NCBI GenBank assembly: GCA_950097015.1
Contig: CATNEN010000012.1
Coordinates: 2,604,001-2,668,000, forward strand
From: Macrostomum hystrix
Taxonomy: Eukaryota; Animalia; Platyhelminthes
DNA: 64,000 bases
Reading direction: 5' to 3'
Shown: positions 1-64,000 of the stretch, in pieces
Layout of the letters: each line of letters begins with the position of its first letter
Position numbering within the stretch: the stretch's first letter is position 1
Translations under genes and position numbers: made by a program
Notes under the pieces: generated by a model
The model's input: only the letters and a program-made list of their open reading frames with translations
What the model was told of the DNA's origin: nothing
Database searches by the model: none

Positions 1-1771
1 CTATAGCTGTAGATAATATCTCCCCCGGTGTCTCACAGTAATACTAATACGAATTGATAATATTTCTGCACTGGCACATTACTTGGCCACAGTAGAACAG
101 CAGCCGGTGAAGAGACAATTCTGCTCTTTCCGCTGACTCCTGAGCACGCACAAAGGTGTCTACATCTGCCATGACTTTAGCATTTTCAGACAATCTACAC
201 TCTTTCTATGCTTGAGGTAGGCCCTGAAGCGCATAAATTGACAACTCTCCCTTTCTGCACCCTAAATAAACGTGGCCTCGCCGCTGAATGGAACTCATGG
301 AATTTGGTGCGAGAGGTGAATAGAGGTCCAATACTCAACGAATAGCCACCTTTTGGCTATCTTGGAGAGCCATCTTATTATTGGCATTTGGGACTAAGCC
401 AGCCTATATTAATCAGTAGCTGCAAACAAGTAGGAAGGAAAAATGGAAAAAATGCTCACTGATCACTGCTCAATGATTATATACGATAGCTAACAGGCTA
501 GATAAAAGTACACCCTGAGAAGAGAGAATTAGGCAAAAATGGGCTACTAGGAAGTATTATATGGGCTGGGTCAGTTTTGTGGCCTAAGGATGCAATGAGA
601 GTTTGAGATAAGAAAGATAAAGAGAGAATCAGAGCACTCCAAAAATGGATTTTTTCATTCTATGAAAGCAAACAGAAAGCAAGGCGGTGGAGGGGAGTCT
701 AAAGGCACGGCTACTGGGAACTAATCATAATGCTCTTTAATATTTTATCGACCAGCTTACAAAACAGACTGTATACAGAAATTTGAGACTAACTTGCTTT
801 AAACAAAATTTCTACAGAAGACAGACACAGCAGCGTTTACACCAGAGATAGATTAAACTGCAGTCCAGCTTGTGAACATATTGCTAAACAGTAAGCGAGG
901 TCAGGCAGGGAATCTTTGAAGTCGCATACGCATTTTCTCTACCCCATCAGGCAATGCACAAGTTCATCCCGTGCGCATCGCTGCTGCAGCTTAGTCACAT
1001 TTCTAAAAACTGCCTAGCTTTCCCCTCAACCCCCTAACGCAGCAAATAATATCACTAAGGCCATACCGCCCAGCTGGATTTGGGTCTATGGGGCGGGTAG
1101 TATACGTGGGGTGGGGTTGGGTAGGGCCAGAGGGTTCAGTGACGACCGACTATCGAGGCTGAAATCAACTAAGGAAACGAAGAGACGAAAATTTCTAAAA
1201 AAGATAGGTACACAACGAATGCACCAGAATGGGATTTGGGAGGCAAACTGGGCCCTGGGGTACGAAAGGAATGGCCAAAACGAGGATAGTAGATGAGAAA
1301 TAGGACTAACAGGGTAGCCTTGCCTCTTAGAGGCGCAGGATTTTCTGCACCCAGTTACAAGATTACGCCAATGCTAAGAAAGGGTAAAAAGTGCCAAGTG
1401 TGTCCAGTAGCCTAAGACAGTAGCGGAAACTGATGCATCAGCTTGGATCACTTTGAAGCTGCATAGAGAGAGAGGCAGAGAGGGAATAGCATTACTGCAG
1501 CCTAAGCGAAGATGTGTTTACATTACATAGCTTTATAGTTCTAGCAAGTGTATGCACTGAATATAGTAAAATATGTTATGCCAAAGCTAACAGAATCTCT
1601 AAATTACCAGATAAAAAAAGTAGAATGGATTCCTCCTTGTCTTAATAAGGCGATCAATTGCTATAGACTATAGACTGTGTGATAAAAAAATTAAATTCGA
1701 AAAAACACAACTAATAAACTGCATATGCTTTGGATATATAAAATAATTAATTAATAATAATTTATAATTGT

Positions 1772-2059
1772 TTACACCTGTCCCAATTGGGCCAGATGTG
1801 TAGCCAACAGCACAGCTGCAGCTATTGCATGGCACATCTGAAGACTACATACAGCTGTTCAGTCCATAGACTAGGGGGCCGCCACACCCACCTTCAATTA
1901 TCCCAGCTGATGCTGGTACCCTTAACAGCTAGGTGAACTGAAGCAATTCAGAGTTAAGTGTCTTGCTAAAGGACACAAATTGTTTCAGTGGAGTTGGGAA
2001 TCAAACCCCTGACATTCAAGTTGTGAGTCTGACACCCTAACCACTAGGCTACAACCTCT
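1772..2059 (-). mobile_element. tRNA-derived SINE, family A (copy 1)
   Basis: The reverse strand begins with a tRNA-like head (A-box-like TAGCCTAGTGGTTAGG, B-box-like GGTTTGATTCC). It is followed by a core GTGTCCTTTAGCAAGACACTTAACTCTG...TTCAGTTCACCTAGCTGTTAA. Homologous copies lie at 11683-11972, 19398-19578 and 57098-57286. Confidence 0.85.
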
Positions 2060-2094
2060 GAGTTGTCATCTGTTGGTGTCATCTGTATTATTAT

Positions 2095-2372
2095 TAAATA
2101 AAAATAAAAATATTTGTAGGAGGGCTGTGGGTAATGGCACAACATTTCATGACACAAGACCCACAGCCAGAAAAGGCAATTCTGTCTATTTTGCTGATTC
2201 TGGAGCTGACACACACACACATGTAGATACCATATACAAATATGTGCTAATTGCACAACAAGCCACCAAGCCTTCTCTCAGTGGCTGTGCCCCAAATAAA
2301 TGTGGCCTTGCTACAGAATCAAGCTTAGGGACATAAGCACAAGAGGCAATTGCACTAGATTGTTCTGCCACT
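2095..2372 (-). mobile_element. tRNA-derived SINE, family B (degenerate copy)
   Basis: Colinear similarity to 52115-52495: AGCCACCAAGCCTTCTCTC, CCAAAT.AATGTGGCCT, and GGCAATTCTG.C.ATTT.GCTGA.TCTG. Confidence 0.7.
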
Positions 2373-3269
2373 GTCATATTAATTACATAGAATAAGAAAT
2401 TGGGCTCCAACCAGTGAATCATATCAGACAATAGTAATAAGTGAGAAAGAGAATGATATGTAATCGAAACACTTTATACAAATTTTAAAGGTAACATTAC
2501 ACTGCAAAAACATATTTTGTACATCTTTTTAAATACATGTGATACATACATATGAAAAAAATTATAAGAGAAAAATGATTTCATATAACTTTCTTTATAC
2601 AGCCTACATCTGTTTAAATATCTAATTAGAATTGACATCTATATATATAAAAGTGAAAACTCTGTGTGTCTGTGTGTGTGTGTGTGTGTGCAACCTTTTG
2701 TCTTTATAGACGCCGAAACCGCTCAACCAAATCGCACCAAACTTTGCACATACCTAAAACCACCTACGCTGAGTGCAATAGGCTACTCAAATTCCCGAAA
2801 AATCATTTCCTTCCTGCTCAAAAGTGCAAAAAACTGCTCAAAAATCGTCAAAAAATCACTCAATTTGACATATCGTCGCCCCACTTTGTCAGATTTTCTC
2901 CAAATTTGATCCACTTACACTTTACATGTTTTCCAACAATGCTGTCAATTTTGAACATCTCTACTCAATCCAGAGCAAAGCTGCATCATCTCAAAGTGAG
3001 TCACTTTTTGTTTTCTGAGGACAGCCACCCCAACTCCCCTCCGCCACTCTGCGGGCCAAATTTTATTACAGCCACCCCCTCCCTTCCCCGGGCGCCGAAG
3101 CCCCAGACTGTACATTGTATTTCAAGCCGTGAATGTACACAGCCCAAACCCCTAGACTGTCTACTGGCCCCCAAGCAGCACTGAGACTGAGTGCGGTGAG
3201 TGCGGTGGCGTCCCAGTGTGCAGGGCTCTCCGGTCGATATTTCTCTCCAGCCAGCCTGGGATAGAAGAA

Positions 3270-3903
3270 AGAGAGAGGCTGGCGTTGACTGGCTGTCAGA
3301 GAGGGCAATTCTGTGTCCTAGAAATGATGCCGCCAACGAAATTAACTACCAACTGCCTTCAGGAGTTGCCAGGTGCAGTTTTCACCTACAAGTCAATTGA
3401 TACAACGTTGACTGATGACACCAGCTGTGGAGTATCCTGTTGAGTTTCTGAACTCTCTAGATCCTCCTGGAACTCCATCGCACAACTTGCAGCTGAAAGT
3501 TGGGGCACCAATTATGCTCCTCCGCAACCTGAATGCGCCAAGGCTGTGTAACGGCACCAGACTGATAGTCAGGCGGCTCTTCCCACATGTGATTGAGGCC
3601 ACGATAATGACTGGATCTGGCAGAGGAGAGTCTGTGTTCGTTCCCCGGATTCCAATTATCCCCACGGACCTGCCATTTCAGTTCAAGCGACTGCAGTTCC
3701 CTGTGAGAGTGTGCTTTGCGATGACTATTAACAAGGCTCAGGGACAGTCGCTGAAGGTGGCTGGCATCAACCTGGAGACTCCTTGCTTCTCGCATGGGCA
3801 GCTTTATGTCGCCTGCTCCCGTGTTGGAACTCCAGCTGGCCTATTCATTTTCGCACCAAGGGGAAGAACGAAGAATGTGGTGTATCCCCAGGCCTTGAGG
3901 TGA
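3270..3903 (+). pseudogene. Frameshifted C-terminal fragment of a Helitron PIF1-family helicase
   Basis: The motifs [91 protein letters not shown] and TKNVVY are split over three frames. Confidence 0.9.
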
Positions 3904-4055
3904 CTCGCAAGCAATTAATAGAAAAGTAGTCATGAATTGATCTTGACTTGTCTAACTCTGAACTCTGAAACAGTTTAATTTTGTTTCTTTGACATTGTTA
4001 TTGTTATGCCATGGCTATTTTCCTTATGCATACGCGTGTACATGCATACTGTATA

Positions 4056-4330
4056 CAGAGGCAGATTTAGGGGGGGGGGCGGGGGGGCAGTCGCCCCCCT
4101 AAATTTTAATCATGGGAATAAGATGCCCCCACCAGGGGCGCCAGTCGCAGCACTGGCGCCCCTTTTCGGCCGCTGGCGCCCCTTTTTCAGCCGCTGGCTC
4201 CCGTTTTTCAGCCGCTGGTGCCCTTTCTTGGCTCCTGGCGCCCTTTTTCGGCCGCTGGCACCCCCTCTGTGATTCTCATGGCGCTCCCCTGACAGACCGC
4301 CCCAAAACAAAATTCCTGGATCTGCCACTG
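4056..4330. mobile_element. hAT-type MITE (275 bp) nested in the Helitron
   Basis: TIRs are CAGAGGCAGATTTAGG and CCTGGATCTGCCACTG. An exact 8-bp TSD ACTGTATA lies at 4048-4055 and 4331-4338. Confidence 0.9.
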
Positions 4331-5419
4331 ACTGTATAGAGGAGTGGCTAAGAGACATGTTCCTAAAGAAGTAATCAAGAGGGGGCTTTTTGGACAACCT
4401 TTTCACTTATTTTTTACTTAAAACGCCCTTAAACAAACTCTTCACTTTTCATTAATGCAGTAAATAAATAAATGGTGACCTTCACTATAAAGTTAATACA
4501 GAGACGTGAATTGCTTACTGCTTTGCTTTAAATTTCTGCCCCAAAAACAACGGGCAAAAAAAGCTAGTCAATCTATAAAGTTTTATTTACAATTATTACA
4601 AAAGTTAGTCTTACAATTCTATATTTTTGGGATTTACTATGCCAGACTGTTCATGATTTATGCTTAGAAAATTAGTAGTGTGTTAGCAAAATGCAGATGT
4701 GCTAATACTTCCCCTCCCACTAACCAGCTCATCCTTTTTGGCCATAGACACTCCCAAGCATGTTAATGATCAAAATTCCAAGTCATTGCATTGATTTAAA
4801 ATAAAACTTTAAAGAAAAACTTTTTAAACAAATGATTAAAAAAGAATGCCTAAGAAAATATAACATCTTCTAATTGCACTGTTTTTGCATCAAAGAAAAG
4901 ATTTTTCTTCTTCTATTTTTCAATTATTTAAATACATGAAGTAAACATTTATCTAATATAAAAACAATATTTTTCGTGGTTTGTCATCTTTACTATTTGA
5001 ATTTGAATGAGTATCAATTGTGTATCTGATCAAGTACCAAACAAAGAAGTTGTTTTCTATTAAATTTGTTTAAGAGTCTTTTATTGAAGTACAACATACA
5101 AAATAGCTTTAGTGTTTGCATACAGTGCATAATTTTTTCAGTGGTCAATTTTTATCAGCTCCATTTTTTCACACTCACTCACTTTCCTGACAATGGCATA
5201 CATAGGGTCTAGCTCAGGGGACCTTTCCAGAATTTGATACTAAGGGCCTGACTCATTGGTAGTAGCTATAGCCAAAAAATCCATATCTCATTATCTGAAG
5301 CTGCTTTTGTTCATAGGAGTGCACACCAGTGATTGAGTGCCTGCACTATTTTATTATTAAAGAGAGAAAGAAAGTCATTTCCTAAGTCACATTTAAAAAA
5401 ACTGCCTGGCTTTCCCTTC

Positions 5420-5834
5420 GGATCCAAGACACTTTGTTATCTTACAACTTTGTCATCCACTTGGAAGGTAGGACACTTCGTCATCCAGCCAATTGGCATG
5501 CTTTGGTCAGTTCGCATCTACTAATAACAAGCAATCTAGTTCGTCATCAATAAGTGAGGGTGGGGTGGTGGGGCAGAGGTGTGAACACACTTCACACTCT
5601 AAATTGTCAAAAAGAGGTGTTGAAACTGATTTCATTATAAGAGTTGAAAGATAGGTGGCAACACAATGTGAGGAGGGGTGGGGAAGGGTGGTTCTGTTCT
5701 AACTTTGAAAACTTTTGTTTTATAGATGACAAAGTGTCCACAAGTCTAAGTCTCTTCGTCATCCATCCTCTGAGATATTGGACAGATCGTCATCTGGATG
5801 ACGAAGTTGTAAGATGATGAAGTGTCCAGGTACC
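5420..5834. mobile_element. MITE with 40-bp GG-starting TIRs and 8-bp TSD (Merlin-like)
   Basis: The left TIR 5420-5459 matches the reverse complement of 5795-5834 at 32/40 positions. An exact TSD TTCCCTTC lies at 5412-5419 and 5835-5842. Internal TTCGTCATC motifs are repeated. Confidence 0.8.
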
Positions 5835-7049
5835 TTCCCTTCAACCCCCTAGGATTGAGGATAAAACGTGATTTTTATGACATATAAGTCTGTGAATCAT
5901 TCATTTAAACAACTTTCAGTGACATAAGACTACAGATTAAATAGCGCTAGTGCTTTATATTACAAAAAACGAATAGTGAATGCAAGTAGAAAAATTAAAT
6001 TAGCAATAGCAATTCATATATGAACTTCAGTTTTATTGCACTCATTTTAGAGCTGAAGTCTCTAGGCTTTCATTCACAGTGACATAAGTTACTATAGTGA
6101 CATTTAAATTAGTTAATTAGAAATGGTAATTAATACTTTCAATTCTATAAATTCAATAACTAATTTTTATACATAATATAGCATTTTTATGGTCTTAGGT
6201 CTAGTGTTATAGGCCCCTATACTTTCAACTTGAGAGTTCTAAAGCAGAAAATAATAGAGTTTTATTATGCCTTTCATCTAGATTTTAGTAAAATTATCAA
6301 AAATATATTTATAAGCTAAACATACGATATACAAAGCATGTTACGTCAAAAATTCGAAAGACAAAGCGCTGTGTTGTCGTAATAATTATGTGAATAATTT
6401 TATTTTCCTAAAATTTAAATTCAGATATTCGTCATTAATTGTTATAACAAACTCTTGCGACAAAAAACTAGGCCTACATTAAGACACGTTTTGTAAGCTC
6501 ACCATACCAATTAGTATTTTTTTATATTTATAAAATTGCTATATTTTAGGTACGTGCTATATTTTAAATAACTCGTACCGCGCTTTAGTTTACTTCCTTA
6601 CAATGTAATTATTCAATTGATTTCTAAAGCAAACATTTAGCGATTTTCTAAGCTCATCTGTGCTGAAAAATTAATCTGCAAATCAGGCTAAGCGGAACTC
6701 GATCTTCAGTTAAAAAAGTAACTGTTGATACGACTTGTTTTTCAAAGGCAATAATTAGTATAGTAAATTATATAATTCCCTTCCATAACCAAAGTGCTGG
6801 GAAAATTCCTAATATGAATGACACATGCACTAGAAATTGATTGTGAGTTACGTATTCTCTGTCGCCTTGAGAATTTCGAACGGCAAGTACTAGTTGCATA
6901 TCACTACAGCTGGCAATATCATTTTACATAATGACTTTAGATTAATTTCACAGAAACTATAATTTACACATAACGACAGGAAGAGATAGCTGCTATAAGA
7001 CTGTCATACTACTATGAAGAATATAGCTCATGATCATTCCGCCTCTGGG

Positions 7050-7990
7050 GTCGATTCCATTCCCACAAGGGTCTTAAAGTTGCCAGAGCTAATCCCTAGC
7101 TGCAGCCATAGCCGATCCACCTGCGTGGTTGCATGCTGTCTTACTATGGCGTTCCGCTTGTACTCATGGTTATAGCTGCGTTGATAATGGATCTCTGCAG
7201 CGACTCTAAAGCTTTTGTCCAGACGAGCAAGGGCCCAACCGAGAATTTCGCGTGGATAATGTGCTGCGCCGCTCCCTTCAAGAGGACGACAGCTACATGC
7301 AGGTCCCATGCCGAAGCTCCCGACACTGCTGTTCCACTGCCTGCTCTCGCGTATGCCGATGACATCGCGCTTCCCTGTCGTGACCTAGGTGCTGCCAACA
7401 CGCGCACTTCCTGACTCTTTGAGGGCGCTCGTATTGTATGGATGATGTACACCGCCCCCGGCACTCGCGCGAGTCGCGCTGCCCAACGGAAATGACATCG
7501 CGAGGACTTCCGGTACCTTCGATCGCTTAATCAATTGCAAAGAGCCCGGACTCCATAGTCTCCGACAGGAGGAATCAGCTAGCCTGGTGCGCGGCGCACC
7601 TGCTCAGGAACGTCTTCAACTCGGCTGCGGGGTGGGGCGGTCTATATGATGCGCCGATCCTCTTGTACTCGAACGGCGTGGAAGCGGTGCCGATGACCGT
7701 CACAAGAACTCGAGCCCTGAACGCGCTCTACACGTACAAGTCGATCGCTGTTGCGCTACGCACTGGAAGTGCACTACCCCGAATCCTGATGGCCCGCGCC
7801 GGCGTCACAGACCTGAGCGTCACCATGCGCCGGCGCCGCCAGATACTACTGGGCCACTGCCTGTGGAGTCACGGCCGCGGCGACCAAGTCCCCGCGAACC
7901 GTGACCCGGACAGACTGTTCAATTGTTGACTTGGCAGGCGCAGGGCCTTAGCCCCCAGACCCCAGCCTTTCCCTCCTGCCTGTTTCGCGA
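7050..7990 (+). pseudogene. Decayed non-LTR retrotransposon reverse transcriptase fragment (RTE-like)
   Basis: Contains ALAYADDIAL (RT YADD motif). Downstream are LYSNGVEAVPMT..RALNA and MRRRRQILLGHC, resembling the RTE-clade LYGxExW and RRRLRxxGH motifs. Frameshifts and stops interrupt it. Confidence 0.75.
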
Positions 7991-8856
7991 GTCGTTAGCA
8001 ACTTCGATAGCGAGCATCGTGCTATAGATGCCTATGGCATAAAGTAGCGAAAGTCTTAAGACTAAACGATGAGCAGCGCATTTAATTTTCAATCATTCCT
8101 GCATGCAACATCTACATCACTTACTGTACACACTACTGACGTGTATATTTGCAACTACACCCTACAATAATAGCAAAAGGAAACAGAGTAAAATAGTACA
8201 AAACAGCGCTCAACGATAATAAGCAAATAGTAGTTATCCCTGATTGAGTTGATATAAATAAGGACAGGAAAATGTGTGAAAAATAGCAATCAAGAAGACA
8301 ATAATGGATGCCTGTAAAAATAGGATGCGTTTTTCTCAATGAGAGAACAGCATATTTTCTGAAAACATTAGCAGCAATAAATTAATATAATACAAACCAG
8401 ATGCAACTAGTACAGGACAGCCTAAAAGGTAGGATAATAAAAGTTGATAATTATATTTAACTGATATAATATAAGAGTAGTAAGTAACATAACATAACAG
8501 TAATATAATAATTGCTTTAAATTTTTGCCCCTAAATGTCGATGGCCAAGAAATGCGGAGACTACGTACTTGCCAACTGGCTTTGCCTCACATTGTAAAAC
8601 GGTTGCAATTGCTTATTAGTGATGTTTCGCAATAAAGTGTGTCGATAAAGAATTTTAATCAGCGGCGACTTTTTACAAATCATAAATCGAATTTTAAAAA
8701 AGCTGACTTCGCACAAATTGCTTTGGACACAAAAATAATTTATATGAAAATTGCAGCGATATTTGACAAAAAATAGCTTCGCAGACTGACCAACTCTTCG
8801 TATATTATAGACATCTAGCAATCTTTGCACTCCGCTGAAGACCACTAATGGAGCAA

Positions 8857-9485
8857 TCTCACTCTATGCCTCTGATTCGTTCACTGCGACAGCCACCTCA
8901 CTCGCCTCTGATTCGTCCACTGCGACAGCCACCTCACTCTATGCCTCTGATTCGTCCACTGCGACAGCCACCTCACTCGCCTCTGATTCGTCCACTGCGA
9001 CAGCCACCTCACTCTATGCCTCTGATTCGTCCACTGCGACAGCCACCTCACTCGCCTCTGATTCGTCCACTGCGACAGCCACCTCACTCGCCTCTGATTC
9101 GTCCACTGCGACAGCCACCTCACTCTATGCCTCTGATTCGTCCACTGCGACAGCCACCTTACTCTATGCCTCTGATTCGTCCACTGCGACAGCCACCTTA
9201 CTCTATGCCTCTGATTCGTCCACTGCGACAGCCACCTCACTCGCCTCTGATTCGTCCACTGCGACAGCCACCTCACTCGCCTCTGATTCGTCCACTGCGA
9301 CAGCCACCTCACTCTATGCCTCTGATTCGTCCACTGCGACAGCCACCTTACTCTATGCCTCTGATTCGTCCACTGCGACAGCCACCTTACTCTATGCCTC
9401 TGATTCGTCCACTGCGACAGCCACCTCACTCGCCTCTGATTCGTCCACTGCGACAGCAACCTCACTCGCCTCTGATTCGTCCAGT
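8857..9485. repeat. Minisatellite, mixed 36/39-bp units (CTCACT[CG/CTATG]CCTCTGATTCGTCCACTGCGACAGCCAC)
   Basis: About 17 direct tandem units; produces the PLIRPLRQPPHS and RWLSQWTNQR ORFs. Confidence 0.95.
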
Positions 9486-10179
9486 GACACCAACCTCACT
9501 CCACTGACTGATTCGACCCTCTGACACCCACTTAATTCCTTAACTCTGATTCGAGGACTACTGCAGCCAGAATTTAGAAAAGCTATGTAAAAATTGACAA
9601 GCTTGTAAATTACCACTAAAGTACATTCTTAGATGTAATTAATAAAAAGTGTATCAAGCAAGAGCAAATAGGAGTTATGTAGAGAAATTATTTGAAAATT
9701 CTAGCACTGAGATTTACAAGAAAAATTATGAAGTGCAATACAAGAGTACAAGTAGAATTCATTTTTAGCTCCAATGGATCCCCTGATAGCTGCATTTTAT
9801 ATTAAAAGGCGATAAAATTTGTACTGCTAGAACATAATGACGCAACAAGCCTAATTAAATATATGCTAATAAGATGTTCTAAAATATAAACAAAACAAAC
9901 AAGTAAATCGAAGCAACAACAAAAAAATAAACATATCAAGTGAAGCAGAACAAAAAAACATAAAAATAGAACGAATGTTACATATACGCATAATTTTATA
10001 CAAACGAACTTAACGACTCGCATAAATGCCGACGCAATGGACTTCAAACGAAAACAAAAAGGGAGACAATAACAGAACCGGTTAATCAATCATGTGATCA
10101 ATACAAGTAAGAAACAGCGCATAGGTGTTTGAAGTACCGATTAAGCATAATAATTCACCACCCCCTTGACTGTCTAAAC

Positions 10180-10726
10180 CAGGGGTCGGCAAACTCCGGC
10201 CCGCGGGCCAGATGCGGCCCTCGAAGCTCCCAAATCCGGCCCGTTGCCCCTTCTGACATCTACAGTGTCCTGTTTCATCTCTCTCGTGTCTAATCTCTCC
10301 CGTGTCTAATCTCTCTCGTGTCTAATCTCTCCCGTGTCTAATCTCTCCCGTGTCTAATCTCTCCCGTGTCTAATTTCTCCCGTGTCTAATCTCTCCCGTG
10401 TCTAATCTCTCCCGTGTCTAATCTCTCCCGTGTCTAATCTCTCCCGTGTCTAATCTCTCCCGTGTCTAATCTCTCCCGTGTCTAATTTCTTCCGTATCTA
10501 ATCTCTCCCGTGTCTAATCTCTCCCGTGTCTAATCTCTTCCGTGTCTAATCTCTTCCCTGTCTTATCTCTCCCGTGTCTCATCTCTCTCGTGTCCCATCT
10601 TTCCTGTGTCTCATCTCTCACGTGTCTCATCTCTCCCCTATCTCATATTTATACAGTCAATGCGGCCCGCTGTCGTCTTTTAGGCTCTCTCTTTGGCCCG
10701 CCAGAAAATAAGTTTGCCTACCCCTG
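10180..10726. mobile_element. hAT (Charlie/Buster-type) MITE carrying an internal 16-bp tandem array
   Basis: TIRs are CAGGGGTCGGCAAACT and AGTTTGCCTACCCCTG, with subterminal CGGCCCGC motifs. An exact 8-bp TSD GTCTAAAC lies at 10172-10179 and 10727-10734. An internal (TCTAATCTCTCCCGTG)n array spans about 10275-10640. Confidence 0.92.
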
Positions 10727-11682
10727 GTCTAAACTGTTTGCCCAATCGGCAGAATTACTCTATCAATAAACTGGCCGATAAGATTATAAATCCTTAATTT
10801 TTTACAGGAGACACCTCACATATATTCCATCCTGAACACCTAGGCAGTAATGCAATAATCTTATTTACAATCCGATATGTGCCGAAAAAATACAAAGCAA
10901 GCTAAAATACAATGACGCAAATGTAAGCTGAACAATTTTAGCAAAATAAAACAAAAGCAAAGAAGCAAACAATGCGAAAACAAACACAATCAGTCCTTAC
11001 GTTTGGGTTAGAATCGGCGTTTTCTAAGCATGCTGGCACTAAAATAGCTACTTTGCGTAGTAGTATACACCCCGGAATCAGTAGTATATAAGGTGCATAT
11101 TATTAGCAAAAAGCGAAGGAAGGAAAAAGAAAAACAATTTTTAACTTTAAAATGCGAAAACTTCCAGCAAGCCTTGCCTATAAAAAAAGGAGCAAAACCA
11201 AATGATATGCGCTACATATACTACTGACACTGCAGCCTTATCTAGTAGCTAGTAGCATGGAGCTGCCTGCAAGAGACTGCAAGAATGGGTGAAGCCTGTG
11301 CTGCAAGGAGTACAGAAAACTAGGTTTAAAAATTGTAGGAAAAAAAGCTAAAAATAAGCAAACAAAACTTGGCGCAAAAAATAAACAGCTGTCTTGCTAA
11401 CAAATAAACTACAAAAATAGACATCAATAAACACTAAACGCGAGTTTAGAGGCCAACTCAGCAGAAATTAGTGACACATTTAGATGTAATTATGTGCAAA
11501 TTCTTCTGATTCAAGCGATTCGTGACACTGGAAAAGCGACCTTAATGTAATTACGCCAATACAAAATTAGTAATGAATTTAAGAAGAAAGTTATAGACTT
11601 ACAGGACATAGTGCTAGTCCGAACCTGACTAATTATGTACTTTAAGTACAAACATGATGTCTAGAGATAATGGATTGATTGA

Positions 11683-11972
11683 TTACACCTGCCCCAATTG
11701 GGCCCGATGGACAGCCGACAGCACAGCCGCAGCTATTGCGCGGCGCATCTAAGGGCTGCGTACAGCTGTTCAGTCCATGGACTGGGGGGCCGCCACGCCC
11801 ACCTTCAATTATCCCAGCTAATGCTGGTACCCATTTAACAGCTGGGTGAACTGAAGCAATGCAGAGTTAAGTGTCTTGCTAAAGGACACAAATTGTTCCA
11901 GTGGAGTCGGGAATCGAACCGCCGACCTTGAAGTCGTGAGTCCGACGCCCTAACCACAAGGCTAAAACCTCT
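11683..11972 (-). mobile_element. tRNA-derived SINE, family A (copy 2, best preserved)
   Basis: The minus strand reads TAGCCTTGTGGTTAGGGCGTCGGACTCACGAC...GGTTCGATTCCCGACTCC (A and B boxes), then the shared core, then an (AATC)n-like tail. Confidence 0.88.
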
Positions 11973-12284
11973 ACTGTAATGGGAATAATGGGAGATGGGA
12001 GATTATGGGAGATAATGGGAACATACGAAATAGCAAAAAAATTATTTCAAGAAACAGAAAATAACTTTTATAAAACAATAATTATCATATTTGACAACTT
12101 TAAAACCGAATTGCAGGAAAAAAAACTATAAAACGCGACTTGCTTGAGGCCAAAAGTACAATAACCACTATTGAAATAGAAATGGGAGGAGACACTGAAA
12201 TTGCGAATGACTCAACCATGAGAAAAAAAATAATACATAACAGTATAATTATGACTCAATTATCCCAGATAGCACAGAAATCCC

Positions 12285-12640
12285 ATGAATCCCATAGATC
12301 CCACGGATCCCAGATCCCATGGATCCCAGATACCATGGATCCCAGATACCATGGATCACAGATCCCATGGATCCCAGATCCCATGGATCCCAGATCCCAT
12401 GGATCCCAGATCCCATGGATCCCAGATCCCATGGATCCCAGATCCCATGGATCCCAGATACCATGGATCCCAGATACCATGGATCACAGATCCCATGGAT
12501 CCCAGATCCCATGGATCCCAGATCCCATGGATCCCAGATCCCATGGATCCCAGATCCCATGGATCCCAGATCCCATGGATCCCAGATCCCATGGATCCCA
12601 GATCCCATTGATCCCAGATCCCATGGATCCCAGATCCCAG
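12285..12640. repeat. 16-bp minisatellite (GATCCCAGATCCCATG)n immediately 3' of the SINHCAF stop codon
   Basis: About 21 direct tandem units. Confidence 0.95.
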
Positions 12641-12642
12641 CC

Positions 12643-14810
12643 TCAAAGCGACGCTCCACTTCCCCCTGCAGACGGCGTGTCGCTGGTGAAGGACTCTGGC
12701 GCTTCAGTGCTAGTGACGGAGGCGGTCTCGGAGCCGCCACCTGCCAGCAGTCGCCGCCTCTTCGTAGTAAGAAAAGCTGAATGGACCTGCTGAAACGACA
12801 GAGGTCCGTCTGACTGGGTGATGCAGCGCGACTGCATGACGTCCTGGAATAGTTCGCCGATCTCCTTGCTGTCCGGTATCTTCACCGGCTGCATGATGAC
12901 TCGCTTCTTGTAGTATTGCTGCCGACGCCGGCCAGTGGCGCCGCCGCTCGATGGTGGCGCCAATGGCGCGCGGAACTCACCGTCTGCAATGTTCAGGGAG
13001 CAGAGGTCCAAAAAAAGTGATGCCACAGAATCCCAGCAAGGTCGGAGCAGGCCACTCATAGGCAGATCAGAACGCTCACCCTGACCAATCCGTCCGGGCA
13101 GAGCAGCCAACCCGCCGCAGCCGCCAGATCCGACGCCGCCGTTACCACTGAGTCCCGCCAGGCCGCCAAGACAAGATGCCGTCTGGGGCAACAGGTCGAC
13201 GCCTCCGCAGCTGCCATCAGCTGACTGCTGCTTGCCGTTAGACCCTAAGCTGCTTCCGTTTCCGGCGCCGTTAAAGTTGCTGGAAACGTTGCCGCCACCG
13301 GAGCCGCCGACGCCGACTTTGGCAGCGGCGGCTTCGCGTTGCTCGCGACGACGATTGCGCTTACTGATTTGCTTCATGTGCTTGGGACCTGTGCCGAAGC
13401 GCGAGTCAACCACCTGCAACAGGGCAGCCAGATTTCACGCACGTTACTTTAAGTAGCTTTACGAGCATTTGAAGCGGAAAAAATAAAAGTAAAGCCTTTT
13501 TAAACAATAATGGACAGAAATAATGTTGAAACGCCCGTCTATTAAGCGCTAGAATATTCTATGATTATTTTTTAACTGAGGCATTCAGCTTTCTAGCCTC
13601 TGTTTACGAAAAATGCTAAGCCGCCCCTAAGCCGTCGCCAGCATCCATCCACCTCCGCAGCTCCCCCTGGGGAAATCCGAGGCGTCACGAGATTCTCCCG
13701 CGGCCCAACCTAGCAGCAATTTTATCCGTTCAACTCCTCGCAGAAGGATTAAAAAATGCTCCTTTGTAATCTAAAACACCGAGAACAACCTAAAAAATGG
13801 GCGAAATGGAATAGGAACACTCCGAGGAACTGCAATGACTGCAACTCCCTGATGTGGTAGGGCGTTACCGTGCATTCAGTTCAGAGAAACAGTTTTTCTC
13901 TACGGAAAAGTTCCACTGCTTCCGTAGAAACAAAAAATCTGTCACTTCTCCGAAACAAGAAAGCATTGGTGAAACCATGGATTCCTTTTTCGAAAAGAAA
14001 TAGCTCCGAACTGTTGAGAAATACAGGAAATTTATCCGCTTTTCTAAAGCAATCGTAATTTCTCTTATCAGAGAAAATATTTTTTACTTAAGAACTATTT
14101 CTATGAAAATGAAATTAGTTGACCTCAAGAATGTGAAAAGCCACATGTAGAAAAAAAATACAGGAGGATTTCTCGCTGTGCATCTAGCTATCCAGGCAGG
14201 GCGGCGGCTTTCTGACTGCGCAGAAAAATCTAGAAGTGTCAGATTGAATTCCTCACCCCTTAGATTGATTCGAAATGCCCGCCTGTTTTAATTCTCTATC
14301 CAGCCCTGTCCAGTGTCCAGCCTTGACCTTGGGCAACCTTGGGCCAGTTTGCAATTGTACTTGCTAAGACTAGCTGAGAAACACAAAGAGAAACTGGATA
14401 AGAGATGAACATCACCAGCCGTGTGGGAGCAGGGAGTGCAGGGCGGATGGCAGTGTTGGGTTACGCAAATGACCCCACCTAAAGATGCTAGCCTAATTAA
14501 TCCTTCGGAACACTAAAATATCGTATTAAGTAGAGATGGGTCTTACATTAGCATAAGGTGCTTTATTGGGGCCGGCGCTAGAATAGCTGGGACTGCCGCC
14601 GCCGCCGCTATTGGACCCTCCATTGCCAGCAGCTCCGCGGCGAATGCACAGAATGCAGGCGTTGCAAATGTGGCCAGAGCGATTGCGCGCCTTGGCGCCA
14701 AACACCTGGGCAAAGCTGGCCTCGTAGTCAGCGGAGGACTGGAACCGGGTGGTACTACTCTTGGTGGCGCATATGCAGCAGCCGTCCTTGTGGCGGAATT
14801 GTTGCTTCAT
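12643..14810 (-). CDS. SINHCAF: SIN3-HDAC complex-associated factor (FAM60A/SINHCAF) homolog, 2 coding exons, 344 aa
   Basis: Exons are 14810-14547 (donor GTAAG, phase 0) and 13413-12643 (acceptor TTGCAG). The N-terminus GCCICATKSSTTRF...YEASFAQVFG...RSGHICNACIL and the spliced ANVVDSRFG match the FAM60A pattern GCCICRAKSSSSRF...YEKDFQSCFG...RSGDICNACVL...NHVVDARAG. Confidence 0.82.
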
Positions 14811-16238
14811 TGTCCTAAATCTATTAACCAGACTAATTACCTTGGTCTGTGATTCAGTTCATGAAGAATGTAGGAAGACAAGTCCAGCTGTAATCAAAGC
14901 CAATTATTTAGATGGAAGCAGCTAAACTACTAGCTAGCTTGCTGCCAGGAAGGCAATGCAACCAGATTTCTGGAGTGCTGTCTTCTGGAAAAAATTAGTT
15001 TTTAAAAGTTATATATGAGCTTTAAAAAGTTGAGTGCAGAATTTAATCACTGTGAAAAGCTGGTAAAGATTTTGGCAAGAAAAACTGGTTATTGCCTTCA
15101 GTTTTGCCTTGTCTAGACGAGTCATCACCTTTTCACCAAGCACCATCTCTATTTTCAATGATTATGGAAGATTAACTATTATATGCTGAGAATAGCTAGC
15201 TTTAATACTAAATATAAAACAATTGGACTAAATTAAGTAATTAGATATATCTGAACGAATTCTCTAAACTTTCATATCATAAAAAATTACCTTTTAATTG
15301 TGCAATCACTAAAGTATTTAGAAATATTGGTAGATAATAAAGTAAATATCAGAGTTATAAAGTTAATGTTGTTTTATTAGTTTATGTTGAACAATATTTT
15401 AACTCATATGGTTGACCAAATACAAGTGTTTTTAATATTACAGCCAATGGCACACTTTTGTCTTTTATAACCCACAATCAGATTATGGACATTCTTAGAG
15501 CCTAGCTGCAAACTTAAAGCTTTCATGAATCATAGAGAAACTCAAAATGTTGACAGTTTAGATGCTAGAAAATGCAAGTCAATTTGAAGACAAGTATACA
15601 ACATTTTGTTACATTTAACTACATTAGGCAAGGCAATGAATCATTTTATTTGGCTATAATATGCCCATATTTAAATTAATTTAGAACATTATAGAACATA
15701 CTACTGATATTAAAAGTAGAACATACAAAGAAATAGAAAAAAGAAGCTAACAAACCAAGCTATGTGATGAGTAGGGCTAACTATAGCATTTAGCAGCAAA
15801 AAAAGTGGTATATAAAGTGGACAATGTTGCAGATTTCCTTTTGCAATCTATCAAGCATCAAAAGTGCACATAATTAGGCGTGAGGGTGAAAAAAATGCTC
15901 ATGTTTAGTGGTAATCATAAAATTCAATTATAGAAAAACGGATTATATTAGTTTTTTTGTATTATTATGATATTGTCAATTGATAAAGTATCTAGCAATC
16001 GAAACAAAGAAAATAGCGCAGCCATGTTAAAAATGAAATGTCAATTGTAGGCAATACAAAATGCGTTTGGATTAGAGCATTGATTGGTTGTCTAATATAA
16101 ATTAAATACATTTTTGGTAATGGACCCGACAATTCACCTGCTTAAAATTCTCAACATTTTGTTAAAATGTCACGAAAACTATTGCTAGCGCAAGTTAAAA
16201 AATAGTTTTACTGACCGACTCTGCCAAGGATTATTGTC

Positions 16239-16580
16239 TTGTTTATGCGAATTCTTTCTCGATCTAGTGGAGCTGATGCGGCAAGTTGTGCTTCTTTGGA
16301 CAGGAGCCCAAGCGCCATTAAACTGGCTATGAGCCGACCGCCGAGGCGACGAATGATCAAAAGCAAAGAGACGGCGTCGCTAACGCTAAGTAACGCCGAT
16401 TTGCAGCGACTAGTACTGCTTGAGCAACTGAAGTTTTTTAGGATGAAGAACGGTCGGGTTTTAGAGGACGGTGCCTGTATGCGTCCGAGTATACAAGGAG
16501 GTGGTGTCTACATGGATCTGCTCGAGGGTAGTCCGTGCGACGAGTCACCTGACCCTGCGCCTGCTGAGCCTCTAGTTTGA
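16239..16580 (+). CDS. Possible coding exon of unknown function (LSNADLQRLVLLEQLK motif)
   Basis: A GC-richer ORF island in AT-rich flanks, with a candidate acceptor TCTAG at 16267 and an amphipathic helix motif. No upstream exon was identified. Confidence 0.3.
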   Translation: MFMRILSRSSGADAASCASLDRSPSAIKLAMSRPPRRRMIKSKETASLTLSNADLQRLVLLEQLKFFRMKNGRVLEDGACMRPSIQGGGVYMDLLEGSPCDESPDPAPAEPLV

Positions 16581-17058
16581 GTTAACACTTATAACATAAG
16601 TCAAAAGAAACTTTTTGGTTGTCTCCAATATAATTACTTGCGTTGAAGCCTGGTTCTTTTTGCTGTTATATTGTTTTATTTATTGCAATAATAAGAGGAA
16701 ACAAAAAAATAAACACAAATATTACACGATATATAAACTCGAATATATGCTATCTCTATATATCAGAGCTCTATATATTTTGTGAAGACAAAACGTGCAT
16801 TTCTTTTTCAATTTTAAACGTGCGTTGCGGATATGTGTAGCATAATGCTAAAGTTATGCCACGTTATAAATAGAGTTTCATATTTTTGAAGCTCTGAAGA
16901 GTCCAGCAGCATTTCGGTTGACATACCAAGAGGGAGCAAATAATGCACGTAAAAGCTACAAGCCTGGCTAAATTTAGCTTCAAGTCATTTTCGAGCCACT
17001 CGCTTTCTAAGAATGCAACAGGAGTAAAACGCGGCAGGTTTGCTAGAGACACCAGCAG

Positions 17059-17243
17059 TCAGCTGACGCTTTCTCTTTTCTTGCGGTCATTGGCCTCCTT
17101 AACAATCTTCTCCACCTTCTCATGATGCATGCTGGCCCGCTGGATCGTCTCCATTGCTCGCCGCTGTTAAGGCAGGAAAATTTGCGAATTGTACAAAAAT
17201 GGCAAAAATTTTACATATATGCCATTATAACAAATACTATATA

Positions 17244-17291
<48 letters not shown>

Positions 17292-19006
17292 GGAGCCTCG
17301 TGAGTCACCGTTAAGCACACAAAGTCAGTAAGCCGGATGGCAGACTCAATCATTAAGAAGACTCTCAGGCTCTCCGTTCGGTATTAGCATTTCTATCCCG
17401 AGGGATTTTAACGACGGCCCAGACCTTATTTCATTTTATAGTGCCAGAGAAAATCGTTGGAGAGTTCATAGGATGTGTTGTAGCCCATACCAGGCATCAG
17501 CCAAATATTGTGCCAAATTCTGATCTTTGGTACACAAGCACTAAAGTATGCACTTGCATTTACTTCTGCGTATAGTATCCACTCCGTTGGATTGGCTAGG
17601 CTAGCAATCCACTCCATCGCATTGGCTAGTCTAGCAATCCACTCCATCGCATTGGCTAGTCTAGCAATCCACTCCATCGCATTGGCTAGTCTAGCAATCC
17701 ACTCCATCGCATTGGCTAGGTTAGCAATCCACTCCATCGCATTTGCTAGTCTAGCAATCCACTCCATCGCATTTGCTAGGTTAGCAATCCACTCCATCGC
17801 ATTGGCTAGTCTAGCAATCCACTCCATCGCATTGGCTAGTCTAGCAATCCACTCCATCGCATTGGCTAGTCTAGCAATCCACTCCATCGCATTTGCTAGG
17901 CTAGCAATCCACTCCATCGCATTTGCTAGGCTAGCAATCCACTCCATCGCATTGGCTAGGCTAGCAATCCACTCCATCGCATTGGCTAGGTTAGCAATCC
18001 ACTCCATCGTATTGGCTAGTCTAGCAATCCATTATATCGCATTGGCTAGTCTAGCAATCCACTCCATCGCATTGGCTAGTCTCAATCCACTCCATCGCAT
18101 TGGCTAGTCTAGCAATCCACTCCATCGCATTTGCTAGGCTAGCAATCCACTCCATCGCATTTGCTAGGCTAGCAATCCACTCCATCGCATTTGCTAGGCT
18201 AGCAATCCACTCCATCGCATTGGCTAGGCTAGCAATCCACTCCATCGCATTGGCTAGTCTAGCAATCCATTATATCGCATTGGCTAGTCTAGCAATCCAC
18301 TCCATCGCATTGGCTAGTCTAGCAATCCACTCCATCGCATTGGCTAGTCTAGCAATCCACTCCATCGCATTTTCTAGGCTAGCAATCCACTCCATCGCAT
18401 TTGCTAGGCTAGCAATCCACTCCATCGCATTGGCTAGGCTAGCAATCCACTCCATCGCATTGGCTAGGTTAGCAATCCACTCCATCGCATTGGCTAGGTT
18501 AGCAATCCACTCCATCGCATTGGCTAGGCTAGCAATCCATTATATCGTATTGGCTAGGCTAGCAATCCATTATATCGCATTGGCTGGGCTAGCAATCCAC
18601 TCCATCGCATTGGCTAGGCTAGCAATCTATTATATCGTATTGGCTAGGCTAGCAATTCATTATATCGCATTGGCTAGGCTAGCAATCCATTATATCGTAT
18701 TGGCTAGGCTAGCAATTCATTATATCGCATTGGCTAGGCTAGCAATCCATTATATCGCATCGGCTAGGCTAGCAATCCATTATATCGTATTGGCTAGGCT
18801 AGCAATCCACTACACTAATGTACCTTCCGTCGCTCCTCAGCCTCCACCTGCCGCCTGGTCATGATTTCGGACGTGACCTCCTGACGATCCTCCAGTCGCT
18901 GCTCGAGGTGTCTCGGCCGGCGCCCGGCACTCCGTGCGATGTTGTCCTTGTCCACCGGCACTCGGAAAGCAATCGCCTGCGTTTTCTGCTCCACGGAGTC
19001 CGACAT
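17059..19006 (-). CDS. Small stathmin-like protein, 2 coding exons, 95 aa
   Basis: Exons are 19006-18824 (donor GTACAT, phase 0) and 17163-17059 (acceptor TTAACAG). AIAFRV...RPRHLEQRL...TSEIMTRRQVEAEERRK resembles the stathmin AFEL...P...SLEEIQKKLEAAEERRK pattern and is followed by a charged helix. Confidence 0.65.
17245..17288. repeat. (CTAT)n microsatellite
   Basis: Directly visible, in the stathmin-like intron. Confidence 0.95.
17575..18812. repeat. 30-bp minisatellite (CTAGCAATCCACTCCATCGCATTGGCTAGT)n inside the stathmin-like intron
   Basis: About 41 tandem units; the array abuts the exon donor at 18823. Confidence 0.95.
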
Positions 19007-19397
19007 TGCTCAACTGGTTGAGAGCTTGGCTTGAGGGATACAGAGAGAAGAGACTTAGTCTGTTGCCAAGCTATGCAGACAGACCAGATATCCCCTATTT
19101 ATTCGATTGGTCAGCTATATTGCCGAGTGATTCATTGGTGCAGCACAGACCATAGCTGGATGTGCCGTATAGGCATATATAGCATAGAAGTGACAGTCCA
19201 GCGCATTTCGCCTATTTCCATCATCAATCATCACCCCATGCCCATTCTCCGACACATATTCTCCTTTTAGCAATATCCCTATAGTTTATGATAAGTGCAC
19301 AAACTGCTTTTGTTAGAACGATTTTCTCGGTATTTCGAGATAAGGATAAACAAAAAATATAAATAACTGATTGTATTATTACTTAGACGATAGCACA

Positions 19398-19578
19398 GCC
19401 CAGTCCATGGACTGGCGGGCCACGCCCAACCTCAATTACCCCAGTTAACAGCTGGGTGAACTGAATTAATGCATCGTTAAGTGTCTTGCTAAAGGACTTA
19501 AATTGCTCCGGTGCAGTAAGGATTCGAACCACCGACCTTCGAGTCCGACCCTCCAACCAACCCGGTTATAAATCCTCA
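19398..19578 (-). mobile_element. tRNA-derived SINE, family A (truncated, degenerate copy 3)
   Basis: Contains AACAGCTGGGTGAACTGAA...TTAAGTGTCTTGCTAAAGGAC...GGATTCGAACC. Confidence 0.75.
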
Positions 19579-19751
19579 ATTTAGACCGCAGAAAAAACCA
19601 GGACACCGGTTCATTATGAAAAACATGCTTAAGAAAACAACTTAAGACATTACTTCAAGTAGTTTGTTTCTCAGGTAGTCGAAAAGATTTCTAGAACTCA
19701 GCATATACTCGTACATACTAATATCTCTCTAGAATCGCTCTGGAAGTTCAC

Positions 19752-22700
19752 AGGAATCTCACTGAATCAATATCATGGAATCTCATTGAATCAATATCAT
19801 GGTATCTCACTGAATCAATAGCATGGAATCTCATTGAATCAATATCATGGAATCTCACTGAGTCAATATAATGGAATCTCACTGAATCAATATAAAGGAA
19901 TCTCACTGAATCAATATCATGGAATCTCATTGAATCAATATCATGGAATCTCACTGAATCAATAGCATGGAATCTCATTGAATCAATATCATGGAATCTC
20001 ACTGAGTCAATATAATGGAATCTCACTGAATCAATATAAAGGAATCTCACTGACTCAATATCATGGAATCTCACTGAATCAGTATCATGGAATCTCACTG
20101 ACTCAATATCATGGAATCTCACTGAATCAATATCATGGAATCTCACTGACTCAATATCATGGAATCTCACTGAATCAATATAAAGGAATCTCACTGAATC
20201 AATATCATGGAATCTCACTGAATCAGTATCATGGAATCTCACTGACTCAATATCATGGAATCTCACTGAATCAATATCATGGAATCTCACTGACTCAATA
20301 TCATGGAATCTCACTGAATCAATATAAAGGAATCTCACTGAATCAATATCATGGAATCTCACTGAATCAATATCATGGAATCTCACTGAATCAATATCAT
20401 GGAATCTCATTGAATCAATATCATGGAATCTCACTGACTCAATATCATGGAATCTCACTGAATCAATATCATGGAATCTCACTGACTCAATATCATGGAA
20501 TCTCACTGAATCAGTATCATGGAATCTCACTGACTCAATATCATGGAATCTCACTGAATCAATATCATGGAATCTCACTGACTCAATATCATGGAATCTC
20601 ACTGAATCAATATCATGGAATCTCACTGAATCAATATCATGGAATCTCATTGAGTCAATATCATGGAATCTCACTGAATCAATATCATGGAATCTCATTG
20701 AATCAATATCATGGAATCTCACTGACTCAATATCATGGAATCTCACTGAATCAATATCATGGAATCTCACTGAATCAATATCATGGAATCTCATTGAATC
20801 AATATCATGGAATCTCACTAAATCAATATCATGGAATCTCACTGAATCAATATCATGGAATCTCACTGAATCAATATCATGGAATCTCACTAAATCAATA
20901 TCATGGAATCTCACTGAATCAATATCATGGAATCTCACTAAATCAATATCATGGAATCTAACTGAATCAATATCATGGAATCTCACTGAATCAATATCAT
21001 GGAATCTCACTGAATCAATATCATGGAATCTAACTGAATCAATATCATGGAATCTCACTGAATCAATATCATGGAATCTAACTGAATCAATATCATGGAA
21101 TCTCACTGAATCAATATCATGGAATCTAACTGAATCAATATCATGGAATCTCATTGAATTAATATCATGGAATCTCATTGAATTAATATCATGGAATCTC
21201 ACTGACTCAATATCATGGAATCTCACTGAATCAATATCATGGAATCTCACTGACTCAATATCATGGAATCTCATTGAATCAATATCATGGAATCTCACTG
21301 ACTCAATATCATGGAATCTCACTGAATCAATATCATGGAATCTCACTGAATCAATATCATGGAATCTCACTGAATCAATATCATGGAATCTCACTGAATC
21401 AATATCATGGAATCTCATTGAATCAATATCATGGAATCTCACTAAATCAATATCATGGAATCTCACTGAATCAATATCATGGAATCTCACTGAATCAATA
21501 TCATGGAATCTCACTGAATCAATATCATGGAATCTCACTGAATCAATATCATGGAATCTCACTAAATCAATATCATGGAATCTAACTGAATCAATATCAT
21601 GGAATCTCACTGAATCAATATCATGGAATCTAACTGAATCAATATCATGGAATCTAACTGAATCAATATCATGGAATCTCACTGAATCAATATCATGGAA
21701 TCTAACTGAATCAATATCATGGAATCTCACTAAATCAATATCATGGAATCTCACTGAATCAATATCATGGAATCTCACTAAATCAATATCATGGAATCTA
21801 ACTGAATCAATATCATGGAATCTCACTGAATCAATATCATGGAATCTCACTGAATCAATATCATGGAATCTAACTGAATCAATATCATGGAATCTCACTG
21901 AATCAATATCATGGAATCTAACTGAATCAATATCATGGAATCTCACTGAATCAATATCATGGAATCTAACTGAATCAATATCATGGAATCTCATTGAATT
22001 AATATCATGGAATCTCATTGAATTAATATCATGGAATCTCACTGACTCAATATCATGGAATCTCACTGAATCAATATCATGGAATCTCACTGACTCAATA
22101 TCATGGAATCTCATTGAATCAATATCATGGAATCTCACTGACTCAATATCATGGAATCTCACTGAATCAATATCATGGAATCTCACTGAATCAATATCAT
22201 GGAATCTCACTGAATCAATATCATGGAATCTCACTGAATCAATATCATGGAATCTCATTGAATCAATATCATGGAATCTCACTAAATCAATATCATGGAA
22301 TCTCACTGAATCAATATCATGGAATCTCACTGAATCAATATCATGGAATCTCACTGAATCAATATCATGGAATCTCACTGAATCAATATCATGGAATCTC
22401 ACTAAATCAATATCATGGAATCTAACTGAATCAATATCATGGAATCTCACTGAATCAATATCATGGAATCTAACTGAATCAATATCATGGAATCTAACTG
22501 AATCAATATCATGGAATCTCACTGAATCAATATCATGGAATCTAACTGAATCAATATCATGGAATCTCACTGAATCAATATCATGGAATCTAACTGAATC
22601 AATATCATGGAATCTCACTGAATCAATATCATGGAATCTAACTGAATCAATATCATGGAATCTCACTGAATCAATATCATGGAATCTAACTGAATCAATA

Positions 22701-25700
22701 TCATGGAATCTCACTGACTCAATATCATGGAATCTCACTGAATCAATATCATGGAATCTCACTGAATCAATATCATGGAATCTCACTGACTCAATATCAT
22801 GGAATCTCACTGAATCAATATCATGGAATCTCACTGACTCAATATCATGGAATCTCACTGACTCAATATCATGGAATCTCACTGAATCAATATCATGGAA
22901 TCTCACTGACTCAATATCATGGAATCTCACTGAATCAATATCATGGAATCTCATTGAGTCAATATCATGGAATCTCACTGAATCAATATCATGGAATCTC
23001 ATTGAATCAATATCATGGAATCTCACTGACTCAATATCATGGAATCTCACTGAATCAATATCATGGAATCTCACTGAATCAATATCATGGAATCTCATTG
23101 AATCAATATCATGGAATCTCACTAAATCAATATCATGGAATCTCACTGAATCAATATCATGGAATCTCACTGAATCAATATCATGGAATCTCACTGAATC
23201 AATATCATGGAATCTCACTGAATCAATATCATGGAATCTCACTAAATCAATATCATGGAATCTAACTGAATCAATATCATGGAATCTCACTGAATCAATA
23301 TCATGGAATCTCACTGAATCAATATCATGGAATCTAACTGAATCAATATCATGGAATCTCACTGAATCAATATCATGGAATCTAACTGAATCAATATCAT
23401 GGAATCTCACTGAATCAATATCATGGAATCTAACTGAATCAATATCATGGAATCTCATTGAATTAATATCATGGAATCTCATTGAATTAATATCATGGAA
23501 TCTCACTGACTCAATATCATGGAATCTCACTGAATCAATATCATGGAATCTCACTGACTCAATATCATGGAATCTCATTGAATCAATATCATGGAATCTC
23601 ACTGACTCAATATCATGGAATCTCACTGAATCAATATCATGGAATCTCACTGAATCAATATCATGGAATCTCACTGAATCAATATCATGGAATCTCACTG
23701 AATCAATATCATGGAATCTCATTGAATCAATATCATGGAATCTCACTAAATCAATATCATGGAATCTCACTGAATCAATATCATGGAATCTCACTGAATC
23801 AATATCATGGAATCTCACTGAATCAATATCATGGAATCTCACTGAATCAATATCATGGAATCTCACTAAATCAATATCATGGAATCTAACTGAATCAATA
23901 TCATGGAATCTCACTGAATCAATATCATGGAATCTAACTGAATCAATATCATGGAATCTAACTGAATCAATATCATGGAATCTCACTGAATCAATATCAT
24001 GGAATCTAACTGAATCAATATCATGGAATCTCACTGAATCAATATCATGGAATCTAACTGAATCAATATCATGGAATCTCACTGAATCAATATCATGGAA
24101 TCTAACTGAATCAATATCATGGAATCTCACTGAATCAATATCATGGAATCTAACTGAATCAATATCATGGAATCTCACTGACTCAATATCATGGAATCTC
24201 ACTGAATCAATATCATGGAATCTCACTGAATCAATATCATGGAATCTCACTGACTCAATATCATGGAATCTCACTGAATCAATATCATGGAATCTCACTG
24301 AATCAATATCATGGAATCTCACTGACTCAATATCATGGAATCTAACTGAATCAATATCATGGAATCTCACTGAATCAATATCATGGAATCTCACTGAATC
24401 AATATCATGGAATCTCACTAAATCAATATCATGGAATCTCACTGAATCAATATCATGGAATCTCACTGAATCAATATCATGGAATCTAACTGAATCAATA
24501 TCATGGAATCTCACTGAATCAATATCATGGAATCTAACTGAATCAATATCATGGAATCTCACTGAATCAATATCATGGAATCTCACTAAATCAATATCAT
24601 GGAATCTAACTGAATCAATATCATGGAATCTCACTGAATCAATATCATGGAATCTCACTGAATCAATATCATGGAATCTCACTGACTCAATATCATGGAA
24701 TCTAACTGAATCAATATCATGGAATCTCACTGAATCAATATCATGGAATCTAACTGAATCAATATCATGGAATCTCACTGAATCAATATCATGGAATCTA
24801 ACTGAATCAATATCATGGAATCTCACTGACTCAATATCATGGAATCTCACTGAATCAATATCATGGAATCTCATTGAATTAATATCATGGAATCTCACTG
24901 ACTCAATATCATGGAATCTCACTGAATCAATATCATGGAATCTCACTGAATCAATATCATGGAATCTCACTGACTCAATATCATGGAATCTCACTGAATC
25001 AATATCATGGAATCTAACTGAATCAATATCATGGAATCTCACTGAATCAATATCATGGAATCTAACTGAATCAATATCATGGAATCTCACTGAATCAATA
25101 TCATGGAATCTAACTGAATCAATATCATGGAATCTCATTGAATTAATATCATGGAATCTCATTGAATTAATATCATGGAATCTCACTGACTCAATATCAT
25201 GGAATCTCACTGAATCAATATCATGGAATCTCACTAAATCAATATCATGGAATCTAACTGAATCAATATCATGGAATCTCACTGACTCAATATCATGGAA
25301 TCTCACTGAATTAATATCATGGAATCTCATTGAATTAATATCATGGAATCTCACTGACTCAATATCATGGAATCTCACTGAATCAATATCATGGAATCTC
25401 ACTGACTCAATATCATGGAATCTCATTGAATCAATATCATGGAATCTCACTGACTCAATATCATGGAATCTCACTGAATCAATATCATGGAATCTCACTG
25501 AATCAATATCATGGAATCTCACTGAATCAATATCATGGAATCTCACTGAATCAGTATCATGGAATCTCACTGACTCAATATCATGGAATCTCACTGAATC
25601 AATATCATGGAATCTCACTGACTCAATATCATGGAATCTAACTGAATCAATATCATGGAATCTCACTGAATCAATATCATGGAATCTAACTGAATCAATA

Positions 25701-28527
25701 TCATGGAATCTCACTGAATCAATATCATGGAATCTAACTGAATCAATATCATGGAATCTCACTGACTCAATATCATGGAATCTCACTGAATCAATATCAT
25801 GGAATCTCACTGAATCAATATCATGGAATCTCACTGACTCAATATCATGGAATCTCACTGAATCAATATCATGGAATCTCACTGACTCAATATCATGGAA
25901 TCTCACTGACTCAATATCATGGAATCTCACTGAATCAATATCATGGAATCTCACTGACTCAATATCATGGAATCTCACTGAATCAATATCATGGAATCTC
26001 ATTGAGTCAATATCATGGAATCTCACTGAATCAATATCATGGAATCTCATTGAATCAATATCATGGAATCTCACTGACTCAATATCATGGAATCTCACTG
26101 AATCAATATCATGGAATCTCACTGAATCAATATCATGGAATCTCATTGAATCAATATCATGGAATCTCACTGAATCAATATCATGGAATCTCATTGAATT
26201 AATATCATGGAATCTCACTGAATCAATATCATGGAATCTCACTGAATCAATATCATGGAATCTCACTGAATCAATATCATGGAATCTCATTGAATCAATA
26301 TCATGGAATCTCACTGACTCAATATCATGGAATCTAACTGAATCAATATCATGGAATCTCACTGAATCAATATCATGGAATCTCACTGAATCAATATCAT
26401 GGAATCTCATTGAATCAATATCATGGAATCTCACTGAATCAATATCATGGAATCTAACTGAATCAATATCATGGAATCTCACTGAATCAGTATCATGGAA
26501 TCTAACTGAATCAATATCATGGAATCTCACTGAATCAATATCATGGAATCTCACTAAATCAATATCATGGAATCTAACTGAATCAATATCATGGAATCTC
26601 ATTGAATTAATATCATGGAATCTCACTGACTCAATATCATGGAATCTCACTGAATCAATATCATGGAATCTCACTGACTCAATATCATGGAATCTCACTG
26701 ACTCAATATCATGGAATCTCACTGAATCAATATCATGGAATCTCATTGAATCAATATCATGGAATCTCACTGACTCAATATCATGGAATCTCACTGAATT
26801 AATATCATGGAATCTCACTGACTCAATATCATGGAATCTCACTGAATCAATATCATGGAATCTCACTGAATCAGTATCATGGAATCTCACTGACTCAATA
26901 TCATGGAATCTCACTGAATCAATATCATGGAATCTCACTGACTCAATATCATGGAATCTAACTGAATCAATATCATGGAATCTCACTGAATCAATATCAT
27001 GGAATCTAACTGAATCAATATCATGGAATCTCACTGAATCAATATCATGGAATCTAACTGAATCAATATCATGGAATCTAACTGAATCAATATCATGGAA
27101 TCTCACTGAATCAATATCATGGAATCTAACTGAATCAATATCATGGAATCTCACTGAATCAATATCATGGAATCTAACTGAATCAATATCATGGAATCTC
27201 ACTGACTCAATATCATGGAATCTCACTGAATCAATATCATGGAATCTCACTGAATCAATATCATGGAATCTCACTGACTCAATATCATGGAATCTCACTG
27301 AATCAATATCATGGAATCTCACTGAATCAATATCATGGAATCTCACTGACTCAATATCATGGAATCTCACTGAATCAATATCATGGAATCTAACTGAATC
27401 AATATCATGGAATCTCACTGAATCAATATCATGGAATCTAACTGAATCAATATCATGGAATCTCACTGACTCAATATCATGGAATCTCACTGAATTAATA
27501 TCATGGAATCTAACTGAATCAATATCATGGAATCTCACTGACTCAATATCATGGAATCTCACTGAATCAATATCATGGAATCTCACTGAATCAATATCAT
27601 GGAATCTCACTGAATCAATATCATGGAATCTCACTGACTCAATATCATGGAATCTCACTGACTCAATATCATGGAATCTCACTGACTCAATATCATGGAA
27701 TCTCACTGAATCAATATCATGGAATCTCACTGACTCAATATCATGGAATCTCACTGAATCAATATCATGGAATCTCACTGACTCAATATCATGGAATCTA
27801 ACTGAATCAATATCATGGAATCTCACTGAATCAATATCATGGAATCTAACTGAATCAATATCATGGAATCTCACTGAATCAATATCATGGAATCTCACTG
27901 AATCAATATCATGGAATCTAACTGAATCAATATCATGGAATCTCACTGAATCAATATCATGGAATCTAACTGAATCAATATCATGGAATCTCACTGAATC
28001 AATATCATGGAATCTAACTGAATCAATATCATGGAATCTCACTGACTCAATATCATGGAATCTCACTGAATCAATATCATGGAATCTCACTGAATCAATA
28101 TCATGGAATCTCACTGACTCAATATCATGGAATCTCACTGAATCAATATCATGGAATCTCACTGAATCAATATCATGGAATCTCACTGACTCAATATCAT
28201 GGAATCTCACTGAATCAATATCATGGAATCTAACTGAATCAATATCATGGAATCTCACTGAATCAATATCATGGAATCTAACTGAATCAATATCATGGAA
28301 TCTCACTGACTCAATATCATGGAATCTCACTGAATTAATATCATGGAATCTAACTGAATCAATATCATGGAATCTCACTGACTCAATATCATGGAATCTC
28401 ACTGAATCAATATCATGGAATCTCACTGAATCAATATCATGGAATCTCACTGAATCAATATCATGGAATCTCACTGACTCAATATCATGGAATCTCACTG
28501 AATCAATATCTTGGAATCTCACTGGAA
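19752..28527. repeat. 8.8-kb 24-bp satellite (GGAATCTCACTGAATCAATATCAT)n with higher-order structure
   Basis: About 365 units with about 10 recurrent variant units. Identical variant blocks recur at 840-bp and 1464-bp spacing. Confidence 0.98.
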
Positions 28528-30024
28528 TCGCATTTCAATCTATATGGTCTGTGAAGCGTCACTAGAGTATTTAGCGGAAAGCACAAGAGAATCTTCATGG
28601 AAAGTCACAAGTTTCACGCTGAATTCCTTCTGCAGTGCGCAGGACTCAGAATTCCATCTGCAACCATATGCAGTCGCCAACAGCAAAAATGACAGACAGA
28701 CAGACACAGACAGAAAAATGAAAAAGCAATTTTTAGCCTTCTTTGTGAGTCACTGCATGCCAACTCTCCATAAAGACAATGAAAAAACACAAACACGTGT
28801 CAAAATTGCTACAAAATGCCAAAAAGCTATAAATGTATATGTAGTGTTTTTTTATTCCAGCGTTTAGCCTCATTAGCAGCCTCATTAACTCTAATACAAT
28901 TGTGCTGTTATCCACTTGTCAGCTATTTCTGGTTCTTTTAGAACAGGAAACTAAAGTTTCCACACTGTTAATAGAAAAAAATTGCCATTGGCCCCAGACT
29001 CCTGTGTGGGGTAGGTTGTTAGCCAATCAGAATGCAGCTGAACGGCGCAGTGCATTTGGTGAAGCCACACACACACAAAATAAGACCCGACCCCCTCGTC
29101 GGAGACAGACACGAGACAGCGAAAGCGAAGGCTTGTTTAACTCTCACCTGTGCTGGTGTTGCATCTATGCAGTGAGAATTCTAAATCGCAGAGCTCGTTG
29201 GTGGCCCTACCGCAATTCAATCCGAGACCACCAGCCGCGTTGAGTTGAGAAGTATTGATTTAGTGAGAACATCTAGTTCTGGATACTCGAAGTATATTAC
29301 TCAGGAATTCTGGGAACCACTGGTGAGTTTCGGTTATTTTGTGAAATGGTGTCAAATCAAATAATAGTAACCAAATTTACCACCCAGTTGCCACATGAAA
29401 ATGCTATAAGCGATTGGATTCAGTGGTATTAAATTTTTAAGAGGAAAATGCAATTGGAATGTGTTTGAACAGGGGAATGCATGAGGTTCTCGCTTTCTCT
29501 CTCTTCCTGACTTTTTCTCGTTTCACTAAAAGCTAAAAAAATTTAGTGAAAGGGAAATTGTGAAAATATATCGAACCAAATGGGGGGTGGTGTGAGTGTT
29601 TGCTTTAACACCAGTGAGCTCACACGGCTAGTCTTTGCTGGTGTTTGCTCTGTAGCCCACAATGTCAACTCAATAGCTTCCAATTGAAATTCTCCCATAG
29701 AAAAATTCGCACTTTATTGAATTGCATTTTTCTCCTTAGGAGAGACTTGCAAATTAAAGAGCAGTGCAAGTCTTGAATTGCTAATGCCAGTAGAATCCCG
29801 TAGGCATCTCAAATATCCTAATGTTGTATCTTTCATGCCACTGTACACTTCGCTAGTCATGCAGAGACTGACAGAAATCACTGATCGCGTCATGGATAGC
29901 AGCAGAGCCGCTGACAGGTTTATAGACTCAATACTGTCGAGTCTGTAATTGTGTTAGTGTCTGTGTTAGCTCTGTGTTAGTTGGGCCTAAAGATGTTCAT
30001 GGTTTAAATTTTTTATCATGGATA

Positions 30025-31040
30025 TGGAGTGCCTGTCTGTGTGATAAAGAGTGAATTTATAAGTGATAGGGAGTGACGGTCTGAGTGATAAGGATTGACG
30101 GTCTGAGTGATAAGGAGTGCCTGTCTGTGTGATAAAGAGTGAATTTATGAGTGATAGGGAGTGACGGTCTGAGTGATAAGGATTGACGGTCTGAGTGATA
30201 AGGAGTGCCTGTCTGTGTGATAAAGAGTGAATTTATGAGTGATAGGGAGTGACGGTCTGAGTGATAAGGAGTGACGTTCTGAGTGATAAGGAGTGACGGT
30301 CTAAGTGATAAGGAGTGCCTGTCTGTGTGATAAAGAGTGAATTTATGAGTGATAGGGAGTGACGGTCTGAGTGATAAGGATTGACGGTCTGAGTGATAAG
30401 GAGTGACGGTCTAAGTGATAAGGAGTGCCTGTCTGTGTGATAAAGAGTGAATTTATGAGTGATAGGGAGTGACGGTCTGAGTGATAAGGATTGACGGTCT
30501 GAGTGATAAGGAGTGACGGTCTAAGTGATAAGGAGTGCCTGTCTGTGTGATAAAGAGTGAATTTATGAGTGATAGGGAGTGACGGTCTGAGTGATAAGGA
30601 TTGACGGTCTGAGTGATAAGGAGTGACGGTCTAAGTGATAAGGAGTGCCTGTCTGTGTGATAAAGAGTGAATTTATGAGTGATAGGGAGTGACGGTCTGA
30701 GTGATAAGGATTGACGGTCTGAGTGATAAGGAGTGACGGTCTAAGTGATAAGGAGTGACGTTCTGAGTGATAAGGAGTGACGGTCTAAGTGATAAGGAGT
30801 GCCTGTCTGTATGATAAAGAGTGAATTTATGAGTGATAGGGAGTGACGGTCTGAGTGATAGGGAGTGACGGTCTGAGTGATAAGGAGTGACGGTCTGAGT
30901 GATAAGGAGTGCCTGTCTGTGTGATAAAGAGTGAATTTATAAGTGATAAGGAGTGACGTTCTGAGTGATAAGGAGTGACGGTCTAAGTGATAAGGAGTGA
31001 CGTTCTGAGTGATAAGGAGTGACGGTCTGAGTGATAATGA
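30025..31040. repeat. 22-bp-based satellite, subfamily 1 (GAGTGACGGTCTGAGTGATAAG and derivatives)
   Basis: Tandem units organised in composite 88/110-bp blocks. Confidence 0.93.
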
Positions 31041-34000
31041 GTGCTGGCCTGTGTGACATGGAGTTCTGAACGGTGTGACATGGAGTGCTGGACCGTGTGA
31101 CATGGAGTGCTGGACCGTGTGACATGGAGAGTGCTGGCCTGTGTGACATGGAGCGTGCTGGCCTGTGTGACATGGAGAGTGCTGGCCTGTGTGACATGGA
31201 GAGTGCTGGCCTGTGTGACATGGAGAATGCTGGCCTGTGTGACATGGAGTGCTGGACCGTGTGACATGGAGTGCTGGACCGTGTGACATGGAGAGTGCTG
31301 GTCTGTGTGACATGGAGAGTGCTGGCCTGTGTGACATGGAGAATGCTGGCCTGTGTGACATGGAGAATGCTGGCCTGTGTGACATGGAGAATGCTGGCCT
31401 GTGTGACATGGAGAATGCTGGCCTGTGTGACATGGAGAATGCTGGCCTGTGTGACATGGAGAATGCTGGCCTGTGTGACATGGAGAATGCTGGCCTGTGT
31501 GACATGGAGTGCTGGACCGTGTGACATGGAGTGCTGGACCGTGTGACATGGAGAGTGCTGGTCTGTGTGACATGGAGAGTGCTGGCCTGTGTGACATGGA
31601 GAATGCTGGCCTGTGTGACATGGAGAATGCTGGCCTGTGTGACATGGAGAATGCTGGCCTGTGTGACATGGAGAGTGCTGGCCTGTGTGACATGGAGAAT
31701 GCTGGCCTGTGTGACATGGAGTGCTGGACCGTGTGACATGGAGTGCTGGACCGTGTGACATGGAGAGTGCTGGTCTGTGTGACATGGAGAGTGCTGGCCT
31801 GTGTGACATGGAGCGTGCTGGCCTGTGTGACATGGAGAGTGCTGGCCTGTGTGACATGGAGAGTGCTGGCCTGTGTGACATGGAGAATGCTGGCCTGTGT
31901 GACATGGAGAATGCTGGCCTGTGTGACATGGAGAATGCTGGCCTGTGTGACATGGAGAATGCTGGCCTGTGTGACATGGAGAATGCTGGCCTGTTTGACA
32001 TGGAGAATGCTGGCCTGTGTGACATGGAGAATGCTGGCCTGTGTGACATGGAGAATGCTGGCCTGTGTGACATGGAGAATGCTGGCCTGTGTGACATGGA
32101 GTTCTGGTCTGTGTGACATGGAGAGTGCTTGCCTGTGTGACATGGAGAGTGCTGGCCTGTGTGACATGGAGTTCTGGACGGTGTGACATGGAGTGCTTGC
32201 CTGTGTCACATGTAGAGTGCTGGCCTGTGTGACATGGAGTTCTGGACGGTGTGACATGGAGTGCTGGCCTGTGTGACATGGAGAGTGCTGGACCGTGTGA
32301 CATGGAGAGTGCTGGCCTGTGTGACATGGAGAGTGCTGGCCTGTGTGACATAAAGAGTGCTGGACCGTGTGACATGGAGTGCTGGTCTGTGTGACATAGA
32401 GAGTGCTGGACCGTGTGACATGGAGTGCTGGACCGTGTGACATGGAGTGCTGGACCGTGTGACATAGAGAGTGCTGGACCGTGTGACATAGAGAGTGCTG
32501 GACCGTGTGACATGGAGTGCTGGACCGTGTGACATGGAGAGTGCTGGACCGTGTGACATGGAGTGCTGGCCTGTGTGACATAGAGAGTGCTGGACCGTGT
32601 GACATGGAGTGCTGGCCTGTGTGACATGGAGTTCTGGACCGTGTGACATGGAGTGCTTGCCTGTGTCACATGTAGAGTGCTGGCCTGTGTGACATGGAGT
32701 TCTGGACGGTGTGACATGGAGTGCTGGCCTGTGTGACATGGAGAGTGCTGGACCGTGTGACATGGAGAGTGCTGGCCTGTGTGACATAAAGAGTGCTGGA
32801 CCGTGTGACATGGAGTGCTGGTCTGTGTGACATAGAGAGTGCTGGACCGTGTGACATGGAGTGCTGGACCGTGTGACATGGAGTGCTGGACCGTGTGACA
32901 TGGAGTGCTGGACCGTGTGACATAGAGAGTGCTGGACCGTGTGACATGGAGTGCTGGACCGTGTGACATGGAGTGCTGGTCTGTGTGACATAGAGAGTGC
33001 TGGACCGTGTGACATGGAGTGCTGGACCGTGTGACATAGAGAGTGCTGGACCGTGTGACATGGAGTGCTGGCCTGTGTGACATGGAGTTCTGGACCGTGT
33101 GACATGGAGTGCTTGCCCGTGTGACATGGAGTGCTGGACCGTGTGACATAGAGAGTGCTGGACCGTGTGGCATGGAGAGTTCTGCACCGTGTGGCATGGA
33201 GAGTGCTGGACCGTGTGACATGGAGAGTGCTGGACCGTGTGACATAGAGAGTGCTGGACCGTGTGACATGGAGTGCTGGACCGTGTGACATGGAGTGCTG
33301 GACCGTGTGACATAGAGAGTGCTGGACCGTGTGACATGGAGTGCTGGACCGTGTGACATGGAGTGCTGGACCGTGTGACATGGAGTGCTGGACCGTGTGA
33401 CATGGAGTGCTGGTCTGTGTGACATAGAGAGTGCTGGACCGTGTGACATGGAGTGCTGGCCTGTGTGACATGGAGTTCTGGACCGTGTGACATGGAGTGC
33501 TTGCCTGTGTCACATGTAGAGTGCTGGCCTGTGTGACATGGAGTTCTGGACGGTGTGACATGGAGTGCTGGCCTGTGTGACATGGAGAGTGCTGGACCGT
33601 GTGACATGGAGAGTGCTGGCCTGTGTGACATAAAGAGTGCTGGACCGTGTGACATGGAGTGCTGGTCTGTGTGACATAGAGAGTGCTGGACCGTGTGACA
33701 TGGAGTGCTGGACCGTGTGACATGGAGTGCTGGACCGTGTGACATGGAGTGCTGGACCGTGTGACATAGAGAGTGCTGGACCGTGTGACATGGAGTGCTG
33801 GACCGTGTGACATGGAGTGCTGGTCTGTGTGACATAGAGAGTGCTGGACCGTGTGACATGGAGTGCTGGACCGTGTGACATAGAGAGTGCTGGACCGTGT
33901 GACATGGAGTGCTGGCCTGTGTGACATGGAGTTCTGGACCGTGTGACATGGAGTGCTTGCCCGTGTGACATGGAGTGCTGGACCGTGTGACATAGAGAGT

Positions 34001-34875
34001 GCTGGACCGTGTGGCATGGAGAGTTCTGCACCGTGTGGCATGGAGAGTGCTGGACCGTGTGACATGGAGAGTGCTGGACCGTGTGACATGGAGAGTGCTG
34101 GACCGTGTGACATGGAGTGCTGGACCGTGTGACATGGAGTGCTGGACCGTGTGACATAGAGAGTGCTGGACCGTGTGACATGGAGAGTGCTGGACCGTGT
34201 GACATGGAGAGTGCTGGACCGTGTGACATGGAGAGTGCTGGACCGTGTGACATGGAGAGTGCTGGACCGTGTGACATGGAGTGCTGGACCGTGTGACATG
34301 GAGTGCTGGACCGTGTGACATGGAGTGCTGGACCGTGTGACATGGAGTGCTGGACCGTGTGACATGGAGTGCTGGTCTGTGTGACATAGAGAGTGCTGGA
34401 CCGTGTGACATGGAGTGCTGGACCGTGTGACATGGAGAGTGCTGGCCTGTGTGACATGGAGAGTGCTGGCCTGTGTGACATAGAGAGTGCTGGACCGTGT
34501 GACATGGAGTGCTGGCCTGTGTGACATGGAGTGCTGGACCGTGTGACATGGAGTGCTGGTCTGTGTGACATAGAGAGTGCTGTACCGTGTGACATGGAGT
34601 GCTGGACCGTGTGACATGGAGTGCTGGACCGTGTGACATGGAGTGCTGGCCTGTGTGACATGGAGTGCTGGCCTGTGTGACATAGAGAGTGCTGGACCGT
34701 GTGACATGGAGTGCTGGCCTGTGTGACATGGAGTGCTGGACCGTGTGACATGGAGTGCTGGACCGTGTGACATGGAGTTCTGGACCGTGTGACATGGAGT
34801 GCTTGCCCGTGTGACATGGAGTGCTGGCCCGTGTGACATGGAGTGCTGGCCCGTGTGACATGGAGTGCTGGACTG
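31040..34875. repeat. 22/24-bp satellite, subfamily 2 (GAGTGCTGG[AC/CCT]..GTGTGACATG[GA])
   Basis: About 165 tandem units; an 844-bp block duplication is marked by the GTCACATGTAG and GTGGCATGG variants. Confidence 0.95.
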
Positions 34876-35511
34876 TGTTTCGAATATTCTTATTCGAAAT
34901 GTTTAGATCGACACGCGGCAACTTGTTAGATATGGAGATAAGAACTGTCCCAGCGCTCTGCAATGCAGCTGTGTCGACTGACCGTCATCGAGACCACCCG
35001 AGACAGAACGAAAAGAAAAAATTGTCAATAAAAAGTGTCGCGCACAAAAATGCAGGATTTCTATATCATTGGCCGACGGAATTAACCTTATTGTGGGTCA
35101 GCTGCATAGATGGGGGGCCTTGAATTAGCGACCACGTTGCAATAAAACAGTCTAGAATGGACAGATAACGATCTACTTAAAAACAGACATGCGTATTTGA
35201 ATCCAGACACGACCATTTCATGTGTTGTAGAGAGAAATTTCGTTTTTTACACAGAATCGACTACGCTACAATGGAAAAATTGAGAATAAATGCTTGGTTT
35301 ATTATAGCTATGCAATTTTAGTCCGAAATCTTGTCTGCTGTTTATAAAAAATGGTTAAGTAACTTACTTTTCTTGAGAAAGTTTTTTCTTACGAATTGGA
35401 TACAAAGTCACGTTTCCTTTGCTTCGCCGACTGGGGAGTGAGGTTGCATGCATTGCAGCTTAGCAAACCCATTGTGAGTATCTAAACAGCTCGGGTTCGC
35501 CATTTGCTTGA

Positions 35512-35888
35512 CTGGGATTCCCTTCTGTTCTTCATTGGGATTCCCCTCTGTCCTTCATTGGGATTCCCCTCTGTCCTTCATTGGGATTCCCTTCTGTCCT
35601 TCATTGGGATTCCCTTCTGTCCTTCATTGGGATTCCCTTCTGTTCTTCATTGGGATTCCCCTCTGTCCTTCATTGGGATTCCCTTCTGTCCTTCATTGGG
35701 ATTCCCTTCTGTTCTTCATTGGGATTCCCTTCTGTCCTTCATTGGGATTCCCTTCTGTCCTTCATTAGGATTCCCTCCTGTCCTTCATTGGGATTCCCCT
35801 CTGTCCTTCATTGGGATTCCCTTCTGTCCTTCATTGGGATTCCCTTCTGTCCTTCATTGGGATTCCCTTCTGTCCTTCACTAGGATTC
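35512..35888. repeat. 23-bp minisatellite (CATTGGGATTCCCTTCTGTCCTT)n
   Basis: About 16 tandem units. Confidence 0.95.
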
Positions 35889-36435
35889 ATTAAAAAAATA
35901 CGAGTTGCATCAAAACACAGTACAACACTTGCCATTCTAAATTTTTCATGCATCCACTCCCTTGCCCACCCACACACTGCTAGCAGCAGTAATTACGCAT
36001 GCTCAACTTTAAGTCGAGCATGAGTTGCGTTTGTGAAAGCCTTAGAGGCAAATCCCTTTGCCGAGCTAAAACCTGACCCGACACTTTTAGGAAATTTGAA
36101 AACTTAGAGAAAGAGAATTGGGAATCAATACTGCAGGCTATTACTGTGTGACAAGTGTATGTCAATGAACCTGTCAATATAAAGAACCGCCCGCTGACAT
36201 TTTCTTGTTATTGAATCGGCAACTCGTTACGTAACACCTGCCGCCGGCACACTTGACTATTTTGTCCTGGCCTGTAATTTTCGATTCTTTAATAAATTTC
36301 ACAAAGGGTGCCGCTCAGCGAGATGTCAATATTGCTGTTGTACCGAAATTATTGAATGAGTAAGCCTGTTACTGTATTATTGCAGAATGGCGGAGCCTTT
36401 GAAACGGAAATTGCATTGATAAGAAAACCTTGCTG

Positions 36436-36464
36436 GATAGATAGATAGATAGATAGATAGATAG
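36436..36464. repeat. (GATA)n microsatellite
   Basis: Directly visible. Confidence 0.95.
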
Positions 36465-37197
36465 TTTTAGTTATAGTTGCATATTTGTACTAATACGAGA
36501 GGTCGATTTGAGACATCATTTTTCCCTCGGGTTTTTCAGCCAGGGCAAGTTGAGGAGAATATCCTGCATGGTGGGATATTTGATTCGATGGCTGGGTGGG
36601 AAGCAAACAATGGAAGCTTTGCTGAGCTGCCAAGGACAAAAGAGCTGGTGCAGGCAGTGAGGCGTCTTCCATTTGTTGCACGCTCCGCTTGAAGAGGCTG
36701 CTGAAAGCACAGAAAGTGGAATATCTTCTGGAGCAGCTTTGAAGTTGGAAAAAACTGGATGCACGAATTTGAGATCCGCTGCAAATAGTAAACAGTTTCT
36801 CTATTTTTCTTGAAAGTCTGCTTTTACAGAACGCTGCTCTGTGCAAACAGATGGGCCTCACTCAGAGCATAGCCGTATTGTAGGGAATGAGAGGTGGGAC
36901 TTGTGCCTCATAGTATCAGATGGGCTAGAAACTTATGCATGCTTTTGATTCCATTACAATTCCATTTCATGGTTTCTAATCCAGCTGAAATTCTAACAAT
37001 GATTGACACAAAACTTGAATCCACAATGAATCATCACGGTTAGGTGGCAACACAAAATATTATCTTTGCTGCTTTCACACTGGAAAGATGCGAACAGCTG
37101 AAATAAGTAGATCAGCGGCTGAAACACTTTCGGCCCTCGAATTCTAATATTAGGCACTCGCGGAAGAGGACCTGAAAAAGGTAGACAAGGAAACAAT

Positions 37198-38300
37198 GTT
37201 AGATAATCAGACAATGGTAGATAATTAGACAATGGTAGATAATCAGACAATGGTAGATAATTAGACAATCGTAGATAATCAGACAATGGTAGATAATCAA
37301 ACAATGGTAGATAATTAGACAATGGTAGATAATCAAACAATGGTAGATAATTAGACAATGGTAGATCATTAGTCAATGGTAGGTAATCAGACAATGGTAG
37401 ACAATTAGACAATGGTAGATAATGAGACAATGGTAGATAATCAAACAATGGTAGATAATTAGACAATGGTAGATAATTAGACAATGGTAGGTAATCAGAC
37501 AATGGTAGATAATCAGACAATGGTAGATAATCAAACCATGGTAGATAATCAAACAATGGTAGATAATTAGACAATGGTAGGTAATTAGACAATGGTAGGT
37601 AATTAGACAATGGTAGATAATTAGACAATGGTAGGTAATTAGACAATGGTAGATAATTAGACAATGGTAGGTAATTAGACAATGGTAGGTAATTAGACAA
37701 TGGTAGATAATTAGACAATGGTAGATAATTAGACAATGGTAGATAATTAGACAATGGTAGATAATTAGACAATGGTAGGTAATTAGACAATGGTAGATAA
37801 TTAGACAATGGTAAATAATCAGACAATGGTAGATAATTAGACAATGGTAGGTAATCAGACAATGGTAGATAATTAGACAATGGTAGATAATTAGACAATG
37901 GTAGATAATTAGACAATGGTAGGTAATTAGACAATGGTAGGTAATCAGACAATGGTAGATAATTAGACAATGGTAGATAATCAGACAATGGTAGATAATG
38001 AGACAATCGTAGATAATTAGACAAAGGTAGATAATCAGACAATGGTAGATAATGAGACAAGGGTAGATAATCAGACAATGGCAGATAATCAGACAATGGT
38101 AGATAATGAGACAATCGTAGATAATCAGACAATGGTAGATAATCAGACAATGGTAGATAATCAGACAATGGTAGATAATTAGACAATGGTAGATAATTAG
38201 ACAATGGTAAATAATCTGACAAAGGTAGATAATGAGACAATGGTAGATAATTAGACAATGGTAGGTAATTAGACAATGCTAGATTCGAGTAATTAGGCAA
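37198..38300. repeat. 18-bp minisatellite (AGACAATGGTAGATAATT)n
   Basis: About 60 tandem units; produces the YLPLSN repeat ORF. Confidence 0.95.
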
Positions 38301-38843
38301 TGGTAGTTGGTAGATTATCAGTGGTATATTATAAAATTTGAACAGGGCTAATTAGAAACGCGTTAATCTACGATAAGAATTCTGCTTTACAAGCTCCAGG
38401 TGCTATCTGGATTTTTATTTTTTTACGAAAAATCCGCCATTTTATGCACTTTTATTGCTTTCTCTTTTTAACGCGACACGAGTGTCAAAATAGAAGTGTA
38501 AGATTAAAAAAATCAAATATTGAGTGACTCCTACAAAAAATGTAATGCTGTCGGAAATTCCCCCCCCAATCTTCCAAATCGCCTTATGGTTTCCAGATGC
38601 TTCTAGTCTGGAATTTTCGAGAATAAAAGAAAGATGAGGCAGGCGCCCGTGATCCCACCAAAGTGTTTTGTTCCCAATTTCTCTTTCTCTTCTTTAATCG
38701 CCAGTCTGGGCGGGCAGGAAGTGTTGCCGCTATTAATTCTGGACAGCTCGGAGCATACAGAACTGTGTAATTTTCTATAGAATTTTTGTCCATTGAATTC
38801 CTGACGCGCCTACTCTCTTTCACTGACTTCCTGAGTCAGTGAG

Positions 38844-41800
38844 ATGATGGGAGATTCTCTCACATGCGGTATCAGATATTCCCTTCTGTTTGACACCAAC
38901 CAACCAGACACGCCGCTTTCCATTGCAGAGAACGTCACCGCACGATCGTTAAGGACATTGGGACAGAATATGGACGTCCGGGACGAGAGCTGGTTTTTCC
39001 AGGAAATGTCGCCACTATTGGCCACGGAGCTACTGAAGAAGATGACAAACAATGAGGGCGCTTTCCTGGTTCGAAGCTTCAAGAAGCGACTGGCTTTGTC
39101 CTATGTGTGAGTTGCCTGTCCTTCTTTGTTAGTTAATTTGGGTCAATTTCCTTGCGTTTTATTGTCTCCAGGCCGATTTTGAATAGTTGTTTTTGTATTG
39201 GTTGTTGTTTGTCAACAATTCCTAGTCTCTTGGTTGTTGTTTGTCAACAATTCCTAGTCTCTTGGTTGTTGTTTGTCAACAATTCCTAGTCTCTTGGTTG
39301 TTGTTTGTCAACAATTCCTAGTCTCTTGGTTGTTGTTTGTCAACAATTCCTAGTCTCTTGGTTGTTGTTTGTCAACAATTCCTAGTCTCTTGGTTGTTGT
39401 TTGTCAACAATTCCTAGTCTCTTGGTTGTTGTTTGTCAACAATTCCTAGTCTCTTGGTTGTTGTTTGTCAACCATTTCCAAGTCTCTTGGTTGTTGTTTG
39501 TCAACAATTCCTAGTCTCTTGGTTGTTGTTTGTCAACAATTCCTAGTCTCTTGGTTGTTGTTTGTCAACAATTCCTAGTCTCTTGGTTGTTGTTTGTCAA
39601 CAATTCCTAGTCTCTTGGTTGTTGTTTGTCAACCATTTCCAAGTCTCTTGGTTGTTGTTTGTCAACAATTCCTAGTCTCTTGGTTGTTGTTTGTCAACCA
39701 TTTCCAAGTCTCTTGGTTGTTGTTTGTCAACAATTCCTAGTCTCTTGGTTGTTGTTTCTCAACAATTCCTAGTCTCTTGGTTGTTGTTTGTCAACCATTT
39801 CCAAGTCTCTTGGTTGTTGTTTGTCAACAATTCCTAGTCTCTTGGTTGTTGTTTGTCAACAATTCCAAGTCTCTTGGTTGTTGTTTGTCAACAATTCCTA
39901 GTCTCTTGGTTGTTGTTTGTCAACAATTCCTAGTCTCTTGGTTGTTGTTTGTCAACAATTCCTAGTCTCTTGGTTGTTGTTTGTCAACAATTCCTAGTCT
40001 CTTGGTTGTTGTTTCTCAACAATTCCTAGTCTCTTGGTTGTTGTTTGTCAACAATTCCTAGTCTCTTGGTTGTTGTTTGTCAACAATTCCTAGTCTCTTG
40101 GTTGTTGTTTGTCAACAATTCCTAGTCTCTTAGTTGTTGTTTGTCAACAATTCCTAGTCTCTTGGTTGTTGTTTGTCAACAATTCCTAGTCTCTTGGTTG
40201 TTGTTTGTCAACAATTCCTAGTCTCTTGGTTGTTGTTTGTCAACAATTCCTAGTCTCTTGGTTGTTGTTTGTCAACAATTCCTAGTCTCTTGGTTGTTGT
40301 TTGTCAACAATTCCTAGTCTCTTGGTTGTTGTTTGTCAACAATTCCTAGTCTCTTGGTTGTTGTTTGTCAACAGTTACTAATATTCTATAAATTCGTTAT
40401 TAATTATTGTGTTAATTATGTAAAATCGCAACAAATTTAAATTTAGTCATTTGCCAACCCCTCAACCGGGTAGCAACATTAGTACTTGACTGAGCAATTT
40501 AAGCGTCAGGAACAAACTGCCACACGAAACAGACTGACAGTCCAGTGATTGGGTGCAAGGCCTATGTGTATGTGCAGCGGGCTGTTCCGCTTATCATATC
40601 TTAACGAGATCAGCTTTCGGACGCAATTATACAGGGCCGAAGAAAGTGATACGGGCAGCATCTTATGCCGCACTTTGGTCATCACCCACCCAGTGTCAGT
40701 TATCGGGACACCCTGCCGAATCATTGCTGCCTACTTTTTGGGCCATTAGTTAACAAAAGAAAAAGCAGCTTTTGGTTTATCGGATATTAGGCTGCAGGCA
40801 GTTGAATTATTAGTTGCTAGGGGAAAATCAGTGCTGCTTCGGATACGTTAACGGAGACTGTTCACTCCATGGTACTACTCGGCTAGTACCCACTTTACAG
40901 ATGGGTAAATTAAAGCAATTTGTTTCCTCCTGCGCCTCAATTCGAACTCCGGACCTTTCACTTAAGTGTCCGAAGCCTCCCCATCTACAAAACCATCTTC
41001 AAGATCTGTCATTCACTGTCAATCAATCCAACTCATCCCGCGCGATGCCTTCCCGAGCAGCTGGCAGCAGTCGGTGAAGCACAGCTGGATCAGCGTGGAT
41101 CCCGGTGGCACAAGCTGCTACCTGCAGCCGCAGGAGCGCTTCGACTGTGTGCAGGAGCTGGTGCAGCACTATGGCAGCACGCCTTGCAGCGGCCTGGCCG
41201 GCCTGCGCCTTCAGCGCTATCCCCTAGCCGAGGATGTTGAGAACTTCCTGCGACTGCCGCCCGCTGACATTGAGATCGGGTCCGATGGCCGCAGCTGCTC
41301 ACTGGTTAATCCGCTGACCGTGAGTGACTGGCTAATCCTTCGAGTTTTTGTCTCACTAATCCCTCAGATTGGTTAATCATTCGAGCATTTGTCTCACTAA
41401 TCCCTCAGATTGGTTAATCATTCGAGTTTTTGTCTCACTAATCCCTCAGATTGGTTAATCATTCGAGCATTTGTCTCACTAATCCCTCAGATTGGTTAAT
41501 CATTCGAGCATTTGTCTCACTAATCCCTCAGATTAGCTAATACTTCGAGTTTTTGTCTCACTAATCCCTCAGATTGGCTAATCCTTCGAGTTTTTGTCTC
41601 ACTAATCCCTCAGATTGGTTAATCATTCGAGTTTTTGTCTCACTAATCCCTCAGATTGGTTAATCATTCGAGTTTTTGTCTCACTAATCCCTCAGATTGG
41701 TTAATCATTCGAGTTTTTGTCTCACTAATCCCTCAGATTGGTTAATCATTCGAGTATTTGTCTCACTAATCCCTCAGATTGGTTAATCATTCGAGTATTT

Positions 41801-44800
41801 GTCTCACTAATCCCTCAGATTGGTTAATCATTCGAGCATTTGTCTCACTAATCCCTCAGATTGGTTAATCATTCGAGTTTTTGTCTCACTAATCCCTCAG
41901 ATTGGTTAATCATTCGAGTTTTTGTCTCACTAATCCCTCAGATTGGCTAATCCTTCGAGTTTTTGTCTCACTAATCCCTCAGATTGGTTAATCATTCGAG
42001 TTTTTGTCTCACTAATCCCTCAGATTGGTTAATCATTCGAGTTTTTGTCTCACTAATCCCTCAGATTGGCTAATCCTTCGAGTTTTTGTCTCACTAATCC
42101 CTCAGATTGGTTAATCATTCGAGCATTTGTCTCACTAATCCCTCAGATTGGTTAATCATTCGAGCATTTGTCTCACTAATCCCTCAGATTGGTTAATCAT
42201 TCGAGTATTTGTCTCAGTAATCCCTCAGATTGGCTAATCATTCGAGTATTTGTCTCACTAATCCCTCAGATTGGTTAATCATTCGAGTATTTGTCTCACT
42301 AATCCCTCAGATTGGTTAATCATTCGAGTATTTGTCTCACTAATCCCTCAGATTGGTTAATCATTCGAGTTTTTGTCTCACTAATCCCTCAGATTGGTTA
42401 ATCATTCGAGTTTTTGTCTCACTAATCCCTCAGATTGGTTAATCATTCGAGTATTTGTCTCACTAATCCCTCAGATTGGTTAATCATTCGAGTTTTTGTC
42501 TCACTAATCCCTCAGATTGGTTAATCATTCGAGCATTTGTCTCACTAATCCCTCAGATTGGTTAATCATTCGAGCATTTGTCTCACTAATCCCTCAGATT
42601 GGTTAATCATTCGAGTATTTGTCTCACTAATCCCTCAGATTGGTTAATCATTCGAGTATTTGTCTCACTAATCCCACAGATTGGTTAATCATTCGAGCAT
42701 TTGTCTCACTAATCCCTCAGATTGGTTAATCATTCGAGCATTTGTCTCACTAATCCCTCAGATTGGTTAATCATTCGAGTATTTGTCTCACTAATCCCTC
42801 AGATTGGTTAATCATTCGAGCATTTGTCTCAGTAATCCCTCAGATTGGCTAATCATTCGAGCATTTGTCTCAGTAATCCCTCAGATTGGCTAATCATTCG
42901 AGCATTTGTCTCAGTAATCCCTCAGATTGGCTAATCATTCGAGCATTTGTCTCAGTAATCCCTCAGATTGGTTAATCATTCGAGTATTTGTCTCACTAAT
43001 CCCTCAGATTGGTTAATCATTCGAGCATTTGTCTCACTAATACCTCAGATTGGTTAATCATTCGAGTATTTGTCTCACTAATCCCTCAGATTGGTTAATC
43101 ATTCGAGCATTTGTCTCACTAATCCCTCAGATTGGTTAATCATTCGAGTATTTGTCTCACTAATCCCTCAGATTGGTTAATCATTCGAGTATTTGTCTCA
43201 CTAATCCCTCAGATTGGTTAATCATTCGAGCATTTGTCTCACTAATCCCTCAGATTGGTTAATCATTCGAGCATTTGTCTCACTAATCCCTCAGATTGGT
43301 TAATCATTCGAGCATTTGTCTCACTAATCCCTCAGATTGGTTAATCATTCGAGTATTTGTCTCACTAATCCCTCAGATTGGTTAATCATTCGAGTATTTG
43401 TCTCACTAATCCCTCAGATTGGTTAATCATTCGAGTATTTGTCTCACTAATCCCTCAGATTGGTTAATCATTCGAGCATTTGTCTCACTAATCCCTCAGA
43501 TTGGTTAATCATTCGAGTTTTTGTCTCACTAATCCCTCAGATTGGTTAATCATTCGAGTTTTTGTCTCACTAATCCCTCAGATTGGTTAATCATTCGAGC
43601 ATTTGTCTCACTAATCCCTCAGATTGGTTAATCATTCGAGTATTTGTCTCACTAATCCCTCAAATTGGTTAATCATTCGAGTATTTGTCTCACTAATCCC
43701 TCAGATTGGTTAATCATTCGAGCATTTGTCTCACTAATCCCTCAGATTGGTTAATCATTCGAGTATTTGTCTCACTAATCCCTCAGATTGGTTAATCATT
43801 CGAGCATTTGTCTCACTAATCCCTCAGATTGGTTAATCATTCGAGTATTTGTCTCACTAATCCCTCAGATTGGTTAATCATTCGAGCATTTGTCTCACTA
43901 ATCCCTCAGATTGGTTAATCATTCGAGATTTTGTCTCACTAATCCCTCAGATTGGTTAATCATTCGAGCATTTGTCTCACTAATCCCTCAGATTGGTTAA
44001 TCATTCGAGCATTTGTCTCACTAATCCCTCAGATTGGTTAATCATTCGAGCATTTGTCTCACTAATCCCTCAGATTGGTTAATCATTCGAGCATTTGTCT
44101 CACTAATCCCTCAGATTGGTTAATCATTCGAGCATTTGTCTCACTAATCCCTCAGATTGGTTAATCATTCGAGTTTTTGTCTCACTAATCCCTCAGATTG
44201 GTTAATCATTCGAGCATTTGTCTCAGTAATCCCTCAGATTGGCTAATCATTCGAGCATTTGTCTCAGTAATCCCTCAGATTGGCTAATCATTCGAGCATT
44301 TGTCTCACTAATCCCTCAGATTGGTTAATCATTCGAGCATTTGTCTCACTAATCCCTCAGATTGGTTAATCATTCGAGCATTTGTCTCAGTAATCCCTCA
44401 GATTGGTTAATCATTCGAGCATTTGTCTCACTAATCCCTCAGATTGGTTAATCATTCGAGCATTTGTCTCACTAATCCCTCAGATTGGTTAATCATTCGA
44501 GTTTTTGTCTCACTAATCCCTCAGATTGGTTAATCATTCGAGTATTTGTCTCAGTAATCCCTCAGATTGGCTAATCATTCGAGCATTTGTCTCAGTAATC
44601 CCTCAGATTGGTTAATCATTCGAGTATTTGTCTCAGTAATCCCTCAGATTGGTTAATCATTCGAGCATTTGTCTCACTAATCCCTCAGATTGGTTAATCA
44701 TTCGAGCATTTGTCTCAGTAATCCCTCAGATTGGTTAATCATTCGAGCATTTGTCTCACTAATCCCTCAGATTGGTTAATCATTCGAGCATTTGTCTCAC

Positions 44801-47800
44801 TAATCCCTCAGATTGGTTAATCATTCGAGTTTTTGTCTCACTAATCCCTCAGATTGGCTAATCATTCGAGCATTTGTCTCAGTAATCCCTCAGATTGGCT
44901 AATCATTCGAGCATTTGTCTCAGTAATCCCTCAGATTGGTTAATCATTCGAGTATTTGTCTCACTAATCCCTCAGATTGGTTAATCATTCGAGCATTTGT
45001 CTCACTAATCCCTCAGATTGGTTAATCATTCGAGCATTTGTCTCACTAATACCTCAGATTGGTTAATCATTCGAGTATTTGTCTCACTAATCCCTCAGAT
45101 TGGTTAATCATTCGAGTATTTGTCTCACTAATCCCTCAGATTGGTTAATCATTCGAGCATTTGTCTCACTAATCCCTCAGATTGGTTAATCATTCGAGTA
45201 TTTGTCTCACTAATCCCTCAGATTGGTTAATCATTCGAGTATTTGTCTCACTAATCCCTCAGATTGGTTAATCATTCGAGCATTTGTCTCACTAATCCCT
45301 CAGATTGGTTAATCATTCGAGCATTTGTCTCACTAATCCCTCAGATTGGTTAATCATTCGAGTTTTTGTCTCACTAATCCCTCAGATTGGTTAATCATTC
45401 GAGTATTTGTCTCACTAATCCCTCAGATTGGTTAATCATTCGAGTATTTGTCTCACTAATCCCTCAGATTGGTTAATCATTCGAGTATTTGTCTCACTAA
45501 TCCCTCAGATTGGTTAATCATTCGAGTATTTGTCTCACTAATCCCTCAGATTGGTTAATCATTCGAGCATTTGTCTCACTAATCCCTCAGATTGGTTAAT
45601 CATTCGAGCATTTGTCTCACTAATCCCTCAGATTGGTTAATCATTCGAGTTTTTGTCTCACTAATCCCTCAGATTGGTTAATCATTCGAGTATTTGTCTC
45701 ACTAATCCCTCAGATTGGTTAATCATTCGAGCATTTGTCTCACTAATCCCTCAGATTGGTTAATCATTCGAGCATTTGTCTCACTAATCCCTCAGATTGG
45801 TTAATCATTCGAGTATTTGTCTCACTAATCCCTCAGATTGGTTAATCATTCGAGTATTTGTCTCACTAATCCCTCAGATTGGTTAATCATTCGAGTTTTT
45901 GTCTCACTAATCCCTCAGATTGGTTAATCATTCGAGCATTTGTCTCACTAATCCCTCAGATTGGTTAATCATTCGAGATTTTGTCTCACTAATCCCTCAG
46001 ATTGGTTAATCATTCGAGTATTTGTCTCACTAATCCCTCAGATTGGTTAATCATTCGAGTATTTGTCTCACTAATCCCTCAGATTGGTTAATCATTCGAG
46101 CATTTGTCTCACTAATCCCTCAGATTGGTTAATCATTCGAGTTTTTGTCTCACTAATCCCTCAGATTGGTTAATCATTCGAGTTTTTGTCTCACTAATCC
46201 CTCAGATTGGTTAATCATTCGAGTATTTGTCTCACTAATCCCTCAGATTGGTTAATCATTCGAGTATTTGTCTCACTAATCCCTCAAATTGGTTAATCAT
46301 TCGAGTATTTGTCTCACTAATCCCTCAGATTGGTTAATCATTCGAGCATTTGTCTCACTAATCCCTCAGATTGGTTAATCATTCGAGTATTTGTCTCACT
46401 AATCCCTCAGATTGGTTAATCATTCGAGCATTTGTCTCACTAATCCCTCAGATTGGTTAATCATTCGAGCATTTGTCTCACTAATCCCTCAGATTGGTTA
46501 ATCATTCGAGCATTTGTCTCACTAATCCCTCAGATTGGTTAATCATTCGAGCATTTGTCTCACTAATCCCTCAGATTGGTTAATCATTCGAGTATTTGTC
46601 TCACTAATCCCTCAGATTGGTTAATCATTCGAGTATTTGTCTCACTAATCCCTCAGATTGGTTAATCATTCGAGCATTTGTCTCACTAATCCCTCAGATT
46701 GGTTAATCATTCGAGCATTTGTCTCACTAATCCCTCAGATTGGTTAATCATTCGAGTTTTTGTCTCACTAATCCCTCAGATTGGTTAATCATTCGAGTAT
46801 TTGTCTCACTAATCCCTCAGATTGGTTAATCATTCGAGTTTTTGTCTCACTAATCCCTCAGATTGGTTAATCATTCGAGTTTTGTCTCACTAATCCCTCA
46901 GATTGGTTAATAATTCGAGCATTTGTCTCACTAATCCCTCAGATTGGTTAATCATTCGAGTATTTGTCTCACTAATCCCTCAGATTGGTTAATCATTCGA
47001 GTATTTGTCTCACTAATCCCTCAGATTGGTTAATCATTCGAGTTTTGTCTCACTAATCCCTCAGATTGGTTAATCATTCGAGTTTTTGTCTCACTAATCC
47101 CTCAGATTGGTTAATCATTCGAGTATTTGTCTCACTAATCCCTCAGATTGGTTAATCATTCGAGTATTTGTCTCACTAATCCCTCAGATTGGTTAATCCT
47201 TCGAGCATTTGTCTCACTAATCCCTCAGATTGGTTAATCATTCGAGCATTTGTCTCACTAATCCCTCAGATTGGTTAATCATTCGAGCATTTGTCTCACT
47301 AATCCCTCAGATTGGTTAATCATTCGAGTATTTGTCTCACTAATCCCTCAGATTGGTTAATCATTCGAGCATTTGTCTCATTAATACCTCAGAAACTCCA
47401 CATCAAACTCAGATTCGAAAATTAGTCATTGATTTTGAGCAGGATGCGAGTCTTTAAACTCCCCGAGGTCGCCCACTTGAAGAACTAATATTTTCTGGGC
47501 CAGCCAGCCAGAATAACGTGCCCCTTAGGCAAGAAAACAAAAAACTATATTTTTCGAAACGCAAACAGGGCGAGCACCACTGTTTCGCTGACACGACTTG
47601 GGCCTAAAATGCATTACAATATCGATTGTTGCTACTGCTAGCTTGAGGATAGAGGAGAGACTGAGGTTTGAGGCTCCTCCCACCCCCCGAGGCTGGGGCG
47701 CGGCCATGAACCGCACTTCGTTTTTAGCGCGCTTTTCAAAAACTCCAGCATTTCGCTTGCATTTGATAGACACTTTTCTGTTGTGTGAGAAACTGAAGGA

Positions 47801-48962
47801 GCGTCTCAAATCCGGAACAATAACACACGCTGCCGCACCCCCTGACTCAAGCAGACGTGAGAGAGAAGAGAAACTGGGAAGGCTAGGGGCGCCTCATGAA
47901 ACATTCAGAGAAGAGATCTCCCAAAAATTCACGCGGTAAGACTGGCTGTTGGAAAGGTGGCAAATGTTGAGCAGACATTTGGGGAGGCAGGGAGAGAAAG
48001 TACCACTGGGGTAGACGGGGCAGAGAGTGAGAGTGAGTGTTAGCAAAAGGTGTTGGGAGGAATAGAAGCGGCCTGTTAGCTGGATACAAAACTACTGCCC
48101 AATATTAGGATCGAAAATGTCTAACAAAAGGCGGCCAAGGTCGGCAATGCCCTGTGGCGCAACCTCATACAGGGATTGAAGCCATAAAGTACCGTAGTTT
48201 TTGCTGCGCATCTTAAATTCATGCCCCAGACTAGATGGTTGCCATACCTCTCTGTATCTCCCTGCCTCCCAGATCCCAAATCCCATGCTCATCCCCAATG
48301 CGTGAAATGGGTTGCTTAGCTGTGAAGGCTGAATTGTTTAAAATAAAACTACGATTACGATCGTAAATTGTCCCGCTGACTGCTCCTGTACATTGTTAGC
48401 CTGGGCAATTAATAGTGAATTTAAGAACAGGACGAGTAAGTTACTTCGTTAGATTTAGATTTTAACTCACTTTACTCACTTTATTGCATCAGGAGAGAGA
48501 GAGTCGCTGCCTCGTGTGAGTAAATTTGCGGCAAATACTTTCTAAAACTTGAGACATGGAGAGATGGGATAAGACAGAGCCCCAGAGTCAGTGTACGAGT
48601 CAGTTTTACACATGCATAAAATACTTTGTTTAGACGAAGTCACTTGATACGGACGGTTGCAGAACCTTCTCCGTGTTACGGTCTGTTGCACGCGGTCGGG
48701 TTCACACGCATCACATTAATTGTAGAGACAAAAATAGCACCAAGGTCAAGAGGAAATTGTAGTAAACCCCGCGATATAATTCTATGATAGTCTTCTCATA
48801 TTGCTGCTTTCGGAGAGATCGGATCTACACAGAAGAATCGTGCGAGTGTGTGTTGTGGAGGCACCGCAGAAGCAATTGTAAGAGAACTAAAGTGTTGTAA
48901 AGTTGTTCGTCAGCTAGTCTCCCTCTCTCATGATCTGCACCTCTTCACCTCGTGCCTGTAGT

Positions 48963-49010
<48 letters not shown>

Positions 49011-52000
49011 TGCAAGGGGAGGGAAGGACTCCATACTGACACTTCAGCTTCGGGTGGTTGAAGTGAATTCGCAGCGAGTGCTCACACCACCACTCTCGCT
49101 GTCCCGCCTCCATGCAGCTCTCAGCTCGCTGATCTATATACTTTCACTTGTCACCCCCGGCCTTGAGTCTGAACTCTTTTAGCCTTGCATGTGGGACTCA
49201 GTCCTTGACTGTTGAGTGGCTGGCAACCCAGATATTTCATTACCCTCTTCCCAATGTAGGAACCTGTGCATTCATTATGTTAAATTATCCTTAAATTCAT
49301 TTCGTTTTAGGCGGCGTTTCACATCCCGAATTTTACATTCCTCAAATTTCGCAACCCCAAAATTCACATCCACAAATTTCACATCTCCGAAATTTCACGA
49401 CCCTAAAATTTACTTACTTTAAATTTCACATCCTCAAATTTTCACACCCCAAGATTTTTCTTATAAAATTGATATTCCATTTGTTACACACTTGTCAACC
49501 GCACCTGCTCGCAGACTCTGGAACACGGTCGGTTCGGCCAGGAGGCTATTAGCGCCATCAGCCGGCGTTACAACTCGCACGAGGTCACCGCCTGCTTGAG
49601 GAATGCCGCCTCAATTCTGATGTGAGTAGATGGGCTTGCTTAACAATGGCTAAACACCTATGACTGACAGTCTAGGAAGGAAATCTTGCCTTTCACTTTC
49701 ACTCAAAGCTGTGCCCGACTCTCGCCCAATAACCCTCCGCGACCCACCGGTGACACTCCAGAGCCCTACTTAATGCATTGTCACCGCTTGTCAAAATTGA
49801 CATGACTGGTACAAGCCCGACACCTCCCCACTCTCAGTCGGACTCAGCTCTCACATCACATCCGCTCGCAAGTGCGCGATTATTAACAGCCTGTCTGGCG
49901 CTCTGCGGGGTTCTCAGTTTAGTTAAAGTTGAGCTCGTCAATTTCTAACCTGTCAATCAGCGACTGAAAGCGAAGAGCGGTTGGCATGTTAATTGCGCGG
50001 CGGCCTCTCACACACTCACACACACTCACACCCACTGTCGCTATGACTTCATGCGGTGGGCGCTTAAGCAATTAACTTAATAACCATTGGCTTCTGCGTA
50101 CAACCCCGACACTTCCAAACTGGAACAGTACCTCGTACTGACTAAAAAAGCGAAGTGTAAGGAGTTAGAGAGGTCTCCACTTGTGCTCAACCTGAGCTCA
50201 ACTCGGCTCTTCTGATTAGAAAGAAAGCATTAAAAAAAGAGTTGATGATTTGAGTGCTTTGCTATGGAAGCAATCACTCAAAGCTACTTGTTGTTACCTG
50301 TTTTGAGTTAGTTTGCTTGCTTTCGTAACTAGCGGTCTGTTTTAATTGACGTGACGCGCGGTTACAATGTTATTTAAAACATCTTTTCATATCAGAAAGA
50401 TGGATGGGAAAGCTAGGGCACCCATACGATAAAAATATAATTAAGCGTGAATAGCTTTTATCAGCACCGATAGTAATTGAATACTCTAAGTAGTATGTTA
50501 TTATAAATAATTACATTTAGAAAATTGGATAACTTTCGCAGTATCTGGAACTGCAAATTATTGCAGTATTACAATAGTTTTTACATTCCTGACCCCCCAA
50601 CTATCGGTCATTATCATTTTAAAAGTAATTATCCTCCTAATCCTCACAGATCAGTCATTATCCTCCTAATCCTCACAGATCACTGATTATCCTCCTGATC
50701 CTCATTGATCACTGATTATCCTCCTAATCCTCATTGATCACTGATTATCCTCCTAATCCTCATTGATCACTGATTATCCTCCTAATCCTCATTGATCACT
50801 GATTATCCTCCTAATCCTCACAGATCACTGATTATCCTCCTAATCCTCACAGATCACTGATTATCCTCCTAATCCTCATTGATCACTGATTATCCTCCTG
50901 ATCCTCATTGATCACTGATTATCCTCCTAATCCTCATTGATCACTGATTATCCTCCTAATCCTCATTGATCACTGATTATCCTCCTAATCCTCACAGATC
51001 ACTGATTATCCTCCTAATCCTCACAGATCACTGATTATCCTCCTAATCCTCATTGATCACTGATTATCCTCCTAATCCTCATTGATCACTGATTATCCTC
51101 CTGATCCTAATTGATCACTGATTATCCTCCTGATCCTCACAGATCACTGATTATCCTCCTAATCCTCACAGATCACTGATTATCCTCCTAATCCTCACAG
51201 ATCACTGATTATCCTCCTAATCCTCATTGATCACTGATTATCCTCCTGATCCTCATTGATCACTGATTATCCTCCTGATCCTCATTGATCACTGAATATC
51301 CTCCTGTATTCCCTCACACCTCGCAGGCTTCTGGACCACGCCAACCTGATCAAGCTGGTTGGTCTGCACCACACTCCCGGCCACCCAATGTCTGGCTACT
51401 GTCTGATCACCGAGCACATCAATTGTGGCAGTCTGCGTCAGTTTGTGCACAAGCAAGGCGAGCGCCTCCTCAGAGACTGGGAGATTCTCATCAGCTTCGG
51501 CGGTCAGGTGGCCAACGCTACGGCCTACCTGCATCGCAAGGGAGTGGTGCACAATGAACTGGTAAATAACTCAGAATTATAATTCAGTTCGTCAAGTTCT
51601 AACTCAGTCACACCCGCCTTGCCCCAGGTCCTGGACAATTGCCTCCTGGAGCGATCCGATCGATTCACTGTGAAACTCTCCGGCTTTGAGTTTTCCCGCT
51701 TCGAAGACTCGAGCCCGCGACCTCTTGTGCACCTGATGTGGCGCAAGTACTGCCGGGTGGCGCCAGCTTGTCCGGAGATTGCCACAGGTGCTAAACAGCT
51801 GCCCACCTGCGCCTCAGACGTTTGGGCGCTGGGGCTGCTGGTTTGGTCGCTGTTCTCACGCAGCTGTCACCCCAGCGAGTGTCCGGGAGCCCAGCCGCCT
51901 CCTCTGTCGCTGAACTCTCCTCTGCTGCCGAAGGAGCTGACAGCGGCCTTGGATCACCTCATCCGGTCCTGCCTTCACAGGGTGAGCTCCAGTGCGCTCT

Positions 52001-53559
52001 TAATTAGGTCAGGTGTGCGCTGAGGGATTTTGTGGATTGATCCCAGCGAAAATTCTGAGCACGAAAGCACACAGCGTCCTGATCCACCAAATGTCATGTT
52101 CCATAACGCAAAAAAATAAGAATAAATAGTAATACTAATAATTCCAGGAGGGCTTCGGGCAGTGGGACATCATTTGGTGACACTAGACCCGCAGCCAGCG
52201 AGGAGGCAATTCTGCCCATTTCGCTGACTCTGCCCATTTCGTGAGCACACACGCACACAGATACCGTACACAGGCACACGCACACACAGGTGTGTACACC
52301 TGCCTTGACTTTCTAATCGTCAGGTAGTGTGCACTCTCACTGTGCCTTGGAGGTTGGCCCTTAAGGGTGTAAATTGCACAATAAGCCACCAAGCCTTCTC
52401 TCCGCGGCTGCGCCCCAAATGAATGTGGCCTCGCCGTGGAATCGAACTTAGGCACCGTGGTGCGAGAGGCAAACGCGTTGACCGCTTTGCCACTCAACCT
52501 TCGTCATGTTCCATTCCTATTCTCATATTTTCAGATGCCCCAGCTGAGAATATCGTCCGTGGAGGTGGGCAAACAGCTGCGCAATCTGATCGATTTTCGC
52601 AGCTACCTGAACGCCAAATACGGTGAGTTTGTCAAAGTCAATCTGTCTTCTCAGCGCCTCCTTAACTACCATGAAAATAAACGAAAACTTCAGCAGACCA
52701 GAGCTACAGCTCAGGTGTCTCCTCAGCCGACCTCGAGCCGTTCGGAATCGGCAACGGCATCGAACTGTCTTCGTCTTCGTTGACAACAACTACACCGCCG
52801 CAGTCAGCCGATGACGGCGGCAGCGCGGGCGGACTTGGCGGCGGTGTAACGCCAAGTAGGAAACCGTCGCGCCGTCTTGGCCTCTTCCGCTCCAAGAAGT
52901 GGAAGTCGGCTAGTTTAGCGGATGCCTCTGAAGGCGTCGTTAGTGGCAACGGCAGCAGCGGCGGCGGCGGAGGCTTCAAGCGGCTGCTGTTATTCTCACG
53001 CAGCTCCGGTGGACGGAAGGCCAGTCGGGACGCAAATTACTACGAGAATGCGGACAACGGAGGTGGCAAAGATGTCGTGAGGACCACAGCAGCGACGTCC
53101 GCCGTCCAGAAGTCGAAGAGCGCGCACCAGTTGGCGCAGCCCGAACAGCGTCGCCGCCGGAGCTCAGAAACTCTAATGACGTCATCGCTGACAGTGGCTG
53201 CGGCTTCAGCAGTGCCAGACGAGCAGCTGCTGCAGACGGAGCGGCGGTGCCAGCGGCTCCTGGACCAGCTGGGGCAGTTGCGGGCCCGCTGTGATTCTGA
53301 GCGGGACCGTCGGGTGGCCGCCGAGACAGAGCTTCGGTCGATACGACAGGCCTACGAGCTACGGCTGGCTGATGCCGACTCGGCTGTCAAGCAGTGGCGA
53401 CAGCAGCTGCTGGCTGAGCGATCCGACATGCGCGACCAGCTTGACAGCCTGCGCCGAGAGAACCTGCGACTTCGGCAGACGCAGTCGACAGCCGGCCGCT
53501 CCCAGGACAGCGGCATCGCGTGCGGCGACTGCCCGTCCAGACGGCTGGAGTCGGACTGA
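38844..53559 (+). CDS. SH2 domain + tyrosine-kinase-fold pseudokinase + C-terminal coiled coil, 7 exons, 723 aa
   Basis: Exons are 38844-39106, 41061-41319, 49515-49621, 51327-51561, 51628-51981, 52535-52622 and 52694-53559. All introns are GT-AG and phase-compatible (2,0,2,0,0,1), totalling 2172 nt. SH2 motifs: WFFQEMS...GAFLVRSF...LALSYV..SVKH...FDCVQELVQHY. Kinase motifs: LDHANLIKLVG, ITEHINCGSL, QVANATAYLH..GVVHNEL..N, VKLSGFE, SDVWALG, CLHRMPQLR. Confidence 0.85.
39198..40375. repeat. 32-bp minisatellite (TTGGTTGTTGTTTGTCAACAATTCCTAGTCTC)n in kinase intron 1
   Basis: About 36 tandem units, each with an internal TTGTTG...CAACAA inverted repeat. Confidence 0.95.
41328..47392. repeat. 6-kb 41-bp satellite (GATTGGTTAATCATTCGAGCATTTGTCTCACTAATCCCTCA)n in kinase intron 2
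   Basis: About 148 units, starting about 8 nt after the donor at 41320. Rare variants recur at about 2.0-2.6 kb spacing. Confidence 0.98.
48962..49009. repeat. (GCA)n trinucleotide microsatellite
   Basis: About 16 units, intronic. Confidence 0.95.
50625..51305. repeat. 29-bp minisatellite (CCTAATCCTCA[TT/CA]GATCACTGATTATCCT)n in kinase intron 3
   Basis: About 23 units, ending about 20 nt before the acceptor at 51326. Confidence 0.95.
52115..52495 (-). mobile_element. tRNA-derived SINE, family B (well-preserved copy) in kinase intron 5
   Basis: The minus strand reads GAGTGGCAAAGCGG (A box)...AAGTTCGATTCC (B box). The body is shared with 2095-2372. Confidence 0.8.
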
Positions 53560-54369
53560 CTCTCATGGCTGACACTACTGTATCGTGTGATCTCTATTTG
53601 TGATTGTCTGTGAATAAGCTTGTGCAGTTGTTGGTCTCCAATGCTTCAGAGTTGGAGCTATACTACTGCCCATAGCAGTAGGATTGCTGGACAATCATTT
53701 TTGTACAGCCAGATGCGTTACTACTATTTGTTAATATAGACTTTCTTTTATGTCTAGGCAAAAGAACGGTGATTTGCTATATAGTCCTTGACATAGTCCA
53801 TACTAACCGTAGTATATGTTGCTACGTAGTATACGAGACACGGTAGTATATGTTGTTGCTACCTAACTTTGTCACCACTCTTCATTTAATGTGTTCTTTT
53901 CTATATTGACCGACGATAATCCAAAGCAAGAGGTTGTCATTTTTGGATTTTTTTGCCCAGCTATTATATGCGTTTCAGTTAAATATTCGAAAATAATATT
54001 TTACTAAAAATACAATGTTCAATAATAAATGTGTACTCACAGAAGTTATGCTAGATGAGACAGTGCAACAGAAGCAATCGAAGCAATTTTTATATGGACT
54101 TTTCAGCCTATTTCCACTTTCATGCAACATAAGTGTAGTGGAGCTGATTATTGTTTCTAAATGATAAATACAATATGAGGCAAGACGAAGTTAGACTATT
54201 TAGAGGACTAACTGTAGATATTTCAATACCTCGCATTTTTATCAGAATTTCACGCGTAGATAGTGAAACACCTTAGCCTGTAGTTTAATACTTTGCTAAA
54301 AAGAGCAGTTTGCAGTGAAACTCACAGTATTAAACTTTGTACTTTATATGCTTTTGATATCAGTACGCA

Positions 54370-54855
54370 GAACCCACCATCTCATTTTCTCTCAACCGCA
54401 CCACCCACCACCCCATTTGCTATCACTCACAAAACCTTCGCTCTCATTTTCTCTCACCCGCAAAACCTACAACCACATTTTCTCTCACCCGCATGACATA
54501 CCACCTCATTTTTTCTCACCCGCAAAACCAACAACCCCATTTTCTCTCACCCGCATCACCCACCACCTCATTTTCTCTCACCCGTAAAACCAACAACCCC
54601 ATTTTCTCTCACCCGCGTCACCCACCACCTCATTTTCTCTCACCCGTAAAACCAACAACCCCTTGACTTATCTTGACTTATCTGCAGGGCGGTCCGACAG
54701 ACGCAGCGGGGAGGCGGGAGTCGCCCATTCCGCTAATCCCTGAAAGATACCCGCATCTCACCCGTAAAACCAGCAACCCCATTTTCTCTCAACCGCAAAA
54801 CCCGCCACCCTATTTCTCTCTCCCAGCACCTATTCCCTGATTTTCTTTCAACCGA
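54370..54855. repeat. Degenerate composite tandem array (CATTTTCTCTCACCCG... units)
   Basis: Repeated ATTTTCTCTCACCCG cores alternate with CACCAC or AAAACCAACAACCCC spacers. Confidence 0.8.
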
Positions 54856-55754
54856 AGCATCCACTACAATCTCTATCGTTGGCTTAATCAGAAGACTTAA
54901 TTCGCTGAAGATAGTAATGTGATTAAGCCGAGGGTCGATTAAAGAGTGTTTCCCCGAAAGAGGGTTCTAAAAATAGAAGCGACGTAACCCTGTCTGACCA
55001 ATTCAATTGGACGCATAATGCAGGCTAAGTTTTGCAGCATAGGACTGTTCTGCCTTGTGCTTTACAGTGCTTTAATATCTAAAGTTGTTAAAAGCAACAG
55101 TTTTCTAATTAAAAAAAATTATCGCTACACAAGGCCCTCTGGATTTGAAATGACACAATGATGATTTAAGATCAATAAAGCATGATATTTTAAATATGAT
55201 CGATTAAGCATTTTTAGTATCTAATTTCTATAGAACTAATTAATAGAACTAACTTAAAATGAGGCATTTAAATAACAATTGAACAGCTTAAATCATTTTT
55301 TAAGTAGAAGTTGATCAAAGCGAAACAATTTACAGAGCTTGGGCTAATGCAATTTAATATTATTGCTAATACTAACGCAGTGTAGGCTGCAGTTTTTGTG
55401 CAATTCTATAAAAATCCTAGAGCATCCTTGAAATGGCAAGTGTAACAATAGCCGTATGATGAGTGCGGGCGCAATGACAAAGCCATGCGCATTGGAAGGC
55501 AAGCGGCGATGCGAACTTTGTTAGACTGTTTTGTATGAGTATGTTAGAGTCGAGTGCAGTCTTAAACACTACAGCAGGGGGTGCATTGTATCAATTGACT
55601 GTGAGCGAGTCTTGGTGATTAGAATAATTCAAGCCTATATAAATAAGACTAAATAACCTCTGAAATCTAAATCCCATCACCGCGCCCCCGAAATAAGCAG
55701 CACGTCAGATCATATGCATAATGAACAACACTTCTTCACTCTTTCTCTTGTTGC

Positions 55755-58700
55755 TCATTCCGCCGCCGCCTCCGTGGCGTCGGCTGACGGTCCGCCGTCG
55801 TGATTTCCGTCCTCGGTGGAGCCGACAACCCGGGGACCTTGGTCGGTGATGACCACCTTGTTGGTGGGCTTGATGCGCTGGTACTCCAAGCCGTACTGCG
55901 GGCCCTTGTAGAGCTCCTGGCGCTCGTCGAAACCGCGATGGTCCTTCACCCGCTCGTACTGGCTGTACATGATGATCTTCGGCTGCGGTTGAAGGTTGAG
56001 GTTAATCAGATATTATTGATTGAAAGGGGTGAGATAATATATGGCAGAGATCAGACAGGGGAGAAACGAGGCACGGAGAGATCAGATAAGCGTGAGGTGA
56101 GACACGAGAGAGATGAGACACGGGAGAGATGAGACAGGGGAGAGACGAGACGAGAGAGAGAGATGAGACACGGGAGAGATGAGACACGGGAGAGATGAGA
56201 CACGGGAGAGATGAGACACGGGAGAGATGAGACACGGGAGAGATGAGACACGGGAGAGATGAGACACGGGAGAGATGAGACACGGGAGAGATGAGACACG
56301 GGAGAGATGAGACACGGGAGAGATTAGACACGGGAGAGATGAGACACGGGAGAGATGAGACACGGGAGAGATGAGACACGGGAGAGATGAGACACGGGAG
56401 AGATGAGACACGGGAGAGATGAGACACGGGAGAGATGAGACACGGGAGAGATGAGACAGGGGAGAGACGAGACGAGAGAGAGAGATGAGACACGGGAGAG
56501 ATGAGACACGGGAGAGATGAGACACGGGAGAGATGAGACACGGGAGAGATGAGACACGGGAGAGATGAGACACGGGAGAGATGAGACACGGGAGAGATGA
56601 GACACGGGAGAGATGAGACACGGGAGAGATGAGACACGGGAGAGACACTTAGAAATCTGATATACTCAAAACTTTCCGAGGATTTCTGTATCAGTACTTT
56701 CAATCTGATTAAGCAATAAAAGTACATACCGGGATTCCACTCAGCTTCTCCGCAAGAGGATCTCTAAATTAAATTAAATTTTTCATGAATTAATGTCTTA
56801 ACTGTCTCAAAAAAGATTCCCCTTAATATCGAGTTGACAGGCAGACTCACGGAGCAGTTTGCACCTTGCTGCTGGAACCCTTCTGGCCTCTGAAGTAGTG
56901 TTTAGTGGAAAAAGTGATCATTATCTTGAGTCTTGCGCTGATTAAATGCAATGCGCGGGCACTCACCCCTTCTGCATCTGACGGGCTCGCTCGGACAGCT
57001 CCAGAATCTTAAATTAAATTTTTTTAATTTTTAGTGTTGGATTTTTACAAGCCTACGAGTAAGGTATTTACTTGCATAATTAATACTGATAATAGTTGAT
57101 TACACCTGCCACAATTCGGCCAGATGTGCACCCGACAGCAGCAAGTGCGCGGTGCATCTGCAGGCTGCGTACCCACCCACCCTCAATCACCCCTGCTTGG
57201 GGTATAAGGTTGGATTGGAGTCAGGAATCGAACCCCCGACATTCAAGACGTTAGTCCGATGCTCTAACCTCTAGGCTACAACCCCCTAGAATTTGCATGC
57301 TGTTTTATTCGAAGGCCGACGCTCGCGTTGCGAAGCTTGGCAAGTTTGGTCGATAAAACTATTCTAAAGATAAAAATATCTCCAAAACTATACAACCAAT
57401 TGCCATGAATATCCAGAACGCGGGATAAAAACTTCCGCGCTATCCGATGAAACAACTTTTAGAATCACAAAATCCAGAATCTCGGCATCGTCGAAATATT
57501 CAATATTCTGGTGGCCAAAGCCAACAATATAAGACTAAATTATGTGCTATCATTGTTGATTATATTGTATTGTAACAGACAGTTTAACAAACAGACTCGC
57601 CTCCATGTTCTGCGTCTTGAACCGCTGCTCGAGGTCATATTTGTCGCCCTCCAGGCCGTAGATGCGCTTGAACAGCTCCTTAGCCTTCTCCTGCAGCTGC
57701 TGCTCTCCGAAACCGTCGATATTTAACGGCTGCACCCGCTGCTCCAGGGTGGCCTTCTTCTCAGCTTCCAGCTGCTCCTTGCTCTTGCCCTGCTTGGACT
57801 CGTCCAAGCCGCCAATACCGGCCTGTGGCGGTTAGCGTGTTAAGAGGGTGACCTTCACTCAGTGAGTGCTGTGAGTGATTGTTGTGAGTGATTGTTGTGA
57901 GTGCAGTGAGTGTTGATGTACTGAATGGCCTTGGGCAGTGAGTGTTGATGTACTGAGTGGACCATGGGCAGTGAGTGTTGATGTACTGAGTGGACCATGG
58001 GCAGTGAGTGTTGATGTACTGAGTGGACCATGGGCAGTGAGTGTTGATGTACTGAGTGGACCATGGGCAGTGAGTGTTGATGTACTGATTGACCTTGGGG
58101 CAGTGAGTGTTGATGTACTGATTGATCTTGGAAGTAAGTGCTCATGTACTGAATGAGCTTGGGCAGAGAGTGTACTGCCGATAAAAGTTGCGCTTCTGTT
58201 ATAAGTTTCACATTTTAATCAGTAACAGCATCAGCGCCACCTTCTTGTAAAGCTTTGCAATAGAAATAAATTTACGAAAAAGCAGGGCAGGGCTCTACCC
58301 TGCTTAGCCCCCGGACAAATAAGAGTGAGGATGGCTGTACCCTGCTTAGCCCCCTGACAAATAAGAGTGAGGATGGCTGTACCCTGCTTAGCCCCCTGAC
58401 AAATAAGAGTGAGGATGGCTGTACCCTGCTTAGCCCCCTGACAAATAAGAGTGAGTGATGGCTGTACTCTGCTTAGCCTCCGGACAAATAAGAGTGAGGA
58501 TGGCTGTACCCTGCTTAGCCCCCTGACAAATAAGAGTGAGGATGGCTGTACCCTGCTTAGCCCCCTGACAAATAAGAGTGAGGATGGCTCTACTCTGCTT
58601 AGCCCCCTGACAAATAAGAGTGAGTGATGGCTGTACCCTGCTTAGCCCCCTGACAAATAAGAGTGAGGATGGTTGTACCCTGCTTAACCCCCTGACAAAT

Positions 58701-61073
58701 AAGAGTGAGGATGGCTGTTGATCACGAGAAGAAATTCCTTATAAATATTTAGTATGATTAGTGATTAACAACAGGTCCAATTATAGCTTTCCGCAGAGCG
58801 ATTTTTGCCAGGGGAAGCTAGCATACAAACGTGTCTTTGTGCAGTAGGTGAAGGAGAATGCAAGCAATTTGAGTTATTATAATGAAATAGAAATGCGAGC
58901 TATTGTAACCGCCACCAATAATGCACCGAGTTTAAACATTGATTACCTTTGTCTCATGCTGAAATATAAATAAAACGATTTTAATTATATAAAGAACTCT
59001 TCTACTGAAGTGTTTATTTATTAAGAAAATTCATATTTTCAGATGAAAACACACAGGTACTTTATTAATTTCAAATTTTTAAGTCATTTGGAAATTAAGC
59101 AAAAAATGTCATGTTTGATGTTTAATTAACCTACATAAAAATGAGGGTGAAAGAACAAAACTTCAAGGCTAAATAAACTAACGAAATTTACAAGTCAGTC
59201 GAATGCCGTGCTCACCTCGCCGCTCGACTTCTTACTGATGGTGAAATTCCGCTGGCTCTCGCTCTTCAGCCGTTCCTCGGCCTCGCGCTTCCGTCTCTCC
59301 CGCTCCTCCTTGCGCAGGGCCTCCTCTTCGCGCTTGCGGCGCTGGCGCTCTTCCTAGAATTTATCGGGATAGGCTGGGGGTCACTGCGAGCTGCGTCCAT
59401 AATGTACAGTGGCTAAAAATAGCCACTGACTATCCTCTATCCCGCGAGTAAACTTGAAAGCTCTTCTCTTCGTCAGCCAATCAGATCGCTTAAAAATATA
59501 CACATGTGTATATTTCTTATAAGATAAGAAATTATCATAGATGAAACGTGACTAGCTGCGTATATATAAATGTGTTGTGCCAAAAAAACAGCAACTATTC
59601 TCCTACACACACACGCTACACACATTTTAATGTGCACTTATAAGACGTGTACATAAATTAGGAATGATCGCAAACTCTGACCTCTTCGGCGCGTCGCTTC
59701 TGCTCTTCGACGGCGCGCATTTCAGCCAGCCGCTTCTCCTCTTCCGCTCTCTCTTGCTTGCGTTGCTCCTGACAAAAAGAAATTAATTTTTTTAATATAA
59801 TTAGATTAATTTTTAAAGTAGCTCGCGCTATTGGAAGTGAATTTTAAGCTGAAAGCTCACTCTCTTGGCACGCAGATCGGCAATCTCGGCCTGCAGTCGC
59901 TCCCGCTCCTCTTTGCGCATCTCCTCATATTCCTTCATCTCCTCCTCCATCTTGGCCATGCGCTTCTTCTTCTCCTCCTGTTGAGCGGGTGAATTGCGAG
60001 TGGATTTTTGAGGTGCACAAACTCAAATTGTTCGAATTAAAATTACACTTGTAGTAATTTTAAAGCCATATTTGCACTCACTTCCATGCGAATCTGCGCT
60101 TCGTTGCGTCCGCTGTCGTCACTGAAAGGAGGCAAGCCTACGATGTGCTTTAATCCATGAGCACGACCACGCCAAACCATTTTGCCCACCAACCAAAACC
60201 ATATTGTGCCCCACCACCCCTAAACCCTTTTGTGCCCCACCAGCCCTAAAGCCTCTTGTGCCCCACCACCCCCAAACCCTCTTGTGCCCCACCACCCCCA
60301 AACCCTCTTGTGTCCCACCACCCGAAACCCCTCTCAACTCACTCGCCGCCAAATACTGGCTGCTGTCGTGGTTTTTCAGCAGGCGCCGCGGAAGACGCGG
60401 ACAGCTGCGGCTCCTCCTCAGCGGTCCTCTGCTCTCTGCAGGTCATTTTTTGTTAGCTTTCAGTAAATTTCGCTATCTATTGGAGGCATGGCCGAGATAA
60501 TCAGCTAAAATCTCAAATGAATTTTGAGAATTTGAGAGCCAATTTGGGGATGGTCTAGTAAATGAATGAACTGATTTTCCGATCACCTAGGTGAATTATT
60601 AAGCGAGCTACTGATAAGATGATTGTAAAGTGACTCACTGAATGACCAAGATATACGTTTCTTACCAGCCACTGAATGACCAAGATATACATTTCTTACC
60701 AGCCACTAAATGACCAAGATATACGTTTCTTACCAGCCACTAAATGACCAAGATATACGTTTCTTACCAGCCACTAAATGACCAAGATATACGTTTCTTA
60801 CCAGCCACTAAATGACCAAGATATACGTTTCTTACCAGCCACTAAATGACCAAGATATACGTTTCGTACCAGCCACTGAATGACCAAGATATACGTTTCT
60901 TACCAGCCACTGAATGACCAAGATATACGTTTCTTACCAGCCACTAAATGACCAAGATATACGTTTCTTACCAGCCACTAAATGACCAAGATAGATTTTG
61001 TAACAGCTACTGAATTAAGAGGCTTTTGCAGCAAAGCCAGCTCTCAAACTCACTGCTGTTCCTCCTCAGACAT
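55755..61073 (-). CDS. TNNT: Troponin T (invertebrate muscle type), 11 coding exons, 352 aa
   Basis: Exons are 61073-61054, 60435-60343, 60121-60082, 59977-59861, 59768-59682, 59353-59216, 57822-57601, 57007-56967, 56889-56851, 56763-56730 and 55982-55755. They total 1059 nt and are phase-compatible. Hallmark motifs: MKEYEEMRKEERE, RNFTISKK, KSKEQLEAEKKATLEQRVQPLNIDG, KAKELFKRIYGLEGDKYDLEQR, LELSERARQM, DPLAEKLSGIPPKIIMYSQYERVKDHRGFDERQELY. Confidence 0.95.
56095..56645. repeat. 16-bp minisatellite (GAGATGAGACACGGGA)n in troponin T intron 10
   Basis: About 34 units. The reverse complement differs by one base from the array inside the hAT MITE at 10180-10726. Confidence 0.95.
57098..57286 (-). 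mobile_element. tRNA-derived SINE, family A (internally deleted copy 4) in troponin T intron 7
   Basis: Contains GATTACACCTGCC.CAATT.GGCCAGATG...GGAATCGAACC...CTAGGCTACAACC. Confidence 0.75.
57895..58150. repeat. 33-bp minisatellite (GTGAGTGTTGATGTACTGAGTGGACCATGGGCA)n in troponin T intron 6
   Basis: About 7 units. Confidence 0.92.
58295..58720. repeat. 42-bp minisatellite (GATGGCTGTACCCTGCTTAGCCCCCTGACAAATAAGAGTGAG)n in troponin T intron 6
   Basis: About 10 units. Confidence 0.93.
60205..60325. repeat. 26-bp C-rich repeat (TTGTGCCCCACCACCCCCAAACCCTC)n in troponin T intron 2
   Basis: About 4-5 units, G-rich on the transcribed strand. Confidence 0.85.
60637..60992. repeat. 34-bp minisatellite (CACTAAATGACCAAGATATACGTTTCTTACCAGC)n in troponin T first coding intron
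   Basis: About 10 units. Confidence 0.93.
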
Positions 61074-62994
61074 GCTGTCCTCCGGTTGTCGTGTGTTGGA
61101 TGAGTTCTCCTAACAATCAATGGCCCAGAAACTGCGCAACAGCTATATCTCGCTCTTTCTCTCTCTCTGTTTTTCCAATCGTTCTTTGAACGCAGGAATC
61201 CAAAGGAACAGGGTTCGAGCCAGGAATCCCAAATTCATAGTCATTTGCATCCGAAAGCTATACAGGCCAAACCCTGGACCTGGCCGGCCTCCCAAATCCC
61301 CCTCCCCGGTTCCCTCATCCCTTGAAGTTTACCTCCGCGCCGGCGTGGCAGTTTTCATTTAGCCTCGGTTTGCCCCCGAAACCCCACTGCAGGCCAGGGC
61401 CAGCCCCCATCGGTGAAGCAGTTCAGGAAACTGCGGTAAACACCAATGCATACACACAGACACACATAGAAACTGGCGATGCTGAAGGCTATGGAAAGCA
61501 AAATCGATGGCCAACATCCACATTGCTAACTGCTCTACCAATCATTCTAAACCTCTGTACCCTCACTCTCCGTCTATCTCCTTTTCCCAAATCCCAGATA
61601 CTTTTCTCTTCCCATTTTTTCTCCTTTTTATCATCGATTTTTCTCGTGAGGTGCGGGCTTTCGGGGCCGCCCACCTGGCGCAGTGTTTTTACTCCAGCTG
61701 GGACGAAAGCGTAACTATCCCCCGCACTCTCCCCTCTGCCTCCCCCCTCTCTCTCGTTGCTATGCCGTTTCTCGCATTCCATTAGGTCGGTCCGCGCAAT
61801 AGCCAAGCACGGCACTCAAATAAGTTGTGCTGAAAGCAACTTTTCTTTGAATGAAAAAAGATACGAAAATGATAAAAAATCTATGTAAAAACTCGTGTAT
61901 CACAATGGTAGATTGAATAGTATGTTGCAGAGTTGAATCGCTACGCGAACTCGTGTTTTGAGCCATTGTTTAACACTTCTTGTTGTCATTGTTCAACACT
62001 TTTCTTGCGATTGCTTCAAAATTTTTATGATATTATTTCACACTTTTTTTGCCTAGGGTTTCCGCCATTGATGACACAATTTTTGTAGCATTTGTTGGGT
62101 CTGGGCTAAGTTGTTAGGGTTGTAGCCTGCATAGACTCAACTATACTCCGTGTCCAATGATAATTGAGATTCCAGCTGGCGCGACAGCAGTACTCAATGG
62201 GCCGTATGCACCCAGCAACATTAAAGACTCAGTTGGCGGGCACACGGGAATACACATGGACCACTAGAAGAAGACTTCTTCTAGTGGTCCTTGGCAATAC
62301 ATTTGAAAGCAAAACGTCGTCTATGGGTCAAGTTTGCGCTGTGCTGTTATTGTTACCAGCCCTTTGCTATTTACGGGCAAATATTTGCACCCTATAACGG
62401 ATGTCTATGGCTTTCTTGCCCGCAAAATACGAATTAGTATAATTTTAAATATAGTATAAATTTGGCATTCGGCCTAACGGCGCCCTCTGGTTTTCCGATT
62501 TTTGCCCTAAAAGCATATACTAATGTGAATGCGATATATCCCTATTCTTTGTAATGAACAAAATTGGAATGCCAAATTTATCTGCGCAGATTCTGCAGGT
62601 TTCTCAGCATACAGAATTTTTTGATACAAAGTTTGCTTTTCACTTCTGCGCATCTCTGATCATCCCTGAGGCCCGGTAGGACCCCCGCTAGCAACCATCA
62701 ACGCAGGAGAAGGTATTAAGCCGAATCTTTGAAGTCTTTAATACCGATGTTTAGCTAATTCAGATCAGTTCAATTCAATTCAGTTTTTGGTATCGATTGG
62801 ACTGGGCCACAAATGAAGGGTCGATGGGACGGCGAATGCTTATAGCTAAGACAGGTAGAAACAGAGAATGTGCCCCACTATAAAATGCGACTTGAATTTT
62901 GCTAGGGAAAAAGCTTGAAAACTGAGTTTAGAAGGCGGATAGTGGAGCAAGAGTTTGTCGGAATCAAACCCCACGGAAAATTGACTGCAGCCGA

Positions 62995-63769
62995 ATGACG
63001 AGAGCCAATGCAAGGAGCTGGTCCAGCTTGCTGCTGCTGCTGCTGCTGCTGCTCTGCCTTTTCGATGTGAATGCTCAATGTAAGACAACTGTGAGAAACC
63101 TTGCGAACTATTTATAGTTACTAACTTCTTATCACCAACACATTGAGTTCTCATTGTTAATAATTTAAATTATTTTAAAACAAGTCTTCCCTTGTTTTCA
63201 AGCCTTACAAAATAACCACTTTAACCTGTCAAACAGCAGTTACTAAGCCTCACTAAATAACCACTTCAACCTGTCACACAGCAGTTACTAAGCCTCACTA
63301 GTTATTATCTGCAGTGTAGTGCTATAACCCATGAAACCACCGCCACTTCGACTGTCACAGTCATAGACGATGGTACGACCCAGCAATGCGGCATGGCATC
63401 GGTGCGGCTTGACTTCTACTGGTCCAGCACCGACTTCCAGCAGAGATTCAGCCGCCTGATGCAGCCGTTTATTGAAGCTCGGGCTGCGAATGCCCAGTGC
63501 CCCTACGGCATGGTGTGCGCTCAGAAGCTGGTGGTCTTCCAGGACATGGAGGGTCGTTACAGCGAGGAGTGCTGGCGGAAGGAGCAGATTATCGAGTACA
63601 CAGAGATCGCCTGCTACTGGGATCTGTGCAATGCCAATTTAACATTTGGCAGCTACCAGAATATGAGGCGCTCATTCTACCAGCAAGGCAACCCAATAAA
63701 ATGCTACAACCACGGCCAGCTGCAGAACATGAACACCTATCGCCGAATCATCATGTCCGCTGAATATGA
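62995..63769 (+). CDS. Partial secreted Ly6/uPAR (three-finger)-like protein; gene continues beyond the window
   Basis: A signal-peptide-like exon 62995-63079 encodes MTRANARSWSSLLLLLLLLCLFDVNAQ (donor GTAAGA). A Cys-containing exon at about 63315-63769 has (LQ)C...CG...CPYG..C...C...CYWDLCNA, the Ly6 CxxDLCN signature, followed by IKCYN starting a second domain (donor GTAAGA at 63770). The exon 1-2 phase join was not resolved. Confidence 0.55.
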
Positions 63770-64000
63770 GTAAGATTTTATTGCCGATACTTTGAGTTGG
63801 AGAGATTGTACGAGTAGAAGCTTCGAAAGACCTGGATAAACGCTGGACTGAGAAGGCTGGAACACTGGTACACCGTGGGATAGAAACAATGGTAAAACAC
63901 AGACAACAAGTTGACGAAAATATGCTTTCTCTATAGAAAGCGTTTAACCACCAAAATCCGTGATAAAAAATACGAAAAATATACCGTATTCTTGATGACA

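What the first reader, a model, noticed from the sequence alone, without database searches (positions are those of the whole stretch)
38844..53559. Intact SH2-pseudokinase-coiled-coil gene with all catalytic motifs dead and an MLKL-like GFE
Seven phase-compatible exons give an open 723-aa frame, so this looks like a maintained gene rather than a pseudogene. The SH2 keeps the phosphotyrosine-binding FLVR arginine and the beta-D His. The kinase fold has no recognisable VAIK lysine (EAISAIS), the alpha-C Glu position reads N (CLRNAA), HRD is HNE, and DFG is GFE (VKLSGFEF). The human necroptosis pseudokinase MLKL has the same DFG>GFE change (VKLAGFEL), probably by convergence. An SH2-pseudokinase followed by a Ser/Gly linker and a long coiled coil does not match Src, Tec, Abl, Fes/Fer, Syk or JAK layouts. 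It could be a phosphotyrosine-gated scaffold or oligomerising switch.
Basis: partly seen in the sequence, partly recalled or inferred. Interest (0 to 1): 0.75.

Follow-up and report, generated by a model that had tools for sequence, protein, structure and literature searches.

The report
Flatworm SH2-linked dead kinase gene
This is a real, strongly conserved flatworm gene for a protein that can probably still dock onto phosphotyrosine but has lost every residue a kinase needs for catalysis; it belongs to a small undescribed family also seen in a ribbon worm, and its likeness to the cell-death protein MLKL is a coincidence.

Summary
Seven GT-AG exons on the + strand (38970-53559) encode an SH2 domain, a tyrosine-kinase-type fold, a disordered Ser/Gly-rich linker and one 92-residue C-terminal helix. 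The kinase fold lacks the beta3 Lys and the alphaC Glu, and reads HNE for HRD and GFE for DFG.

- The first 42 codons (from 38844) are probably 5'UTR, so the protein is about 680 aa, not 723.
- GFE is not conserved. It is GLE in Macrostomum lignano, GLL in the paralogues and GFH in Lineus. Only the Asp-to-Gly change is shared, so the MLKL likeness is accidental.

The gene is maintained:
- An orthologue exists in M. lignano (PAA84360.1, 671 aa, annotated only as hypothetical). It has the same splice junctions and conserved neighbours.
- dN/dS is 0.04-0.05 in the SH2 and kinase exons and 0.15 in the tail, at dS about 1.07.
- Two near-identical paralogous copies in the same genome share all seven exons and their phases.

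A nemertean protein (Lineus longissimus XP_064631962.1) shares the SH2, HNEL pseudokinase and coiled-coil layout, so the family may be old in Spiralia. I found no paper on it.

Most likely function (inferred): a non-catalytic, phosphotyrosine-docking scaffold that pairs through its coiled coil. First-stage notes flagged similar genes elsewhere in this genome, probably the paralogues.

The parts
38970..39106 (+). Exon 1: probable start codon (MDVRDESWFF) and the N-terminal half of the SH2 domain, including the FLVR Arg codon at 39072-39074. The in-frame ATG at 38844 lies upstream but is probably 5'UTR.
   Evidence: Pfam SH2 positions 1-29. The M. lignano orthologue and the paralogue both start here and have in-frame stops upstream. 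96% aa identity to M. lignano.
41061..41319 (+). Exon 2: C-terminal half of the SH2 domain (VKHSW betaD His, ELVQHY), the SH2-kinase linker, and a degenerate region where beta1, the Gly-loop and beta2 would lie.
   Evidence: Pfam SH2 positions 46-77. The junction LALSYV|WQQ matches the orthologue P0028 and the paralogue phase. The AF2 model has pLDDT below 50 for the matching residues 119-141.
49515..49621 (+). Exon 3: N-lobe beta3 to alphaC. The beta3 Lys is replaced by Ser in AISAIS (49551-49553). The alphaC Glu position is Asn or Ala in RNAA (49602-49607).
   Evidence: The orthologue aligns with MET AVK and FLTEG. 60% identical to the paralogue exon with the same phase. 89% identical to M. 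lignano.
51327..51561 (+). Exon 4: beta4-beta5, hinge, alphaD-alphaE and the start of the catalytic loop. HRD reads HNE (51550-51558).
   Evidence: Pfam PK_Tyr_Ser-Thr 7.8e-11, profile positions 58-128. The best PDB match is the pseudokinase ErbB3. dN/dS 0.024.
51628..51981 (+). Exon 5: the catalytic-loop Asn is kept (LVLDN). DFG reads GFE (51682-51690). Also covers the activation segment (APE reads CPE) and alphaF (SDVWALG) to alphaH.
   Evidence: Pfam PK_Tyr 6.7e-5. MET/RON alignment. The HNEL|VLDN junction is confirmed by database proteins P0001 and P0028.
52535..52622 (+). Exon 6: the last kinase helix (alphaI region, MPQLRIS...).
   Evidence: Junctions CLH[RS]|MPQL and AKY|DQS match P0001 and P0028. 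63% identical to the paralogue exon with the same phase.
52697..53559 (+). Exon 7: about 170 residues of disordered Ser/Gly/Thr-rich linker with a conserved basic motif FRSKKWKS (52885-52908), then the coiled-coil helix, a short Cys-containing end and the TGA stop (53557-53559).
   Evidence: The acceptor at 52697 follows from the orthologue (DQS[YF]SSGVSSADLEPFG). No Pfam hit and no word-search hit. dN/dS 0.149. Motif conservation is shown in alignment A3.
53218..53493 (+). Predicted single long alpha-helix (tail residues 174-265), the candidate coiled-coil dimerisation or oligomerisation element.
   Evidence: AF2 gives helix 174-265 with pLDDT 95-98. Heptad a/d hydrophobic periodicity holds a constant register over about residues 200-255. 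37% identical to the paralogue's helix.
39198..40380 (.). 32-bp minisatellite (37 copies) filling intron 1.
   Evidence: Tandem Repeats Finder.
41329..47393 (.). 41-bp minisatellite (148 copies, 6.1 kb) starting 10 bp after the exon 2 donor and filling most of intron 2.
   Evidence: Tandem Repeats Finder.
50628..51305 (.). 29-bp minisatellite (23 copies) in intron 3, ending 21 bp before the exon 4 acceptor.
   Evidence: Tandem Repeats Finder.

Best explanation
The locus is an expressed, selectively maintained gene of a macrostomid flatworm. It encodes a stand-alone SH2-pseudokinase-coiled-coil protein of about 680 aa, descended from a cytoplasmic SH2-tyrosine kinase.

Shown:
- the exon structure
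- the SH2 with its phosphotyrosine-binding Arg and His
- a tyrosine-kinase-type fold with a well-preserved C-lobe and a degraded N-lobe
- loss of the beta3 Lys, the alphaC Glu, the HRD Arg and Asp, and the DFG Asp and Gly
- a disordered linker and a 92-residue C-terminal helix
- strong purifying selection on every part

Inferred mechanism: the protein does not phosphorylate anything. Its SH2 docks on tyrosine-phosphorylated partners. The dead kinase domain serves as a protein-interaction or allosteric surface. The C-terminal helix pairs or bundles copies. Together they act as a dimeric or oligomeric phosphotyrosine-dependent scaffold. The conserved basic and Ser-rich linker motifs (FRSKKWKS, RRRRSSE) are candidate regulatory or phosphorylation sites.
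For: - Gene model: GT-AG sites and an open frame. Every junction is reproduced in the M. lignano protein PAA84360.1 (P0028). That record's annotation is RNA-seq-derived (PMC5730564). An independent UniProt fragment, P0001, reproduces the E4-E7 junctions.
- Orthology: 87-96% aa identity in the domain exons E1-E5 and 83% in E6, plus conserved flanking genes.
- Selection: Nei-Gojobori dN/dS is 0.041 (SH2), 0.050 (kinase) and 0.149 (tail) at dS about 1.07.
- Paralogues on C24 and C13 have the same seven-exon layout and phases, and a different dead DFG (GLL).
- Domains: full-length orthologue SH2 9e-12 and PK_Tyr 2.2e-28. The FLVR Arg and betaD His align with PLC-gamma and Grb2 SH2 domains. Catalytic positions are taken from the MET alignment.
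- Structure: in AF2 the SH2 and C-lobe are confident. Foldseek top hits are the Csk, Abl, Src and Fes SH2-kinase structures. The tail is disordered, then a single helix with pLDDT 95-98 and heptad periodicity.
- Depth: Lineus longissimus XP_064631962.1 aligns colinearly (29% over 390 aa, E 6e-44). It shares HNEL and the Asp-to-Gly change at DFG, and has coiled-coil-like tail segments. It groups with the flatworm protein in a tree (96/97).
Against: - No biochemical, expression or phenotype data exist for this species. Transcription is inferred from the M. lignano annotation.
- The N-lobe model has low confidence (pLDDT below 50 for residues 119-141). Whether any nucleotide can bind is therefore open.
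- The SH2 has lost the alphaA Arg, so phosphotyrosine affinity is unproven.
- 'Coiled coil' rests on a monomer helix prediction and a home-made heptad score, not on an oligomer model.
- The Lineus link joins two long branches and could partly reflect long-branch attraction.
- dS near 1 is close to saturation, so omega values are approximate.
Confidence: 0.6

Rival explanations
1. It is an allosteric partner or decoy for one particular active SH2-tyrosine kinase. The dead kinase domain would heterodimerise with, or compete against, a live relative, as HER3 does with EGFR/HER2 or JAK JH2 does with JH1. In this reading it is not a general scaffold.
For: The exon 4 region matches the pseudokinase ErbB3 and the JAK/TYK2 domains best among solved structures. 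The C-lobe, including alphaF to alphaI, is the best conserved part (dN/dS 0.02-0.06). The family keeps the SH2-kinase unit of the Src-module and Fes kinases.
Against: No partner kinase is identified. The PDB similarities are weak (E about 1e-4) and not family-specific. The conserved coiled coil and linker motifs are not needed for this model.
Confidence: 0.2
2. It is an atypical but active kinase that uses non-canonical residues, as WNK or CASK do. Glu in HNE would serve as the catalytic base.
For: The HRD Asp is replaced conservatively by Glu. The catalytic-loop Asn is kept (LVLDN). The paralogues still carry HCD with the Asp. A Gly-x-x-Gly-like HGRFG stretch exists in exon 3.
Against: Four separate catalytic elements are missing at once: the beta3 Lys, the alphaC Glu, the HRD Arg/Asp and the DFG Asp. 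The DFG Asp is Gly in every family member seen. The N-lobe matches no kinase profile upstream of beta3 and models poorly.
Confidence: 0.07
3. It is a decaying pseudogene or a gene-model artefact, with exons missed or wrongly joined.
For: Introns are filled with minisatellites, which often confuse gene models. Single exons give only weak Pfam scores. No RNA from this species was examined.
Against: There is an open frame with no stops in two species at dS about 1, with dN/dS of 0.04-0.15. Identical junctions occur in two independent M. lignano protein records. The same exon phases occur in paralogues at 40-70% aa identity, exon by exon. Synteny is conserved.
Confidence: 0.03

Closest known systems
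Macrostomum lignano PAA84360.1 / UniProt A0A267GEA2 (BOX15_Mlig000806g1, 'hypothetical protein', auto-named 'Tyrosine-protein kinase')
   Same: It is the orthologue. The junctions and domain order are the same, and the HNEL, FRSKKWKS and coiled-coil elements are all present. Amino-acid identity is 87-96% in the domain exons E1-E5, and the neighbouring genes are conserved.
   Different: DFG position reads GLE, not GFE. It is 671 aa, and its tail is 77% identical over aligned positions. It is uncharacterised, and I found no paper on it.
Lineus longissimus XP_064631962.1 / XP_064631961.1 (uncharacterized LOC135490620; Nemertea)
   Same: It has an SH2 followed directly by a tyrosine-kinase-type pseudokinase with HNEL, Asp-to-Gly at DFG, ARFE after it, and SDVWA.G. 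A long tail carries coiled-coil-like segments. The alignment is colinear at 29% identity, E 6e-44. About three intron positions coincide.
   Different: It is 1200 aa with a much longer and unalignable tail. It reads GFH at DFG and has an extra N-terminal region of about 80 aa. The relationship rests on two long branches.
Cytoplasmic SH2-tyrosine kinases (Abl, Tec/Btk, Src, Csk, Fes)
   Same: The SH2 lies immediately N-terminal to a tyrosine-kinase-type fold. These are the best full-length sequence matches in the PDB (Abl 8e-16) and the top Foldseek hits (Csk, Abl, Src, Fes, E about 1e-21).
   Different: There is no SH3, PH, F-BAR or F-actin-binding domain. All catalytic motifs are lost. The coiled coil is C-terminal, whereas Fes/Fer have theirs N-terminal. 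Identity is only 20-25%.
JAK JH2 pseudokinase domain
   Same: It is a tyrosine-kinase-group pseudokinase placed after an SH2-type domain. JAK2 and TYK2 appear among the weak PDB matches to exon 4.
   Different: There is no FERM domain and no second, active kinase domain. From established knowledge, JH2 keeps the beta3 Lys and binds ATP, and here the Lys is absent.
MLKL
   Same: It is a pseudokinase with Gly-Phe-Glu at the DFG position whose action depends on oligomerisation (PMC6013482).
   Different: MLKL is a TKL-group protein with an N-terminal four-helix bundle, keeps the VAIK Lys, and conserves GFE among its orthologues. Here GFE is species-specific (GLE, GLL or GFH in relatives). There is no four-helix bundle, and no MLKL chain appears in the 60 best of the 141 PDB sequence matches or the 50 Foldseek matches listed.
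PEAK1 / Pragmin (SgK269 / SgK223) pseudokinase scaffolds
   Same: This is a functional analogy from general knowledge only: catalytically dead kinase folds that dimerise through flanking helices and organise phosphotyrosine signalling.
   Different: They have no SH2 of their own and instead recruit SH2 proteins. No sequence relationship was detected here, and none was tested directly.

Membership tests
Protein kinase fold, tyrosine-kinase type (Pfam PF07714) | Significant match to the PK_Tyr_Ser-Thr profile across the domain | tested here: met
   Window exon 4 scores 42.2 bits (cut-off 23.1). Exon 5 scores 22.8 bits, just under the cut-off. The full orthologue scores 99.7 bits over profile positions 32-258.
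Catalytically active protein kinase | beta3 Lys (VAIK), alphaC Glu, HRD Asp and DFG Asp all present | tested here: not met
   By alignment to MET and RON and by direct reading, these positions are Ser, Asn or Ala, HNE and GFE. The same holds in the orthologue.
SH2 domain (PF00017), phosphotyrosine-binding competent | SH2 profile match, with the betaB5 Arg (FLVR) and the betaD4 His | tested here: met
   The orthologue scores 45.4 bits (cut-off 21). The window exons match profile positions 1-29 and 46-77. The Arg and His align with PLC-gamma1 and Grb2 SH2 domains. The alphaA Arg is lost. Binding itself was not tested.
MLKL family | N-terminal four-helix bundle and brace, a TKL-type pseudokinase, and a GFE conserved among orthologues | tested here: not met
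   The N-terminus is an SH2. The best matches are tyrosine kinases. GFE is replaced by GLE, GLL or GFH in relatives.
JAK family | FERM, SH2-like, JH2 and JH1 in one chain | tested here: not met
   Only an SH2 and one kinase-like domain are found in the orthologue. The protein starts at the SH2.
Src-module kinases (Src, Abl, Tec, Csk) | SH3-SH2-kinase unit with an active kinase | tested here: not met
   No SH3 hit in the window exons or the orthologue. The catalytic motifs are lost.
Fes/Fer | N-terminal F-BAR/coiled coil, then an SH2 and an active kinase | tested here: not met
   There is no N-terminal extension. The coiled coil is C-terminal. The kinase is dead.
Proposed SH2-HNEL pseudokinase-coiled-coil family (Macrostomum plus Lineus) | An SH2 directly followed by a tyrosine-kinase-type pseudokinase with DFG Asp changed to Gly, then a disordered linker and a C-terminal coiled coil | tested here: met
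   The window gene, the M. lignano orthologue, the C24/C13 paralogues and the Lineus protein all show this layout. The family is defined here and is not a curated one.

The most novel reading that the evidence does not exclude
This gene represents an ancient, so far unrecognised spiralian family of stand-alone SH2-pseudokinase-coiled-coil proteins. The family would have lost catalysis (DFG Asp to Gly, HRD to HNE) before flatworms and nemerteans split. It has since been kept as a phosphotyrosine-gated oligomeric switch, which would make it a tenth-or-so 'cytoplasmic tyrosine kinase family' that is purely non-catalytic.
Probability: 0.4. Interest if true: 0.6.

Novelty: new variant of a known kind. 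Interest (0 to 1): 0.45.

Why it matters
Pseudokinases are now seen as signalling switches and scaffolds. Outside the JAK JH2 domain, however, there is no described case of a phosphotyrosine-reading SH2 fused to a dead tyrosine-kinase fold as a free-standing protein.

A family kept under strong constraint in a transgenesis- and RNAi-ready flatworm model (Macrostomum lignano), and apparently shared with nemerteans, offers a tractable system. It could show what a kinase fold does once catalysis is gone, and how phosphotyrosine signalling was rewired in Spiralia.

It is not a surprise at the level of principle. Lineage-specific pseudokinases are common, and this gene is already present, uncharacterised, in public annotation.

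Tried and rejected
- Word-index protein search with the exon 7 tail (candidates of 152-483 aa) found nothing. The tail also has no Pfam hit, so its relatives outside Macrostomum remain unknown.
- Word search with the M. lignano orthologue (residues 1-400) returned only one weak hit. That hit is an active CARD-SH2-kinase (P0043, 26% identity) and not a family member.
- Word search with the Lineus protein returned only generic Tec, Abl and receptor kinases.
- The all-against-all representative search used the exon 5 profile. In 1.84 billion representatives it found only two strong hits, both M. lignano, plus Lineus at 3e-5. The other hits down to 1e-3 that I checked (P0005, P0006, P0007, P0010, P0012, P0015, P0022, P0023) were ordinary or multi-domain kinases, and the remaining weak hits were not examined.
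- Sequence matches to solved structures are too weak and too mixed (MET/RON, ErbB3, LIMK, JAK2, Abl, Btk, Csk) to place the domain in a tyrosine-kinase subfamily. Foldseek does not discriminate either.
- dN/dS between the C24 and C13 paralogue copies was abandoned. They are about 98% identical, introns included.
- I first read EVTAC as the VAIK equivalent. I dropped that in favour of AISAIS after the MET and Lineus alignments. The exact alphaC Glu equivalent (Asn or the following Ala) stays ambiguous by one residue.
- Literature searches for a described SH2-pseudokinase in flatworms or Spiralia found nothing relevant.
- The joined spliced model of this window was not sent to any search or fold tool. 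Searches went exon by exon, by reference, and the database orthologue P0028 served as the full-length proxy. One local script concatenated the exon coordinates only to check frame and length.
- The contig is not human.


Full report
**What is there**

The window is eukaryotic DNA, G000 contig C12, from a 220-Mb assembly. It is packed with minisatellites.

Between 38.8 and 53.6 kb on the + strand lie seven open blocks. Each is bounded by canonical AG acceptors and GT donors.

Scanned exon by exon, by reference, they give these Pfam results:
- E1: SH2 profile positions 1-29.
- E2: SH2 profile positions 46-77.
- E4: PK_Tyr_Ser-Thr positions 58-128 (E 7.8e-11).
- E5: PK_Tyr_Ser-Thr positions 131-205 (E 6.7e-5).
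- E3, E6 and E7: nothing.

- FLVR, with the Arg codon at 39072-39074.
- VKHSW.
- AISAIS.
- CLRNAA.
- HNE at 51550-51558.
- VKLSGFEF, with GFE at 51682-51690.

**Refining the gene model**

The profile search of 1.84 billion representatives, using exon 5, returned only two strong hits. Both are from Macrostomum lignano. One of them sits in the same 90% cluster as a full-length record: PAA84360.1 / A0A267GEA2, 671 aa, 'hypothetical protein BOX15_Mlig000806g1' (P0028).

That protein reproduces every junction I had inferred and corrects three details:
- E1/E2 is LALSYV|WQQ, so E1 ends at 39106 and E2 starts at 41061.
- E7 begins 30 nt earlier, at 52697 (DQS[YF]SSGVSSADLEPFG).
- Translation starts at MDVRDESWFF, which is ATG 38970.

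Both M. lignano and the paralogue have in-frame stops there. The product is therefore about 680 aa, or 722 if counted from 38844.

The NIVC annotation holding PAA84360.1 was built from RNA-seq-guided transcript assemblies (PMC5730564). The orthologue is therefore very probably transcribed and spliced as modelled. An independent UniProt fragment (A0A1I8JD51, P0001) shows the same E4-E7 junctions.

P0028 served as the full-length proxy. One search joined the exons locally, for a frame check only.

**Is it maintained?**

The M. lignano locus (L009) is orthologous to the window gene:
- The exons are 83-96% identical at the protein level in E1-E6, and 77% over aligned positions in the tail.
- A troponin-like gene lies downstream on the opposite strand in both species (window 55791-56906).
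- An upstream coding block is also shared (window 11678-11966).

Exon-by-exon Nei-Gojobori estimates give dS about 1.07. Omega is 0.041 for the SH2 exons, 0.050 for the kinase exons and 0.149 for the tail. dS is near saturation, so the numbers are rough. Omega is still far below 1 in every exon, and neither species has a stop codon. The pseudogene reading is excluded.

**Paralogues**

The same genome carries two further copies, at C24:131184-141503 and C13:804052-816145. They are about 98% identical to each other, introns included. That suggests a recent duplication or haplotigs.

Exon by exon they are 40-70% identical to the window gene. They have the same seven exons and the same intron phases, plus one extra intron in the tail.

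They are dead in a different way:
- DFG reads GLL.
- HRD reads HCD, so the Asp is kept.
- A Glu follows the alphaC Asn (RNEA).

They keep FLVR, the linker motif FRSKKWKS and a 37%-identical coiled-coil helix. Two first-stage notes on other pieces of this genome (s1-085170 and s1-344317) describe SH2-pseudokinase genes. These are probably the same paralogues.

**Catalytic status**

The orthologue aligns to MET, and exon 5 aligns to RON and MET. These alignments give the following:
- The beta3 Lys falls on Ser (AIS in the window, AVS in M. lignano).
- The alphaC Glu falls on Asn. Counting back without a gap from the H-x-N motif, it falls instead on the next residue, Ala.
- HRD is HNE.
- DFG is GFE.
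- The catalytic-loop Asn is kept (LVLDN).
- APE is reduced to CPE.

Nothing upstream of beta3 matches the kinase profile (Pfam starts at profile position 32).

An AF2 model of P0028:1-400 is confident for the SH2 and the C-lobe. It is poor for residues 119-170 (pLDDT 34-61), and there is only a vestigial helix where alphaC should be. The alignment behind the model is shallow, so this is suggestive only.

Foldseek places the model with the Csk, Abl, Src, Fes, Hck and ZAP-70 SH2-kinase structures (E 1e-21 to 1e-17, 20-25% identity). The ancestor was therefore a cytoplasmic SH2-tyrosine kinase, but no subfamily can be named.

**The MLKL point**

MLKL does carry GFE in place of DFG, and conserves it among its orthologues (PMC6013482). 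In this family the triplet varies:

| Protein | Residues at the DFG position |
|---|---|
| Window gene | GFE |
| M. lignano orthologue | GLE |
| C24/C13 paralogues | GLL |
| Lineus | GFH |

Only the Asp-to-Gly change is common to all. MLKL also keeps its VAIK Lys and has a four-helix bundle, both absent here. The resemblance is a one-species coincidence.

**SH2**

The orthologue's SH2 scores 45 bits. It aligns best with the PLC-gamma1 C-terminal SH2 and with Grb2 (E 3e-9 to 1e-5). The FLVR Arg and the betaD His sit on their counterparts, while the alphaA Arg is lost. The Arg is kept in the window gene, the orthologue, the paralogues and Lineus. Phosphotyrosine binding is plausible but untested.

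**Tail**

Exon 7 has no Pfam hit and no database relatives in the length range that could be searched.

Its first 170 or so residues are rich in Ser, Gly, Thr, Pro and Ala, and AF2 gives them pLDDT below 50. Several islands within this stretch are conserved between species and paralogues: SRRLG[LF]FRSKKWKS, GFKRLL.FSRSS, YYENAD and RRRRSSE.

Residues 174-265 (window 53218-53493) form one helix with pLDDT 95-98. Its hydrophobic a/d heptad pattern holds a constant register over about 55 residues. This is consistent with a dimeric or higher coiled coil. The oligomeric state itself is not shown.

**Depth of the family**

Among the weak hits of the representative search was Lineus longissimus XP_064631962.1 (Nemertea, 1200 aa, 'uncharacterized'). 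Several features tie it to the flatworm gene:
- It has an SH2 (residues 89-160) followed by a PK_Tyr domain (210-444).
- It aligns colinearly with the flatworm orthologue over 390 residues (29% identity, E 6e-44).
- It shares several short motifs: G[IV]VHNEL, DNC, VK[VL].G, ARFE[DE], SDVWA.G and PQ[LI]R.
- Its tail contains coiled-coil-like stretches.
- In a small tree the two proteins pair with 96/97 support. Both are very long branches, so attraction cannot be excluded.
- About three of the six flatworm intron positions coincide with Lineus exon boundaries (after S[YF][VM] in the SH2, after LM in alphaC-beta4, and after HNEL). Such positions may be general to tyrosine kinases.

I put the odds that this is one ancient, already-dead family at about 0.4-0.5.

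No other member was found. However, the three word searches and the single profile search were constrained by exon-sized queries and by the length window. Absence elsewhere in Spiralia is therefore not established.

**How it most likely works**

Shown:
- A selectively maintained protein combining an SH2 that looks competent to bind phosphotyrosine with a kinase fold.
- That fold has a well-conserved C-lobe and no catalytic residues.
- A flexible linker with conserved basic and Ser-rich motifs.
- A long C-terminal helix.

Inferred:
- It is a non-catalytic adaptor.
- It is recruited to tyrosine-phosphorylated partners through the SH2.
- It presents the pseudokinase C-lobe as an interaction or allosteric surface.
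- It is made bivalent or multivalent by the coiled coil.

Confidence in this reading is 0.6.

The main rival (0.2) is a narrower role as an allosteric partner or decoy of one active tyrosine kinase, in the manner of HER3 or JAK JH2. Residual non-canonical catalysis (0.07) is unlikely because four elements are missing together. A pseudogene or artefact (0.03) is essentially excluded.

**Novelty and score**

The gene is present in public annotation, but only as a hypothetical protein. Six literature searches found no description of an SH2-pseudokinase-coiled-coil family.

It is best called a new variant of a known kind: a pseudokinase offshoot of the cytoplasmic SH2-tyrosine kinases. A pseudokinase specialist would find it worth a look, especially because M. 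lignano allows RNAi and transgenesis. Lineage-specific dead kinases are common, though, and nothing here overturns a principle.

Interest: 0.45.

Noticed in passing
window 19753-28529, 31039-34878, 30021-31064, 17577-18811, 37193-38284, 8858-9501, 56046-56645 and others: The window is unusually rich in long minisatellite arrays, with units of 16-48 bp. The largest are 8.8 kb (24/48-bp unit, 96% matches) and 3.8 kb (23-bp unit). They create spurious giant ORFs, such as a 2924-aa ORF at 19748-28522 (-). They also account for most of the 27-kb expansion between this gene and its upstream neighbour, relative to M. lignano.
   Followed up: partly
window 55791-56906 (-): There is a conserved coding block, 81-100% identical by tblastx to the gene downstream of the M. 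lignano orthologue. That M. lignano gene carries a Pfam Troponin hit. The block is a syntenic neighbour on the opposite strand.
   Followed up: partly
window 11678-11966: There is a conserved coding block, 68-83% identical by tblastx to the 3 kb upstream of the M. lignano orthologue. It is an unidentified upstream neighbour gene.
   Followed up: no
L005+L007 (G000:C24:128000-147999) and L006+L008 (G000:C13:801000-820999): The two paralogue copies are about 98% identical across exons, introns and minisatellites. C13 is a contig of only 0.92 Mb, so one copy may be an uncollapsed haplotype rather than a true duplicate. These paralogues keep the HRD Asp (HCD) and a Glu next to the alphaC Asn, so they are less degraded than the window gene.
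   Followed up: partly
protein P0043 (634 aa, unnamed; sources NCBI, Logan, ENA): This protein combines a precomputed CARD hit (PF00619), an SH2 and an apparently active tyrosine kinase (HRDVAARN, DFG). It is an unusual death-fold-SH2-kinase layout from an unidentified organism. It surfaced as the only word-search hit of the M. lignano orthologue.
   Followed up: no
window 52885-52908 and 53149-53169: Two short basic motifs in the disordered linker are conserved. FRSKKWKS is identical in M. lignano and in the paralogues. RRRRSSE is conserved in M. lignano. They may be phosphorylation, 14-3-3 or membrane-binding sites.
   Followed up: no
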